Shown here: piece by piece, positions 1-64,000 of the stretch
Position numbering within the stretch: position 1 is the stretch's first letter
How the letters are laid out: each line of letters opens with the position of its first letter
Assembly: GCA_024405265.1 (NCBI GenBank)
Contig: JAKSOZ010000001.1
Location: forward strand, 27,263 to 91,262
Direction of reading: 5' to 3'
Origin: Kiritimatiellia bacterium
GTDB taxonomy: Bacteria; Verrucomicrobiota; Kiritimatiellia; RFP12; UBA1067
Length of the DNA stretch: 64,000 bases
Notes under the pieces: model-generated
The model's input: the letters and a program-made list of their open reading frames with translations, nothing else
The model's database searches: none
What the model was told of the DNA's origin: nothing
Position numbers and translations under genes: made by a program

Positions 1-120
1 GATTACGTCGCTGATGGCGACATCACCGTCGAGAAGTATCTCGAGGGCGTTTCGAAGGCCTGCGGCGGTGCGCCGATCACCATCAAGCGCTTCACGCGCC
101 TCCAGCTCGGAGCCTAAGAC

Positions 121-343
121 GATGGAAGCGACCATTCGCGCCAAACTCGAAGAACTCAGGATCGGCCTCCAGAATGATGGGGGCGATCTTGAGCTCGTTA
201 AAATCGAAGGCAAGGTCGTTTATTTGAAGCTGGTCGGTCATTGCGGAAGCTGTCCTTTCGCGATGATGACCTTGAAGCAGGGTATTGAGGTAGCTCTCAA
301 GGAAATCGACCCTGAAATCACCGTCGAAAGAGTCGTGGAATAA
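121..343 (+). CDS. NifU-like Fe-S cluster assembly domain protein (may start upstream at 14)
   Basis: C-terminal motif LVGHCGSCPFAMMTLKQGIE typical of NifU C-terminal domain; ORF 14..343. Confidence 0.55.
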
Positions 344-939
344 TGAAGACTTTCAACGTATCTCTCGTTGGTGTAGGTGGTCAGGGTATTATCCTGACTG
401 CCGATTTGCTCGCTGCTGCGGCTGCCATTGCCGGTAAGGACGTCAAGAAGTCCGAAATTCATGGTATGGCTCAGCGCGGCGGTTCGGTTATTTCTCAGGT
501 TCGCTTCGGCGAATCGGTCGCATCGCCGATCATTCAGGAAGGTACGAGCGATATTCTCGTTTCCTTCGATCGTCTTGAGGCGCTCCGTTGGGGCCATCTC
601 CTCGCCGAAGACGGCAAGGTTCTCCTCAACGACATGGATCTCGTCCCGATTACCGTTTCTTCCGGTCAGCAGCCGGCGGTAACCGATCTTGATGAGCGTA
701 TCGCGAAAGCTTATCCTAAGGCGATTATCATCGATGCGATGAAGATCGCGAAGGACGAAGTCGGCAATGAGCGCACGATGAACATGGTTATCGCGGGAGC
801 CTTGTCGACGCTCGTCGATATCGACGAAGCTTGCTTCATTAAGGCGATGGAAGAAAAGCTTACGGGAGCTAAGGCGAAGCTCCTCGAGGTCAACAAGAAG
901 GCCTTCGAACTCGGCCGCGCCGCTGCTATCGGGGAGTGA
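343..939 (+). CDS. iorB: indolepyruvate:ferredoxin oxidoreductase subunit beta
   Basis: 198-aa product with N-terminal GxGGQG fold typical of the IorB/PorG family; precedes a phenylacetate-CoA ligase as in ior-paaK clusters; stop overlaps next start region. Confidence 0.7.
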   Translation: MKTFNVSLVGVGGQGIILTADLLAAAAAIAGKDVKKSEIHGMAQRGGSVISQVRFGESVASPIIQEGTSDILVSFDRLEALRWGHLLAEDGKVLLNDMDLVPITVSSGQQPAVTDLDERIAKAYPKAIIIDAMKIAKDEVGNERTMNMVIAGALSTLVDIDEACFIKAMEEKLTGAKAKLLEVNKKAFELGRAAAIGE

Positions 940-947
940 GTTTCGAT

Positions 948-2225
948 ATGGGAATGTGGAATAGAGCTGCCGAAACGATGTCGAGAGACGAGCTGAATAA
1001 GGTTCAGCTCGAAGGACTTAAAAAGTCTCTTCGTCGTGTTTGGGGTAATGAGTTCTATCGTTCCCGTCTTCTTAAAAGTGGAATCACTTCCCCCGAGGAA
1101 GTGAAGTCGCTTGATGATTTGAAGAAGCTTCCGTTCTTCACGAAGGACGATTTCCGCGAAGCTTATCCCCTTAAAATGAATTGCGTCGACCGCAAGGAAC
1201 TCCTCGAGTTCCATATGTCGTCGGGTTCGACGGGTACGCCGGTAGTTATGGCGTACACGAAAAACGATTTGAATCAGTGGGCCGAGTGCATGGCGCGTTG
1301 CTATGCGATGGCTGGGCTCGAAAAGGGCGATGCGCTTCAGATCATGCCGACTTTCGGGCTTTTCAACGGTGGCTTCGGTTGCTATCACGGTTCGCGCAAG
1401 GCGGGGCTCTTTACTATTCCCGCGTCCTCCGGCAATACCGAGCGGCAGATTCGCTTGATGCGTGATTTCCATGCGAAGGGCTTCGTTTCGGTCGTCTCTT
1501 ATGTGCCGCGCATTATGGAAATGCTTGATGCTCAGGAAGATCATGATATTCCTTCCTTGCGCGTCGGTATCTTCGGTTCCGAGACTTTCTCCGATGAAAT
1601 GCGCCGCAAGATCGAAAAGCGCCTCCATATCGAGTGCTTCGATATCTACGGCATGACCGAAACCGGCGGTATCGGTACTACCGGCCAGGATTGCAAGGAA
1701 CATTGCGGTATCCATGTTTGGGAAGATCAGTACATTACCGAGATTATCGATCCTGTGACGGGCGAAGTTCTCCCCGATGGTGAGTATGGTGAGGCGGTCT
1801 TCACTTCGCTTACGCGCGAAGCGATGCCGATTATCCGCTATCGTACTCACGACATTACGCGTATTCTTTCCCGCGAAAAGTGTGCCTGCGGCCGCACTTC
1901 TCTTCGCATCGATCGCATCACGGGCCGCACTGACGATATGCTTATCGTCAAGGGCGTCAATTTCTATCCGCGTCAGGTCGAACAGGCGCTTATGGAAATC
2001 CCGGGCGTCAAAGATGAATTTCAGATTATCCTCGAAGAGCGTCACGGCATGACCGACGTTACGATTAACGTCGAAGCCGAAGAGGGGGTTACCGGCCACA
2101 TGGTCGCGAAGCACCTTCGTGAGCGCCTCGGCTTCCTTCCCAAGGGTGATGTGTTCCCGGTCGGTTCGCTTCCCCGCAATGAAGGCAAGGCCAAGCGCGT
2201 CATCCGTCGCAAAATCGAAGATTAA
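948..2225 (+). CDS. paaK: phenylacetate-CoA ligase
   Basis: about 425-aa AMP-forming enzyme; motif SSGSTGTP (AMP-binding) and overall PaaK-like length and organisation; GGGGAG Shine-Dalgarno 11 nt upstream; ORF caller used GTG at 936. Confidence 0.75.
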   Translation: MGMWNRAAETMSRDELNKVQLEGLKKSLRRVWGNEFYRSRLLKSGITSPEEVKSLDDLKKLPFFTKDDFREAYPLKMNCVDRKELLEFHMSSGSTGTPVVMAYTKNDLNQWAECMARCYAMAGLEKGDALQIMPTFGLFNGGFGCYHGSRKAGLFTIPASSGNTERQIRLMRDFHAKGFVSVVSYVPRIMEMLDAQEDHDIPSLRVGIFGSETFSDEMRRKIEKRLHIECFDIYGMTETGGIGTTGQDCKEHCGIHVWEDQYITEIIDPVTGEVLPDGEYGEAVFTSLTREAMPIIRYRTHDITRILSREKCACGRTSLRIDRITGRTDDMLIVKGVNFYPRQVEQALMEIPGVKDEFQIILEERHGMTDVTINVEAEEGVTGHMVAKHLRERLGFLPKGDVFPVGSLPRNEGKAKRVIRRKIED

Positions 2226-2231
2226 AAGTTT

Positions 2232-2307
2232 GGACGATTAGCTCAGTTGGTAGAGCGCTTCCTTTACACGGAAGATGTCGGGGGTCCGAGTCCCTCATCG
2301 TCCACCA
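2232..2307 (+). tRNA. tRNA-Val: tRNA-Val (anticodon UAC)
   Basis: cloverleaf folds by hand: acceptor GGACGAU/AUCGUCC, D-arm GCUC..GAGC, anticodon stem CUUCC/GGAAG with loop UUUACAC, T-arm GGGGG UCCGAGU CCCUC, 3' CCA encoded. Confidence 0.85.
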
Positions 2308-2311
2308 AGCA

Positions 2312-3238
2312 GTGAAAAGAATAAGTGATTTTGTTGTGAGAGAAACTCCGGCGGTTGTAATCGCCGCAGGAGTTATCGCCTACTTTTTCCCCGAAAGCTT
2401 CTGCTGGGTGCGGGGGCTTACTCAGACGCTCATCTTGGGGCTCATCATGCTTACGATGGGACTCACGCTCACGACGGAAGACTTCCGCGCACTAGCGAAA
2501 AGTCCGCTCGACTTGGCGATCGGCGCCGCGGCACAATTCACGATTATGCCGCTCGTAGCCCTCAAGCTCGTAAAACTCCTCGGCTTGAACGAAGGCATCG
2601 CCGTCGGCCTTATTCTTGTCGGTTGCAGCCCGGGCGGCGTTTCTTCGAATTTGATGAGCTTCTTGTGTAAAGGCGACGTCGCGTATTCGGTCGGCATGAC
2701 GACCGTTTCAACGCTTCTCTCTCCGATCATGACGCCGCTTTTGATGCTCTACCTCGCAGGGACGCGAGTCGACGTCGATGCGCTCGGCATGTTCCAATCG
2801 ATCATTTTCGTGACGATTTTGCCGATTATTCTCGGCGTCTCGCTGAATCGTTTCTTCGGCAAAAATCCCCGCTACCAGGCGACGAAGAGCATACTCCCGC
2901 TCATCGCTGTCCTCGCTCTCGCGGCGATTGTCGGGGGCGTCGTCTCCGCTCAAGGTTCGGCCATCGCTAAGTCTGGCCTGATGATTTTCGCCGCGGTTTT
3001 GATCCACAATGGCCTCGGATATCTCCTCGGCTTTTTTGCCGCGGTAGCTTGCCGCTTCCCCATGCCTAAAAGGCGTACGCTGTCGCTCGAAGTCGGCATG
3101 CAAAATGCCGGGCTCGCGACTGTCCTTGCGACGAAGCATTTTCCTTTGCTCCCGGAAGCCGCGATTGCGAGCGCCGTTTCCTGCATTTGGCATTCCGTCT
3201 CCGGTGCTTTGATGTCTCGCTTCTTCGCTCATCACTGA
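2312..3238 (+). CDS. bile acid:sodium symporter (BASS) family transporter
   Basis: multi-TM protein with conserved GLTLTTEDF...AKSP motif of BASS/ASBT family; start directly abuts the tRNA (GTG 2312), so the exact start is uncertain. Confidence 0.7.
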   Translation: MKRISDFVVRETPAVVIAAGVIAYFFPESFCWVRGLTQTLILGLIMLTMGLTLTTEDFRALAKSPLDLAIGAAAQFTIMPLVALKLVKLLGLNEGIAVGLILVGCSPGGVSSNLMSFLCKGDVAYSVGMTTVSTLLSPIMTPLLMLYLAGTRVDVDALGMFQSIIFVTILPIILGVSLNRFFGKNPRYQATKSILPLIAVLALAAIVGGVVSAQGSAIAKSGLMIFAAVLIHNGLGYLLGFFAAVACRFPMPKRRTLSLEVGMQNAGLATVLATKHFPLLPEAAIASAVSCIWHSVSGALMSRFFAHH

Positions 3239-3359
3239 AATATTCCTCTGTTTTTCGCGCGGCTATGCCGTCCTTCTGGTCGAGAATCCCCCTGATGACA
3301 TTGCTCGAATTTGCCTTGAACGCGGCACTTCGTGGCTTGCGTATGGAACTGCTGCGCTT

Positions 3360-3878
3360 TTGCCGCAGATCAGGGATATTCGACTCAGATTTCCGAACGG
3401 GATTCTCTGGAGCGGCTTTTCGCTCGGTACGGAACTTATGATGTCGACTGCGAATCTCGACAATGCGCCCGGCGACAAGTTTATCTACAATGATTTCCTC
3501 TGCCGCTCGAAAGAGCGTCTTATAGTAATGGATCAAGAGCCGAATGGACTTAGGAATATTACGCCCGGCTATTTTGTGTGCCGCGATTTCCCTGAGCGAA
3601 TGCTTGCGCTTTCCGATCATCCTGTTCTCTTTACCGAAGGAGGCCTTGATCGCGATTTTGCGATTGTAAAGTCGATCTTTCCTCAAAACATTACCGCTTA
3701 TCACCAACCTCGGTATGCGAATGTCGAACGATTCCTTGATGATAATTTGCCACGACATCTTTCTCTAATGGAGTACTTCACTCTTTGCAATGTTGATCCC
3801 ACAAATCACTATTACAAGCAGAATCTAGTCGCCGTTTGGCTCGATAAGTTGGAAGAAAAGCTGCAAAACATGGATTGA
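3360..3878 (+). CDS. hypothetical protein
   Basis: 172-aa ORF, no recognisable motif; alternative start MMSTANLD about 3438. Confidence 0.35.
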   Translation: MPQIRDIRLRFPNGILWSGFSLGTELMMSTANLDNAPGDKFIYNDFLCRSKERLIVMDQEPNGLRNITPGYFVCRDFPERMLALSDHPVLFTEGGLDRDFAIVKSIFPQNITAYHQPRYANVERFLDDNLPRHLSLMEYFTLCNVDPTNHYYKQNLVAVWLDKLEEKLQNMD

Positions 3879-3951
3879 CTGCCAAGTCTACACCGATTAA
3901 TAAATCCACGCCGAATCGACTGGGAATATGATTTTATAATAGGCTGCGGAT

Positions 3952-4115
3952 GAGGCGGGAATGATTCGTTGCTGGTGCTCGCTAAATTGCTGCGCAATTT
4001 CCAGGTAAGAAAGCCAGGTCGACATCGATTTTGCGCCTTTCATTTCAATCGGCGTCAAAATCGGGTCGCATGCAGTCTTTCTTACCTGTCGCTGTGCAGG
4101 CTAACGAATCATTCC
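3952..4115. repeat. nested inverted repeat: outer arms GAGGCGGGAATGATTCGTT / AACGAATCATTCCCGCC(CC)TC, inner arms CAGGTAAGAAAG / CTTTCTTACCTG
   Basis: read directly; arms 3952-3972 vs 4092-4115 and 3991-4002 vs 4076-4087. Confidence 0.6.
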
Positions 4116-4190
4116 CGCCCCTCCGTAGCATGAGAATACTATTAAATGCGAGGTTTGTCGCATTACGCGGCATTTGGTATAATACGAGAT

Positions 4191-5246
4191 ATGAATACTA
4201 TTGTTCGATTGTTCAATGAGTTCAAGCATGCAAAATGCTTGGAAGATATTCTTCATTCTTTTGATCCTTATGCGGAAATGTTATTCACGCGCGTTTGCCC
4301 TCCACATGTTAGTCTGACGAGGAAGTGCGATGATGCCGCAAGACTTTACGAACAAAAGTTGAGAATCGCAGCGGGAATTGCGGGTGATTTACCGGAAGAA
4401 TCACCTACCTACGGGACTATCTTTAAGGCAATTGTGGCCGCCGGTGATTTGAAGACCATTTATTATATGCGTGGTGATGCAGTTGAATTTATAAATGAAG
4501 CCAAGCATACGTTAAAACTAACGCCGGACCACTTTATTGATAATTTCTCTAAACCTGTTGTCGTATATGTAGACGATAATCGGCCTATCGTAGATGATAT
4601 AGTCGCCGTTTTAGTCTATTACAATGACGAAACAAAAATTCTATCGTGTATCTATTCATTTCGCACGCCTCAAGGATCGCGAGAGGTCGGGAAAGAGTTT
4701 TATCTAGAAGATTTGTGCGGGAAGCTGTCAAAAGAGATGGTAAGTATCGATGTGACATCAAGTAATACTGCACAGTTTTTATTGGAGGAAGGATATGTAA
4801 AAGAACTTGATGATGTCAATGATAAGATGTATAAGTCTATGGACTTCGTTTTGAAGTTCGTTCTTATGATGCAAGCTGACAAGCAGATCCTTGACATTCA
4901 TCGCACATACAAAGAGTTTAAAGATAAGAAAAAAGAGAGGGAGTCTCGTGGCCTTGTCAGTCACCAAACGGTGGCGTTAACCCAGCGCTACAGGATTCAT
5001 ATGGACAGGTGTCGTACAGATTCGCAGGTGGTCGTGCTCGATAAAGAGGGAAAGATTCTTAAAACCACTATGGTAACCGGATTCATCCGACAGCAACACT
5101 ATGGCCCAGGTAATACATTAGTCAAAACCATTTTTATTGAGCCCCACGAGACGCACGTTTGGATTAACGAAGGACTTAGAATCACAAAGGTGGTTGCGCA
5201 ATTAGGTGCAAATATTTCCCCAAAGCAAGCAGGGAAAATGGTATAA
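4191..5246 (+). CDS. hypothetical protein (AT-rich island gene)
   Basis: 352 aa; TGGTATAAT at 4176-4183 then 7 nt then ATG (leaderless arrangement); no recognisable domain. Confidence 0.5.
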   Translation: MNTIVRLFNEFKHAKCLEDILHSFDPYAEMLFTRVCPPHVSLTRKCDDAARLYEQKLRIAAGIAGDLPEESPTYGTIFKAIVAAGDLKTIYYMRGDAVEFINEAKHTLKLTPDHFIDNFSKPVVVYVDDNRPIVDDIVAVLVYYNDETKILSCIYSFRTPQGSREVGKEFYLEDLCGKLSKEMVSIDVTSSNTAQFLLEEGYVKELDDVNDKMYKSMDFVLKFVLMMQADKQILDIHRTYKEFKDKKKERESRGLVSHQTVALTQRYRIHMDRCRTDSQVVVLDKEGKILKTTMVTGFIRQQHYGPGNTLVKTIFIEPHETHVWINEGLRITKVVAQLGANISPKQAGKMV

Positions 5247-5389
5247 TATTAGCAGATAGACGATAGTAATATCGTTGCCGCGCGCTGGAACGCGAGTAGA
5301 GAATTTGTAAAGCGCACGGATCGTTTGTCAGAAACCTGGAAAGTTCGAACAAGCAAAGCTACCTCTGCGGAGAGAAATCAAGAGAAGAT

Positions 5390-7392
5390 ATGAGTGATTT
5401 AGGACTTGATTTATTTGGAGCGACAGAGGAAACAGCAAAGAGCGAAGGCCTTCGCAAGCTTGATGTTGTTAAGATGGACTATGTCGGCGCTGAAACGTTG
5501 ACATGGGAAGAGTTGTTTGATGGCTTTGACGATCTAAAGGCGATTACGTTTTCTTCAGGCATCGGGTTTGTCGAGAAGCTTCTTCGTCGGTTTAAGACAG
5601 CTGAGATCATCTTCGGATGCGAAGAGGTGATTTCCGGTACCATGCAAGATGCAATGGCATTTCAGACACTCCTTCTGGAGCGCATTCGTAAGGATGCCAC
5701 AAAGACGCTTCAGTCGATTATTGAGCGTATTGAGTCCGAATCATTGCATCTTTATGTGTCTCGAAATCGACTCTCTCATGAGAAGGTGTATCTTCTTTCT
5801 GCAGAGGATGGACGTAAGCGCGTCGTAATGGGCTCGGCGAATATGTCCTTCAATGCGTTTTCGGGGCGGCAACGCGAAAACATTTGCTATATTGATGGAG
5901 ATAGCGCGTACGATTGGTATCTTGAGAGTTTTAATGATCTCAAGCGCGAGAGTGTAGATGAGATTTCAAAGAAAGCGCTTGTCGCGGCAGATGCGGTTGA
6001 GAACATTGATTCATTGCCGATTGCTGAGACAGTAAAGGTTAAGAAGGCGATTTATATTGAACCGGTTCAAGAGGCAAAAGAGGATGTACGCTTTATACTT
6101 GATGTACATCAGCTCTCTGGGAAGTTGGCGCCAAGTATGCCTGTAATAACAAAGGCGGATAAGAAGACAGGGCGCACGCTGATCGTCCCCGATACAATTG
6201 TTAAAGTGCGCCGTCAACTCGTTCAAGAGGAAGAGAGGGAGAAGGTTCAGCGCGACGAATACCCGCAACTCGATGTTAATGTAGAGGAAGCTGTCGTTCG
6301 TTTGAATAATAAAGAACTTGATCTTAATCCAACACCTGAAGAGGTTAAAACTGATGTTGAACTGTATCTTAAGTACATGGACGGGTATTCGAAGTTCCAT
6401 GGTGCTTGGGAGGATATGCAACGGCGTTACTTTGAGTTCGCTAATTGGTTTTTCTGTACTCCGTTTATGGCAGTAATGCGTGATACTGCCGTGCGCTATG
6501 ATCGGGGTCTTCTTGCATATCCAGTCTTCGGGCTGTTATATGGGCAAAGTAAGGCTGGAAAGACGACATTCCTCGAGACGTTGCTCAAAATGATGATTGG
6601 ACAGAAACAAAGATTTCGGCGCCGGACTTCACAAGAAGCGTTATATTTGCGCTCAAGAAGAATGTGCATGGGGCGCCGATTATTGTTGACGATCTTACGC
6701 AGGCGCGCTTTAGTCAGCATGCGGTTGAGACAATAAAGTGGGATGATTATGGTGTTAATGAGCATAATTTGACTTATCCTGCTGTTGTCATAAGTGCAAA
6801 TGAAGACGTTAAAGCAATCGCCCATGAAGTTACGCGGCGCACTGTTGTTTGCAGAGTTCAGGCGGGGTTAACTAATACTGAGGTTATGAAAAGTAATATC
6901 ATTCGCTCTGTGCAAAAGAAGATGGGAACTGCGTTTTATCGAGAGTATCTTCGCCGAATGCTTGAGCAAGTGCCTGAACTTTTGGATGCGATTAAGAATG
7001 ATGAAGTCGAAGAGTCTCCGGATATTCTGAAGCTCTCGTCTGAGGTCATAGTATCGATAATCAAGGAGCATAGCGATAAGTCTCCTTCTTATGTTAGAGA
7101 ACTCTCGCTGGGAAGTTATTTTGATGAAGATGTGACAGGTAAATATGCCATTGAGGCGATTCAGCGTTCCTGGCGCACGAGCAGGGCTTCTTTTGAAATT
7201 AGTAAGAAATCGAATGAACTTCGGTACAACGCTGGAACAACTTATGATGTTGACAGGTTGCTAAAAGAGCTTCCTGAAACATTGGAGCCACGACGTTCAA
7301 GAGACTGGCTTATTGTTAATCTTGATGAGGCAAAGAAGTTCTTTAAAGTAGACTTTGAGCCAACGATTATGGAACGTTTGTTTGGGAGGTAA
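5390..7392 (+). pseudogene. PLD-family (single HKD) nuclease domain fused to P-loop NTPase; reading frame broken near 6600-6615
   Basis: HEKVYLLSAEDGRKRVVMGSANMS = HxK(x4)D(x6)GSxN motif; Walker A GQSKAGKTT; ORF 5390..6736 and ORF 6664..7392 are one protein shifted by one frame (frame-1 continues TETKISAPDF...NVHGAPIIVDD upstream of 6664). Confidence 0.55.
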
Positions 7393-7395
7393 TAT

Positions 7396-8025
7396 ATGCT
7401 TTATCTAGTGCTGATATTAATATTTGCTTTTCTTATAGCAATCAAGACGTTAGATTGCTATCTCAGATCTGCAAAAGGTAAAGGGGTGCTCGGAGAGAAG
7501 CTTGTATCCATGCGCTTGCGTGATGGGTTGGGGCCGGAATATGAGATTCTAAATGATATTTACTTGCCGACACAAGATGGTGCTACAACACAAATTGACC
7601 ATGTGGTGGTCAGCAAATACGGTATTTTCGTAGTTGAAACTAAGAATTATTCTGGCTGGATTTTTGGAGACGCGAAGGCTGCAAAATGGACGAAAAGCGA
7701 TTATGGGAAGAAGAGTCAGTTTCAAAATCCGATGCGGCAGAACTATCGTCATATATGTGCGCTCTCAGAGAACCTTGGGATCCCCAAAGACTACTTTATT
7801 GGGATTGTAGCCTTTTGTGGTACAGGGGAATTTAAGACGGAAATGCCTGAGGGCGTTGTTTATTCTAGGCGTGCGGCTAAATATATCAAGAGCTATTCGA
7901 GTCAGATTATTAAGGACGAACAGGTTCATGAAATCGCAGAGGTGATTTTGGAATGGCAGGCAACGCTTTCTAAGCAGCAAATAGCTGCGCACGTCCAGAA
8001 TCTTAATGTCAGGCATGCTAAGTAA
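7396..8025 (+). CDS. NERD (nuclease-related) domain protein
   Basis: N-terminal TM helix then NERD core (LNDIYLP...IDHVVVSKYGIFVVETKNYSGWIFG); 4 nt after previous gene. Confidence 0.65.
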   Translation: MLYLVLILIFAFLIAIKTLDCYLRSAKGKGVLGEKLVSMRLRDGLGPEYEILNDIYLPTQDGATTQIDHVVVSKYGIFVVETKNYSGWIFGDAKAAKWTKSDYGKKSQFQNPMRQNYRHICALSENLGIPKDYFIGIVAFCGTGEFKTEMPEGVVYSRRAAKYIKSYSSQIIKDEQVHEIAEVILEWQATLSKQQIAAHVQNLNVRHAK

Positions 8026-8043
8026 GGAGTTGCGAGGGAAAGG

Positions 8044-8892
8044 ATGCGATGTATGAAAAAAGGGGTTATTTATATTCTTACCAATCCGAGCTTCCCTAGC
8101 TATGTAAAGATTGGATATGCGGATGATGTAGATGCGCGGGTTAATCAACTTAACTCTAGTAGCGCAGTGCCTTTTTCGTTTCATACATATGCAACTCTTG
8201 AGGTGGAGAATCGTTGTAGCGATAAGTACGTCCACAATCTGATCGACATGATGAGGCCAGAACTTCGGAGCGTGGAGAAAAATAATATTGGTAAGATTAC
8301 TCGCCAGAGAGAATTCTTTCGTATGGAGCCGGATGAAGCATATGATGTCCTCGAGCAAATCGCTGGCTTGACCGGAGGGAAACTGACTCTTTCGGATGAG
8401 ACCAAGAATGAGACCGAAGAGAAGAAGGTTGCGGCTATCGAGATGGGTAAGTTTCAAGACACTTTGAATGCGCGTCGCAACTTCTGGTCTCAGCTTATTG
8501 ATTATGCAAATAAGAATAGCCGTTACGTAGAATTATTCTCTACCGAAAGGAAGGCCTCGCAAGATCATTGGCTTAACTTTGCATGCGGATCTAAGTATGC
8601 TCATATAGCACTGACCGTTAATACTCGTCATAATGGGATCGCAGTAGAATTTTATATACCGAAGCACAAAGCGTTGTATTCTAAGCTTGAGCAGAATCGT
8701 AAGGAAATCGAGAATGATTTAGGGTTTGAGTGTGAATGGCAACCGCTAGAAGACAAAAATGCGTCTAGGATCATTATACGTAATGAACTAGGTGATTTTA
8801 GAAAATTTGACGATAAAACTCGCAACATGGCTTTCGAGTGGCTTATTGATAAACTCGTTGTTATGCGGACGGTCTTCGCGAAGTATTATTGA
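8044..8892 (+). CDS. GIY-YIG / T5orf172-family nuclease domain fused to DUF4268-like C-terminal domain
   Basis: GVIYILTNPSFPSYVKIGYADD start typical of T5orf172/GIY-YIG; C-terminal region resembles DUF4268. Confidence 0.6.
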   Translation: MRCMKKGVIYILTNPSFPSYVKIGYADDVDARVNQLNSSSAVPFSFHTYATLEVENRCSDKYVHNLIDMMRPELRSVEKNNIGKITRQREFFRMEPDEAYDVLEQIAGLTGGKLTLSDETKNETEEKKVAAIEMGKFQDTLNARRNFWSQLIDYANKNSRYVELFSTERKASQDHWLNFACGSKYAHIALTVNTRHNGIAVEFYIPKHKALYSKLEQNRKEIENDLGFECEWQPLEDKNASRIIIRNELGDFRKFDDKTRNMAFEWLIDKLVVMRTVFAKYY

Positions 8893-8903
8893 TTGGCGGT
8901 GGT

Positions 8904-9119
8904 ATGGAAAGATATACTGAGTATAAGGTGATTCGTGTTAGCGAGAGCGGACTAGCGACGATTCTCTTGGGTGCGTCGGTTTTGCCGATGAAGAAGCTTG
9001 AGAAGGAGCTTAACAAGTATGCGCGAGATGGTTGGCAGGTCGTGTTCGAGACGATCGAGCGCCAGCGCTATCTCCTCTTCTGGACGCGTGAATCTATGAT
9101 CGTTACGCTAGGGCGATAA
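8904..9119 (+). CDS. DUF4177-like small protein
   Basis: ERYTEYKVIRV...ARDGWQVV pattern; overlaps end of previous gene (operon). Confidence 0.5.
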   Translation: MERYTEYKVIRVSESGLATILLGASVLPMKKLEKELNKYARDGWQVVFETIERQRYLLFWTRESMIVTLGR

Positions 9120-9183
9120 TATTTTTCCATAAATTATTGGAAAATTGGTCTGAACTCTTTTCTATATCACAAGAAATTCGACA

Positions 9184-9696
9184 ATGAACTATAATGACAA
9201 CAAAGTTTCGATGTCTAGTATTGTAGATGTGTTGAGAACTATCTTCCTGACAAATCATTTTGCTTCGCGGGCTTCGATCAATAAGTTGTTTGAGGGATGT
9301 AACTACGATTTGCTTGATGCAGCGTTTGAGTGCTTATGCGATAGCCTGGAAATTAATCTTGTGGATGCAGGACGTGCCAAAATTGCTCATATTAGGAATG
9401 ATGTGTATTATTTAAAACCTTGGTGTGATAAAAGAAAAGATGAATTAGGTGTTACTTCGGCAGAAGCAGTAATTATATTTACATTGTTAGATGAGGTGCG
9501 GTATGGGACACGGAGCACAATCGAAATTCGTCTTTGTGAGGCAATGCATCATGGCATTATAATAGATTGTGACAAATTCTTTAATTTTGCGAAAGGATTA
9601 TATCGACGACACCTTGCGAATATGATAGGAAATATTAACAATCAAGGTGAGTCTGCTAAGTTCGTTCAAGCGGTTAGATATTTGACGGGAAAATAG
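9184..9696 (+). CDS. hypothetical protein
   Basis: 170-aa ORF in AT-rich island, no motif. Confidence 0.4.
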   Translation: MNYNDNKVSMSSIVDVLRTIFLTNHFASRASINKLFEGCNYDLLDAAFECLCDSLEINLVDAGRAKIAHIRNDVYYLKPWCDKRKDELGVTSAEAVIIFTLLDEVRYGTRSTIEIRLCEAMHHGIIIDCDKFFNFAKGLYRRHLANMIGNINNQGESAKFVQAVRYLTGK

Positions 9697-9787
9697 AAAT
9701 TATTTTGTAACAGGGGATGGTGTTGTTATATAAAGGCGGATAGAATAAGGTAATTCGATCTGTGTCGAATTTGTGCCGCGTTATTAA

Positions 9788-10120
9788 TCAACCTTCGTAC
9801 GACAACACAATTCTATGTGGGACGCGGCGGATTAGGACTTTTGCCGCGGAAAAGGGGATGTAGGGTGAATGTTCGAAGAAGAGATGTCTTAGGCGAGTGG
9901 TTATGTATTTATCTGGTGTTGGGAAGAGTTCAGGTTTTGAAGTGTAAATCTCTTGCGGAATAGAATTGCCGCGGAGGGTGTCGCCGGGCTTCATGTATAG
10001 GTATAGGGCACGAGCCAAAAGCATCGTGCCAGTGTCCATCCATTCAAGGTGGTAGGCGTCTTTCATGCGGGCGAAGGTTTCGCCGTGGAAGGCAATCGAG
10101 TATTCTAGTTTGACTTTCAT
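9788..10120 (-). CDS. hypothetical protein
   Basis: 110-aa ORF; minus-strand GGTATAATATAGAT immediately followed by ATG (leaderless consensus promoter at 10121-10136). Confidence 0.4.
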   Translation of the reverse strand: MKVKLEYSIAFHGETFARMKDAYHLEWMDTGTMLLARALYLYMKPGDTLRGNSIPQEIYTSKPELFPTPDKYITTRLRHLFFEHSPYIPFSAAKVLIRRVPHRIVLSYEG

Positions 10121-10526
10121 ATCTATATTATACCGGATTTGCTTCCCTTTGTCCGGTTCCCAATTCTGCCGCGCGGTGTAATAAGATTCGGCTGGGACGG
10201 AGTGGGACCCATGCCGAATCTTCTCTTCTAAAGGCGGGTCGACTTGGCGTACGCGTAGCGTATCGCCGACAAAGACACGCAGTGTTTATTTTTTTTTGTG
10301 GATGGATATTATAAGCGCGGAGGGGTGGATGGCGAGAGGCGGCCTACATAGCGACGGCGAAGAAAGCATGCAGCGACCCGATTTCGACGCCGGTTGAAAT
10401 GAAAGGCGCGAAATCGATGTCGACCTTGCTTTCTTAGCCGGGAATCGCTTGCGATTCAGCGAGTATCGCCGCCCCTCGCCATCAACCCCGTAGCGCTGAA
10501 TGCTTGGATGTGGTATAATATAAGGT

Positions 10527-10784
10527 ATGAGTACAAAATGCAGATATTGTGGGTCGACGACCTATGGCACGGGGTGTTATCACAGCCCGACGGGAAAGCA
10601 CGAGCATCGCGATGATGAGAAGCACTGCGAATATTGCGGGTCGTCTTCTTATGGCACGGGGTGCTATCATTCGCCCACGAGAAAGCATCGGCATGGACCC
10701 GGCGCGAACAAGTGCATCTGGTGCGGCTCGACCTCCAACGGCTCCGGGTGTTACCACAGTCCGACGGGTAAGCACGAGAAATAA
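10527..10784 (+). CDS. small protein with three tandem CxxCG...GCYHSPTGKH zinc-ribbon-like repeats
   Basis: internal triple repeat KCRYCGSTTYGTGCYHSPTGKH / HCEYCGSSSYGTGCYHSPTRKH / KCIWCGSTSNGSGCYHSPTGKH; TATAAT 10514-10519 then 7 nt then ATG. Confidence 0.6.
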   Translation: MSTKCRYCGSTTYGTGCYHSPTGKHEHRDDEKHCEYCGSSSYGTGCYHSPTRKHRHGPGANKCIWCGSTSNGSGCYHSPTGKHEK

Positions 10785-10835
10785 GAAGACGCTATCGCTT
10801 TCCCTTTGTTCGGTGGATGTGGTATAATATTCGGT

Positions 10836-11207
10836 ATGAATCTTGTTGACATATTTGCCGCGGTGAAGAAGTGGTTTCGGAGGGCGCCGGAGACGCGCCT
10901 TAGGGGGACCACGGATGGGAATGCGTTAGCGCGGCAAAAATCGGAGATTGCGGAGCTTCTTAAGCGTGAGTGGAACCAGACAAGGAATGGAGCGCTTACT
11001 CCAAATGACATCGCGCGAGGATCGGGACGAAAAGCGTGGTGGAAGTGCGAGGCGTGCGGGCACGAGTGGGAAGCGCGAGTCTTCAGCAGATTTGATGGCT
11101 GTGGATGCCCCGAGTGTGCGAAAGTGAAGGCGGCCTGGACGCGGCGAAACAAAAAGGACAAGTTTCAACTGCAACTTTTCGAAGCTAACGGTAGCTTTCC
11201 GTTGTAA
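10836..11207 (+). CDS. treble-clef zinc-ribbon protein (DUF4379-like WxCxxGHEW...GCPxC)
   Basis: KAWWKCEACGHEWEARVFSRFDGCGCPECA; TGGTATAATAT at 10819-10829 then 7 nt then ATG (ORF caller started at upstream 10806). Confidence 0.55.
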   Translation: MNLVDIFAAVKKWFRRAPETRLRGTTDGNALARQKSEIAELLKREWNQTRNGALTPNDIARGSGRKAWWKCEACGHEWEARVFSRFDGCGCPECAKVKAAWTRRNKKDKFQLQLFEANGSFPL

Positions 11208-11227
11208 TTCTGCCGCGGAAGTTTCAT

Positions 11228-11998
11228 ATGGATGAATCCGCGGTAAAAATGGTAAAATGTAAAAGTATGGCGAATCGAGGATATGAGCCCAAATTTATGC
11301 TCGACAAGATCCTTCGTACGCTCAAAGCTAAAGGTCAAGCATACGAAAGTAACCGGAAAAGTAGCCGGAAAAGAAGGGAAGTAAAGATGATATCGTTTAG
11401 TGATATGAAACCATTCGGCTCGATGACATGGTTTAATGAGCCGGAGAAGTGGGCGGTAGAGAATGGAACGCTTACGATTGAGGTGACGGGTCAGAGCGAT
11501 TATTGGCGAGTCTCTCATTATGGCTTCACGGTCGATGACGGCCCGTTCCTTTACTCCGAGCGTGGCGGCGAGTTCGAAGTTTCCCTCAAAGTGAAGGGCA
11601 ATTACAAGAATCGCTTCGATCAGGCGGGGCTCATGCTTCGCATCGATCACGAAAACTGGATTAAGGCCGGTGTTGAGTTTGTTGAAGGCCATTACAATAT
11701 CAGCGCGGTCGTGACCCATGGGAAGAGTGACTGGAGCGTCATCAAACTTGAGAAGCCGATCGAGGCTCTCTGGATTAAAGCCGTTCGTAGGCGTGACGCT
11801 GTCGAGCTCTTTTATTCTTTAGACGGTAACGACTATACATTGATGCGCAACGCCTGGTTTCAGGATAATGTTCCTGTGAAGGTGGGTCCGGTGGCTGCCG
11901 CGCCGGATGGTAGTGGTTTTGAGGCCAGCTTCTCCGATTTCACGATAAAGCATCTCCCTGATGCCCGTCGTCTTGAATGGCTTGAGTCTCACAAGTGA
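11228..11998 (+). CDS. DUF1349-like (concanavalin-type beta-sandwich) protein
   Basis: WFNEP...W...G.L.I pattern; start could be Met at about 11381. Confidence 0.4.
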   Translation: MDESAVKMVKCKSMANRGYEPKFMLDKILRTLKAKGQAYESNRKSSRKRREVKMISFSDMKPFGSMTWFNEPEKWAVENGTLTIEVTGQSDYWRVSHYGFTVDDGPFLYSERGGEFEVSLKVKGNYKNRFDQAGLMLRIDHENWIKAGVEFVEGHYNISAVVTHGKSDWSVIKLEKPIEALWIKAVRRRDAVELFYSLDGNDYTLMRNAWFQDNVPVKVGPVAAAPDGSGFEASFSDFTIKHLPDARRLEWLESHK

Positions 11999-12143
11999 CC
12001 AAAAGCGAGGCGTTTGCGAAGCTGATATATCTTAATTTGGCTTTATGTCCGGCGATAGCCGATTCTATGGATGTCGGCATAGCCGACCTGCGGTTAAGTA
12101 GTTCATCCCTAACTCGTCCCTAATCCCCAGCCCCTAAATCTCA

Positions 12144-12193
12144 CTTTCTTCCTTTCCATTCTTGCCGCGGAAGCGGCAAATTTGGTATAATAT
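12144..12193 (+). promoter_or_regulatory. portable promoter module copy 1: CTTTCTTCCTTTCCATTC-TTGCCGCGGAAGCGGCAA-ATTTGGTATAATAT
   Basis: near-identical copies at 26547-26598 and 59300-59350; contains perfect hairpin TTGCCGC/GCGGCAA in -35 position and extended -10. Confidence 0.6.
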
Positions 12194-12204
12194 AAATCTA
12201 AAAA

Positions 12205-13136
12205 TGAAGATTTCGCTCATAACGGTTTGCTGGAATAGTGCCGCGGTGATTAGGACCGCGCTCGACTCCGTCTTCGCCCAGTCAACTCCCGCCGATCTTG
12301 AAATCGAATACATTGTCGTCGACGGCGGCTCGACGGACGGAACGGTGGAGATTTTGAAGGAATACGCTACTCGTCCTGTGCCCGAGCATCGTATGCTCGG
12401 GTCAACCCCTATCTCCTTCCGATACATCTCGGAACGTGATGCCGGGATGTATGACGCCCTGAATAAGGGCATTAGGATGTCCACGGGAGAGGTGATCGGG
12501 TGGCTCAATGCCGATGATGTTCTTGCCGCGGATGATGTGCTCGCGAAAGTGGCGGCCGCTTTCGAGGCGAATCCCGACATCGACGGCACCTACGCCGACA
12601 TCCGTTTTGTTAAGCCCCTAGTGAAGGGCAGTGATGAGCCCGAAACGAGCGGAAGTCCGAGCGAAGGGATACCCGGATTGGAGCGCAGCGGAAATAGGCG
12701 TAGCCCGCGGTATTCCGCCGAGGGGCTCCCTGAGGAGGAGCTTCCGGCGTTGAGGGCGTTGCCCACGCTTCGCTATTGCTCCGGCAAGCATTTCCGCCCC
12801 TGGATGTTCCGCTTCGGCACCCAGACGGCGCATCCCTCGACCTTCTTCCGCCGCTCCGCATTCGATCGCTGGGGCTTTTACTCGCTCGACTACGGCATGT
12901 TCGGCGACTTCGAGCTTCTCTGCCGCTTTATCTGGCGCCATCGCGCGAAAATGCGCTACCTCCCGTTCTGTACGACGGTCATGCGCTCCGGCGGCGCTTC
13001 AACGAACGGCTGGCGCACGACCTTAAAGATCAATCGCACGGACCTCCGCGCTCTTAACGCAAACGGCTGCTACTCGAATCTCCTCTTCCTCTACTCCCGC
13101 TACTTCTTCAAAATTTGGGGCTTCCTCTTTAAATAA
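12205..13136 (+). CDS. glycosyltransferase family 2
   Basis: ISLITVCWNSAAVIRTALDSVFAQ...VVDGGSTDGT...LNADD motifs. Confidence 0.7.
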
Positions 13137-13185
13137 CCTCTCTTCCGACTCCACCGAGCGGAAATTGTTGAAGTGATATTCTTGC

Positions 13186-13212
13186 CGCGGGAAGCCGCGG
13201 CGTTTTTTATAT
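13186..13212 (+). terminator. rho-independent terminator GCCGCGG-GAA-CCGCGGC followed by TTTTTT
   Basis: hairpin plus U-run read directly after GT2 stop. Confidence 0.65.
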
Positions 13213-13213
13213 C

Positions 13214-13258
13214 GGCGAAAAGTCAATTCTAGTGTTTTATAAAACGTTAGAATTGACT
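13214..13258. promoter_or_regulatory. 40-bp AT-rich palindrome AGTCAATTCTA-N-TTTTATAAAAC-N-TAGAATTGACT (copy 1 of 3)
   Basis: near-identical copies at 14093-14137 and 14163-14207 flank the two-wHTH regulator gene. Confidence 0.55.
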
Positions 13259-13275
13259 CGGATCTCGTTTAATGG

Positions 13276-14070
13276 TTATGCCTCTTCTTCGTCAGGGGAG
13301 GGTGGTTGAGTGTCCGGGGCGGGTTTGGGTTTGATGATGACAGGGCCGGTTTCTCGCCAATTTTGCCGCGGATTGCCTTCCGCGCGATTGACTTTTTTGA
13401 GGACGGCCTTCGTCTCTTTGTCGGTCGCGCGCCCCGTACCTTCGTTGTAGTAATACGCATGACTCGCCGCGTTGCCAAGCGTCAGATCGAGTAAAGTTGC
13501 GGCGATTTTGTCAGTGGGCCTCACGAGCTCGAAAGTTGAGGGGCCGTGATATGTGCGCGTTTCGTGGATGAGTCCCGCAGCTTGCAAAAAGCCGAGATGA
13601 TGATAAATCGACTTCACGCAAACTCCCATCGCAGCGTAAAGTTCGTTCAAATATGCCGGGCCTTGGGCGAGGCGAATCAGAATCGCCAGGCGGTTAAAGT
13701 GAGTGAAGGCGCGAAGGGTGGTCATGATCGACTCTTCCCACTTGGGCGGCAGCTCCGCGGCAAAATAGGTGGCGAAGGCTTTTTGGAGTTCGATCGAATC
13801 GGGAAGCGAGCGGTCCTGCTCGTCATTGTAGTAGACTTTGATGCGATCTCGCTTTACGCCGATGAGACCGCGTGCATTCAGTTGACGGAGAGAAATACTC
13901 GCGGTGGCATCGGAAATGCTGAGGATGCGGGCATAGTCTCGCACGCAAAGTGCGCCTTCATTTTGAATGGCGAGGCGAAGCACATTGAGTCTTGTCGCGT
14001 TCATCAACGCGCGGCAGGTGCGCCATAAAGTCGGCTTCAGTTTTTTCTCATCGTTCATGATGAAAATCAT
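13276..14070 (-). CDS. transcriptional regulator with two tandem ArsR/SmtB-like winged-HTH domains
   Basis: two repeats of the ArsR-type HTH pattern (RLNVLRLAIQNEGALCVRDYARILSIS... and FNRLAILIRLAQGPAYLNELYAAMGV...). Confidence 0.55.
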   Translation of the reverse strand: MIFIMNDEKKLKPTLWRTCRALMNATRLNVLRLAIQNEGALCVRDYARILSISDATASISLRQLNARGLIGVKRDRIKVYYNDEQDRSLPDSIELQKAFATYFAAELPPKWEESIMTTLRAFTHFNRLAILIRLAQGPAYLNELYAAMGVCVKSIYHHLGFLQAAGLIHETRTYHGPSTFELVRPTDKIAATLLDLTLGNAASHAYYYNEGTGRATDKETKAVLKKVNRAEGNPRQNWRETGPVIIKPKPAPDTQPPSPDEEEA

Positions 14071-14092
14071 TCTACCATATTACCGGTCGAGA

Positions 14093-14207
14093 AGTCAATT
14101 CTAAAGTTTTATAAAACATTAGAATCGACTTCGGGAAAGAGGAGATGGGCAAATACGGTTGACAGATTCTAAAGTTTTTAAAAACGTTAGAATCGACTTC
14201 GGAGGAG
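14093..14207. promoter_or_regulatory. two further copies of the 40-bp palindrome upstream of the regulator gene
   Basis: 14093-14137 and 14163-14207, read directly. Confidence 0.55.
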
Positions 14208-14552
14208 GGGGAAGCAGGGAGAGGTGTGGAGGGGTTTGGATGTTTAGAACGGGGAGGAAGGGAGGGTGGGGAGATTCCATTTTCCATGGATGTGCCTGGC
14301 AGAAGTGTGGAAAAGTGAAAGGGGGATGGTGCGCGCGGGGGCGACGAAGTTTGCGCTGGCGCTAACTGGACCACACTAGGCGAAACGTAGATATGCCGTC
14401 CGCGGTATTCCGCGGGGCGTAGGCATTCAAATTTCGCCTAATTTTGCGTATGGCCAAAGGCCATCTGCGTTCCAACTATGACCCATACAATCACGCAATC
14501 CATTATCGTTTACTATATACAGTTATGCGTCAAAATGGTATAATACCAGTAT

Positions 14553-15584
14553 ATGAATATGCGCTACATGATTTGGAATAATAAGGGTGGGGTCGGCAAG
14601 ACCTTTCTTACCTATGTGATTGCCACGGAGTATGCGATCAAGCACCCCGAGAAGCGTGTGGCGGTTGTAGATATGTGCCCCCAAGCTAATGTTTCCGAGA
14701 TGCTATTGGGTGGTAATGGCACGGGCGAGAAGAATCTGGCCGAATACGCGTCGAACGGCAAGACGATCGCCGGCTACATTAAGGAACGCTATGCGCGGAG
14801 TCGTAATTCTCGACTCGGAACGGAAAGCGGCTATTATTGCCATGTCGTGACGAAGAATCCCGAGATGCCGCGAAATCTCTATTTGCTCCCCGGCGATGTC
14901 GATCTTGATATTTGCTCGAGCTTGATTTCGTATATGGGGCAGGCGCCAGAAAAGCAGGCGTGGCGCAATAGCCGCATGTTGCTCGATGATGTGATCGGCG
15001 CCTTCGAAAACGAGCATCGCGATACGGTTGTCTTCATCGATTGCAATCCCAGCTTTGCCGTTTACACGGAGATGGCGGTTGTGGCCGCGCGTGAACTTAT
15101 CATTCCCTGCACGGCGGATACTGCGTCCATCCGCGGCATTCTCAACGTCTTCCGTCTGATTTACGGCATTAACGCCTATCATTTGCTCGGCATCAAGCAG
15201 GATGTCGACGACTCCTTCTTCACGTTCTCGGAAACGGCGTCAGCGCAGGGGCTTACTTCGCCGAAGGTGCGGATGATCGTTCTCAATAAGTCGCGCAGTC
15301 TCGATGCGAAGGCGACGCGTGCGTGGCAGGCGCACAGTCAGCAGATTCGCGAAATCATGGCGAAGATCCATACGGCCTATGAAGATTGCTTCCGCGATGT
15401 GGAGGAGCTCATCTACGATATCAAGGACGGCAATACGCTCGCCACCATCGCCAATCATTGTGGGCTTCCGATTTCCTCGATGAGCCAAGGCGAGTACGAC
15501 ATCTACGGTTGCAGTACGATGGCCAATCAGACGCAGATCGACGCGATTCAATCGCAACTCGACGTCCTCGTCGCGAGCTTATAA
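14553..15584 (+). CDS. ParA/MinD-family ATPase (stand-alone)
   Basis: deviant Walker A NNKGGVGKT at N-terminus; TGGTATAAT 14536-14544 then 8 nt then ATG. Confidence 0.7.
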   Translation: MNMRYMIWNNKGGVGKTFLTYVIATEYAIKHPEKRVAVVDMCPQANVSEMLLGGNGTGEKNLAEYASNGKTIAGYIKERYARSRNSRLGTESGYYCHVVTKNPEMPRNLYLLPGDVDLDICSSLISYMGQAPEKQAWRNSRMLLDDVIGAFENEHRDTVVFIDCNPSFAVYTEMAVVAARELIIPCTADTASIRGILNVFRLIYGINAYHLLGIKQDVDDSFFTFSETASAQGLTSPKVRMIVLNKSRSLDAKATRAWQAHSQQIREIMAKIHTAYEDCFRDVEELIYDIKDGNTLATIANHCGLPISSMSQGEYDIYGCSTMANQTQIDAIQSQLDVLVASL

Positions 15585-15732
15585 CTCGAGTCTAAATGAG
15601 AAAGACGATATACGTTTATCGCCAAAGCACGCGTTGTAGGACTATTCATGCGTGTCGGGAGCTTTTTCTTGTCTTTCGATGGGGTGATATCGATATCGAT
15701 GATTAAAAATAGGATTTTGCAAGGAAGTTGAT

Positions 15733-17790
15733 ATGAATAATATAGCTGAAATTCTTAAGAAATCGTCTTCCCACGGTTTGGAACTTTTTAGCGCGGAAGA
15801 AATAGCTTGGCTTGAAGACCGAATTGAAATCAAGAAAACCAAAACAGGCGAGGGCTATTATACTAATTGCTATGTGCGCAACAAGAGCATCAAGGTGACG
15901 CCGGAGGAGGTTGTGCGTCAGCTCTACGCGCATCGCTTGGTCGAAGAGTATGGATATGATATCGGAAGACTCGCCTTTGAGTTTCCGGTGTTCTTTGGAC
16001 GAGAGGCGAAGAGAGCCGATATAGTCGTTCGCGATAAAGAGGATTTGAATGTCCCGTACATTATCGTCGAGACGAAGAAGCCGAAAGCCAAAGACGGACG
16101 TGAGCAGCTGAAGAGTTACACGCATGCAACCGGCGCGAGTATGGCCGTCTGGACGAACGGCACGACTATAACCTATCATCAACGCAAGAACCCCAATTTC
16201 TTCGAGGATATCCCCGAGATTCCGACCGCCGACAAGACCTTGGGAGACATTCTTAGTAAGAAGTTCACGATTAAAGATCTTATCGAGCAAGACAAACTCA
16301 CGAAGACGGGTAAATCGCTTAAAGATCTGATTCTAGAAATGGAAGATGAAGTCTTGGCGAATGCCGGAGTGGACGTCTTTGAGGAAGTCTTTAAACTAGT
16401 CTTTGCAAAGCTCTACGATGAGAAGCGAGGCGCGAGATATCCGGAGAATGATCTGGAATTTCGCAACTCCGGGCAGAGTGATATTCAGCTTAAGGACAAG
16501 ATTGAGAAGTTGTTTAAAAAGGCGTGCAACGAGTGGCCGGGCGTCTTTCCGGAGGATGCCAAAATCAACTTGACTCCGCCGCATCTGTCGATCTGTATCG
16601 CTTCATTGGAAACCGTCAAGCTCTTTAATTCTAACCTCGACGTTGTTGATGAGGCTTTCGAGTATCTGATCAACAAGAGCAGTAAGGGTGAGAAGGGACA
16701 GTACTTTACGCCGCGTTATGTGATTGATATGTGCGTGCGGATGTTGAATCCCAAGCCGACCGAGAAGATGATTGATACAGCGGCGGGCAGTTCGGGATTC
16801 CCTGTGCATACGATCTTTCATGTTTGGAAGCAAATGCAATTGGCGGCACACAAGCCGATCAGCCATTTATTTACCGCTACTGATAAAGGTGAAGAGGAAA
16901 CGGATTATGTCCGCAATAATGTCTTCGCCATTGACTTTGACGAAAAAGCCGTGCGCGTTGCACGAACCTTGAATTTGATTGCCGGTGATGGACATACGAA
17001 TGTCTTGCATTTAAATACGCTTGACTTTGGTCGATGGAACTCGACGACCAAGGAAGAAGCTTGGGTAGATACCTATAATGAGGGTTGGAAGAAGCTTAAG
17101 AAGCTTGAACGAGATTCCTCTCACACCTATTTCGAGTTTGATATCGTCATGGCAAATCCGCCTTTTGCCGGAGAGGTCAAAGAAGGTCAGATTCTCTCTC
17201 GGTACGAGTTCGGACAGAAGAACGGTAAGCCGCAGCATAGCGTTAATAGAGACATCCTTTTTATCGAGCGGAATATCAAGTTTCTGGGAGCCGGCGGTCG
17301 AATGGCCATAGTCCTTCCGCAGGGACGATTTAATAATTCGACTGATAAGTATATTCGTGACTACATTGCTAAGCAATGTCGTATTTTGGCGGTAGTCGGC
17401 ATTCACGGAAATACGTTTAAGCCGCACACCGGCACAAAGACGAGTGTCTTGTTCGTTCAGAAGTGGCAACCCGATCCGAGGCAGCCGAACTATAACCCCG
17501 TGCGCGAAGATTATCCCATTTTCTTCGCGACTCAGCGATTGGAAGGTAAGAACTCTCGCGGCGACAAGTTGTATTGGAACAAGGATAAATCCGGCACGAC
17601 AACGGACCCCAAGCTGGCTCTGTGCGATATACATGGTCACCCAGTTATCTATCATGATCTTTTTGCAACTTATGACTATAAGTGGAATGAAGAGAAGAAT
17701 GATAATGAAGAAGTTAGGCTTACGCCTGATGGAATTGCAGAGGCGTTTGCACAATTTGCGGCAAAGGAGAAACTGAGTTTTTTTCGCTAA
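15733..17790 (+). CDS. restriction-modification enzyme: N-terminal HsdR_N-like PD-(D/E)xK nuclease domain fused to N6-adenine DNA methyltransferase (BcgI-A-like)
   Basis: DIVV...IIVETKKP (D...ExK) nuclease motif near N-terminus; MTase motif I-like region and catalytic NPPF (ANPPFAG); 685 aa. Confidence 0.65.
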   Translation: MNNIAEILKKSSSHGLELFSAEEIAWLEDRIEIKKTKTGEGYYTNCYVRNKSIKVTPEEVVRQLYAHRLVEEYGYDIGRLAFEFPVFFGREAKRADIVVRDKEDLNVPYIIVETKKPKAKDGREQLKSYTHATGASMAVWTNGTTITYHQRKNPNFFEDIPEIPTADKTLGDILSKKFTIKDLIEQDKLTKTGKSLKDLILEMEDEVLANAGVDVFEEVFKLVFAKLYDEKRGARYPENDLEFRNSGQSDIQLKDKIEKLFKKACNEWPGVFPEDAKINLTPPHLSICIASLETVKLFNSNLDVVDEAFEYLINKSSKGEKGQYFTPRYVIDMCVRMLNPKPTEKMIDTAAGSSGFPVHTIFHVWKQMQLAAHKPISHLFTATDKGEEETDYVRNNVFAIDFDEKAVRVARTLNLIAGDGHTNVLHLNTLDFGRWNSTTKEEAWVDTYNEGWKKLKKLERDSSHTYFEFDIVMANPPFAGEVKEGQILSRYEFGQKNGKPQHSVNRDILFIERNIKFLGAGGRMAIVLPQGRFNNSTDKYIRDYIAKQCRILAVVGIHGNTFKPHTGTKTSVLFVQKWQPDPRQPNYNPVREDYPIFFATQRLEGKNSRGDKLYWNKDKSGTTTDPKLALCDIHGHPVIYHDLFATYDYKWNEEKNDNEEVRLTPDGIAEAFAQFAAKEKLSFFR

Positions 17791-17822
17791 CCCCCTTTGA
17801 CGAGACGAAGTACGAGTCTCTG

Positions 17823-19232
17823 TTGGAGGGGTTGGAGATTTGCGAGGTGTTGCTCTCGGATGTTCGAGGCGAGGATGAGTCTTTTCGCTTTGACTCTGAA
17901 TTCTTTAGAAAGGATGACATTAATCGCCTTCGACAGCTCGGTTTGTTGTCACACTCTTCGTTGATTGAGCTAAGTCGTAGAATCGATGTGGGGTATGTTG
18001 GGGAGATGACAAGCGAATATACCACTGATGCAACAGCTCCGAAGTTGATTCAGACTCGAAATATTGATGAATTTATACCAAATGACACTGACATAATTCA
18101 TATCAGTCAAGAATTCCATGAACAGTTGCGGAAAAGCCAAATTCATACGAATGATATTCTGTTGGCGCGAAGCGGCTCTTTTGGAAATGCGGCAATCTGG
18201 CTTGACAAGGAGACGGTTAATTCGTCCGATATTATTATTATAGACGTTGATCCGAGTAAGATCGATCCGTGTTACCTGGTGGCCTTTTTGAATTCTCGGT
18301 ATGGTAGATTTCAGTTGGATCGTTATGCAAGTGGGGCGGTTCAAAGACATGTTAACTTGACTATACTTGAGCGGCTTAATATTGCGTTGTTGTCAGAAGA
18401 CGTCAGATCTTTTGTTGGGTCTTTGGTGCGTCAGGCTTTCAAAACGATAACTGACTCGCGCGCCTGTTATCGCGCTGCCGAGGATAAGTTGCTAAAGGAC
18501 CTTGGTTTCTTAAATTGGTCACCTGTAGACGGAGGAGTTTCTGTTAAACCGTTTTCGGAGGTGGCTAATGCATGCCGTATAGACGCGGAGTACTTTCAGC
18601 CGAAGTTTGATGAACTGAAGCAGTTGCTCGCGCAATGTGAGTTGCGTGACTTGGGTGGTAATGAAGGGTTGGTAAATATCTATAAATCGATAGATCCCCC
18701 GAGTGATTGCTATGGAAGCGAAGGTGTGCCATTTGTGCGTATTTCTGATTTCTCGAAGTTTGGCATAGAGATACCGGATATAAGAGTTTCGGAAGAAGTA
18801 TGTAGCGATTGCCGCCGCATAAAGAAGAATGCGATTCTTCTTACGAAAGACGGTAGTGTGGGCATTGCGTACAAAGCGGAGTGTGATCTTGAGATGGTAA
18901 CATCTGGAGCCATTCTTCATTTGGAAGTAAAAGACGATTCTGTTGATCCTGATTATCTCGCGTTAGTTCTTAATTCTCGCATTGTCAGAATGCAGGCGGA
19001 GCGCGATGCCGGCGGATCGATTATTCAGCATTGGAAACCTTCACAGATAGAGAAAGTTCAGATTCCGATCTTGCCGCGAGGTGTTCAACATGCTCTTGCG
19101 GATAAAGTGCGCGAGTCTTTTCGCCTTCGTCACGAAAGCAAGCGGCTTCTGAATCTTGCCAAATCTGCTGTCGAGAAGGCAATAGAAGATGGCGAAGAGG
19201 CTGCTGTAAAATTTATTGAGGAGGGTGTGTAA
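17823..19232 (+). CDS. restriction-modification specificity (S) subunit with two target-recognition domains
   Basis: two-TRD architecture with central and C-terminal conserved helices typical of HsdS; apparent TTG start, so the true start is uncertain. Confidence 0.6.
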   Translation: MEGLEICEVLLSDVRGEDESFRFDSEFFRKDDINRLRQLGLLSHSSLIELSRRIDVGYVGEMTSEYTTDATAPKLIQTRNIDEFIPNDTDIIHISQEFHEQLRKSQIHTNDILLARSGSFGNAAIWLDKETVNSSDIIIIDVDPSKIDPCYLVAFLNSRYGRFQLDRYASGAVQRHVNLTILERLNIALLSEDVRSFVGSLVRQAFKTITDSRACYRAAEDKLLKDLGFLNWSPVDGGVSVKPFSEVANACRIDAEYFQPKFDELKQLLAQCELRDLGGNEGLVNIYKSIDPPSDCYGSEGVPFVRISDFSKFGIEIPDIRVSEEVCSDCRRIKKNAILLTKDGSVGIAYKAECDLEMVTSGAILHLEVKDDSVDPDYLALVLNSRIVRMQAERDAGGSIIQHWKPSQIEKVQIPILPRGVQHALADKVRESFRLRHESKRLLNLAKSAVEKAIEDGEEAAVKFIEEGV

Positions 19233-20035
19233 TGGCAAAGGCAAAAGTCCCTGCGGCATATTATGTGCGCGAATGGTACGAGAAGTCTGAGATTGATTAT
19301 TTCAGCGCTTTTGTAAAGGCCTATATCCCGTTTAATGCTTGGATGAATGATCATTTTAAAGGTGAGGCAACAGATCGTGCCATGCTTGAGCGGGTAAAGA
19401 GCGATGCGAATACATTTCGACAAAAGATACTTACTCTGCTTGAACTTGAAGATACGGCTGGCTATGAGTTCCGTGGAGCGATAGGATCGTTGCACGGAGC
19501 ATTAGAAGAGTCTACTGTTGCAAATAGCGGAGAGAAGATATCGTTTCAGAATGTAGTTATCTGTAAGAATTCTATTACGAATGTTAATCAGTCGTATCAT
19601 GGGTTGCAATATAGCGCAAAATATGATCAGTCGACGGGTGCGACTACTGTTGAAGTTAAAGAAAATAAGTCCGGAAAGATCTTGGTGGCGTTGTCGGAAC
19701 CCGGGTATCCGACCGAAGATACCGTTATAAAAAATCCTAGTGTTAATGCCTTGAACCAGAGCCGACTGGATTACTTGTTGGGTGTTTATCGACAGGTAAA
19801 TCCTAGGAAGGAAGAATCGTTGCTATATCAAGGTCGGAAGAAGAAAGAAGGGATAGTTTGTGGTGCATATAAAATGATAAAAGAAGAAAAGAAGCTGGCA
19901 GCTGGTCTTATTGAAATTTTATACAGTCTGCGAAATGCTTTATTTCATGGCGTTATTGATCCGAACAAAGATGCGAATAAGGTCTACGGCGCGGCATATC
20001 GGATTATGCATACATTGGTCGGAGCATTGACATGA
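19232..20035 (+). CDS. hypothetical protein co-transcribed with the RM genes
   Basis: ATG overlaps S-subunit stop (TAATG); no motif. Confidence 0.45.
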   Translation: MAKAKVPAAYYVREWYEKSEIDYFSAFVKAYIPFNAWMNDHFKGEATDRAMLERVKSDANTFRQKILTLLELEDTAGYEFRGAIGSLHGALEESTVANSGEKISFQNVVICKNSITNVNQSYHGLQYSAKYDQSTGATTVEVKENKSGKILVALSEPGYPTEDTVIKNPSVNALNQSRLDYLLGVYRQVNPRKEESLLYQGRKKKEGIVCGAYKMIKEEKKLAAGLIEILYSLRNALFHGVIDPNKDANKVYGAAYRIMHTLVGALT

Positions 20036-20195
20036 ACGATTCGGGGTTTGATGAGTAAAAACAATAAGGGGTAATTAATGACTGCCAACCGTCGGATATT
20101 CCTGAACATATTGCCACATGCGGGTGTTCTCTGTATGCGTTGGCAAGTTGTTTTGGACGGCGATAGGTGCGGAATGTGCGGAATTTTGGTATAAT

Positions 20196-20345
20196 ATGAA
20201 GCGTAATTTGAGTGTGAGAATGAGACAGAATCGACTTGGGCGTGGTGTCCGGCGCGGACGCGACGGCGAAGGGTCTTTGCGTCGTTCGCGCGATACCTAT
20301 GCTCTCCGTCCTATGCACTGGGGCTTGTCTCTCCTGGGTTTATAA
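20196..20345 (+). promoter_or_regulatory. conserved ~150-nt transcribed leader following TGGTATAAT (copy 1)
   Basis: nucleotide homology to 24941-25075 that does not preserve a reading frame; shares GCACTGGGG(C/T) motif also at 27078-27098. Confidence 0.4.
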
Positions 20346-20360
20346 ACTTGACATAAGCAA

Positions 20361-21410
20361 ATGACAAAGCGGCAACATTACGTTCAGCAAGCATACCTAG
20401 AACAATGGTGTGTGGGAGGCCGATTTGCTGTTAGGATCAATGGACGTTTGTTGGAGAATCAGACTCCGTTGAATTATGCGAATGAAAGTTGGTTCTATGC
20501 TTTTGTCGATCTTTCGACTCGTGAGTTGGATTATCTCTTTCGATCATTGATGCAAGTGTTTGATTTTGACAGGCACGAACTTGCGCGGAAGATGTTTGGC
20601 GCGATTTGTTTGAATGTTCTAAGGTTTCGATGCGAGAAATCGGACTACAGTTCGGAATACGATGAGGTTTACAGCAAGATCGTTTCAGGCATCAAATTTG
20701 GCGATGAATGGGAAAAGATGTTTGCTTTTCTAAAGAAAGGCGCACAAAGAAGTGATCTCATAAGCCCGATTGAACTTGCACGATTGAAGGATCAGGCATC
20801 CGAAGGATTTGAGTCGTTTCAGTGTAACATTGAAGAAGTTGCGGCTCCGTATTTCAAGATGGCACGAGCTGGCAGCTTGTCGTTCATGAAGGACAAAGCT
20901 TCGGCGCATGCGTTGATTCTGTATTTGGTCAATCAGGCTTTTCGCGGTCCGGATTATTTGAAGGTGATAGACAAGAACCTGCCTGAAAGTATTCGAGAAG
21001 CAGGAGGGAGCGTGGAACTTGGCAAGTATATGCGGTATTTTCAGCCGATGCTTGTGGCTGCTAAGCTTGCGAGGGAGTCTGAAGAACGCAAAATGATGGT
21101 GATAAACAATGCCACTAATGTAGATTTTATTACCGGAGATGTTCCTTTGGTGATATATGGCGAACGACACTCGAATGTCCCCTGTATTATTTACTATCCT
21201 CTAACACCGCGCAAGGGATTACTTTACGGATTTAGGAGTGCGGTGAATGATTTCAACAAGAAATTTACTTCGACGCTACGTCGCGTTGACAAAGTTGATT
21301 GGTTTAATCGAGAGATCATAGCCTCGAGTATGCGAGCTGTTTTTGCGATGAAAAAAGAGACGCTACAGCATTACGGCACTGATAAGCCGCAGTGTCTGGA
21401 TCACCAATAA
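20361..21410 (+). CDS. DUF4238 domain protein
   Basis: N-terminal KRQHYVQQAYLEQW resembles the HxVPQxYLxxF signature of DUF4238. Confidence 0.55.
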   Translation: MTKRQHYVQQAYLEQWCVGGRFAVRINGRLLENQTPLNYANESWFYAFVDLSTRELDYLFRSLMQVFDFDRHELARKMFGAICLNVLRFRCEKSDYSSEYDEVYSKIVSGIKFGDEWEKMFAFLKKGAQRSDLISPIELARLKDQASEGFESFQCNIEEVAAPYFKMARAGSLSFMKDKASAHALILYLVNQAFRGPDYLKVIDKNLPESIREAGGSVELGKYMRYFQPMLVAAKLARESEERKMMVINNATNVDFITGDVPLVIYGERHSNVPCIIYYPLTPRKGLLYGFRSAVNDFNKKFTSTLRRVDKVDWFNREIIASSMRAVFAMKKETLQHYGTDKPQCLDHQ

Positions 21411-21844
21411 GAGGGATTGAATATGGAACGAAAGCATTATTACACTGACGAGCGGAATACGCAGATTGTTATTGCGTTGCTGAAGACGTATGGGATATTT
21501 CGGTTTGGTCGGAGAGAGGGGTATTCTAGGTGACCGCAAACAAGCGCATATTCTTTAACATCATTGCCACATACGGCCGATTGCGGCCTTCGGCTATTTC
21601 CGCTTCGCTCCAATCCGGGTATGCGTTGGTGATTTTTGCGGCAGGAATAAAAAGATTGCCGCATCTATTCAAATTTTGGCAAATCTGATATAATATTGCG
21701 TAGAAAATGAGTAAGACGATTACTATCGATCGCCATTGGACGCGGTGTAGATTTGCGCACCTCGTAGCGAGAGCTTTGCGCGCGGCGAACATCAACTCTA
21801 CACCTACGCCTTATTTCTACACCTAATTTACGGAGTAAATTCTT

Positions 21845-22600
21845 ATGATCAAAGTCGGTATTATCGGTTGTGGATTTGTCGGGGGCGCGCTGAAGGCGTG
21901 GCTCGAAGAGAATAACAAGGACGCGGTCATTCGCGTCAGCGATCCGCCGAAGGGGTTCAATGACGACCTCTCGGACATTGACATCGCGTTCTTGCAGATT
22001 CACGTGCCGACCGAGGACGACGGTACTCAGGATTTGACGCTCATGAAGGAACTGATTCGCAAGCTGCCGAACGTTCCGGTCTTCGTCCGTACGACGATTC
22101 TCCCGGGCACCTCGGACCTCCTCTCGCGCGAGACGGGTCATCAGGTCTGCTACATGCCGGAGTTCTTGACCGAGCGCACACACATCGAGGACTTCAAAAA
22201 GCAGACGATGGTCTTTACCGGCGCTGTCGATCTTCTGATCAAGGTCTTCCCGTCGAAGAAGTTTACGGTCATGTCCCCGCTTGAGGCCGAGATCACGAAG
22301 TATTCCCACAACGTCTTCGGCGCGTACAAGGTGACATACTTCAACGCCGTACGCGAGTACTGTGAGAAGATGGGCGCGGACTGGGCAAAGGTCCACACGG
22401 GCTGCCTCCTCTCCGGCTACATTAACGACACCCACACCTACGTCCCCGGTCCGGACGGCAAGTTCGGTTATGGCGGCAAGTGCTTCCCGAAGGACGTCAA
22501 CGCCTTTGCGAAGCTCACCGAAGACTGCTCGCTCGGTAAGCTCCTCGCTCCGCTCCATGACCTCAACGTCCACTTCCGTGGATTTGAAGAGCATATATAA
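21845..22600 (+). CDS. short UDP-glucose/GDP-mannose dehydrogenase-family protein
   Basis: N-terminal GIIGCGFVGG Rossmann motif and catalytic GGKCFPKD motif; only about 251 aa. Confidence 0.55.
   Translation: MIKVGIIGCGFVGGALKAWLEENNKDAVIRVSDPPKGFNDDLSDIDIAFLQIHVPTEDDGTQDLTLMKELIRKLPNVPVFVRTTILPGTSDLLSRETGHQVCYMPEFLTERTHIEDFKKQTMVFTGAVDLLIKVFPSKKFTVMSPLEAEITKYSHNVFGAYKVTYFNAVREYCEKMGADWAKVHTGCLLSGYINDTHTYVPGPDGKFGYGGKCFPKDVNAFAKLTEDCSLGKLLAPLHDLNVHFRGFEEHI
22541..22600 (+). repeat. direct repeat A (3' end of dehydrogenase gene), repeated at 25075-25133
   Basis: CTCCTCGC(T/C)CCGCT(C/T)CA(T/C)GA(C/A)CTCAACGTCCACTTCCGTGGATTTGA(A/G)GAGCATAT present twice. Confidence 0.8.
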
Positions 22601-22616
22601 AATTGGATTGAGAAGT

Positions 22617-24689
22617 ATGGGATCAAACGATAGCATTGTCTTAGATGGGATTCTCTCTGATCGACAAAATGCCGAAGGTTTGCCGACTGGTGAAGTTTTT
22701 GAAAAGTTCGCATTTGAGCAGATTCTTAAAGAATAGGCATTAACGGCAAATCAACTTGATCAAGGTTGGGTTGATGGCGGCGGTGATGGTGGAATTGATG
22801 GTTTTTATGTCATTATTAATGGTTATGTGTATGGGGGAGATGCTGGTTTTCAATGGCCGCGTGAGAATCCTCATATTTCAGTATGGATTTTGATATGTAA
22901 GCATAGAGAAGGTTTTATAGAGTCTCCTCTGGCGTCAATGTATATGACGCTAAGTGAGTTCTTTGATTGCACAAAATCGAATCAAGAGTTGCACGGCGAT
23001 TATTCAGAAGATTTATTAGAGGCAAGGACGATCTTTCTTCAAGCATATAATACGTTGGCTAGGCTAGATCCTTTGATTGATGTTCGCTTTGCCTATGCTA
23101 GCCGTGGTGATGCAACTAATGTCTCTGATGCCGTGGCTGGAAGAATGCAGCAACTCGAGTCTTTGGTGAGTGAGAAATTCAGCAAGGCTACTGTTTGTAG
23201 TAGTTTTGTCGGAGCGAAGGAATTACTACAGTTGTATCGGAAAGTTAGAGATGATGATTTTGTGTTGCCGTTTGTGTCGTCTTTGACGCATGATGAGAAT
23301 AATTACGTTGTAATTGCGACTCTTCGTGATTATTATAATTTTGTAAAAGATGACGAAGGCAAGTTAAGACGTTATCTATTTGACTCTAATGTTCGAGATT
23401 TCTTGGGATACAATAATGTAAATGGAGATATTGATTACACTCTAAAGAATCCCAGTGTAGCGAATTTTTGGTGGTTAAATAATGGAATCACAATTTTGGC
23501 AAATAATGCCCATGTCACAGGGCATAGCCTTCATTTGAGAACTGTTCAAATTGTCAATGGACTTCAGACAACAGAAACCTTATATCGGCACTTTGCGGGA
23601 GGAAATGTTGAGTCGTTAGACAAGAACATTCTCATAAAAATCCTTACATCGCAGGATGTTGATGTTAGGACAAATATCATTCAGGCGACTAATAACCAGA
23701 GTAACGTAATGAGTTATTCTTTGCATGCTACGGATGATGTTCAACGTAATATAGAAGATGTGTTGCGCCGCGAGAATTTCTATTATGAACGACGCGATCA
23801 TTATTATAAAAACGAGGGGATGCCTGAAGATCGCTCGATAACTCCTCTTGAATTGGCGAAGTGTTTCCTTGCTGTCGTATACTTAAATCCTGCAATAGCA
23901 TCGAAGCTGAAGAATAAATTTATGCGCAATTCGCTGTCGTACAATGCAGTCTTCAACTCTGATTTCCCTATTGATAAGTGGCCTTTTCTGGCGGCACTGT
24001 GGCTTGATGCGGGGAAAGTCTTTCGACAGGTCTACCTCAAAAAATTTGGTGATATATTGCATCCTTGGCGGCCTTTGGTGGCGTATTGTGTTGTAGCGAG
24101 AATGTTTGGTAAGCTTAATTTCTCGCTAAAAAATATTGTGACTCTCAAATTAAAGGATCTGCGCGCAGATTTGATTAGTGAGGTGTGGGAGTTTGTTGCG
24201 CCGTTTATGACAAAGTTCGAGGCATCGTCAAGGAATAAACTTAAGAAGCCACATCAAGTATATAACGTTGTCATTAAAGAGTTCGCTATGAAATATAACT
24301 TGAACGGTGTGGAGGCAGTAAATAGACGGATTCTCCAAAGGGTTGATCAATTGCCAACTCAAGGCGTTGAATTGACTGAAGATTTTATAGAGCGGGTTCG
24401 TTTGCTTTTGCCTGCTCAACCATGGAAACCTGGGATGTATCGGGATTTGTGTGCAAGATTGCAGGTTCGGCCGTCTTGCGTTTATGAAGCAATAGATGTG
24501 CTAATTGATCGCGGTATCGTACATGAGCAGAAGAATGGTGTCGTGTATGATGAAGCCGGGAATGTATTAATGGTGGATCCAACAAGGTGTAGGTTTACTG
24601 TCGCGGAGTTGAATGCGGATATTGCAAGAAGGGGGCGAGAGCATTCTTCGATTATGAAGCCTTTGCGTAAAGAGCCTCTTGTAAAATGA
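22617..24689 (+). pseudogene. AIPR (abortive-infection phage-resistance) family protein interrupted by in-frame TAG at 22734-22736
   Basis: N-terminal VDGGGDGGIDGFY and central NFWWLNNGITI...QIVNGLQTT AIPR signatures; the ORF before the TAG (FEKFAFEQILKE*) is in the same frame. Confidence 0.6.
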
Positions 24690-24928
24690 ACCAAAACAAG
24701 CGCATATTCCAAAGCGAGATAGCGACCTGTGCCAGACCGTTGTTTGCGGTTGTATACGGCGGTTAACATGAATATGACCCTTACACTTTACATTCGGTCG
24801 TGGAGGGACTTCGCTAAGGTTGTGAAGCTCCTTTCGGGCGAGGATTGGATGTTTCGGGGGCAGCGCGATAGTAATCGCCTCTTGCGGATAGGTTTAAACT
24901 AGACACTAATGTTGCTGAATTTGGTATA

Positions 24929-25133
24929 ATATATTGGGTGTAAGATGAATGTGAGAACGAGACAGAATCGACGTGGTTGTGGAGTATCGCGAGTACTCGA
25001 CGGAGAAAGGGCTTGGTTTCAATCGTCCAATCCTATGCACGCATCTTATGCATCGAGGCCTGTCCCCCTTGAACTCCTCGCCCCGCTTCACGAACTCAAC
25101 GTCCACTTCCGTGGATTTGAGGAGCATATTTGA
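24929..25133 (+). promoter_or_regulatory. leader copy 2 fused to duplicate of dehydrogenase 3' end (chimeric junction)
   Basis: 24914-25075 homologous to 20181-20330; 25075-25133 homologous to 22541-22600. Confidence 0.5.
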
Positions 25134-26465
25134 TGTCTGCAAAGTTCGTATCATTGGGGGATGTTGATGCGGCATCCAAACCGTCCTTATGGTCTCCAGA
25201 GGATGACGAGGTACGCGTTAAATTATCTAGCACGATGGTTAGCTTTGTGTCGGCTCAGACAATGCCGCTTACGATTGGCTTGGATGGAGTATGGGGTAGT
25301 GGCAAAACCTATTTCTTGCGTCGGTTTGAGACTGACTATGCGAATTCGGCTGGTTCTGGGGCATGCATTTATCTAAACGCGTGGGAGCGGGATTTTCTCC
25401 ACGATCCTTTACTATATCTTTTCTACGGGTTAGATGAATTCGTTACGCGAAATCCAGACTATGCCTCGATTGATGACTTTAGTTGGGATGTGTGCAAGAA
25501 GAATCTTGTGGCTATTGCGAAGGGTAGCTTATCGGCCGTATTGCACGTTGCAACTAATGGCGCATCAGACAAAGTTATGGAAGGGATTGATGCGTGCTCA
25601 AATTCGATAGACAAACATCCGCTTAGCTTGTATCGCGAACAAACGCATTCAGTCGATACAATTAAAGGGTACCTAACAAAACTTGGTAATAAGGTACGTG
25701 AATCAACTGAACATAGTCTTTGTTCTTGGCCTAGATTTTGTTCAACTTGGGAAATCAATTCAGTCATTGTACGGGGAGATTGATACCGGGAATTATCTTC
25801 ATCGAATGATACAGTATCGATTCTCTCTGAGTGCTCTTCCGATTGACATGTTTGTCAGGACGATAGCAGAGCGAGATGCGATAAACACGCTTGTTTGGAA
25901 GTCGAAACCTAGATATCCTAATGAGCCGACATCAAATGATACTTTGGCGTTCAAGGTGTTCTGCTGGTTTGCCAAATTCTACGGGATATCTCTTCGTCAG
26001 ATTGAGCGGGCTATCGGGTTTTATCGAATGTCTGTAGTGTCTCCTCATCAATCCTCTTTGGCGATGGCGGTTTTTGCTATGACAAGTGTTTTGAAGGTAC
26101 ATGGGAATGGACTTGATAAGTTGCTGGTCGATGTTTCTGCAGAGGAATCTATAGTAGCCGATATACTTGACGAAAAAGGTTCTTCGAATAAACAAGATAG
26201 CAGTTGCATAAGGGAATTCCTGACTTATCTGATTAAAGCCTCCCGATGCACCGGCAGTGAGTCGGCAGAAAGGTTATATGGGGAATATCGTTCGCGCTAT
26301 CAGTTGTCTAAAGCGCGGCAGCCTGTCGATGATGCCTTTGGTCCGATGACCGTAGAGCTTTTGCTTAGGGCGTTTTATGCAGAGTTTGATAATGAATACA
26401 TTGATTTTGGAGATTCTCTCGTTAATATTGCAACGAGATGCATAAATTTGCAATGTGTCGTGTGA
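25133..26465 (+). pseudogene. KAP-family P-loop NTPase with frameshift near 25690-25715
   Basis: Walker A GLDGVWGSGKTYFL; ORFs 25130..25783 and 25683..26465 overlap by 100 nt in different frames. Confidence 0.5.
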
Positions 26466-26546
26466 TTATATAGGCTTCTCGAATACAATGGAGAAACCTT
26501 GCTGCGCGGTGTGATCATCTCTCCGACCGTAAGAGCGGCGGAATCA

Positions 26547-26598
26547 AACTTTCTTCCTTTCCATTCTTGCCGCAGAAGCGGGAAATATGGTATAATAT
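26547..26598 (+). promoter_or_regulatory. portable promoter module copy 2 (palindrome variant TTGCCGCAGAAGCGGGAA)
   Basis: aligned by eye with 12144-12193. Confidence 0.55.
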
Positions 26599-26620
26599 CT
26601 ATGTAGAAACGAGGTGCGAA

Positions 26621-27025
26621 ATGGAAGAAAGAAAACTGTATAACGAATGCGCTAATTGCTGGTGCTTCAAGAATAAACGGTGTGATGGCCGCTACCATAA
26701 TGTCGAGGAAATCAAGGCTGAAGATGGCTCGATCATTGAGTCGAGTTCTTTCTCGCTTGGCGATATGAATTGTGAGTGGCCTGGTGACGGGGAATGCGCG
26801 AAGCGTCTTGTTACGGTTGAAGATGGGTGTATCTATCTCAACTATGCCGACCAATATCCGATTCGCATGCTTTCCACTTTCACTAAGAACGAGATGGCTG
26901 AGTTTATGGTTCATCTTACGGGGAAGACCTGGTACTCGATCTTTCTTCAGCGTGTGTTTGTGCGCCGTGTGTTTGAATTAAAGGGTTGGTCGCCAACGAT
27001 TGAGCTTGACATTTCGCGAATGTGA
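26621..27025 (+). CDS. Cys-rich hypothetical protein
   Basis: 134 aa, CxxC pairs near N-terminus; GAGG 9 nt upstream of ATG. Confidence 0.45.
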   Translation: MEERKLYNECANCWCFKNKRCDGRYHNVEEIKAEDGSIIESSSFSLGDMNCEWPGDGECAKRLVTVEDGCIYLNYADQYPIRMLSTFTKNEMAEFMVHLTGKTWYSIFLQRVFVRRVFELKGWSPTIELDISRM

Positions 27026-27134
27026 GCAGAAACGCATGGACGGAGACTAGGAGGATTTGTATCATTTGCGAGATCCCTCGCACTGGGGTCTATCGCTTAC
27101 GAATTCTATTTTTGATGCTGAGGTGTAGCAGTGG

Positions 27135-28844
27135 ATGAGCCGAAGAAAACTATCAAAGAATAAGCAGGCGGCTATTGATAAACGTTTGCTTAACGGGGCT
27201 CGGGGCAAGCTTGTGTCTTGCCTTGCACGCATTTTGCCGCAAGCAGAGAAGCTTCTGAAAAAGCCAATTAAGGAGACGCCTATTCATGACGTTTGGCTTG
27301 AACGAGAGGCGAACGAGAAGTCAACACTCGCAACGCTGCATGAAGCGTTAAGGCGTAAGCCCGTCATACAACCGCCGAAATGGGGCTTTAATCTTCAGAA
27401 GGTTGCATTGCCGGATAAAGGGGTTGTGAAGAGGTCGTATTTCTCAGGTTTGAAATGGCCGATTCTAGAACAGGCATCTGAACACGTTATTCACCTGAAA
27501 TCTGGATCGATTGGAGTGCTGGTGGTTGATCTTCGAGCAGAATCATCAGATTACCAGAGGTATACATTTGTGCGACTCACGGAAAAGAAGTCGACTTTGA
27601 TGTTGATACCAGAAGGTTGTGCATTTGCCTATTATGGACTTGCCCGATTCTCAAAGATTGAGCTCCGTGGTCGTAGTAAGGGAGAATTTCAGTTTCTAAA
27701 GGCTCTTGATGTCCTTGATCCTTCCCTAGGGATTGATCGAATAGACGGGGTGCCTACGAAAGTGTTGAATGATAATCGAAAGAGTTTCGCAAGATTCGAG
27801 ACGTTGACGCCTTGGGACTCGCGAATCAGCCATCGGGTGCTGACGCGCGGCGAACGAATGATTATTAACGCGATGGATGTCGCGAGTGATCGCGAGTATC
27901 AGATTAAACCCAAGGGGGTTGAATTTGTTTTTGATGAGTCTTGCGACCGTGGAGTGTTGCATGTTCGTGAGTATTCGGCTTTTATTCAAGTCCTCGGTAA
28001 GTTGAAATATTTATTTGCTGGCGCTGATAAGGCGCGCGGTGCAAGAATGGGAATCGCTTTCCGAGGGCAGGTTATGGGATATGGAGATCATATGATACCA
28101 TCTCTGTATCGGGGCGTTAAGACAGATAAAGAACGGAAGCGGCGTGAAAGCCATCTTTCGGAGAAGATCAAACGAGCGGTGGGGTATTTTGACCAGCTCA
28201 AGAAGTTGGATGATAGCGTTGTCGAGGCGTTGTTTCAGCAGTATGGGGTTGATACGAGTTGGATTGATGCTGTTGATAATGTGTGGATCGCTCTTTGGTT
28301 TGCTTGCCATCGAGCGGAATGTTGTCTTCAGGGGCGCTCGGTTCATTACGTGCGCCGCGATCCAAACAAAGAGTGTCCAAACGTTAGATATGCGTATATT
28401 GTGGTGTTTGGATACCCAGATTCGGTGTTGTCAGGAACCCGTAAATCTAGGCTCGGCCCTGGTCATGTTTTGAAAGACGGAGTTGAGTATATAGATCTCC
28501 GTCTGGCGGTGCCGTCTCAATTTGTACGTCCCCATGCGCAGCACGGGCTTATGCTAAGGCAATATTCGGATAAAAGGGAGCCGAAAACTGATTACCGAGA
28601 GTTGGTGCAGGCAATCATTCGTATTGATTTAGTGGATGCTCTTCGATGGTTGGGGTCCGGTGAGGCCGTTTCATTTGGGGCTTTGTTTCCACCGCCAGTA
28701 CACGACGCTGGTTTCCAAGGACTTCTTCGGATGGAGGATAGGACAAAGCTTAAGCACTCCGATATGTATTCCGAACTTAAGGTAAAAGAAGCTGGTGGGG
28801 AACATGAGTATAAGTCATTAAGTTTTCAGAGGTTTGATATATAG
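27135..28844 (+). CDS. FRG-domain protein
   Basis: FRGQ...IPSLYR signature about residue 300; 569 aa. Confidence 0.55.
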   Translation: MSRRKLSKNKQAAIDKRLLNGARGKLVSCLARILPQAEKLLKKPIKETPIHDVWLEREANEKSTLATLHEALRRKPVIQPPKWGFNLQKVALPDKGVVKRSYFSGLKWPILEQASEHVIHLKSGSIGVLVVDLRAESSDYQRYTFVRLTEKKSTLMLIPEGCAFAYYGLARFSKIELRGRSKGEFQFLKALDVLDPSLGIDRIDGVPTKVLNDNRKSFARFETLTPWDSRISHRVLTRGERMIINAMDVASDREYQIKPKGVEFVFDESCDRGVLHVREYSAFIQVLGKLKYLFAGADKARGARMGIAFRGQVMGYGDHMIPSLYRGVKTDKERKRRESHLSEKIKRAVGYFDQLKKLDDSVVEALFQQYGVDTSWIDAVDNVWIALWFACHRAECCLQGRSVHYVRRDPNKECPNVRYAYIVVFGYPDSVLSGTRKSRLGPGHVLKDGVEYIDLRLAVPSQFVRPHAQHGLMLRQYSDKREPKTDYRELVQAIIRIDLVDALRWLGSGEAVSFGALFPPPVHDAGFQGLLRMEDRTKLKHSDMYSELKVKEAGGEHEYKSLSFQRFDI

Positions 28845-28876
28845 GAGTAGCTTCGGCGCAGTTCAATGTATAGCTT

Positions 28877-30217
28877 ATGAGACGCAAAGATTTATTTTCA
28901 TTTGGCAATACGCCGGCGGAGCGCTCGGCGGCGCGGTTGTTGTTTTTGATAGGTCTAGGCTCGTCTACTCAGATTAACATCGGTGGGTATACGGCGATTT
29001 CGGAACTGCTGCTTGTTCTCTATATGCCGATTGCGATGGCGAAGAATTGGGGGCTGTTTAGGCGCGATCGGTGCACGGCAATTTTGTGGTTGCTTATCAT
29101 CTGGGGCTTAGGGCAGTTGGCAACGGATTTGTCGATTGGAAATTATTTTGCGTTCATGATTCGCGGATTGATCCCTCCTGTAGGCATCTTTGCTGCATTG
29201 ATTACAGTATATCCTTTGCTCAAGCGTAACCCAGATGGGCTCAAATGGATCCTTCTGGGGACGGCTATCTCAGGTGTTGTCTCTATCTTTGTCTTTCAGC
29301 ATGGTTCAGATATTGACACCGCAGAGGTGCGGTCAGGTGCGATGTCTGTATCAGAAGCTGTTATGGGGTATAAGTTATTCTGGGTTGGAAAGTTGAATGA
29401 GTGGCTCGCGCTACCAGTTAAAGGCTGGTATATGCATATGCCGCATGGGGGGAATGTTGTAATTGCAGCGTTTCTTGCAGTATTCGGTCTTGCTTCTGGA
29501 GGGCGATCCGCATTTCTTGTTTGTATGGTATCAACGTTGCTGTTGATGTTTGGAGGAAAGTCGAGTCGCAAAATGAGGTGGCTTAAGAAGAGTTGGCCGA
29601 TTCTGGTTGGACTTTTGATAGTATTAATTCCAATAGTTAAATTTACCTATCAATTTGCGGCTAGTAGTGGATGGATGGGGGAGGAAGAATTAGCAAAGTA
29701 TGAGGAACAATCAAAAGGTAAGAGTGGCTTAGAGACACTGATGGCAGGCAGGGCTGAGTTTTTTATCGCGCTTTCTGCTATTAAAGACAAACCATTGTTT
29801 GGACATGGGTCGCATGCTCTGGATACAGCTGGATATAAGCTAAATTTTTTCATTAAGTATGGCGCGGACGAAGAAACTTTGAAGAGAATTCAAGGAGTAG
29901 AAAAGATCTCAGGAGTTCGTACAATTCCAGCTCATTCGCATATTGCCGAGTTTTGGATGTGGGCGGGAATTCCTGGCCTTCTGCCATGGATATATATCCT
30001 CGTATTGCTGGGAAAGACTTTATTTAAAAGAATGCATATTTATCCGCCTTATTATGGATATTTCGCCCTAATCATCCCGTCGATGTTTTGGCATATCTTC
30101 TTCTCGCCGTTCGGTAGCCGCATTAATATGGCCGTGATGATTGCTGCTTGTTTGGTCGTGCAGACCATGGAGCGAGAGCAGAGACGGACGAACGGATTTA
30201 TAGCAAAGGCATGGTAA
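28877..30217 (+). CDS. O-antigen ligase/polymerase-like (Wzy/WaaL family) integral membrane protein
   Basis: about 10 TM helices with large periplasmic loop near C-terminus; context in a glycan cluster. Confidence 0.5.
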   Translation: MRRKDLFSFGNTPAERSAARLLFLIGLGSSTQINIGGYTAISELLLVLYMPIAMAKNWGLFRRDRCTAILWLLIIWGLGQLATDLSIGNYFAFMIRGLIPPVGIFAALITVYPLLKRNPDGLKWILLGTAISGVVSIFVFQHGSDIDTAEVRSGAMSVSEAVMGYKLFWVGKLNEWLALPVKGWYMHMPHGGNVVIAAFLAVFGLASGGRSAFLVCMVSTLLLMFGGKSSRKMRWLKKSWPILVGLLIVLIPIVKFTYQFAASSGWMGEEELAKYEEQSKGKSGLETLMAGRAEFFIALSAIKDKPLFGHGSHALDTAGYKLNFFIKYGADEETLKRIQGVEKISGVRTIPAHSHIAEFWMWAGIPGLLPWIYILVLLGKTLFKRMHIYPPYYGYFALIIPSMFWHIFFSPFGSRINMAVMIAACLVVQTMEREQRRTNGFIAKAW

Positions 30218-30221
30218 GATA

Positions 30222-31457
30222 ATGAAAGTCATTCTTTCAACAGGACATGGGCGACTTCATCTTGTGCAATCAGCAACTTGGTTGCGTAAGTTGGGGTTGA
30301 ATGTTAGAGTTTTAACGGGATGGATTCCGAAACATCCGGATGGATTACTAGTTAAGTTGGCCTCGAAAATTGTTCGTCGCGATTTAACTTCCGGGATGAA
30401 GAAGCGCCTTGTTCCCGAACTTGAAGGATGTGTTAGGACATGTCCTTTAGCGGAGTCTCTTGACACTCTTTTGCGAGTAGCATGTCGAATCTTAAAGATA
30501 TCTACCCATCGAGTGTCTTCGATAGGCTGGACAATCTTCGGCCTTGCGAGTCGCAAGTATCTAAAGGATGCAGACATCTTTCATTGCCGTTCAGGTGCAG
30601 GACAGGGTGGTGCGATTAAACTCGCACGGAACCGTGGGATGAAGATTTTGGTTGATCACAGTTGCCTTCATCCGGCTAAATGCGAGGAGAATCTCAAGGA
30701 TGACTACGCGCGTTGGGGGCAGGAGATTGTCATTGCTCCCGGTCGAGGCGTTTGGAAGAACGTACTTAAAGATTGCGAAGATGCTGATATGATTATGGTC
30801 AATGCGAATCATATTCGTGATTCGTTTGTTGAGCAGGGGTACGCGCCGGAGAAGGTTAGAGTTGTTTATTTGGGTGTACGGGAAGATTTTCAGGGCGTGA
30901 AGAAGAACTACGCGAGCCATGGAACTTTTAGGGTTCTTTTTACAGGTGGATTTATTATTCTTAAAGGCGCGGAGTATCTTCTCGAGTCGCTTAAGATATT
31001 GAAAGAACGTGGGGTTGATGTTGCGTATGATGTGATCGGCTCGGTCGGTGCTCCAAAAGCATTGCTCGAAAAGTATAGCAATCTTCCGTTTAAATTTTAT
31101 GGTGTTTTACCGCAAGATAATTTGAAGTCTCATCTCGCAAATGCGGATGCGTATCTCTTCCCTTCACTTGCCGATGGTTGCGCACAAAGCGGAATGGAAG
31201 CATTAACGGCGGGTCTTCCGGTTGTGGCGACTTATCAAAGCGGGCTTCCGATAACGGATGGTGAGAATGGATGTGTGGTGCCGATGAAGGATGCCATGGC
31301 AATTGCCGATAAAATCGAGTGGTTGATTGCACATCCAGAAGAGCGAGAGAGGTTGGGTAAGTCTGCTGCAAAGATGATGAGAGAAAAATATACATGGCGG
31401 CATTATGCGGAGAATGTTCGAGACCTCTACGAGGAACTTGTAGAGAGTGGGAGTTGA
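30222..31457 (+). CDS. glycosyltransferase family 4 (GT-B, group 1)
   Basis: C-terminal pattern FPSLADGCAQSGMEALTAGLPVV typical of GT4 (ExxxxxxE variant). Confidence 0.65.
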   Translation: MKVILSTGHGRLHLVQSATWLRKLGLNVRVLTGWIPKHPDGLLVKLASKIVRRDLTSGMKKRLVPELEGCVRTCPLAESLDTLLRVACRILKISTHRVSSIGWTIFGLASRKYLKDADIFHCRSGAGQGGAIKLARNRGMKILVDHSCLHPAKCEENLKDDYARWGQEIVIAPGRGVWKNVLKDCEDADMIMVNANHIRDSFVEQGYAPEKVRVVYLGVREDFQGVKKNYASHGTFRVLFTGGFIILKGAEYLLESLKILKERGVDVAYDVIGSVGAPKALLEKYSNLPFKFYGVLPQDNLKSHLANADAYLFPSLADGCAQSGMEALTAGLPVVATYQSGLPITDGENGCVVPMKDAMAIADKIEWLIAHPEERERLGKSAAKMMREKYTWRHYAENVRDLYEELVESGS

Positions 31458-31479
31458 AAGTTGGAGTGGGAGAATGGTG

Positions 31480-32547
31480 AAGAAACATTATTATTTGTTA
31501 GACGTGCTAAGAGCACTGGAAATGCTCGCAGTGGTAAGGGGCCATTATCGTAATGTGCTTTTCCCTTCATGGAGCGAGGTTGCGCATTCCTCAAGAGGGG
31601 GGGGGGTACAGCTCCTCTATGCCCTTACGAGGTGGGGGCACAGCGCTGTTATCGTCTTCTTTGTGTTGAGTGGATTTTTGGTCGGAGGTAAATCAATCGA
31701 GAGGGCCATGCGAAATCAGTTTGACATAATCGGATACGCAAAGAATCGATGCGAGCGGATTTTCCCTCCGCTTGCATTGATGTGCTTTCTTGTGCCGGTT
31801 ACGTTTCTTAGCCTTGGCGTTCCTGTACCGTGGGGTTCGGTTTTGGGTAATCTTTTTTCTTTGCAAGGACTTTGCTGCCAGTCGTTGCTCGGCCCTTGGT
31901 GGGCGCTTTCGGTTGAAGTCTGGTTCTATGTTTGGTGTGGCGCGGCGTTAGGTGCATGGCGTGCGAAGGGGGGGCTCCGATTCCTATGCGCTGGGATCCT
32001 GGCGCTAATGAGCTTCATCTTCATTCGTGGATCGATTTGGTTCTTGCTAATATGGCTACTCGGCGCGGCAACTTATTTCGTTTTGCCGCGGACGAAGAAT
32101 ATCTGGCGATTGCTGGGATCGTTTGTCGCCTGCGCGGCGCTTGCAGTCGTTGGCTCGCGAACAACAACAAACGCTCAAATTGCTGATTTCTTTTTAGGGG
32201 TTGGCTTGTGCTTGATTGTTCGCGAGGTCGTGATGTGGGAGCCGAGCGGCTTAATTTCCAGGACGGCAAATAAGCTCGGAACGTGGTTGTCTGCTCCGTC
32301 GTATTCGATTTATCTTTCTCATATGCTGGTTATGATTGTCTTTGCGAACCTGTTCTTAACTCCAGCGGCAAGTGCGACTGTGGATCGTGAGTATATGGTT
32401 CAAGAAGGAATCCTTGCTGCATTTACGAAGGTCGGTGCACTTGAAATCGGTGCATTGATTGGTTCGTTGGTGCTTGCAATTGTTTTCGGTTATCTCGTGT
32501 ATCTTGTTGCGGAAAAGCCTTGGTGGAAAAGGCGAGTGGAAGTCTGA
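31480..32547 (+). CDS. acyltransferase family 3 (O-acyltransferase) membrane protein; contains G11 tract at 31593-31603
   Basis: N-terminal LDVLRALEMLAVV and multi-TM architecture of the OafA/acyltransferase_3 family; homopolymer read directly. Confidence 0.6.
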   Translation, partial: KKHYYLLDVLRALEMLAVVRGHYRNVLFPSWSEVAHSSRGGGVQLLYALTRWGHSAVIVFFVLSGFLVGGKSIERAMRNQFDIIGYAKNRCERIFPPLALMCFLVPVTFLSLGVPVPWGSVLGNLFSLQGLCCQSLLGPWWALSVEVWFYVWCGAALGAWRAKGGLRFLCAGILALMSFIFIRGSIWFLLIWLLGAATYFVLPRTKNIWRLLGSFVACAALAVVGSRTTTNAQIADFFLGVGLCLIVREVVMWEPSGLISRTANKLGTWLSAPSYSIYLSHMLVMIVFANLFLTPAASATVDREYMVQEGILAAFTKVGALEIGALIGSLVLAIVFGYLVYLVAEKPWWKRRVEV

Positions 32548-32566
32548 AGTTGGAGTGGGAGAATAT

Positions 32567-33439
32567 ATGAATCCGATACTGTCAATTGCTATTGTCAACT
32601 TTAACTACGGCCGCTATCTGGAGGCGGCGGTTCGCTCTGTTCTTGATCAGCAGGTCGAGGGCGTGGAGTTGGTCGTTGTCGACGGCGGTTCGAAGGATAA
32701 CTCAGTAGAGGTCATCAAAAAGTACGCGGATAAGCTTGGCTGGTGGGTGAGTGAACCTGATAAGGGGCAGAGCGATGCCTTTAACAAGGCGTTTGCGCAT
32801 TGTCGCGGCAAGTATCTCACATGGCTCAATGCCGATGATATCATGCCGAAGGGGTGCCTCAAGAAGATTGTGAAAGAGTTGGTTCGTCACCCGAAGTGCG
32901 AATGGTTTACGGGGAACCTCTTTCGGTTTGTAGACAAGCTGAAAGAGGAGGTGGAGAAAATAGGTGGAGGTGGAGAGCGGACGGTTTATCCTGTTGTTGA
33001 ATGCGCATGGGGACCGAATTATTTGCCGGGGTTCTTGCAGGGCAAAGGAATGCCGATTGCGGTGTACGGCCCTGCGACGATTTTCACGAAGCGAATCTTT
33101 GATGCGGCGGGTGGCATGAAGCTTCACCAGAACTTCATGATGGACACGGATTTATGGATGCGGTTCGTGATGATGGGCGTGAAGCAGCGGCGCATCAATT
33201 GTTTCTGCTGGGCGTTTCGTATGCACGTCGATTCGAAGACGGCGGAGTTCGGCGATCACAAGCTCTCGCCCGAGCAGCGCACGAAGTTCGAAGCCGAGCG
33301 AAAGGCGTCGCATGAGGCGACGGGGTATAAGCCGAGCAAGGTGTTGGGGCGGCTGTGGCAGCTGTGGCGAATTCTCGATGGTTCGTTTGTTAAGGGGCTG
33401 TGGCTGAAGAAGATGTTTAAGCACGTGGAGGTTGTATAA
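32567..33439 (+). CDS. glycosyltransferase family 2
   Basis: LSIAIVNFNYGRYLEAAVRSVLDQ...VVDGGSKDNS...LNADD. Confidence 0.7.
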   Translation: MNPILSIAIVNFNYGRYLEAAVRSVLDQQVEGVELVVVDGGSKDNSVEVIKKYADKLGWWVSEPDKGQSDAFNKAFAHCRGKYLTWLNADDIMPKGCLKKIVKELVRHPKCEWFTGNLFRFVDKLKEEVEKIGGGGERTVYPVVECAWGPNYLPGFLQGKGMPIAVYGPATIFTKRIFDAAGGMKLHQNFMMDTDLWMRFVMMGVKQRRINCFCWAFRMHVDSKTAEFGDHKLSPEQRTKFEAERKASHEATGYKPSKVLGRLWQLWRILDGSFVKGLWLKKMFKHVEVV

Positions 33440-34821
33440 TGAGCTTTGAGGTACGCCGAGTTTCAAACGGACCAAAGCACCACCTCTTTGGATTCCACGA
33501 TCTTCCGATAACAAACGCCAGGGGGGATTTAGCGTTATCGTTGGAAGTCGACGATATATCCCACCCTCCATTGCCCGGAGAGTCTTGCGCTGCGGGAGTT
33601 ATTGATCTGGCGACTGGTGCGTTCAAGAAGCTTCACGAGACGCATACTTGGAACTATCCGCAGGGGGCGCGGCAGCAGTGGATCGGCGATACGGATCTTT
33701 GCGTGTGCAACGATCGTGCGGAGGATGGGACGCTGATCTCGCGTATCTACAACGCGCGGACGGGTGAGAAGGTTGATACGCTGCCTTTCCCCGTACAATG
33801 TGTCCAAGCGGAGAAGCAACTTGCCTTCTATCAGAACTTTGACCGTTTGCATGGAGTCGGTGGGTATGGTTATGTCGGCGGTGAATTACCAAAGAAGCTC
33901 GTTGATTTGCCGGAGGATGATGGACTTTGGGTTGGCGATCTAGAGACCAAAGAGAAGAAGCTCCTTCTTTCGATGGTTGAGATAGTGGCTTGCGGGGAGA
34001 CGAAACCGGTTAAGACCGGATATCCTCATTACATTACGCATGGCATGCTTAACCCCAGCGGTACGCGACTCGCTTTCTTGCATCAATATCGTGTTCCGGA
34101 TGGCGGTGACATCGCGCGAATCCTGGCGTGTGATTTGGACGGTAAGAATCTTCGGTGTCTCGGGAAGGGATTCTTGAGCCACTACACTTGGATTGACGAC
34201 GAAACCATCTTCACATGGGGAGAGGATCAACACGCACTATCGGCTTTTCGTGAGGCGGCATGGCTTCGCATCCCGGGCGTCCTCCAACTTGCGCTTCTCG
34301 CGAAGAAATGCATGCGCTGTGCTCGCTCACTTAAGTCACTTCTTAAACATCAAACCTCAAACATCAAGCCTCAAACTAAACCGCAAGGTAAAGCGTTCCT
34401 CCTGTTGAAGGATTGTGATCCGGTCATTCAAACGAAAGTCGCCATTGGAATTCTGACAGAAGACGGGCATCCGATGTCTAATCCGAAGAATCCGCATCTT
34501 GTTGTGAACGATACGTATCCGAATAAGGAAGGGGATCGTTGGCTCATGTTTTATGATGTAGATAAAAACGAGCGCACCAATGTCGGACAATTCCGTCGCC
34601 TTTTCAAGGAGCCGGATGTTAAGACATTCGACTGGCGAAAGTCGATGGAGGGTGTCGATCCTCGGGTTTGTGCGAAATTTCCTCGCGACCTTTATCTCTT
34701 TACGCGTTCCGGTTACCATACAGACCTCCACCCCCGCTGGTCGTACGACGGCAAGACGGCCTTTTTTGACTCTATTCACGAAGGGACTCGACAGATTTAT
34801 GCGGTTGACTATTCATGCTGA
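33439..34821 (+). CDS. hypothetical protein (possibly beta-propeller); contains in-frame short tandem repeat block 34337-34385
   Basis: 460-aa ORF; no confident motif. Confidence 0.4.
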   Translation: MSFEVRRVSNGPKHHLFGFHDLPITNARGDLALSLEVDDISHPPLPGESCAAGVIDLATGAFKKLHETHTWNYPQGARQQWIGDTDLCVCNDRAEDGTLISRIYNARTGEKVDTLPFPVQCVQAEKQLAFYQNFDRLHGVGGYGYVGGELPKKLVDLPEDDGLWVGDLETKEKKLLLSMVEIVACGETKPVKTGYPHYITHGMLNPSGTRLAFLHQYRVPDGGDIARILACDLDGKNLRCLGKGFLSHYTWIDDETIFTWGEDQHALSAFREAAWLRIPGVLQLALLAKKCMRCARSLKSLLKHQTSNIKPQTKPQGKAFLLLKDCDPVIQTKVAIGILTEDGHPMSNPKNPHLVVNDTYPNKEGDRWLMFYDVDKNERTNVGQFRRLFKEPDVKTFDWRKSMEGVDPRVCAKFPRDLYLFTRSGYHTDLHPRWSYDGKTAFFDSIHEGTRQIYAVDYSC

Positions 34822-35515
34822 TGATTTCGGTATCAGCGAAAGTGTAAGTCGCTGCATCGCCGAATGCTTTGCCAAGGGCTGGGTCAATGAGACCAGTCTG
34901 ATGGTGAATATGCCGTACGCGGATAAAGCCGTTGAGCTTGCGCGGCAGAACGGCTTTGTCGGGAAGGTCGGACTTCATCTTAACCTCTCGCAAGGTATGC
35001 CGCTTACCGAGAAGATCAAATCGTGTCCTCGCTTCTGCAATGAGGATGGAACTTTCAACAAGAAGTTTCATCATATGACGAAGACGCGTTTCGTAATTAC
35101 TAAAGCGGAACAGGATGCGGTGCGCGAGGAAGTCGAAGCGCAACTTGCGAAGTTCGTGAAGTATGATGGAGTTCTTAAGAAACTCGACTCGCATCATCAT
35201 GTGCATACGGATTGGTCGGTCTATCGCTTGCTTGAACCGCTCGCACTTAAGTATGGTATTCGTGCGATGCGAATCAGTGCAACCTTGCACAAGGTAGGAC
35301 TCGTGAAAGAGCTGTACAAGCGCTATCTGAATCGACGCATTCGTAAGCACTTCGTGACGACGGCCGAGTTTGATGGATTCAATGCGAATCTTGTTGCAGC
35401 TACCAAACACGGCCAAGATGTTGAACTGATGGTACATCCGATGTATGCGGAATCCGGAGAGATTGTTGATGCCAAGCGTCCGTACAATGAATTGATGGAG
35501 GCGATCAATGGCTAA
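34799..35515 (+). CDS. YdjC/ChbG-family carbohydrate deacetylase
   Basis: start MRLTIHADDFGIS matches the YdjC N-terminal motif (hADDFG); 239 aa. Confidence 0.55.
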   Translation: MRLTIHADDFGISESVSRCIAECFAKGWVNETSLMVNMPYADKAVELARQNGFVGKVGLHLNLSQGMPLTEKIKSCPRFCNEDGTFNKKFHHMTKTRFVITKAEQDAVREEVEAQLAKFVKYDGVLKKLDSHHHVHTDWSVYRLLEPLALKYGIRAMRISATLHKVGLVKELYKRYLNRRIRKHFVTTAEFDGFNANLVAATKHGQDVELMVHPMYAESGEIVDAKRPYNELMEAING

Positions 35516-36629
35516 GATCCGAATTTTTCAGCCGATTGTCCCGGAGTATCGCGTCGCGCTTTTTGAAGGCGTGGGGAAGCGGTATGGCGCTGATGTCGAG
35601 ATCTGGGCTTCGGAGGGCGCCGGGCAGGACAAGTCGTATACGCTAAAATCGATGCGTTACGATTATAACCATCCCTTTAAGAACTTTGGGCCGATTCGTT
35701 GGCAGAAGAGACTGTCTTTGAAGGGCCTCAATAAGGGCGATGTGATTGTCATTTGTGGCGATGTGCATCAGCTCTCGTCGCTTTGGATTGCCGCGCTTGC
35801 GAAACTGCGCGGAATCGGCGTCGTATGGTGGGGCCATCACGTTTCGGTTGGCTCGAAAGAACTCGGCGTTCGTATTCGCCTATTCTTGACGCGGCTTTTG
35901 TCGAATGTCGTGCTTTGCTACACCAAGCAGGGCATCGAATGGTTTAAGGCTCGCGGATGGAAATCACCTGTCTTTGCAACCGGCAATACGATTGATATGG
36001 AGGCAGTTAAGGCGGCGCTTGCCGCATGGACTCCGGAGAAGCTCACGGCGTTTCAGCGCGAGCGGGGGCTCGAGAATCAAGAGGCGATTGTCTTCTGCTC
36101 GGTGCTGCGCTGGAAGACACGTCTTGATCAACTCCTCAAGGCCATGGCGTCTGATGCGCTCAATAAGCGCGGCACGAAGCTTATCGTGATTGGCGATGGC
36201 GAGGGACGCGCGACATGGGAGCAACAAGCAAAAGATCTCGGAATCTCTGATCGCATCATTTGGGTTGGCGCATTGCGCGAGCAGATGAAGATCGCGCCGT
36301 GGTTCTTGAGCGCGAAGGCCTATGTTTATCCAGGGCCGATTGGGCTCAGTATCATTCACGCATTCTCTTACGGGCTTCCGGTTGTCTGCCACGACACCGC
36401 CGCGCATCATGGCCCCGAGTTCGAGGCGATGACTGATGGAGAGACTGGATTGGTTTTCAAGGAGAATGATGCCGACGACTTGGCGCGGCAAATCGTACGG
36501 TTGCTTGAGAACGAATCCGAACGACGCACGATGTCAACGCGTGTTCAAGAATTGGCCTATTCCAAGTACGGCATCGAATCGATGGTGAATAACTACTGTG
36601 AAGCGCTGGAGGCGGCGAAAGACGCATGA
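35508..36629 (+). CDS. glycosyltransferase family 4
   Basis: GT-B architecture; C-terminal motif region (YVYPGPIGLSIIHAFSYGLPVV). Confidence 0.6.
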   Translation: MAKIRIFQPIVPEYRVALFEGVGKRYGADVEIWASEGAGQDKSYTLKSMRYDYNHPFKNFGPIRWQKRLSLKGLNKGDVIVICGDVHQLSSLWIAALAKLRGIGVVWWGHHVSVGSKELGVRIRLFLTRLLSNVVLCYTKQGIEWFKARGWKSPVFATGNTIDMEAVKAALAAWTPEKLTAFQRERGLENQEAIVFCSVLRWKTRLDQLLKAMASDALNKRGTKLIVIGDGEGRATWEQQAKDLGISDRIIWVGALREQMKIAPWFLSAKAYVYPGPIGLSIIHAFSYGLPVVCHDTAAHHGPEFEAMTDGETGLVFKENDADDLARQIVRLLENESERRTMSTRVQELAYSKYGIESMVNNYCEALEAAKDA

Positions 36630-37573
36630 TTACGCTTTTTCAATATTATCGCATTGCGGCGGCGTTTCTGATTGTGATGATTCATCAGCAATTCTGGAAG
36701 CCGTGCGCTTTCATCAACGGACTTGAGGGCTGTGCTGTGCCGCTCTTTGCTTGCATGGCCGGTTACCTCTACAAGGGAGGCCTCCTCAAGAAAGTGCCGC
36801 GGGTCATCATCCCGTACCTTATCTGGGCGGTCATTTACTTCGTAGCGAACAATGTTGTTCTTGATGTGTTCGTTCGCCACGAGTCCTTTGAGTTCCCAGG
36901 CCTGAAGTCTTGGCTACTCGGTGGTACGGCGTGTCACCTTTGGTTCCTACCGAGTCTGTTCGCGGCGTTTGCCGCGGCAGAGGGTTTGATGCGTGTGAGA
37001 TGTTTGAGGGGTTCCGAACCCACTAACCCACTAACCTCAATAACCCCTAACCTCATCCTTCTTGCTTTAGGAATTGCGTCACAGTGGCTCCCCGGCGAGA
37101 CTTCGGAAACTTTCCTCGGTTACTGCCGCATCTACTTCGGTCGACTCCTCCTCTTCTTCTCCCTTGGCGGTTTGATTCGAACACTAACATCAAACATCAA
37201 ACATCAAACCTCAAACTTGCCACGCATAACTATCAAAATAATGGGGGGGGGCGCAATTATGCTCGGTTTGGCTAATCTTGCGCTTCGTTTCATCCCCGGC
37301 CTTGCATTTCAGCCGCTTCTTCTCATAATCGGCTTGATGCTTTTGGCGGTCGGCTTCGGCGAGTTTACTCTCCCGAAGTTTGTCGGAAATCTCGCCAATG
37401 CGACGATGGGTATCTACCTTGTTCATGTTCTCTTTACCTCCGCTGCAAATGTGGTCCTGGCGAAGCTTGGACACGCGGCATTACCGGCATTTGCCGCCTT
37501 GCCTATTATCGCAGGTATTTTCCTTTGTTGCTATTTCGTCGTACGATTCATGCCGAAGAGGATGAAAGGATAA
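36626..37573 (+). CDS. acyltransferase-3-like membrane protein carrying two repeat blocks and a G9 tract (37243-37251)
   Basis: multi-TM; repeats 37019-37055 and 37186-37222 and the homopolymer are read directly. Confidence 0.5.
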   Translation: MITLFQYYRIAAAFLIVMIHQQFWKPCAFINGLEGCAVPLFACMAGYLYKGGLLKKVPRVIIPYLIWAVIYFVANNVVLDVFVRHESFEFPGLKSWLLGGTACHLWFLPSLFAAFAAAEGLMRVRCLRGSEPTNPLTSITPNLILLALGIASQWLPGETSETFLGYCRIYFGRLLLFFSLGGLIRTLTSNIKHQTSNLPRITIKIMGGGAIMLGLANLALRFIPGLAFQPLLLIIGLMLLAVGFGEFTLPKFVGNLANATMGIYLVHVLFTSAANVVLAKLGHAALPAFAALPIIAGIFLCCYFVVRFMPKRMKG

Positions 37574-37578
37574 TACAT

Positions 37579-38655
37579 ATGTCCGATCGTAATCAATCGT
37601 TAGACGCAGCTCGTTGCGTGATGAACTATATGATTGTCATTCTTCATGCATGGGCGGTGTTTCAGTATGTGAAGTGGGATACGATTGAATTCATATCTTG
37701 GACTGTTATTTGCTCGCACCTGATGTGGCTTGCGATACCGGCGTTCTTTATGATCAGCGGGTATTTGCTCTTTCAAAAGTTCTCGCTTGCGAGTTGGCCG
37801 AACAAAATGGTGCGCCGCGTGAAGCGATTGGCGGTTCCGTATTTTGCGTGGAATATCTTCTTCGTCGCCTTTTACTTGGCGCTCGCGCATTTTGTGCCGC
37901 GGCTTGGGACGCGCGTCGCTTCGTTCGGGCTCGACACGATTGGTGGAGCAATTTCGAAGATCGCAAGTCTCACGGTTGCGCCGATTGACGGACCGCTTTG
38001 GTTCTTGCGCGTGTTGTTTCTCTTCGCGCTCGTTTCGCCGATTCTGTGGTGGTTGATGTGCTTTGCGAGGGGATGGGCGCTTTTCGGAGCTACGGTTGTT
38101 TGGTGCGTCGTAGAAGGAATGTTAGGTATTGCCGAGCCTCTTCATCTAACGGCTCCTGCGTATGCGCTTTCGTGTTTCGTCTTAGGTGGCGTTTTGGCAC
38201 GCAATGAAAAGGATTTGGTCTCGACTTTCAAGCATTGGGGGTGGTTTGCCATTGGACTCGCCGCATGCTTGATTCGTGCCGCAATTTCCATACCTCGCCT
38301 TGGCGTACATTCAGATACAAACGCGGCGATCAGTATCATTCTCTCGCTTCTGGCGATTCTTGAGGCGCCGGCGCTTATTTCGCTCGTGAGTCACATTCGT
38401 ACGGAAGGCGTTGTGAAGAGCCGCGTCTACGGATTTCTGAAGGAGATGTCTTTCTTCGCGTATGCTGGGCACTTTCTCTTTTGTTCGATGTGGCTTCATA
38501 CCGCGGCACCTTTGCTTTCCGGAATGGGGGGGGGTAAGATGACGCTTTTGATTTTGATCTTTGTCGGTTGTGGTATTCCGACAATGGCACTAGTGTATTG
38601 GCTCGGCAAGCGGATATGTCCTCGAGCGATGAAAATCTTTGATGGGACTTTGTGA
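37579..38655 (+). CDS. acyltransferase family 3 membrane protein; G9 tract at 38526-38534
   Basis: multi-TM, acyltransferase_3-like N-terminus (LDAARCVMNYMIVILH). Confidence 0.6.
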   Translation: MSDRNQSLDAARCVMNYMIVILHAWAVFQYVKWDTIEFISWTVICSHLMWLAIPAFFMISGYLLFQKFSLASWPNKMVRRVKRLAVPYFAWNIFFVAFYLALAHFVPRLGTRVASFGLDTIGGAISKIASLTVAPIDGPLWFLRVLFLFALVSPILWWLMCFARGWALFGATVVWCVVEGMLGIAEPLHLTAPAYALSCFVLGGVLARNEKDLVSTFKHWGWFAIGLAACLIRAAISIPRLGVHSDTNAAISIILSLLAILEAPALISLVSHIRTEGVVKSRVYGFLKEMSFFAYAGHFLFCSMWLHTAAPLLSGMGGGKMTLLILIFVGCGIPTMALVYWLGKRICPRAMKIFDGTL

Positions 38656-38657
38656 TC

Positions 38658-39788
38658 ATGAAGATACTTCACGTCATAACCGGTATGAAGAAAGCGGCGG
38701 GGACGAGCGTTTTCGCCGGAGAGGTGACGAATGAACTCGTCGCGCAAGGGCATGAGGTTGCAATTGCCGTTGCAGATCCCAAGTGCGACGATTGCTACAA
38801 GCTCGATCCGCGCGTGAGGCTAATTGGTTTTGGCGAGGTCGTAGTTGCTGATTATGACATCGTTCATATTCATGCGCTCTGGTCGCCGATTCTTTCGAGG
38901 ATTGCAAGGACAGCGCGTAAGGCAGGCGTGAAAGTTGTGTGGTCACCTCACGGAATGCTCACCCCGTGGGCGCTCAAGAACAAGTGGTGGAAGAAACTTC
39001 TTGGACTTGTTCTCTATCAATATTGGGCGCTTCGGAATGCCGACCTAATTCATGTCACCGCGCAGAGCGAAGTCGAAGATGTAAGGAGACTCGGGCTGAA
39101 GAACGAGGTGGTGGTAGCGCCGTTGGGAGTAAGGGTTAGCCGTGTAGAACGTATAGAACGTGTAGAAAAGAAAGAGAAGACGCTTCTGTTCGTGTCGAGA
39201 GTTCAGCGGAAGAAGGGGTTGCCGAATCTATTGGACGCGTGGGCGAGATTGCCGGAGGAGTTGAAGAACGATTGGACGATTAGAATCGTCGGTCCGGATC
39301 AGGATAATCATACCGCAGAGCTTAAGGAGCTCTGCGAGAAGTTGAAGATCAAAGTCGAAGTCGAAGTGCAGTTCGTCGGGCCTAAGTATGATGAGGAACT
39401 GGATTGGGAGTACAGGAACTCTGATCTTTTCGTATTGCCTACGCATTCCGAGAACTTCGGTTCTGTGGTTATTGAGGCGCTCGCGCGCGGCGTGCCGGTT
39501 ATCTGCACGAAGGAGGCCCCTTGGGAAGAACTCGAGACGCATAAGTGCGGTTGGTGGATTGATGATAACGTCGATGCTTTAGAAGCGGCATTGCGAGATG
39601 GATTAAGCCGTGTAGAACGTGGAGAACATGTAGAAATGGGGAAGAAAGGATTGGAGCTTGTAAAGTCCAAATACGATTGGAAGGTTATCGGTAAGACTAT
39701 CGCCGATGCCTATTGGAAGATTTCGCACGGATGCGAAAAGGGTCGTTGCGTTAATTGCGCTGAGTTGTACGACACGTGTAGTCCGTAA
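38658..39788 (+). CDS. glycosyltransferase family 4
   Basis: MKILHVITGMKKAAGTSVFAGEV...; C-terminal GT4 motif region; internal 9-nt repeats (SRVERIERVE / SRVERGEHVE). Confidence 0.65.
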   Translation: MKILHVITGMKKAAGTSVFAGEVTNELVAQGHEVAIAVADPKCDDCYKLDPRVRLIGFGEVVVADYDIVHIHALWSPILSRIARTARKAGVKVVWSPHGMLTPWALKNKWWKKLLGLVLYQYWALRNADLIHVTAQSEVEDVRRLGLKNEVVVAPLGVRVSRVERIERVEKKEKTLLFVSRVQRKKGLPNLLDAWARLPEELKNDWTIRIVGPDQDNHTAELKELCEKLKIKVEVEVQFVGPKYDEELDWEYRNSDLFVLPTHSENFGSVVIEALARGVPVICTKEAPWEELETHKCGWWIDDNVDALEAALRDGLSRVERGEHVEMGKKGLELVKSKYDWKVIGKTIADAYWKISHGCEKGRCVNCAELYDTCSP

Positions 39789-39847
39789 GGGCAGCTTAAT
39801 AAAGAAAACGCCGAGGAAGGGGATTAGCCCAACCGCGGCGAATTTTT

Positions 39848-39949
39848 TTATAGGTCGCCGAAGATTAGTTTGAGCGTGGCGTGCTTGATGACCTCGAGCA
39901 AGACCTGAAAGATGATGGCCTTGATTGCGGATTGAAGGTTCTTCTTCAT
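39848..39949 (-). CDS. candidate 33-aa amphipathic peptide MKKNLQSAIKAIIFQVLLEVIKHATLKLIFGDL
   Basis: GGAG 9 nt upstream of ATG on minus strand; lies between convergent genes next to a GC hairpin/T-run; below ORF-table size cutoff. Confidence 0.25.
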   Translation of the reverse strand: MKKNLQSAIKAIIFQVLLEVIKHATLKLIFGDL

Positions 39950-40109
39950 AGTTAGATTCTCCTTTCGTATGCGGCTTCATTACCGCTGCATATTGCCGAA
40001 GCGACAAATCTAACTATGGCCGGTCATTCAAACGGCAAGAAAATCTGCCGCGTTTTTGTGTAAGGGGGTTGGAGATACAACGCGAAAAATGGTATAATAT
40101 TGTTAAATT

Positions 40110-41495
40110 ATGATTGGCGGATTGACCCAAATGATTCAGCTGGTAACTTCTGAAGAGCTCCTTGTCGAGCTCTTCGAAGCTTATGCCCCCGCGTTGAAGA
40201 TTAAAGAGCTCGGTTTGACCGCCGATCCGGAAGAACGAGCGCAATGTATTTTTAAGGCGATGGAACAACTCGTCTTGGTTAATCCGGCCGAACATAGCGC
40301 AATTTTCAAAGTCCTCAACACTATTGCAGTCGTCAATAGCGATCCGGCGAATCATAAGGTTATAGTCGATTATTTGAAATATAATTTTGCGTTGAAGAAG
40401 GTTTACGATTCGCTTCATTATGCCGCGACCTTCAGCAAACGTCGCCCGATTGCCGCAATGGCAGCCTTTATCGCCATACAGTGCAAGAGCGGAAACGATG
40501 TTGTTCGCGGCGAGGCTCTCAAACTTTGGGATGCCTTTATAGTCGAATGTTCGAAGGTTGCGCAAGGGAACTTCCTCCGTAAAAACATTACCCCGCCAAG
40601 CAAAGGAGCGGTTGAGCGCGCACGAGGGCTTAAGGACTTCCAAAGTGAACTCGAAAACTATGTCCGCCTTCAGAGTCAACAAAAGGACTACATCGCATTT
40701 GTCGTTCCGAATCAAACAACTAGCGGTTATACGCGCTATTACGTCAACACTTCTCCGCCGGAGCGTGACGTCCTTCAAGTGAAGAAGGGCAAAAGCGGTA
40801 TGGGTAAGGACATCAATATGACCGGGTTTGAAATCCGTCATTATTATGTCACCGACCGCGTTTGGATATCCGAGACGAAAACCGGAGACCAAGCCTACAT
40901 TCTCGATCTGTTCTTAAAGAATGTTCTCGGTTCCACGATTGATCGTCGCCATCGGGTTCACTGTGAGCACCGTCTACCTGTTTTTCGCTCAAAGGATCGT
41001 TTCTTGCGCGAGATTACACTGCCGATAGAGCTTTCTCGGAATCATGAAAAGGTTTATCTTTCTCAATTAAAGATTGTCGTCGCCGAACGGCATTCCGATT
41101 TGGTACTGGAAGGGGATGGTGAAGGCGTTTATATGCCCGTAACATACGAAGGCACGGAGTATGTATCGATTCACGATCAAATCGCCAAGATTCAGCAGCG
41201 AAAATTTCCGAGTGAACTTTGGACGATTTCCTATGCCGAGGTCGTCGCACTTCTTCATCCGTACATCTACGATAAAGAGACGAATGAGCCGGTCGGGCGT
41301 TCTTCTGAATTTACGAAGGTGACGTTTCCGGTCAAACCAGGCGGATGTACACCTCGTTTTGAGGCACGTCATAAGCTCGACCAAAAGCTACGAGAGGATG
41401 CGCTGATGTTGCGTGCGCGATGGGAGTTGGATGGCGTTAATGACGAGACATTCTACTTGGGTATGACCGAGGCCCAACGCAATGGTGGAATCTAA
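40110..41495 (+). CDS. hypothetical protein (461 aa)
   Basis: TGGTATAATAT 40092-40102 then 8 nt then ATG; no motif; antisense ORF 40014..40892 judged spurious. Confidence 0.5.
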   Translation: MIGGLTQMIQLVTSEELLVELFEAYAPALKIKELGLTADPEERAQCIFKAMEQLVLVNPAEHSAIFKVLNTIAVVNSDPANHKVIVDYLKYNFALKKVYDSLHYAATFSKRRPIAAMAAFIAIQCKSGNDVVRGEALKLWDAFIVECSKVAQGNFLRKNITPPSKGAVERARGLKDFQSELENYVRLQSQQKDYIAFVVPNQTTSGYTRYYVNTSPPERDVLQVKKGKSGMGKDINMTGFEIRHYYVTDRVWISETKTGDQAYILDLFLKNVLGSTIDRRHRVHCEHRLPVFRSKDRFLREITLPIELSRNHEKVYLSQLKIVVAERHSDLVLEGDGEGVYMPVTYEGTEYVSIHDQIAKIQQRKFPSELWTISYAEVVALLHPYIYDKETNEPVGRSSEFTKVTFPVKPGGCTPRFEARHKLDQKLREDALMLRARWELDGVNDETFYLGMTEAQRNGGI

Positions 41496-42036
41496 TTATA
41501 ATGTCGAGTGCCCGAGATATCGGCTTGAATGTGATATCGAGTCTTGCCCTCGTTATCTGACGCGTTGTGTCATTGATATAGATGAGGAGTCAGGCGAACT
41601 TGTGGCATCGGGATTTTGTCATGAACGAGGGATTAAATTCTTTCCTTCTATCCCAAATAACAAGATATCGATTAAGACGATTTCGGAGCAACACGCCGAG
41701 CAACGAACTAAAGGTTTTTGCGAGTTCTCAGGTACAGAAGTTAATTCGAAGATAGATATTGATCCGGGTGTAAGCGTAACCGTCAATTTTCATAAACATT
41801 CTTTTACGGCCGGAAAGCCGTGGGAAATCTTCAATCGATTCTTTCGCTCAATTAAAGCGGGCGATGACCATTCTGATAAACATTATCCCGTTCCATTTAC
41901 GACTTCGGATTACAACCAATTGAAGGACGATGCGTTGGCGCTTTTCGACAAATATTGCGAGCGGCAGCCGGCGATTGAGCGTAAGGGCAATAAGCAATTT
42001 GAGCCGTATGCTAGGTTCAAATTAGAACTGCTTTAG
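41482..42036 (+). CDS. Cys-rich hypothetical protein (CPRY x2 near N-terminus)
   Basis: overlaps previous stop by 14 nt (operon); followed by terminator. Confidence 0.5.
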   Translation: MVESNYNVECPRYRLECDIESCPRYLTRCVIDIDEESGELVASGFCHERGIKFFPSIPNNKISIKTISEQHAEQRTKGFCEFSGTEVNSKIDIDPGVSVTVNFHKHSFTAGKPWEIFNRFFRSIKAGDDHSDKHYPVPFTTSDYNQLKDDALALFDKYCERQPAIERKGNKQFEPYARFKLELL

Positions 42037-42072
42037 GTAGAAATTTAGTTTAGATTAGAAATTTATTTTAAG

Positions 42073-42108
42073 CCGTAGAAGTGCAAACTTCTGCGGCTTT
42101 TTCTTTTA
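42073..42108 (+). terminator. rho-independent terminator GCCGTAGAAGT-GCAA-ACTTCTGCGGC + TTTTTCTTTT
   Basis: read directly. Confidence 0.65.
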
Positions 42109-42290
42109 TTCTGCGCATTTTTGCCGCACAAATCCCACGTTTAGTTTACTTTGGGATTTGAATTAATTACTTTACTTGGGAAAAATGATTTAATAATCGC
42201 GCACAAAGGGCTAATTAGCTCGGTTCGGCGCGAAGATAAGTCATCTTTCGGAATGCGGCTATTCCTTTGTGCTAAACAAAGGAAAGAGCC

Positions 42291-42494
42291 ATGACTAAAA
42301 AGTTCATTGCGGCGCATGTCGCCGAGTTCAAGGGTAAGAAGGAAGTTGTCGATTTCATTTGGAATCGACTTTGTTGGGGTGCGAGCATCTCGTCCGCTGT
42401 AGTGGAGGCGATGGAAGAGTTCGAGCTCATCAAGGTGGGTGAGATTCTTCGGCCTATTCGTCCCTCGTTTTCCGATGGTCGGATCGCCGGTTAA
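42291..42494 (+). CDS. small hypothetical protein (67 aa)
   Basis: AAAGGAAAGAG upstream of ATG; begins the GC-richer block. Confidence 0.35.
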   Translation: MTKKFIAAHVAEFKGKKEVVDFIWNRLCWGASISSAVVEAMEEFELIKVGEILRPIRPSFSDGRIAG

Positions 42495-42510
42495 GAAAGG
42501 AGGTTCGACC

Positions 42511-43119
42511 ATGGAAAACACGAATCTCCCGGAGGTGAATCTCGATGCGCTCGCGGCGGAATTGCCTGCGGCGTTTCAGGGACATTGGATCGCCGATGTC
42601 GTAAGGGCTTTTGGCGGCGCGCGCGCCATGGTGAGCGACGAGGAATTGCTCGATTATTGGCAGGAGGCGGTCGTGAGAGCCATGAGGGCTCTCACGGAGT
42701 TGGAGGGACAAGTGGAAGTTGGAGATGGAATGCGGGTCGCGTATGTGAAACGGGCGGTGAGGAGCTTACTGACAGACTTGAATCGAAAATACGATGTCAG
42801 GTCGGAAGTGGTTAGTGGGCAGTGTGGAGTGGTTAGTGAGGAGGAAGACGAGGTTGATCTCGTTGAGAAGGCGGAGAGTTCGGCGTTCGAGCTAAAGAAT
42901 CGCAAGCGAATCGACGACTTTCATGTTGCGCTGAAGTTGGTGGAGGACGATCCGAAGTGCCGCGCGTATTGGGAGGCGTATGTGCGAACGGATGGGTCGG
43001 ATCGTGCGGTCGGGAAGCGGCTCGGGCTTTCGCATACGGCGGTCAGGAAGTATTATCGGCTCCCGTTCTTTAAGGCGTTCAAGGAAGCGTGGGAATTGGT
43101 AAAGGTTGTTAGGGGGTGA
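42511..43119 (+). CDS. sigma-70 region-4-like HTH protein (possible alternative sigma/antiterminator-type regulator)
   Basis: C-terminal GKRLGLSHTAVRKYYRL helix-turn-helix; strong GAAAGGAGG RBS. Confidence 0.4.
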   Translation: MENTNLPEVNLDALAAELPAAFQGHWIADVVRAFGGARAMVSDEELLDYWQEAVVRAMRALTELEGQVEVGDGMRVAYVKRAVRSLLTDLNRKYDVRSEVVSGQCGVVSEEEDEVDLVEKAESSAFELKNRKRIDDFHVALKLVEDDPKCRAYWEAYVRTDGSDRAVGKRLGLSHTAVRKYYRLPFFKAFKEAWELVKVVRG

Positions 43120-43122
43120 GTT

Positions 43123-43395
43123 ATGAAGAAAAGAAGTAGCAGATCGGAGAGGACACGGCTTTGGCAGATGATGAACGCGGCGCTTGACGATGCTGAGCGG
43201 CTATTCTCCGGGACGAAAGTCGACCGCGCCATTTGGGCGCGGATCGCCTGGCGAGTCGGACTTGAGAACTTTCTCGACGCGATCTTTCAGGCCGAGGCGG
43301 AGGCGAGAGATAGGAATAAGCGCATCCCGAGCTCCCAACTCCCGCGCTTCTTTCAGTCAGTTCTCAACCGGAGATTTCCGAAACGTGAGAGTTGA
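43123..43395 (+). CDS. small basic hypothetical protein
   Basis: overlaps previous stop (GTGAGTTATG). Confidence 0.35.
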   Translation: MKKRSSRSERTRLWQMMNAALDDAERLFSGTKVDRAIWARIAWRVGLENFLDAIFQAEAEARDRNKRIPSSQLPRFFQSVLNRRFPKRES

Positions 43396-43609
43396 AGAAA
43401 GCGGAAGGAAAGAGAAGGTTTCCCCTCTTGACTCCCCTATAAGAGAAATGAAGGGTAAAGAATTAAGCCAGAGCAAGTAATTGCTCATGTCTTTCGCGCG
43501 CGTGACGCGCACGCAGGACGCATGTGCGAGGCAAGATTTGTGAAAATTCCCGTTTCCAAATCGCAAAGCTGAAACGAATAGTATAGGCAGCTGGACGAAG
43601 CGCTCGCGC

Positions 43610-43650
43610 TAAGTGATTAGTGCTTAGTGGTTAGTGCTTAGTCTTCGAAT
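43610..43650 (+). repeat. tandem TTAGTG(C/G) repeats GTGATTAGTGCTTAGTGGTTAGTGCTTAGT
   Basis: read directly; related GTGATAAGTG palindrome at 46226-46330. Confidence 0.6.
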
Positions 43651-43674
43651 ACCAAACGAAAGGATACGAAAATT

Positions 43675-44247
43675 ATGACTAAGAAGAAAACGAACAGCAA
43701 TAAGCCCGAGGAGATTCGCCTCAAGGTCGCCAACTGGGACGAAGAAGTCCCGATGATGGTTAACCGCGACCATGGCTCCAGCGGCTCAAGGAAAGTGATA
43801 ACTCGCGGTGTTGTCCGCTCGAATGACGAGGATGTCCTCATCGGCTCGACCGATCTCGGAGCCGAAATACTCGACATTGCGCTCAACTATCTACGAAAAG
43901 GTTTCGAGTTCCGTTTCACGGATCTCGACGGCGAAGACGCGCTTCGCCTCATTCCCGTCGTCGATAAGGACATGAAAACGGTCTCTGTCGTCGCTCAGAC
44001 GATGGGGAGCTTTCGGGAGTCGCTCGAGGACAAAATCGTTACACCTTTTTATCGCGGCAAAGCGATTGATCCTGAAGAAGCGCTCAAGCTCCGCGAAGAA
44101 GTCCTCAACGCCGACAAAGATAAAAAGCGCCGCGCCGCGGCACCTCAGAAAGGCGGCGTTACGCCGGATATTATGGTTACGTGCCCTAATTGCGGCGAGG
44201 CCGTCCGAGTAGGAAGGTGTGCGCACACGGCGGATAAAGACGCCTAA
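43675..44247 (+). CDS. hypothetical protein with C-terminal CxxC pair
   Basis: AAAGGATACGAAAATT-ATG RBS; 190 aa. Confidence 0.45.
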   Translation: MTKKKTNSNKPEEIRLKVANWDEEVPMMVNRDHGSSGSRKVITRGVVRSNDEDVLIGSTDLGAEILDIALNYLRKGFEFRFTDLDGEDALRLIPVVDKDMKTVSVVAQTMGSFRESLEDKIVTPFYRGKAIDPEEALKLREEVLNADKDKKRRAAAPQKGGVTPDIMVTCPNCGEAVRVGRCAHTADKDA

Positions 44248-44351
44248 GAAGAATTGAAATGTCCTTACTGACGTTTTCTTGACCGTCGCCTGATGGAAAC
44301 GTTTCCGTCAGGTGATGGTGAGGCGGGGTCTTGGGTGAGACTCCGCAGGGG

Positions 44352-44397
44352 TATCAGGCGATGCAATGCGAGGCCATCGCCTGATGCTTTTTATTCT
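44352..44397 (+). terminator. rho-independent terminator ATCAGGCGATG...CATCGCCTGAT + TTTTTATT
   Basis: read directly; a second palindrome CCTGATGGAAACGTTTCCGTCAGG lies at 44289-44312. Confidence 0.55.
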
Positions 44398-44421
44398 ATT
44401 GCCTCGTGAAAGGAGTGCCAT

Positions 44422-45129
44422 ATGGCAAAGATCAAGGGGAGCGCGGTGCTCTCCAATTTCAAGCGCAAGGGTGACATCACGTGTTACTTCCTGCGCCTTC
44501 AGTCCAACGGCAAGGTCGACACCGCGTCGATCGCCGAAAACACCAAGGCCGACACGCGACTCTCCACGGAGTTTGCGACGGCCGCCATGCAGACGCTCAC
44601 CAACGAAATGGTGAACGCGCTGATGGAAGGCAAGCGCATCGAAACGCAGTACTTCTCGATGTACTTGAAGTGCCTCGGTCGCTTCAACGGTCCGACCGAC
44701 AAGTTCGATCCCGCGCGCCATCAACTCGGCATCGTCTTCGCTCCGAAGCCGGCGATGAAGAAGCTCCTCGAGACGCTCGAAGTCGAAAACATGACGGCGC
44801 ACGTCAAGGTCGCGCTTTCGTTCGTGCGCTCCGACGGCGTCGACGAGAAGAACGTCGTCAAGCTCGGCGCGAACGTCTTCGGTGAAGGCGAGGGACTCAC
44901 GCTCGTTGAGGGCCGTGAGGACGAATACGTCGCGCTCCTCGACAAGACTTCGCGCGCCATCGTCGCCAAGGCGGACGTGCTCGAAAGCTCCGTCGGTACC
45001 TTGAAGGCGAAGTTCGCCGCGGGTGCCGTCGAGCCGGGCGAGTACCTCTTCGTCGTGAGCTCCCGTAACGGCGGCGAGGAATCGCTCACGCCGTTCCAGA
45101 CCGAGAAGCTCGTCAAGGTCATCGCGTAA
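44422..45129 (+). CDS. HU-like (Bacteroidetes-type HU-family fold) DNA-binding domain protein with C-terminal extension
   Basis: N-terminal pattern KGDITCYFLRLQSNGKVDTASIAENTKADTRLS resembles the N-terminus of these HU-like proteins; GGAG RBS; GC visibly higher than flanks. Confidence 0.35.
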   Translation: MAKIKGSAVLSNFKRKGDITCYFLRLQSNGKVDTASIAENTKADTRLSTEFATAAMQTLTNEMVNALMEGKRIETQYFSMYLKCLGRFNGPTDKFDPARHQLGIVFAPKPAMKKLLETLEVENMTAHVKVALSFVRSDGVDEKNVVKLGANVFGEGEGLTLVEGREDEYVALLDKTSRAIVAKADVLESSVGTLKAKFAAGAVEPGEYLFVVSSRNGGEESLTPFQTEKLVKVIA

Positions 45130-45146
45130 GGAAAGGAGGCGATACT

Positions 45147-46208
45147 ATGGCTAACAAGATTCAGCTCAAGCTCGTCAAGAGTTCCTTGGAAACCGTGCGC
45201 GACGACTTCACGGCGATTGTCGTCAACTCGGGGACGGTCGGTCTCGATGAACTCCTTGCGCGTGCCGCGGAGAAGGAACCGAACTTCTCGGTGACATCGA
45301 TCGGCCTCGCCTTCGCCTCGTGGATGCGCTACGCGGCGACGCAGATCGGCGAGGGCATGTTCGTCAACTTCGGCGGCATCGGGCTTATGGCGTATGTGCC
45401 GGGCTCGCTCCTCCACATGGACGAAGCGGTCTCGTCCGATCGTCTCGGCGTGCAGGTCACGATGTATGAAAACGCGTTCACCGAAGCGATCGCCAAGCTC
45501 GAGGCGACGACGTCCGTCGATGAGGACGCGCTCTCGTTCGTCTTCAAGAAGGTCGAGGACGAAACGACCAATACGCTCGGCGTCATCACTCCCGGCGGCA
45601 CGATCAAGGTCCTCGGCGATCGTCTCTCCACGGGACTCGACGGCGAGAAGATTACAATCACCGACTCGACCGGCGCTACGATGGAGGCGGCGAATGTCGT
45701 CGGCGATGCGGAGGGCTGCTGGCTCAAGGGCGACGCGGCGCGCAAGCTCAAGCCCGGCAAGGGCGAGGTTGCGGTTTACTGCCGCGGACTCAAGACGCCC
45801 GAAGCCGATGTCGTCCGACAGACGCGCAAGGTCACGATTCTCTCGCCGAACATCGAGCCCGGTCCGCATATCGAATCGCTCAAGTCGCGTGCGACGCGTG
45901 GCGAGGGCGAGTGGCGTGTGTTCGCAGACGTCTTCGACATCGAGGGCTATGGCTTCGATCCCGACACGACTGCGACGCTTCGCCTCGTGAAGCGCGCGAC
46001 GGGACAGGAGGCGGCGAAGGTCAACTCGCAGACGAGCGGCTACAACGTGCTCAAGCGCGAGAGCGACGAAAAGCTCGTCTTCACGCTCGACCGCAACAGC
46101 TCGGCCGAACCCGACGGCTCGTGGCTCGATGACGTGACGTACGACGCCGAACTCGTCCTCACTAACGCCAAGGGCACGACGACCCTCCCGCTCCAGCGCG
46201 AGTGGTAA
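45147..46208 (+). CDS. HU-like N-terminal domain protein, paralog of the previous gene, with long C-terminal beta-rich region
   Basis: KIQLKLVKSSLETVRDDFTAIVVNSGTVGLDELLARAAEKEPNFSVTSIGLAFAS... ; AAGGAAAGGAGG RBS. Confidence 0.4.
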   Translation: MANKIQLKLVKSSLETVRDDFTAIVVNSGTVGLDELLARAAEKEPNFSVTSIGLAFASWMRYAATQIGEGMFVNFGGIGLMAYVPGSLLHMDEAVSSDRLGVQVTMYENAFTEAIAKLEATTSVDEDALSFVFKKVEDETTNTLGVITPGGTIKVLGDRLSTGLDGEKITITDSTGATMEAANVVGDAEGCWLKGDAARKLKPGKGEVAVYCRGLKTPEADVVRQTRKVTILSPNIEPGPHIESLKSRATRGEGEWRVFADVFDIEGYGFDPDTTATLRLVKRATGQEAAKVNSQTSGYNVLKRESDEKLVFTLDRNSSAEPDGSWLDDVTYDAELVLTNAKGTTTLPLQREW

Positions 46209-46225
46209 CGCGCTAAAGCGAGCGA

Positions 46226-46330
46226 TAAAGTATAAGTGATAAGTGTTAAGTGGTGGTGTTTAAGCTCTTCTTGTAAAAGGGGACAAAATTCCATCACTTA
46301 TCATTTATCACTTATCGGTTATCACTAACA
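46226..46330. repeat. long imperfect palindrome built from GTGATAAGTG units
   Basis: 46231-46260 pairs with 46296-46325. Confidence 0.55.
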
Positions 46331-46346
46331 AAGGAAAGGTCCTATT

Positions 46347-46481
46347 ATGAAGCTAAATATCGATTGGAAGGGAATGGCGAAGGCCGTAGTGAAGGCCATT
46401 CTCCCGTTCTTCTCCGGCGCGCTGGGCGGCCTCCTCTTCGGTTGCTCCGTCTATGGCACCGGCGCAGGCGTTACGTTCTGA
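46347..46481 (+). CDS. candidate 44-aa hydrophobic Gly-rich peptide MKLNIDWKGMAKAVVKAILPFFSGALGGLLFGCSVYGTGAGVTF
   Basis: AAAGGAAAGG RBS 8 nt upstream; followed by perfect hairpin GTGGGCGGGG-TAAC-TCCCCGCCCAC (46498-46522). Confidence 0.4.
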   Translation: MKLNIDWKGMAKAVVKAILPFFSGALGGLLFGCSVYGTGAGVTF

Positions 46482-46578
46482 CGCGCGAACGCCTAAGGTG
46501 GGCGGGGTAACTCCCCGCCCACTCAATACTATCACCCTCTTTACATTTGATGCGTAAAAATGGTATAATAGTATCCAA

Positions 46579-47274
46579 ATGTTGGAGATAAGGGAGATAA
46601 TTCGTGCATCCAGTCAGGGTGTTACCGTGCCTGTGCTATGCAAAGGCGATGATGGAGCACTGTACTGGTGCAAGGGCGATCAGGCTGGATTGGCATCTTG
46701 TCGAAACGAATGGGTTTGCGGATGCTTGGCTAAGGCTTTGAATTTGTCGATTCCAAAGTTTGATATTGCTAAAGTCCCTTGGGAGCTGTTTGTCGCATGG
46801 AGGAATCTTGCCGTTGATGTACCGCCATTGATTAAGGAATCAAATCCATATGTCTTTGCTTCTCGTCATGTGGAAGATGCGAAGGACATTGTTTCCGTTA
46901 GGGAAATCAAGGATGTTGATGAAAGTGACCAAGTGAAGATTTTTCTTTTCGACGAGTTTATCCGCAATGTGGATCGGACAGATTCGAACAGTAACCTCTT
47001 GGTAACTGCAGCAAAACGATGGTATGTCATTGACCATAATTCGTCATATGCCGAGAATTTTGACAGACCGAGTTTTGTGTCGGATCATTTGTTTAAGAAC
47101 TCGATTCATGGAGAAGCATACCGAGGGAAGGATGCGTTTCTAAAACAAATCAAAGAGGTGTTCACGGTTGATTTCTTAGAGTCTGTGTGGAGTGAAATGC
47201 CGAATTCGTGGGTATCTGACGATGCGGCTGAAGCTCACAAGGAAAGAATTCTGAAAACTATACATGGAGAATGA
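46579..47274 (+). CDS. HipA-C-like Ser/Thr kinase domain protein
   Basis: IRNVDRTDSNSNLLV aligns with HipA catalytic loop IGNTDDHLKNFSLL, and VIDHN with the HipA metal-binding D; TGGTATAATAG then 6 nt then ATG. Confidence 0.45.
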   Translation: MLEIREIIRASSQGVTVPVLCKGDDGALYWCKGDQAGLASCRNEWVCGCLAKALNLSIPKFDIAKVPWELFVAWRNLAVDVPPLIKESNPYVFASRHVEDAKDIVSVREIKDVDESDQVKIFLFDEFIRNVDRTDSNSNLLVTAAKRWYVIDHNSSYAENFDRPSFVSDHLFKNSIHGEAYRGKDAFLKQIKEVFTVDFLESVWSEMPNSWVSDDAAEAHKERILKTIHGE

Positions 47275-48125
47275 ATATGACTACAATGCATGTGTGCACA
47301 GTTGTGCCGGTTGTATTCTGCCCGTTCCCTGAGACCGGGGAGTTCGCTTGTATTGGTGTCATTATGTGTTGCCCTGCTATAGGTTGGTATGGGTATAAGC
47401 TTATTAAGGCCAACGAGCGTCCATTCAAGCGGGCGGCTAAGTTTTTTGATCAGATAGATGACTCGATTATTCGTACTGCCATTAGATGTGCTAAGCAGGA
47501 TATTGAGTACACTATAGATATGGCCACAGAAGAGCTTGACCCTGTTGTCCGTAATGCCGCTTTTCAAAACTTAATTAGACCGCGGGAGGGTTTTATTAGG
47601 TATGGCAATGCTAAGGCTATAATGGTTGAAGATTATCGGGCAGCATTGGAGGAGCAGTTCAAGAGTATTGTTCATCGGAACTTCATTGATAGAGAAGGCT
47701 ATTACGAGAATAAAATGCGTGAACGCGTTCAAGACTACCTGACATCGCGTAAGATAAGCTTCCATTCTAAGAAAAGGTATGAGTTCGAGAATGGTTATTT
47801 TAGCTTTAATATTCCGTTTGTTCTCGGCGAAAAAGATTCTGCAAAGCTAATTAAGCCGTTAAACTTCGTTACAAAGAGCAACAACGAGACAATGGAGCAT
47901 TGGTTTAAGTGGCGGACGCGTTTTGACTATCTTCACAGTGTCGGTTTTGATAAGGAGCGTATCCTTGTGCCGGTGCGTTTGCCGGAGCCTGGTCACGCTT
48001 CTTACGATGCGGCGTATCGTGTATTTGATCTTTTGCAGAAGCACACCATGACGGTTAACGAAGATGATAAAAAGCAGGAAGAGGCATCGGTTGTGAATTT
48101 TGCAACTAGCGGAGCCTCAGTATGA
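47271..48125 (+). CDS. DUF3037-like protein
   Basis: ATGA overlap with kinase gene; N-terminal HVCTVVPVVFCPFPETGEFACIGVIM pattern. Confidence 0.45.
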   Translation: MNMTTMHVCTVVPVVFCPFPETGEFACIGVIMCCPAIGWYGYKLIKANERPFKRAAKFFDQIDDSIIRTAIRCAKQDIEYTIDMATEELDPVVRNAAFQNLIRPREGFIRYGNAKAIMVEDYRAALEEQFKSIVHRNFIDREGYYENKMRERVQDYLTSRKISFHSKKRYEFENGYFSFNIPFVLGEKDSAKLIKPLNFVTKSNNETMEHWFKWRTRFDYLHSVGFDKERILVPVRLPEPGHASYDAAYRVFDLLQKHTMTVNEDDKKQEEASVVNFATSGASV

Positions 48126-48169
48126 TGCTAATATTGGTTAGAAGAACTTGTGATTAATGGGTGTGAACA

Positions 48170-48547
48170 ATGTCCCGAAAGAAGTCTTCAGAAGAGATTC
48201 ATGCGAGTGAAACGAAGTTTGTTGCGATTTGCGATTTGTTAAAGACCGCAATGGTGATATCTGTTGTAGGCTTTTTGGGTTATCGCGTTATAGAGATGAT
48301 GACTGTGGCACTCTCGGCAAAGCCTGAGACATTGGATTCGTTTGCAAAGTGTCTCTCGGAATGGAAAGTCGCCGATATCATTTTTGCTATTGTATCGATT
48401 ATTACTGGCGGAGGATGGTATATAGAACACCAACGCAATAACAATCTCGTACAAAGCAATGGCGATCTTAGGCATGAGAAAGAATCTCGTGATGTTGTCT
48501 CTACAAGAAGCGGACTTGACAAAGTCGGAAGAACACCTAAGGAGTAA
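48170..48547 (+). CDS. small membrane protein (2 TM)
   Basis: hydrophobic segments; no motif. Confidence 0.4.
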   Translation: MSRKKSSEEIHASETKFVAICDLLKTAMVISVVGFLGYRVIEMMTVALSAKPETLDSFAKCLSEWKVADIIFAIVSIITGGGWYIEHQRNNNLVQSNGDLRHEKESRDVVSTRSGLDKVGRTPKE

Positions 48548-48551
48548 GAAA

Positions 48552-49079
48552 ATGTGTGAAGCCTTACTATCTATTGTTGGATTCGTTGCATTAGTGTTCG
48601 CTTGGAGGGCATGGAAAAAGACCGCTCGTGGTGCAGTAAGAGATTGCTTGTTCTCATTGCGTGATGAGTGGCGCAATCACTATGTAGACTGCAAGCTGGA
48701 TATGCAAGATGGGGCTTATGCAGATATTAGGAATCTACTTAATGGGATGCTAAGATACACCAAGAGAATGCGTATGATGGGTTTCTTATATTTCGCTGCG
48801 CACGCATCCTCGGAGGAAGTGGCTTCGACATCATCTCGGATAGACGAGACAATAGATAGATGTGATAGCGATACTAGGGAGCTGGCAAAAAGGATTCGGA
48901 GAAAAGCATGTGAAGCAATTTTGATATATATGGCTGCCACATCGCTAGGGTTTATTTCTGCGGCAGTGTTTATGTTTGTTTATTTCCTTCCTAATAGGAT
49001 TTTCTCCGCAATAAAGACTAGTATACGCTCGGTGTTTGATGTCAAGCCTGCTATGCTTGAGTATGCTGTCCTATATTAG
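48552..49079 (+). CDS. membrane protein (N- and C-terminal TM helices)
   Basis: TAAGGAGTAAGAAA-ATG RBS. Confidence 0.4.
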   Translation: MCEALLSIVGFVALVFAWRAWKKTARGAVRDCLFSLRDEWRNHYVDCKLDMQDGAYADIRNLLNGMLRYTKRMRMMGFLYFAAHASSEEVASTSSRIDETIDRCDSDTRELAKRIRRKACEAILIYMAATSLGFISAAVFMFVYFLPNRIFSAIKTSIRSVFDVKPAMLEYAVLY

Positions 49080-49353
49080 ATCCGTCCGCTACGATGATCT
49101 CTCCTAGCTCGTGACAACGCCGATACATCGTCGCGCGGTCGAGCTTGGCGGCTTGCGCGGGCCAGAGCGAGAGAAAGAGCGCGCGGCCATCGGCGCAAAG
49201 CGCTTCGTACTCGCGCGGCGGATGGCCTCGCTCGGCGTAGGTCTGGGGCTCCAAGACAATCAAGTTGCCGCCAGCCTCGATGATCTCGCGCCGCGCCTCT
49301 TTCTCGAGCGGGCTCATGAAGGTGCCGATGCCTGCTCCGTCTTCGCCGATGCG

Positions 49354-50001
49354 CTAGGCGCGCTCCTTAACCGCAAGCCACTCGCTCGAGCCCTCGACGA
49401 TTGAGCGCGAGCAGCGGAAGGGCTCGATGAACGGCGCTTCGAGAAGCTCGAGGTTCCCGTAGGCGAACCACTCGCGCCCGAGGAAGCGAACGCCCGGAAC
49501 GACGCGAAAGAAGTCGCGCTTCGCCTGGCGGCGATAATGGCGCGCGGGGTTTTCGCGAATGTACTTGATGAAGGCATCGAGTTGTCCGCGGCGCTTAATG
49601 ATCCAATCGTGCCATTCGCGCTCGAAGATCGGCCGGACGGAACCGGCCTCAAGCCCGACAGACGTATGTTTCGCAACTGGCGGTTCCGTCCGCCAGTAGG
49701 CGCTCGACAGCGCCTTCATCAACTGGTAAACGACTCGCCCGAGGTTGCCGCGCTTCTCGATATCGGCGAGTTTGATCAGGAGATGAATATGATCGGGCAT
49801 CACGACGAAAGGGCGGATCGGCTCGATTACGAACCAGGTCTTATGGAAGTCGAGAATCGTCTTGATCAGAGCCTTCGTAATCGGCGTTTCGACTATTACG
49901 CCTTCTTGGTTGACCGAAAACGGCGCGAGGCCTTCGCGCTTTTTCAAGGTCACCATATAGTAATACGGCGCCGAATAGTCAAATCCGTTTAATCGATACA
50001 T
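49354..50001 (-). mobile_element. Y1 HUH transposase of the IS200/IS605 / REP-associated (RAYT) type
   Basis: HUH motif MPDHIHLLI; about 215 aa; consensus GGTATAATC promoter on minus strand at 50019-50030; gene is GC-rich relative to surroundings. Confidence 0.6.
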
Positions 50002-50821
50002 AAGGTTTTATGTTTTATATTGATTATACCATATTCTCTTTAAGGCATAAAGCGCAATTTGTGTTATCGATAAGATTGTGCAGTCAAGCTCCACGCGGGG
50101 CTTCGTCCCCGTGAATCCCAGATAATGCTTCATACTGCGCATGCGCCTTGATGACTGCTCTGACGTTATATCGGGTGGGGATTGGGGAGTGATTTGGGGT
50201 TGACGATGGATTGGGCGGCGAAAGGCGGCGTGCCGCTTTGTGGCTTTATCTCGCCCGGAGAGCGAGAGGTTGAACGCCGCCTTAAGGCGCTGCCGCGCGC
50301 TCGTTGGATCAAGGCGGTTCCTTATGGGCTCCCGCCGCGCTACGATCCGTCGGTCGAAGATTTGAGCCATCTCGCCGCTCATCGCGAGCTGATACTCTCG
50401 GCGTTCGACCCCGCCGAATTCGCGCCCTTTAAGGTAACTCGCGCCGGGTGCCTCGCGATGAACGACCGCCTCGTCGAGATAGCCAATGAAAGCACGGGGC
50501 TTCGCCCCGAATCACAAGTGTAATAACTGTATCCGGGAAGGGGGTTTGGTTTTGCCGCGCGAGGGGGTCGAGGGCCGCGCTAGCGTGGGTGCGAGTTGCT
50601 ATGCGCGCAGTGATTTCGGTGCCTACGATGTATGTGTTATTGGCAAAATGTGATTAGAGGGATTGGATATTATAGCGCATGATATGCCAATTGTTACAAG
50701 AGATTCCCGTAGGGTTGTCGGTGAACCATTGAGTTGACTGCGGTAATTCACAATTGACATGAGTCGGAATTATATGATATAATTTAATTAATCTTGTAGC
50801 ATAAATAGAAAGAAGGTGTAA

Positions 50822-50914
50822 ATGAAATTACAGTGGAAAGTCGTAGCAAAGCCGACAACCTCGGTTTGCTCGTTCGGTTGCTTTAAGCATTGTGATGCCA
50901 TGCGTAATGGCTGA
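50822..50914 (+). CDS. candidate precursor peptide A (30 aa) MKLQWKVVAKPTTSVCSFGCFKHCDAMRNG
   Basis: GAAGGTG 5 nt upstream; shares KL(Q/S)W(K/T)V with peptide B; 3 Cys in C-terminal half; TATAAT at 50777-50782. Confidence 0.45.
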   Translation: MKLQWKVVAKPTTSVCSFGCFKHCDAMRNG

Positions 50915-50928
50915 GGAGGTTTTGGTCA

Positions 50929-51030
50929 ATGCGAGAAATTAAGTTATCTTGGACGGTTTCTACAGAGAAGCCGAGACATATTGCGGCATCAAGTCACTAT
51001 ACTTTTGCCAATTGCAAGTCTTCTTGCTGA
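50929..51030 (+). CDS. candidate precursor peptide B (33 aa) MREIKLSWTVSTEKPRHIAASSHYTFANCKSSC
   Basis: GGAGG 9 nt upstream of ATG; followed by imperfect hairpin + T6 (51055-51088). Confidence 0.45.
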   Translation: MREIKLSWTVSTEKPRHIAASSHYTFANCKSSC

Positions 51031-51107
51031 AATAACAAGTACTTGTTCGCAAATAAACCGTCACGAGCGTCGTGTACGGTTTTTTGTTTAAGTATGGGGG
51101 TAAGAGT

Positions 51108-52445
51108 ATGAACGAGCAACGTGAGTCCGATGTTCCAATTGACAAGTCCTATAGCATGCCGTCGTTCAAACTAGTCAAATATAACGGTTGTGGCTTAGCG
51201 GTTTTTGTTGATATCGCACGATGGGTGGTTCTTAGGAACGATCGTCAGCAGGTAATCTTTAACGAGTTAACAAACGGCCGTTCGATTGGAAATGTATTGG
51301 AGGGACATTCGGACTCTATAAACGATGTTCGTGAGGTTCTTGTGCAATTAGAGGCTTTGCAGGTGGAGAAAATCAAAGCCAAATCGATTTTTTCAAACAC
51401 AAGATTGCATCTGCATCTTACTAATCGATGCAACATGCATTGCCCTCATTGTTATGTATGTTCGAGTGTTGCTTACGATAACGAACTCACCACCGAGGAG
51501 ATACAAAGTTTATGCAAGCATTTCAGAGATATCGGCGGAACCGATGTTTCTCTGACGGGAGGAGAACCGACATTAAGGGATGACTTTTTCGAAATTGTCA
51601 AATACATATCGGACATAGGAATGCGAGTTTCCGTTTACACCAACGGGTTGAATTGGGATGAAGAAAAGATAAAAAGACTCGCAACTTATTCTATCGAAGG
51701 TGTTCAGGTTAGTATTGACGGTTATGACGAACAAACCAACGCTGTTTTCAGAAATAAGGGAGCCTTTGAAAGGGCCTTGAACACAGTTGATTTGATGTTG
51801 AAGCATAAACTCCACTTGAAGATTGCAATAACGCCGCCATACGAAGTTCTTATGGAGAATCGGCAAAAGTATATTGATTTTGCGAAGTCTCTTCTTGATA
51901 AGTACGGGACGGATTCTTTGGAATTGAACTTTTCGTATGCACTTATGCCAGGGCGGGAACTGACGGTTGCGTTTGTTGATAGCGTCCGCGATAAATACCA
52001 AGATTATATAGATAAAATTGTGAGCTCGGTATGGCCGAATGCAAAGATGGACTCTTTCGTCGCAAATATCTCGGACGGCATATATGATAGTTGTGGTTAT
52101 GGTGGTTTGAATGTTTTGTCCAATGGCGATCTTTATTTTTGTGATAGACTTAGTGATGTAGCTAAAAACGGCAATATTAGAGATATGCCGTTCGAAGAAA
52201 TACATCGTCTTATGCAGCTAGCGGAAGAGACCGGAAAGATAGATCACTTCAGGCCTTGTAAAGACTGCGAACTTAAGTATATTTGCGGTGGTGGTTGCAG
52301 AGCTGAATGGTTCCGTCAATTTACGCAGATAGATAACGTTGAAGAAGTCGATTATACTTCGATAGCTCCGCGCAAGTGTACTTACTCCGATAAAGAGCGA
52401 ATTTATGATCTCATGTTAAGGACGACGGAGATGTTCTATCGTTAA
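51108..52445 (+). CDS. radical SAM enzyme with C-terminal SPASM domain and N-terminal PqqD/RRE-like extension
   Basis: CNMHCPHC (CxxxCxxC) about residue 105; C-terminal CKDCELKYICGGGCRA; first about 95 aa resemble a RiPP recognition element. Confidence 0.7.
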   Translation: MNEQRESDVPIDKSYSMPSFKLVKYNGCGLAVFVDIARWVVLRNDRQQVIFNELTNGRSIGNVLEGHSDSINDVREVLVQLEALQVEKIKAKSIFSNTRLHLHLTNRCNMHCPHCYVCSSVAYDNELTTEEIQSLCKHFRDIGGTDVSLTGGEPTLRDDFFEIVKYISDIGMRVSVYTNGLNWDEEKIKRLATYSIEGVQVSIDGYDEQTNAVFRNKGAFERALNTVDLMLKHKLHLKIAITPPYEVLMENRQKYIDFAKSLLDKYGTDSLELNFSYALMPGRELTVAFVDSVRDKYQDYIDKIVSSVWPNAKMDSFVANISDGIYDSCGYGGLNVLSNGDLYFCDRLSDVAKNGNIRDMPFEEIHRLMQLAEETGKIDHFRPCKDCELKYICGGGCRAEWFRQFTQIDNVEEVDYTSIAPRKCTYSDKERIYDLMLRTTEMFYR

Positions 52446-52446
52446 T

Positions 52447-54873
52447 ATGGGGGATTTGCTTATAGCGATTAATGCTTCTGCATCAAGACGAAATGACTTC
52501 TTGGTATTGCAAACTTATTGCGCAAAAGAAGTTGTTGTCAATAAGAACGGAAAATACAAGGGCGGTAGTATCTCGGAACTTGATGCTCTGAATTGCCCTC
52601 GTCTCTCAAACGTAAATAGTGCGTTAACACGGGATATATTTTCTAGATATTGCTTTCGTCTTTCATATAATTCATTTTACTTGCCGCTTTATGATGTTGC
52701 TGACTTCCAAAAAGCGTTTGGAGGAAGCTGCCCACTGTTCTTAGATAATACGGATAGGTCGATATTTGCAATTTCCGATGTTAAATATGATAGCTCCCCA
52801 CGAAGCAAATACAAGTATAAGATTGGCGCTGGCGAAATAACTCGCACGAATGATGGTATTCTTTGGATAAGCGACAAGGAAGTCGATCGGAAAGTTCGCC
52901 AAATTGTTCCGACAGCAAGGTTGGTATACAATCCGGAGATTCAGGCTCATACACTTTTTTTCGATTATGAAAACACCTCGATTCCATATAGTGCACAACA
53001 ACTTTCGATTTGCGAAAAGGACCGTATTTACTTGAGAAATTACCAAGCTGAGGACGTTGTTGTTAATCGATTGTCTCTTAATTTCAAAAGTCTTACAAAG
53101 GGCCGTTTCCTTTATAGCGGACATGGGCATCTTGCGGATTTGAAAGACACTTTACGGCAACAGGATATTTTTTTGGAAGAAGATCGGGAGTTTTTAGTTC
53201 CACAAGTTAATGTAAGACGAGGAGACTCCGGGTGGTTTGAGATTGATTTGTTCTGCCGTAAAGATGGTGAAATTGTGAATCTTGCGGAAAGAATCGATTT
53301 GTTCGCCTCTAAGAATGCTATTGAGATCGACGGCAAGAAGGTAGTGCTTCCGGAATCAATCGTAAGCGTTAAAGATAGGCTGGTGTTTGAAAATGGTAGA
53401 TTGAAGTTGTCGGAAGGGAATACGCTCGGCTTATTGCGTCTTATTTCTGATAGTGGTGCCAAGGTGGAGGAGTTCTTTCCGTATCCAAACATTCAGTTGA
53501 AGTTGTTGGAGAAGATGCAATCGGTTGCATATCCATATCAAGTCGAGGGAATCAAATGGCTGAAGTTTCTTTTCCTCAATCAAATAGGTGGATGCCTTGC
53601 GGATGATATGGGATTAGGAAAGACATTTCAGGTGATTTCATTTCTTTGTGATCGAGAGGTCAGAAAGAAAGTTAAGAAAGTTTTGGTTGTTGTTCCAAAG
53701 TCGCTCTTGACCAATTGGGTTAGGGAGTTTAACAAATTTGGCTCTGATTACAAGGTGCAGATATACCACGGCGCCGCACGAAAGGATTTCGATTTAGAGG
53801 CATGTGATGTGTTGATAACAACGTATAATACGGCAACCATCGATGAAGAAGTGTTAAGCAAGTGTAACTTCTCGGTTGCGATATTTGATGAGATTCAAAC
53901 TATCAAGAATCGCAATTCAACAACATCCGCGTCGATGAAGAAGCTGAATGCGAAGGTTAAGTTCGGATTGTCAGGAACTCCGATGGAAAATAATATCTCG
54001 GAGTTGTGGAATGTTATGGATGTAGTTAATCCTGGCGTTTTCTCCGATTGCGATACTTTTTGTCGGCGGTATGGTAATTCGAATTATGAAGAGCTAAGAA
54101 CGATCTTGACTCTATTCGTTATGCGTCGCACCAAAGAGCTGGTCTTGAAAGAATTGCCACCGAAAATCGAGCGAATTGTGTATTGTGATATGGATCCCGC
54201 GCAGCGAAAGCTTTACGATGGAATAAAAATGTCCGTCAGACGAGCTATTGAGAGATTGAAGGTGTTTGCAGCACCAGTTATCTTGAAAGGACTTACATTA
54301 CTAAGGGAATGTTGTTGTCATCCTCAACTCTTGGGCCATGAAGTTAATGTCGAAAACATTTCTGATTCTTGTAAACTAGACGCACTACGTATTCTTGTCG
54401 AGGACCTCTATAAAAATGGCCATAAGATATTAATCTTCAGTAGTTGGACATCGATGTTGGAAATTGTCAAGCATGAACTTGGGTCAGATGACGCGTATCG
54501 AAATCACATTTATTATCTGGATGGAAAAACATGCCACAGGCAAGAATTGATAGAACGGTTTGAATCAGCTGATAAGGGGGTGTTTCTCATCAGCATCAAA
54601 GCAGGTGGCGTTGGCCTTAATTTAACCTCGGCGCAGGATGTGATTATTTATGACCCGTGGTGGAACCCATTCGTTGAGCAGCAAGCGGTTGATCGCGCTC
54701 ATCGTATAGGACAAGATAAGCCCGTTTGTGTTTATAAGTTAGTGACGGCAGGTACTTTGGAGGAAAAGATTGTGGATATCGAAAACGATAAACGAAAGAG
54801 TTTCGATGCAATCATAAATGGTATATCCTCGGATAAGAATATGAAGTTAGAGGATATTTTGCGACTCCTTTAA
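52447..54873 (+). CDS. SNF2-family helicase/ATPase with unknown 350-aa N-terminal region
   Basis: YPYQVEGIKWL, DDMGLGKT (motif I), DEIQTIKN (motif II), helicase-C motifs (QAVDRAHRIGQ); ATG 2 nt after rSAM stop. Confidence 0.7.
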   Translation: MGDLLIAINASASRRNDFLVLQTYCAKEVVVNKNGKYKGGSISELDALNCPRLSNVNSALTRDIFSRYCFRLSYNSFYLPLYDVADFQKAFGGSCPLFLDNTDRSIFAISDVKYDSSPRSKYKYKIGAGEITRTNDGILWISDKEVDRKVRQIVPTARLVYNPEIQAHTLFFDYENTSIPYSAQQLSICEKDRIYLRNYQAEDVVVNRLSLNFKSLTKGRFLYSGHGHLADLKDTLRQQDIFLEEDREFLVPQVNVRRGDSGWFEIDLFCRKDGEIVNLAERIDLFASKNAIEIDGKKVVLPESIVSVKDRLVFENGRLKLSEGNTLGLLRLISDSGAKVEEFFPYPNIQLKLLEKMQSVAYPYQVEGIKWLKFLFLNQIGGCLADDMGLGKTFQVISFLCDREVRKKVKKVLVVVPKSLLTNWVREFNKFGSDYKVQIYHGAARKDFDLEACDVLITTYNTATIDEEVLSKCNFSVAIFDEIQTIKNRNSTTSASMKKLNAKVKFGLSGTPMENNISELWNVMDVVNPGVFSDCDTFCRRYGNSNYEELRTILTLFVMRRTKELVLKELPPKIERIVYCDMDPAQRKLYDGIKMSVRRAIERLKVFAAPVILKGLTLLRECCCHPQLLGHEVNVENISDSCKLDALRILVEDLYKNGHKILIFSSWTSMLEIVKHELGSDDAYRNHIYYLDGKTCHRQELIERFESADKGVFLISIKAGGVGLNLTSAQDVIIYDPWWNPFVEQQAVDRAHRIGQDKPVCVYKLVTAGTLEEKIVDIENDKRKSFDAIINGISSDKNMKLEDILRLL

Positions 54874-54877
54874 TGTT

Positions 54878-55477
54878 ATGGAAGTGACTGATATAGAAAT
54901 GTATGTGAGATATTTCAAGAAAGTTGTTTTCTTGAATATCTTGAGAATCTTTAAATCGATAGATTTCACCGGTAGGATCGAGTCAGACAATGAGGAATTG
55001 CGAGGATACGAAGGGTGCTATCCCGTGAGCCGAATGCTCGACTCATTGCAAATTTCAGAGCAAGATTCAGTTCTGGACATTGGATGCGGGAAGGGGATGT
55101 TCCTGTATTATGCCAAAAGGTATCCATTCAGACTCATTAGCGGTATTGATCTGAACGCTCAACTTGTTTCTGTTGCGCGGCGAAATATGTCTAAATTATC
55201 TGATACTCGAATTGATGTGTGGCATTGTGATGCACGTACATTTGGAGCGTATGACAAATACAATATATTCTTTATTAACAATCCTTTTTGTAAGGAAGTC
55301 TTGTGTGAAGTTGTTAATAGAATAATTGATAGCCAGCGACAGAATATGAGACGGATAACTGTCATTTATCAATTCCCGTATCATTTAGATGTGTTTGCAG
55401 GGCTTGGATTTATGATTAAAGCCGACGATGGCGTGAATGTTATTCTTGAGCGGAGTGTAGTTTTCGATGACGTGTGA
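54878..55477 (+). CDS. small class-I SAM-dependent methyltransferase (RsmD-like architecture)
   Basis: motif I VLDIGCGKG and downstream FFINNPF (degenerate D/NPPF). Confidence 0.45.
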   Translation: MEVTDIEMYVRYFKKVVFLNILRIFKSIDFTGRIESDNEELRGYEGCYPVSRMLDSLQISEQDSVLDIGCGKGMFLYYAKRYPFRLISGIDLNAQLVSVARRNMSKLSDTRIDVWHCDARTFGAYDKYNIFFINNPFCKEVLCEVVNRIIDSQRQNMRRITVIYQFPYHLDVFAGLGFMIKADDGVNVILERSVVFDDV

Positions 55478-55699
55478 GTTCTCGCAGATTTCTTATTCTA
55501 CGGCTTATGTGTTATGTGGTCGTCGATGCCTCCGCGCGCGTGTCTCGAACGCCGCGCTAGATGATAAAATGGATTGATGTTTTAAGTAACGAGATTGTGG
55601 TTTTATGCGTACTTATTAGCATAGAACGCTTTGCCCGCCGGCAATCTCCAATAGAGGTGTGCACACCTCGCGGAAAATATGATATAATATAAGCATACA

Positions 55700-55780
55700 A
55701 TGAAGAGCCCTAAGTTCTCCATAATCATCCCGGTCTACAATGTAACGCCGTATTTGCGCGAGCGTTTTTGTTTGGTGTAG
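55700..55780 (+). pseudogene. 26-codon remnant of a GT2 glycosyltransferase N-terminus (MKSPKFSIIIPVYNVTPYLRERF...stop)
   Basis: canonical GT2 start FSIIIPVYN directly after a consensus TATAAT promoter, terminated after 26 codons. Confidence 0.45.
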
Positions 55781-55796
55781 CGCGTTGATTTTTCTT

Positions 55797-56615
55797 ATGA
55801 CCGACATAACCGTTATCATTTTAACCGGGAAGGAAGAGCTGCATATCGGGCGGTGCTTGGAGAAGCTTGCGCCGCTTGAACCGCGGCAGATTATTGTCGT
55901 CGAATCGCAGAAGGGCGATCGGACGCATGAGATTGCGTTAGCGCATGGCGCGACTTGCGTTTGGCACGATTGGCCGGGGCTTTATGCGAAGCAATTCAAT
56001 TGGATTATTGATCAGCTTGCGCGAACTAATGTATCAAATACATTAGTTCACACGAAGTGGATTCTGAGACTTGATGCAGACGAGTATTTGACGTCTGAGA
56101 CGATTGAAAAGTTGAAGGCGGAACTGCCACGGATGCCGGAGGATGTGGCAGGAATTAACCTCGAACTCAAGCGGCGGTTTTGCGGGTGTGAGATTCGGCA
56201 CGCGACGAATGGCATTCGGCTTCTGCGCATTTGGCGCGCGGGGCGCGGCAGAAGTGAAGAGCGGGCGATGGACGAACACATTGAGGTTGACGGCAAGGTC
56301 ATCGACTTCGACGGCGCGTTCTACGACGATAATCTCAACGACATGGATTGGTGGCGCGAGAAGCACCGCGGATATGCGAAGCGCGAGGCGGCGGATGCGC
56401 TCGCGTTTGCGCGCGGCGAGATTCACTTCAAGCCCGCCAAAGAGGCCTACTATCGCATGCCGCGCTACCTGCGCGCGTTCATCTACTTCGCCATCCGCTA
56501 CTTCCTCAAAGGCGGGATCCTCGATGGCTACGGCGGCTGGATGTGGAACTTCTGGCAAGGCCTTTGGTATCGCTGCCTCGTCGATTACGAGATTGGAAAG
56601 TTGAAGAGGACTTGA
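55797..56615 (+). CDS. glycosyltransferase family 2-like protein
   Basis: TVIILTGKEELHIGRCLEKL...RLDADEY (DxD-like). Confidence 0.5.
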   Translation: MTDITVIILTGKEELHIGRCLEKLAPLEPRQIIVVESQKGDRTHEIALAHGATCVWHDWPGLYAKQFNWIIDQLARTNVSNTLVHTKWILRLDADEYLTSETIEKLKAELPRMPEDVAGINLELKRRFCGCEIRHATNGIRLLRIWRAGRGRSEERAMDEHIEVDGKVIDFDGAFYDDNLNDMDWWREKHRGYAKREAADALAFARGEIHFKPAKEAYYRMPRYLRAFIYFAIRYFLKGGILDGYGGWMWNFWQGLWYRCLVDYEIGKLKRT

Positions 56616-56616
56616 A

Positions 56617-58731
56617 ATGAAAATCGGCATTATTACCATTCAAAAGTGTAATAACTTTGGAGCGGATCTGCAAGCATATGCGCTAGGTGCGAAGTTGCGC
56701 AATCTCGGCTATGACGCGGAGAATATCGATTATCTCTTTTACAAGCATCCGCGGCACTTGAAAGGCAAGGGCGAAAAACCGATTTTCAAACTCTCGCTGG
56801 TTAATCGTGCGAAGGAAATTCTCTTTCCGATTGTTGCGGGGCTAAAGAATCTAAAGCGCCGCGCAGCAATCCATGCTCGTCATGAACGTTTTGCCGCGTG
56901 GACGGACGAGTATCTCAAATGCGGCCCGGAATACCGTTCTGTCGCATCGCTTTACGCGAATCCGCCGCGCTACGATGTCTACGTGGTCGGATCGGATCAA
57001 GTTTGGAATCCTCGCATGGGTTCGAATATCCTCCCATACTTCCTCGACTTTGCGCCTAAAGATGCCCGCCTAGTAAGCTATGCCTCATCGATGGGAGTTG
57101 CCGAACTCCCGGCCGGAGCGTTTTACAAATTCAAGCAACTCCTGCGTCGATTCTCGGCAATCTCCACTCGCGAGAAAAGTGCAGCGGACATTGTAAACGC
57201 AATGGCGCTAGGAGTAGAAGTCAAGCATGTTGTCGATCCGACCTTGCTATTGAGCGCGGCAGAATGGATGAAAGTGTCGAAGGTGCCAGCTGACATCCCC
57301 GCCAAGCCCTATCTCTTGTTGTATGATTTGATTGCTAGTGAAGAGACCGTAAAACTCGCCCGCAAGATTGCCGCGGAGAAGGGTTTATCGATTGTGCGCA
57401 TTGGAGATGGCGCATATGGCCCCGGCGAATTCATTTGGCTCTTTAACAACGCCGATTTCGTAGTTACGAATTCCTTCCATGGCACCGCTTTCTCAATCAT
57501 CAATAACAAGGACTTCTTCTCCGTCATACCTCGCGGCATGACGAATGCCGCGCGAATCGAAAGTCTACTTAAGGTTGTCGCTTCCGAAGATCGTCTCGTT
57601 CGAGCCGAGCATATCGATAATGTTGATTCTTCCGATTCGATAGATTGGACTAAGGTCAATTCGCTCCTCGAAGCGACGAAGACGGAATCACTCGGCTTTT
57701 TGACTCGCGCAGTAGAAAGCAAATCGAACCGAATCGAACCGAAGTTGCCAATTGGTTGCTACGCTGTCTGGAATGCTGATGATGATGTTCGTGCGGCTTC
57801 CACGAGTGGCGGACTTTTCCGTGTCCTTGCCGAGCGCACGATTGCGCGCGGGGGTGTCGTTTATGGCGCGGCGTTTTCTCAAGACTTCCATCACGTCTCG
57901 CATCAGGCCGCCGAAACAATCGATGAACTTGAGCCGCTGATGAAGTCGAAGTATGTTTGGAGCGATCCGACCGCGGCATACAAACAAGCCCTCGAACATC
58001 TCAAGTCCGGGCGCGAGGTCCTTTTCACCGGTACGCCTTGCCAAATTGCCGCGATAAAGTCGTTGGCGAAGGGTTATGACGAGAAACTGCTGACGATGGA
58101 CATCGTTTGCCATGGCACGCCTCGCCCTGAAATCTTCGAGTCCTACATTTCCGAACTTGAAAACCGTTTTGGCGGAAAGGTCACGCACTATGAATTTCGC
58201 AACAAGGATGCCGGTTGGAATTTCTCGCATGTGCGCGGCGTGTTCGAAAGCAGCGCTGTGTATGATAAAGTACTTCGCAATGATCTGTATTACCTGGCTT
58301 TTGGAATTGGAGATTCTCTTCGTCCCGGCTGTTTCAATTGCCCATTCATCGGACTTGAACGAGTCGCCGATTTTACGATTGCTGACTGCTGGCGCGTTGC
58401 TGCATCCAATCCGGAATTTGACGATGGAAAGGGGACGAGTCTCGTGCTTGTTAACTCGCCTAAGGCCGCGGCAATTTGGAAGGAGGTGCTTGCGTCAGGA
58501 AAAATCAAAGGCGGCGCATACGATCTTGACCTCGCGCAAATGCGTAACATGCCGCTAATGCAAAAGGCGCATAAGCCGCGCTCTTACGAAAGTTTCCAAC
58601 GCGTGTTTAACGAGACAAAGTCCTTTAATGAAGCAGCGAAAGTTTTTCTTACACGTAAGTTGCTCCTCAAAGCGACAATCGTCTACTGGGTTAAGAAACT
58701 CGGTTGGTTCTACTTCAAACATCATCAATAA
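56617..58731 (+). CDS. polysaccharide pyruvyl transferase domain fused to F420-hydrogenase/dehydrogenase beta-subunit-like (FrhB/FdhB) domain
   Basis: N-terminal MKIGIITIQKCNNFGADLQAYAL (PS_pyruv_trans-like); C-terminal half with Cys-rich FrhB-like region (CHGTP, CFNCP). Confidence 0.55.
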   Translation: MKIGIITIQKCNNFGADLQAYALGAKLRNLGYDAENIDYLFYKHPRHLKGKGEKPIFKLSLVNRAKEILFPIVAGLKNLKRRAAIHARHERFAAWTDEYLKCGPEYRSVASLYANPPRYDVYVVGSDQVWNPRMGSNILPYFLDFAPKDARLVSYASSMGVAELPAGAFYKFKQLLRRFSAISTREKSAADIVNAMALGVEVKHVVDPTLLLSAAEWMKVSKVPADIPAKPYLLLYDLIASEETVKLARKIAAEKGLSIVRIGDGAYGPGEFIWLFNNADFVVTNSFHGTAFSIINNKDFFSVIPRGMTNAARIESLLKVVASEDRLVRAEHIDNVDSSDSIDWTKVNSLLEATKTESLGFLTRAVESKSNRIEPKLPIGCYAVWNADDDVRAASTSGGLFRVLAERTIARGGVVYGAAFSQDFHHVSHQAAETIDELEPLMKSKYVWSDPTAAYKQALEHLKSGREVLFTGTPCQIAAIKSLAKGYDEKLLTMDIVCHGTPRPEIFESYISELENRFGGKVTHYEFRNKDAGWNFSHVRGVFESSAVYDKVLRNDLYYLAFGIGDSLRPGCFNCPFIGLERVADFTIADCWRVAASNPEFDDGKGTSLVLVNSPKAAAIWKEVLASGKIKGGAYDLDLAQMRNMPLMQKAHKPRSYESFQRVFNETKSFNEAAKVFLTRKLLLKATIVYWVKKLGWFYFKHHQ

Positions 58732-58742
58732 GGATTTCTGTT

Positions 58743-59291
58743 ATGGCAACCGACATTGAAAAGTATGTTGATGCTTTGAGTCTTAAGAACAAGCTTGCGC
58801 GTGCGGCTTGGATGGCGTTTTCGTGTGTACTCTTCCGCCCCTTTGCCGGGCCGCTCTTTCGATACTATCGTTCGCTCGTCCTTCGTCTTTGGGGTGCAAA
58901 AGTCGGGAAGCGTTGCGCAATTGCTGCCGGAGCGAAGATTTGGGCTCCTTGGAATCTGGTAATCGGAGATTATGTTGCGGTTGCGAATGGCGCCGAGCTT
59001 TATGATGTCGCACTGATAACGCTTGGAGATCATGTAACGATTTCGCAAGACTCCTACCTCTGTACGGCGAGCCACGATATCAGTAAGAAATTGAAGCCGC
59101 TTACATTCAATCCGATTCATATTGAAGCATATGCTTGGGTCTGTGCGCGTGCAACGATTCTCCCCGGAGTAACGATTGGAGAAGGTTCCGTCGCAGGTTG
59201 TGCATCAGTCGTCGCTAAAGATGTCGAACCCTGGACAGTGGTTGGAGGCAACCCGGCGAAGTTTATCAAGAAGCGGGAGCTTAAGGCTTAG
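58743..59291 (+). CDS. hexapeptide-repeat (LbH) acetyltransferase, WcaF-like
   Basis: isoleucine-patch repeats IGDYVAVANGAELYDVALITLGDHVTISQ. Confidence 0.6.
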   Translation: MATDIEKYVDALSLKNKLARAAWMAFSCVLFRPFAGPLFRYYRSLVLRLWGAKVGKRCAIAAGAKIWAPWNLVIGDYVAVANGAELYDVALITLGDHVTISQDSYLCTASHDISKKLKPLTFNPIHIEAYAWVCARATILPGVTIGEGSVAGCASVVAKDVEPWTVVGGNPAKFIKKRELKA

Positions 59292-59299
59292 GGCATAAG

Positions 59300-59350
59300 A
59301 CTTTCTTTTGACCCATTCTTGCCGCGGAAGCGGCAAATATGTTATAATAT
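59300..59350 (+). promoter_or_regulatory. portable promoter module copy 3
   Basis: GACTTTCTTTTGACCCATTC-TTGCCGCGGAAGCGGCAA-ATATGTTATAATAT. Confidence 0.55.
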
Positions 59351-59446
59351 CTAACTATGAAGATGAGTGCGAATTTGCGAATTCGGCGGATGTGTGGGGT
59401 GCTGTTGGTACACCACTGGCAAGAGCTTTGTAGCGTATGGTAATTA

Positions 59447-59779
59447 ATGAAGGAACTTAAAATGATTTCACGTGGTTTGATTTTAATGATGTGTGGCGCG
59501 TTGATGATGTTGTCTGCGTGTACAACACAGGCAACTATTAGCGGACGTGAGATATCAGATGAAGTCCTTGAGAAACCATCCGACATGGCATTGTACAATG
59601 GGTGCTTTTGGAATGACCGCTTATGGGAAGATGCTTGGGTGAGCAAGAAAAGTAGACAACACACCTTAAAACAAGTGCGCATGCGAATCTCCCCGTGGCA
59701 ACCATTGGCTGCTATCGGCACGTTGGGACTGTGGGTGCCATTTTATGTGGAATGGGAGCTAAATGGAGATGCGTTATGA
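59447..59779 (+). CDS. small secreted/lipoprotein-like protein
   Basis: signal peptide LILMMCGALMMLSAC (lipobox-like); SD AAGGAA upstream; a 28-codon uORF (59357-59443) lies between promoter and this gene. Confidence 0.45.
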   Translation: MKELKMISRGLILMMCGALMMLSACTTQATISGREISDEVLEKPSDMALYNGCFWNDRLWEDAWVSKKSRQHTLKQVRMRISPWQPLAAIGTLGLWVPFYVEWELNGDAL

Positions 59780-60813
59780 AGATCCATAATATCGCGATTT
59801 TCTTTGACGGCACCGGACAAAGCAAGAGTCAACAAAAGCCGACAGATTACACAAATGTCGTGTTGTTGCATGATGCGCTTGATATGGCGAAGACGTCGAG
59901 TGTGTCACAAGTTCGCAAATATATTGAAGGCGTTGGCACACGGAAAGAAGAGTCTCTCAAGGGTGGAGCCTGGGGAATTGGACTTGATGAGCGTATCGAA
60001 GAGGCTTATGCATATCTTTGGCAAGAGTATAATAATGCCAAAGAAGCATCCGTCGAGCCCCATATATTCCTCTTTGGCTTTAGCCGCGGCGCATACGCCG
60101 CTAGATGGCTTGCTTCTTTGATTGTTAATGCGGGTATTCCAAAGAATGAAGACGATGTGCGTACGCTATTTATGAAGCACCGTTCTGAGAATCGGAAGTA
60201 TTTGGAAAAGATCAAGGCGGATAATCGTGTATGGTGCGACGCGACGATTGATTACATTGGAGTTTGGGATACGGTTGAGGCATCGGTTAACAAGAGCTTT
60301 GATATCGAGAATGCGCATCCGATGATAAAATCGGTTCGTCATGCATTAGCGATGGATGAGTGGAGATTCAAGTTCTTGCCGACAAGATACAATCCTCGGA
60401 ATGGTGTCGAAGAGCTATGGTTCCCCGGCTGCCATACGGATGTCGGCGGTGGATATCCTGAGCGAGGTCTGGCGCGTTGTCCACTCGAGTGGATCGCGGA
60501 AGGTGCAATTAATGCGGGACTGAAAGTGGATTCTGATAGGCTGAATCAATCCATTGATGATAGATCGTCCAAAATCAAATATCACGATGAGCTTGTAGAT
60601 GGAGGCTTGGGAATGGGTCTCTTGTGGTGGTTTACGAATATCTGTGGTGGTTTAAGGAGTAAGACATATCGTCAAATGCGTGTAGATGATTTTTACGATC
60701 AAACATATGTGACATACAAAGATCAAGCACCTTCTGATGACGAGCGACTCAATATTCCGGCCACATGTTTGGCTTACAATAATCACCATTCTGATGCGTT
60801 TGAGCGCGCGTAA
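59776..60813 (+). CDS. DUF2235 (Tle1-like alpha/beta-hydrolase) protein
   Basis: N-terminal IAIFFDGTGQS signature; GFSRGA nucleophile-elbow-like; ATGA overlap with previous gene. Confidence 0.55.
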   Translation: MKIHNIAIFFDGTGQSKSQQKPTDYTNVVLLHDALDMAKTSSVSQVRKYIEGVGTRKEESLKGGAWGIGLDERIEEAYAYLWQEYNNAKEASVEPHIFLFGFSRGAYAARWLASLIVNAGIPKNEDDVRTLFMKHRSENRKYLEKIKADNRVWCDATIDYIGVWDTVEASVNKSFDIENAHPMIKSVRHALAMDEWRFKFLPTRYNPRNGVEELWFPGCHTDVGGGYPERGLARCPLEWIAEGAINAGLKVDSDRLNQSIDDRSSKIKYHDELVDGGLGMGLLWWFTNICGGLRSKTYRQMRVDDFYDQTYVTYKDQAPSDDERLNIPATCLAYNNHHSDAFERA

Positions 60814-60824
60814 AGGCACAATTT

Positions 60825-61226
60825 ATGGCTAAAAAGGCAAAAATATCCAGAAATAAACAGAGGGTAGTTCCAAGAAAAGAAAAGGAAACGCTTCAAATGT
60901 GCAAAAAAGTCAGCCCGATAATGGCTTTGGGATTTGCTTTGCAAAAAAGAGACAGAATCTCTTACGATCAGTTGTTGTTGAAAAGCCAGAAATTGTTGAG
61001 TACCGATGATGGATATCTGCTTGATGTGTCTTTTCGAGAAATTGCAAAAACAGTAGAGGCGTATCCCGGGGCTTTTGAGATTGTTGTTGATAGGGAATGT
61101 TATTCTGTTATCAAAAAGCGTACAGATGTTCGAATGTTCAAGGAATCGCACTTGAAGATGTGTTATCACGAGGCCTTTTCCGAAGCGGAGTTCAAAGAAT
61201 TGGTCAGTATTCTGATCGAGGCCTGA
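60825..61226 (+). CDS. hypothetical protein
   Basis: 133 aa; stop 1 nt before HD gene ATG. Confidence 0.4.
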   Translation: MAKKAKISRNKQRVVPRKEKETLQMCKKVSPIMALGFALQKRDRISYDQLLLKSQKLLSTDDGYLLDVSFREIAKTVEAYPGAFEIVVDRECYSVIKKRTDVRMFKESHLKMCYHEAFSEAEFKELVSILIEA

Positions 61227-61227
61227 A

Positions 61228-62697
61228 ATGTCGCTAAAATATAAACTCTTCCGAGATCCTGTACACGGGGATATAGAAGTTGAACGTTGGATATGTTCTG
61301 CTTTTGTTGACTCTGATGTTTTTCAGCGATTGCGTTTCGTTGAGCAATCGTCCATGAGAATGTTGTTCCCCGGTGCTCGACATGACAGATTCATACACAG
61401 CCTCGGTACGTTTTTAATGGCTAAAAGAATCTTTGATGCTCTACAAGATTCTATACGTGTCTGCTTTGAGGAGGAGCAGGTTCATGAGTTCCGTAACACA
61501 TTCCTAATAGCAGCTCTTTTGCATGATTGTGCCCATTCGCCATTCTCTCATACCGGAGAATCGCTAGCTAAGTACTATTGCGGATCGGAGATAGATAAGC
61601 TTCTTGCAGGCGCAGTTAATGATATCTCGTTCAAGAATGAATTATCTCGATCACGAAGTGCAACACACGAAAAAGCAAGCGCATATGTTGCATGTGTTCG
61701 ATTTGAAGCCGAATTCTCAAAACATTCAATTAATCGTGTTCAGTTAGCGAGAATGATAATAGGATTGAAAAACGAGGGGGCGTTAAACGATCCTGTTATG
61801 CGCGTATATAATTGCTTGATATCTCTTGTTAATGGCTTTATTATAGATGTCGATAGGTTGGATTATTTAGAGCGTGATACGTGGGCGACAGGTATTCGTA
61901 ATGCTTCTGTTGATTTGGAGAGGTTGATCTCGGGGCTTGAAATTGATTTTGATTTGGGCGAGGTGATAATTAATAATAGCGCAACATCTAGCGTAATCAA
62001 TGCTGTTGCAGCGAGGGATTACATCTATAAATGGGTAATACCACACCATAAAGTCGCTTACGCGAACGAGGTTCTAGAGCGGGCGATGCACGCATTGATT
62101 CACGCGTTAGTTAAAAAATCTAGGAAAACACGAGGCGAGGTCGGCAAGATATTGTTTTCTCCGGATCGATTACTGCTGAATGGGCAGGCAAAACTAGCCG
62201 GTGAGACTATTAGACTTCCAACTGATGGGGATCTTGTTTATCTCATGAAGAAGTATGTGCCTAAAGATGAGTTCTTTATGGCGTATTCTGAACGTCGCGT
62301 CATTCATAAGTCGTTATGGAAGACACATGCAGAGTTTATGCATATCTTCAATCCTCCTAAGAAGGGAGAGAGATTAAATCAAGATTTCTGGGATATGTTT
62401 GCAGGTAAGGCAAATGCCATTTGCAATAAGTACGGAGGATTTGCAACTGAAGCGAATCCAGTTAAGGTGTCGATGGAGAAGGTTGCTGATGTCAAGTTTG
62501 TCCTTAAAGACAATAAGCAAAAGCTTGACCTAACATACTTATTAGGGCCTCAAAGACAGGACGAAGGCGTCTATTACCTAAATGCATATATAGGGAATTC
62601 TTATGCAGATAGTACTGACGAAGTTATGATACAGCTAAGGGGAGCCTTTGATGATTGCATCAAGTTGTTTAAGGCGTCAACTAAGACTAACCAATGA
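61228..62697 (+). CDS. HD-domain phosphohydrolase of the dGTPase/SAMHD1-like (COG1078-type) family
   Basis: DPVHG...FQRLRFVEQ...RHDRFIHSLG...LLHDCAHSPFSH motifs. Confidence 0.6.
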   Translation: MSLKYKLFRDPVHGDIEVERWICSAFVDSDVFQRLRFVEQSSMRMLFPGARHDRFIHSLGTFLMAKRIFDALQDSIRVCFEEEQVHEFRNTFLIAALLHDCAHSPFSHTGESLAKYYCGSEIDKLLAGAVNDISFKNELSRSRSATHEKASAYVACVRFEAEFSKHSINRVQLARMIIGLKNEGALNDPVMRVYNCLISLVNGFIIDVDRLDYLERDTWATGIRNASVDLERLISGLEIDFDLGEVIINNSATSSVINAVAARDYIYKWVIPHHKVAYANEVLERAMHALIHALVKKSRKTRGEVGKILFSPDRLLLNGQAKLAGETIRLPTDGDLVYLMKKYVPKDEFFMAYSERRVIHKSLWKTHAEFMHIFNPPKKGERLNQDFWDMFAGKANAICNKYGGFATEANPVKVSMEKVADVKFVLKDNKQKLDLTYLLGPQRQDEGVYYLNAYIGNSYADSTDEVMIQLRGAFDDCIKLFKASTKTNQ

Positions 62698-62785
62698 GAG
62701 GTTTCTATGAAAAAGATTGCGGTAATTTTTGGTATGCGTCAGGAGGCGATTAGGTTTTGTGAGATGAATGCTTTTAAGGCGTAAT

Positions 62786-63727
62786 ATGTTGTTCTCTATC
62801 GTCATACCTCTCTACAATAAAGCCGATACGATTGAGCGGACGCTTCGGGCTGTCGAGGCGCAGGTGTTTCGTGATTTCGAAGTGGTGGTCGTTGACGACG
62901 GGAGTGCTGACGATAGCGCGGCAGTGGTTGCGCGGACAAAAAGGACGTTCCCGCTGCGGATTATTACTCAAGCCAATGCCGGAGTCTCGGTCGCTAGGAA
63001 TCGAGGCGTGGCGGAGTCGCATGGTAAGTACATCGCTTTCCTTGACGCGGATGATGTTTGGCATAAGGAGTATTTGCAGGAGCTGGCGAAGATTATTGAG
63101 CTGAATCCCGAGTCGGAATATATCGGGTGCTCGAGCGAGATCGTTTATGCCGATTATGTGATGCGGATGAAAGAGACGGGAAAGATAGAGAAAATTTCTT
63201 TCTATGACGAGTGGCCGTTTTATAGCGCCATCCACACGTCCTCATTTGCCGTCACTAAAAAGGCATTTGATCGAGTCGGAGGATTTACGCCCGGATGCAA
63301 GTTTTACGAAGATGCGGAGCTTTACTATAAGCTTGCCAAGCATTATCCGCTGTATGTAAGTCGCCGTAATCTTGAGTATTATTATCGTGATGCGGAAGTC
63401 AAGGCGTGTAGCACTTCTTCAAAGACGTGTCTCGACTGGCCGCATTGGAAGTGGGCGGAGTCCGAATTGGCGAATGGCTCTCGGGATAAAGCGCTTAAGA
63501 GATGTATTCGCATCGAGCTTCTGCGGCAGTTGAATAATTACGCTCGTAGCGGTAACGTGGAGATGATCGGGAGGATAGTAGAGACGTATCCTAATTTAAC
63601 CACGCTATTGCCGGTTGGATTCTTCAAGAGTAAATTAACCCGAACGTTGGGGCTCCCGATTCTGTTGGCCATTGCCGCATGGTTCAGAATGAAACACAAT
63701 ATGCGAGTGAAAGTGGAGGCGAAATAA
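62786..63727 (+). CDS. glycosyltransferase family 2
   Basis: MLFSIVIPLYNKADTIERTL...VVVDDGSADDS...LDADD. Confidence 0.7.
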   Translation: MLFSIVIPLYNKADTIERTLRAVEAQVFRDFEVVVVDDGSADDSAAVVARTKRTFPLRIITQANAGVSVARNRGVAESHGKYIAFLDADDVWHKEYLQELAKIIELNPESEYIGCSSEIVYADYVMRMKETGKIEKISFYDEWPFYSAIHTSSFAVTKKAFDRVGGFTPGCKFYEDAELYYKLAKHYPLYVSRRNLEYYYRDAEVKACSTSSKTCLDWPHWKWAESELANGSRDKALKRCIRIELLRQLNNYARSGNVEMIGRIVETYPNLTTLLPVGFFKSKLTRTLGLPILLAIAAWFRMKHNMRVKVEAK

Positions 63728-63728
63728 G

Positions 63729-64000
63729 ATGCTTAAAGCTCGTAGTTCATTTTGGGATATTGTGAAGTTCGTCGCCATTGCGCTGGTTGTTTTCGGGCAT
63801 GTGCAAGGGTCGGCGGGGATAATGGTCGGACAGCCGTTTGTCGGGAACTTCATTGTCAATATGAATATGCCGCTGTTCTTCTTGATCAGCGGGTATTTCT
63901 CGTACGGGCTGGTATCGGGAGGGGATTGGAAGAAGTTCGGTTGGCGGTTGCTCGGATATTTCTGGCCGCTCATGATTACGGCGATTATCTTCAATTTCTG
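63729..64000 (+). CDS. acyltransferase family 3 membrane protein (5' part; runs off window)
   Basis: DIVKFVAIALVVFGHV...MPLFFLISGYF. Confidence 0.55.
   Translation, partial: MLKARSSFWDIVKFVAIALVVFGHVQGSAGIMVGQPFVGNFIVNMNMPLFFLISGYFSYGLVSGGDWKKFGWRLLGYFWPLMITAIIFNF

Follow-up and report, generated by a model that had tools for sequence, protein, structure and literature searches.

The window, i.e. the whole 64,000-nt stretch that was analysed, contains a gene block of approximately 5 kb consisting of two short peptide genes (pepA and pepB) and genes for a radical SAM enzyme (rSAM), an SNF2-family ATPase and a small methyltransferase (MTase), all on the + strand. All features named in a preliminary description of this DNA were found in place. 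The block is a low-GC island situated between 29-nt direct repeats. The GC-rich left copy (CCGCGCGAGGGGGTCGAGGGCCGCGCTAG, positions 50555..50583, + strand) and the right copy (positions 55532..55560, + strand) share 23/29 identities; these are the only two copies in the window, where 0 are expected (100 shuffles). The GC content falls from ~55% to ~41% just past the left repeat and rises again beyond 55.5 kb. The rSAM stop codon and the SNF2 ATG (position 52447) are separated by 1 nt rather than the 2 nt first reported, and the spacer between the SNF2 stop and the MTase ATG (position 54878) is 4 nt, as reported.

The TATAAT noted earlier upstream of the peptides forms part of a candidate sigma-70 promoter, TTGACA-18-TATAAT (50754..50783, + strand), which matches the consensus at 12/12 positions, shows a TG extension and lies upstream of pepA. 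Between the peptide and enzyme genes is the hairpin followed by T6 that was also described before (51056..51085, + strand), a terminator/attenuator candidate with a U6 tract. The fold has an energy of −24.3 kcal/mol and z = −3.4. The T-run and the stem (CCGTCACGA...TCGTG..CGG) do not vary between the window and three related loci (L001, L009 and L010), while the sequence on either side does.

pepA (50822..50914, + strand) encodes the 30 aa peptide MKLQWKVVAKPTTSVCSFGCFKHCDAMRNG, with AGAAGGTG upstream, a KLQWKV leader and the core FGCFKHC...MRNG. pepB (50929..51030, + strand) encodes the 33 aa peptide MREIKLSWTVSTEKPRHIAASSHYTFANCKSSC, with GAGGAGG upstream, an IKLSWTV leader and the core SSHYTFANCKSSC. 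Both are present in every related cassette and are conserved at the aa level. For pepA, an alignment of 49 peptides shows >80% conservation at each of three positions, namely the W, the F and the second C. Of the Cys cluster originally read in pepA, SVCSFGCFKHC, the FGCFxxC core is conserved but the first Cys (SVC) is not. In comparisons with unsaturated dS, dN/dS (NG86) is 0.03–0.16 for pepA and 0.05–0.22 for pepB. Thus pepA and pepB, first noted as open reading frames below gene-calling size, are genuine genes that are conserved in homologous loci and under purifying selection. The pepA type of peptide is universal in the family, and pepB is clade-specific. The family, K(L/I)xWxV ... (C/T)FxxC ... 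N-x, is absent from Pfam and NCBIfam.

The rSAM gene (51108..52445, + strand) encodes a 445 aa RRE–radical SAM–SPASM peptide maturase; the ATG is taken as the true start because orthologues are all ~445 aa. The CxxxCxxC motif is C108/C112/C115. Profile matches to Radical_SAM (2.5e-27) and SPASM (7.8e-6), together with seven invariant SPASM cysteines, bear out the C-terminal Cys cluster described earlier. The PqqD/RRE-like extension stands in part: the N-terminus is predicted to form 3 strands and 3 helices, which is the RRE topology, but the Pfam PqqD profile gives no match. The top matches are StsB (NCBIfam) and SkfB (PDB sequence), the best folds are SkfB, CteB, TigE, anSME and SuiB, and in fold comparison the enzyme aligns over its whole length with peptide maturases. 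An assignment as anSME was rejected, since anSME ranks below the sacti-type maturases and has no RRE. The nearest relatives are the thioether-forming SkfB, CteB and StsB, in agreement with the sacti-/ranthipeptide-type architecture first suggested. No cut-off of a curated family is passed, and the scores fall far short of all family-specific NCBIfam cut-offs, e.g. StsB with 129 vs 625 bits. The enzyme most likely cross-links the two Cys peptides, the chemistry being read entirely from these nearest relatives and from the conserved Cys and Phe.

The SNF2-family ATPase (52447..54873, + strand, 808 aa) shows a canonical Snf2/ISWI-like translocase core at residues 357–795 with intact GLGKT, DEIQ and DRAHRIGQ motifs. 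Residues 1–355 are a family-specific N-terminal region. Among 1.84 billion cluster representatives this region occurs in 19 clusters, where it always stands N-terminally in a ~800-aa SNF2 protein or sits in a fragment; in these searches it is exclusive to the partnership of peptide, rSAM and SNF2. It has a weak ACT-like similarity, and Foldseek returned nothing at E ≤ 1e-3.

The last gene (54878..55477, + strand) encodes a small class I SAM-dependent methyltransferase of 199 aa with motif I LDIGCGKG and motif IV FINNPF. Its earlier designation as RsmD-like is correct as to methyltransferase but too specific as to RsmD; it is rather an amino-methyltransferase of the (N)PP(F/Y) type, closest among curated models to HemK/Mtq2-like ones. 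Motif IV is NNPF in the window and NPPY in locus L023, and the top NCBIfam model for both types is PRK14968, which we take to be a Mtq2/HemK-related model; the next matches of the L023 enzyme are PrmC and PrmB. An (N)PP(F/Y) motif would fit nucleic-acid amino-methylation as well as peptide methylation. The MTase is accessory and not core: it is absent from a deeper sister clade (rSAM 29–39% identical) and from L017, both of which retain peptide, rSAM and SNF2, and in the sister clade an M42 aminopeptidase takes its place.

The peptide-rSAM-SNF2 partnership was found in at least six bacterial phyla, and no description of it was found in the literature. The rSAM-SNF2-MTase triplet, whose co-occurrence had been left to be checked, is kept in a second MAG and in Ruminococcus, Subdoligranulum, Treponema, Monoglobus and Clostridium. 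All close relatives, and the deeper sister clade as well, have SNF2 together with rSAM, and look-ups seeded with SNF2 recovered the peptide-rSAM-SNF2 set in C. perfringens and one other lineage; one sister-clade SNF2 (L099) has neither rSAM nor peptide nearby. In loci where the match reaches the SNF2 start, all close relatives included, the rSAM and SNF2 genes overlap or are 1–27 nt apart. The peptides are situated upstream of rSAM in the window, L001, L008–10 and L013/14, and downstream of the MTase in L002–7 and L015–20, which argues that the block is one functional unit.

A sample of ~100 loci was scored with a strict pattern, the K(L/I)xWxV leader plus the (C/T)FxxC core. The pattern is present in 40 of the 50 loci with SNF2 directly after rSAM, most of the other 10 being truncated loci or having variant peptides, and in 0/44 loci without SNF2. 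The peptide family is restricted to SNF2-bearing loci, and the components are co-inherited across phyla with their order permuted and no member lost. Chance adjacency in an island, or spurious small open reading frames, might be suspected for peptides that are below normal gene-calling size and unannotated in RefSeq, but is refuted by these comparative data and by the purifying selection, and its probability is negligible. Because the motif is confined to SNF2 loci and the set stays intact when the order changes, the peptides and rSAM probably belong with the helicase; of the two possibilities put forward initially, this one is favoured over a RiPP cluster recruited beside a helicase.

In >50 cassettes from six phyla there is no transporter, no C39 or other leader endoprotease and no membrane immunity gene. 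This speaks against a conventional RiPP cluster for a bacteriocin or signal, in which the peptide would be exported and SNF2 and the MTase would serve self-protection, e.g. by clearing a DNA-bound target that the peptide has trapped or by methylating the target. The leader, only ~7 residues at the extreme N-terminus, is a further point against it, as is an SNF2 with a partnership-exclusive N-terminal region that is more constant across cassettes than either tailoring enzyme (MTase, M42), which would be odd for a resistance gene. A peptide with an RRE-rSAM-SPASM enzyme and a tailoring enzyme does follow classical RiPP logic, the M42 aminopeptidase or the MTase would suit leader removal or tailoring, and the MTase gives weak matches to Erm/KsgA-type rRNA methylases; on the whole such a cluster is unlikely.

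In other genomes the cassette often lies amid defence and mobile-element genes, an association that is descriptive rather than statistical and comes from the sampled loci. The genes next to it there code for, among others, a type IV REase-like helicase, a PtuA-like ATPase, a PDC-S15/FRG protein, HsdR, Mob_Pre, an integrase, IS66, a colicin-DNase toxin, a KAP NTPase, patatin, and HipA-like and RES proteins. Such neighbourhoods, an SNF2 core resembling the DISARM, Zorya and Dpd helicases, the amino-methylase motif IV and an MTase match to PADLOC mad2 (7.5e-14) would suit a restriction-like or nucleic-acid modification system, where SNF2 translocates, the MTase marks self DNA/RNA, rSAM acts on nucleic acid or SNF2, and the peptides are a cofactor, a sulfur/radical relay or a regulator and not the end product. 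Yet peptide, rSAM and SNF2 persist where the MTase is missing, the MTase has no target-recognition domain, searches of the cassette turned up neither a nuclease nor another effector domain, the rSAM has an RRE and the full-length resemblance to peptide maturases, and every defence-family score is far under its cut-off, which makes such a system decidedly unlikely.

Several loci are surrounded by housekeeping genes, and all cassette hosts are anaerobes or microaerophiles. Some bacterial Snf2 proteins alter gene expression, and the best NCBIfam match of SNF2 is the 'pilus expression-regulating Snf2 family helicase', which in C. perfringens reaches into the N-terminal region. A physiological regulator might be considered from this, in which oxygen- or redox-dependent peptide modification reports the state of the cell to an SNF2 remodeler that alters gene expression; but the pilus model scores 368 bits against a cut-off of 1100. 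The patchy cross-phylum distribution, host-atypical composition, flanking repeats and integrase/IS/relaxase neighbours point instead to an accessory mobile function, and the regulator is the least probable of the readings still standing. The cassette as a whole is best explained as a single horizontally mobile functional unit with one or more precursor peptides and their RRE–radical SAM–SPASM maturase, plus a dedicated SNF2 DNA translocase and, optionally, a tailoring enzyme.

The reading that we tentatively favour, with somewhat less than even confidence, is a conflict or regulatory system in which the modified peptide stays in the cell and works with the SNF2 motor. Against this reading count the sister-clade SNF2 (L099) that has no rSAM or peptide close by, the loci amid housekeeping genes and the absence of nuclease or other effector domains. 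The strong promoter would drive pepA and pepB, and the hairpin with its U-tract would pass part of transcription into rSAM-SNF2-MTase, such that partial read-through would yield more peptide than enzyme. The winged-helix RRE of the maturase would bind the beta-strand-like N-terminal leader K(L/I)xWxV, and the radical SAM/SPASM domain would cross-link the invariant (C/T)FxxC core intramolecularly, most likely through a Cys-derived thioether as in sacti- or ranthipeptides. Aminopeptidases may trim the leader, the M42 enzyme being presumably dedicated to this in the sister clade, and in the window clade the HemK/Mtq2-like NNPF MTase may N-methylate the peptide, nucleic-acid methylation being less favoured. 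Since exporter, leader protease and immunity gene are all absent, the product is proposed to be retained in the cell. The mature peptide could then serve the SNF2 N-terminal region as a ligand or as a small subunit, gating or directing a predicted active dsDNA translocase. The most likely role would be in inter-genomic conflict, whether as defence against mobile DNA or as competition among such DNA, with DNA-based regulation as the alternative.

As in SkfA/SkfB, CteA/CteB (SCIFF), StsA/StsB, SboA/AlbA and PapA/PapB, a short Cys precursor adjoins an RRE-rSAM with CxxxCxxC and a seven-Cys SPASM, and comparisons by sequence, profile and fold all match the enzyme best to those of the SkfB/CteB/StsB type. 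Unlike in these sacti-/ranthipeptide systems, the rSAM scores 5- to 7-fold under every family cut-off, the cassette has no transporter or protease, and the peptide family lies outside Pfam/NCBIfam. In the cassette an SNF2 ATPase is an obligate partner; to our knowledge it is not one in any of these systems, and searches for such a case gave no match. In PqqA/PqqE-PqqD, MftA/MftC-MftB and QhpC/QhpD an RRE-dependent rSAM-SPASM enzyme modifies a small peptide, and the unexported product is used intracellularly by a partner enzyme. PqqE and MftC are among the matches of the cassette rSAM; here, however, the partner is a DNA translocase where those systems have an oxidoreductase, the motifs of the peptides are unrelated, and the product would serve SNF2.

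With HemK/PrmC/Mtq2 and RsmC/RsmD/Erm, the MTase shares the class I fold, a GxGxG-type motif I and a (D/N)PP(Y/F)-type motif IV, but at 199 aa it has no substrate-recognition domain and scores well under their cut-offs; its substrate may be a peptide amide/amine or a nucleic-acid base. DISARM (DrmD + DrmMI), type I Zorya (ZorD), Dpd (DpdE) and Hma (helicase + methylase + ATPase) likewise have an active SNF2-type core, sometimes with an MTase, in mobile islands, and the PADLOC and NCBIfam matches to them cover the helicase core. In contrast to these systems, the cassette is without DrmA/B/C, ZorA/B/C, DpdA-K, HmaC or a nuclease domain, its scores are far under the cut-offs, the N-terminal 355 residues of its SNF2 are unique, and it has both a peptide and an rSAM, which they do not.

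A small peptide and an rSAM-SPASM maturase are also found inside predicted NTPase-driven conflict systems (Kaur, Burroughs, Iyer and Aravind, 2020; PMC7159879). These occur in multicellular bacteria, are built on VMAP or FtsH ternary architectures, have FxSxx-type peptides that a peptidase processes, and differ from the cassette in their peptide and rSAM families and in having no dedicated SNF2. They are nevertheless a conceptual precedent for the cassette.

A low-GC block (approximately 41%) is found at 50.6–55.5 kb amid DNA of 55–60% GC, and it carries a cassette read on the forward strand. A sigma-70-type promoter that matches the consensus perfectly (50754–50783) is followed by two small open reading frames, pepA (50822–50914, 30 aa) and pepB (50929–51030, 33 aa), each with a Shine-Dalgarno sequence ahead. 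A hairpin with a U6 tract is situated at 51056–51085 (folding gives −24.3 kcal/mol, z = −3.4). Then come the genes for a radical SAM enzyme (rSAM, 51108–52445), an SNF2 ATPase (52447–54873) and a small methyltransferase (MTase, 54878–55477), the three being tightly packed. The hairpin stem is invariant in the closest loci in other genomes (the L001, L008–L010 group), and its flanks vary. The promoter-hairpin layout probably yields an excess of peptide. No RNA family in Rfam was matched between 50400 and 55800, therefore the stretch with the peptides belongs to no known type of riboswitch or sRNA. Two 23-nt segments, 50991–51013 in the pepB core-coding sequence and 51858–51880 inside the rSAM gene, form an inverted repeat with 87% complementarity, which may represent chance or mRNA pairing.

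The cassette is bracketed exactly by a 29-nt GC-rich direct repeat (50555–50583 and 55532–55560, 23/29 identical). There are just two copies in the 64-kb window, and the chance expectation is 0. The repeat may have arisen by duplication of the insertion site, or it may be att-like. It was also considered that the upstream flank is a long duplication of the downstream flank; this was rejected, as the flanks have in common the 29-nt repeat and one short stretch resembling a promoter, and nothing more. The cassette is compositionally foreign here, is flanked by repeats, and travels. At sampled loci elsewhere it adjoins IS66, an integrase, or a Mob_Pre relaxase. A phage origin is unsupported since no homologue was found in the phage genome collection, the sole plasmid match is a 424-kb Treponema megaplasmid carrying the cassette, and one IMG/VR contig carries a cassette of the sister clade, a deeper rSAM clade.

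The surroundings of the cassette show further features. A 215-aa open reading frame on the reverse strand (49354–50001), which lies approximately 550 bp before the left repeat, weakly matches REP-associated tyrosine transposases (NCBIfam, 4.4e-11, 42.8 bits against a cut-off of 80). A second low-GC island (approximately 43%) at 46500–49100 contains a DUF3037 protein (47271–48125) with a weak PADLOC PDC-M66B match and two small overlapping predicted open reading frames, one of which (48459–49079) shows a weak likeness to the PADLOC 1TM-TIR model; the island could be another defence-type insert. Downstream, host genes at 55785–59291 and 59695–60813 consist of a polysaccharide locus, with a GT2 glycosyltransferase, a polysaccharide pyruvyl transferase fused to FrhB-like domains and a hexapeptide transferase, and then a T6SS Tle1-like phospholipase.

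The rSAM protein is a peptide maturase of RRE–rSAM–SPASM architecture (RRE, RiPP recognition element), nearest to thioether formers and outside the curated subfamilies, as judged by its domains, its StsB and SkfB matches, the RRE topology and the Foldseek ranks. Its sequence is 100% identical to that of a protein listed at NCBI under Kiritimatiellae, so the window belongs to a MAG of that group. The radical SAM core (Pfam, 2.5e-27) has the CxxxCxxC motif, and C108, C112 and C115 are invariant in 25 homologues. Seven cysteines of the SPASM domain (Pfam, 7.8e-6, residues 330–388), C329, C345, C384, C387, C393, C397 and C424, are likewise invariant, in keeping with two auxiliary clusters. Pfam PqqD gives no match at E ≤ 0.01; the N-terminus of the AF2 model (pLDDT 88) displays a PqqD-like winged helix with three strands (21–25, 28–33, 38–42) and three helices (45–55, 60–66, 68–84). 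Foldseek ranks SkfB, CteB, TigE, anSME and SuiB at the top, and the alignments to SkfB, CteB and SuiB cover most of the chain (394–460 columns, CteB having 460). The best curated model is the StsB sactipeptide maturase (residues 31–402, 128.6 bits against a cut-off of 625), and among solved structures SkfB (2.5e-22) comes closest by sequence. Scores for SkfB (99.7 against 300 bits) and PapB (70.6 against 340) are also below cut-off, and sister-clade rSAMs reach 52.9–60.1 bits for AlbA against 850. The StsB, SkfB, AlbA, PapB and CteB subfamilies are thus the nearest relatives, but the enzyme is a member of none. It is also not of the anSME type: anSME is 8th by PDB sequence (5.8e-7) and stands behind SkfB, CteB and TigE by fold, an RRE is present, and the cassette is without a sulfatase gene.

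The two small open reading frames, proposed in the preliminary description as Cys peptides sharing a leader motif, are real genes. They are kept in the close loci, 49 such peptides could be aligned, and dN/dS by the Nei-Gojobori method, for comparisons with unsaturated dS, lies at 0.03–0.22 (pepA 0.03–0.16, pepB 0.05–0.22). The alignment shows a strand-like N-terminal leader, h-x-W-x-h, in the form K(L/I)xWxV, then a spacer of approximately 10 residues and a core, (C/T)FxxC; the W, the F and the second C are each kept in more than 80% of the 49 peptides. The pepA type is universal and the pepB type (SSHYTFxxCxxxC) is confined to the window's clade. Both peptides, with the same motifs, are upstream in the closest loci (rSAM 65–69% identical), and peptides are likewise upstream in L013/14 (56%). 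The gap ahead of the rSAM gene either is too short for the peptides or contains none in Ruminococcus flavefaciens, Monoglobus, Subdoligranulum variabile, Clostridium sp. MSJ-8 and Treponema, where they are found downstream of the MTase. All close loci have the peptides in one gene order or the other. The sister-clade peptide, 33 aa, reads MKK(I/V)x(I/L)xWKxKKVKxSxR(V/I)xxMYCFK(S/N)CxxNQN, and divergent members retain YCFxxC. Neither pepA nor pepB has a model in Pfam or NCBIfam.

As is characteristic of RRE-rSAM RiPPs, a short co-encoded precursor with conserved leader and core travels with the enzyme. There are strong indications that the rSAM modifies these peptides through recognition of the leader by the RRE. 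The modification is probably a Cys-derived thioether within (C/T)FxxC; for a link from Cys sulfur to C-alpha (sacti) or to C-beta/gamma (ranthi), the conserved F and C of the core are an indirect pointer only. A streptide-like Lys-Trp cross-link in KLQW was set aside, since in the 49-peptide alignment the Lys at −3 from Trp is unconserved and h-x-W-x-h is conserved. A natural variant near position 4099 of the related locus L031 has Tyr in place of the second core Cys (MYCFKSYSVNQN), and could be useful for placing the cross-link. An uncultured Spirochaetales (L021, 253–830) has four consecutive precursors ahead of the rSAM gene, two of the A type (FGCFHCC) and two of the B type.

The coupling of these peptides and the rSAM to an SNF2 gene extends far beyond the window. 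Scanning one genome per species yielded 80 loci. Every rSAM relative at least 43% identical is followed within a few bases by a gene for an SNF2 protein of approximately 810 aa with a shared N-terminal region, and the deeper clade (29–39% identical) keeps the order peptide-rSAM-SNF2, so that the SNF2-rSAM pairing noted in the preliminary description recurs elsewhere. Hosts of the deeper clade include Lachnospiraceae, Erysipelotrichaceae, Negativicutes, Heliophilum, Pelotomaculum, Spirochaetia and Prevotellaceae, and likewise Helicobacter valdiviensis and Desulfamplus. By a strict pattern, the peptide is present at 40 of 50 loci with SNF2 and at 0 of 44 without it, a contingency given as a description and not as a P value because the loci are phylogenetically related. 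A Bacteroidales-rich rSAM clade (L024–L070, 32–39% identical) has neither SNF2 nor the K(L/I)xWxV peptide. When the look-up was seeded with SNF2, homologues at 39% (C. perfringens) and 36% were again found in peptide-rSAM-SNF2 arrangements. An orphan exception is the SNF2 gene of L099 (7001–9475), 32% identical to that of the window and 48% to a sister-clade SNF2 (L073), with neither an rSAM gene nor a peptide nearby, over a distance of 7 kb. Together, peptide, rSAM and SNF2 make up a single unit that is conserved and mobile. The partnership occurs in at least six phyla, mostly in gut and rumen anaerobes (Kiritimatiellota, Bacillota, Spirochaetota, Bacteroidota, Campylobacterota, Desulfobacterota), and cultured carriers include Subdoligranulum variabile, Ruminococcus flavefaciens and Treponema saccharophilum.

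Residues 357–795 of the SNF2 protein form a canonical Snf2/ISWI-like core with intact motifs; both translocase lobes are present (SNF2-rel_dom 2.2e-61, Helicase_C 3.9e-21), and GLGKT, DEIQ and DRAHRIGQ can be read from the sequence. In the PDB the Sulfolobus Snf2 core 1z63 matches best (3.9e-80), with ISWI next. A word-indexed search with the N-terminal region alone gave one fragment and was uninformative; it is superseded by full-length and exhaustive phmmer searches. The exhaustive search found this region in 19 proteins among 1.84 billion cluster representatives, all SNF2 proteins of approximately 800–844 aa or fragments. From this search the N-terminal domain appears exclusive to the partnership. 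The precursor family is unrecorded in Pfam and NCBIfam. No nuclease or other effector domain was found in the SNF2 protein.

The 199-aa MTase, an accessory component, accompanies the window's clade and is absent from one related locus (L017). At least 15 sister-clade loci, in three phyla, have an M42 aminopeptidase gene just upstream of the peptide; downstream of SNF2 no conserved extra gene was found in this clade and the neighbours are variable. At a further locus (L023) the MTase is of another kind, with 259 aa and an NPPY motif; the curated models that it matches best are the glutamine-N5 methylases PrmC (58.6 bits against 199) and PrmB. In the window MTase, motif I reads LDIGCGKG and motif IV is a near-invariant FINNPF. 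This NNPF differs from the NPPY of HemK/PrmC/Mtq2, and with 25.7 against 199 bits for PrmC and 23.6 against 87 for the HemK2/MTQ2 model, this is resemblance only. Weak matches of the MTase include Erm/KsgA, along with Mtq2/HemK-like proteins, PrmA and RiPP methylases, and its PADLOC matches are mad2 (7.5e-14, the best) and an orphan MTase (1.2e-7); compared with restriction-modification enzymes, it has motifs I and IV in 199 aa without a TRD, and no nuclease is found in the cassette. Because either accessory type could plausibly tailor the peptide, and one stands in for the other in the cassette, the peptide is slightly favoured over nucleic acid as the MTase substrate.

Modified ribosomal peptides usually act as exported antibiotics, signals or cofactor precursors. 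The product may be exported, with SNF2 giving self-protection. Exported bacteriocin-type clusters, however, have a transporter, leader endoprotease or immunity gene, and none was found in the window cassette or the related cassettes inspected. From this absence the product is tentatively taken to remain intracellular, where it would act on or with the N-terminal region of SNF2.

Genes near the cassette at sampled loci include a type IV REase/PbeA-like helicase, a PDC-M62A/PtuA-like ATPase, a PDC-S15 FRG protein, YhcG nuclease, HipA-like and RES proteins, HsdR, a colicin-DNase/WHH toxin, a KAP NTPase, an adenosine-deaminase protein and patatin. Other loci lie among housekeeping genes. Conflict with foreign DNA is tentatively seen as the likely role; a nucleic-acid modification system and a physiological regulator are rival readings. 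In Xylanibacter ruminicola (L092), M42-peptide-rSAM-SNF2 has a KAP-family NTPase on one side and on the other an 887-aa protein with an adenosine-deaminase domain (2806–5064, 10880–13543), and these two resemble the parts of a RADAR-like system split by insertion.

A further proposal, with a substantial chance of being right, is that the cassette is a previously unrecognised, peptide-controlled DNA-motor system. The rSAM-cross-linked intracellular peptide would serve its dedicated SNF2 translocase as obligate ligand or small subunit, switching or targeting it, and the whole would be a peptide-gated remodeler on mobile islands of anaerobes, directed against foreign DNA. Bacterial SNF2 motors are usually viewed as helicase subunits of restriction-like defence or as transcription factors. 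If the peptide controls the motor, SNF2 motors would be controlled in a new way, by a regulatory principle new to DNA translocases, and ribosomally made modified peptides would gain a new biological role. If SNF2 instead protects the producer, the peptide probably strikes a DNA-bound target, a lead for a new intracellular inhibitor. The unit is directly testable because it is small (3–5 genes) and present in cultured strains.

The interpretation in the preliminary description, peptides and an RRE–rSAM–SPASM enzyme coupled to an SNF2 helicase, is supported and extended, and the cassette and the partnership are real. In RefSeq the three larger genes of the Treponema copy carry just the names "radical SAM protein", "DEAD/DEAH box helicase" and "class I SAM-dependent methyltransferase", and the peptide is unannotated. 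No description of an rSAM, SNF2 and peptide system was found in searchable full text, a scope outside which most subscription-journal papers lie, and an earlier description is possible. The closest concept in the searched literature is an rSAM-SPASM peptide-processing module inside NTPase-driven conflict systems (PMC7159879), which uses different proteins. The motor comes closest to the SNF2 helicases of DISARM, Zorya, Dpd and Hma, but the family scores stay under cut-off (ZorD 203.8 against 1500 bits, DrmD 91.8 against 950, DpdE 41 against 500), the PADLOC matches cover the helicase core only, and the signature partners DrmABC, ZorABC, DpdA-K and HmaC are missing from a cassette that contains peptides, rSAM, SNF2 and MTase only. 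The families nearest to the peptide module are the sacti- and ranthipeptide maturase systems, but the cassette falls outside them. Classed conservatively, this is a RiPP-type peptide/rSAM module with an SNF2 partner, and that partner is obligate and has no known precedent.
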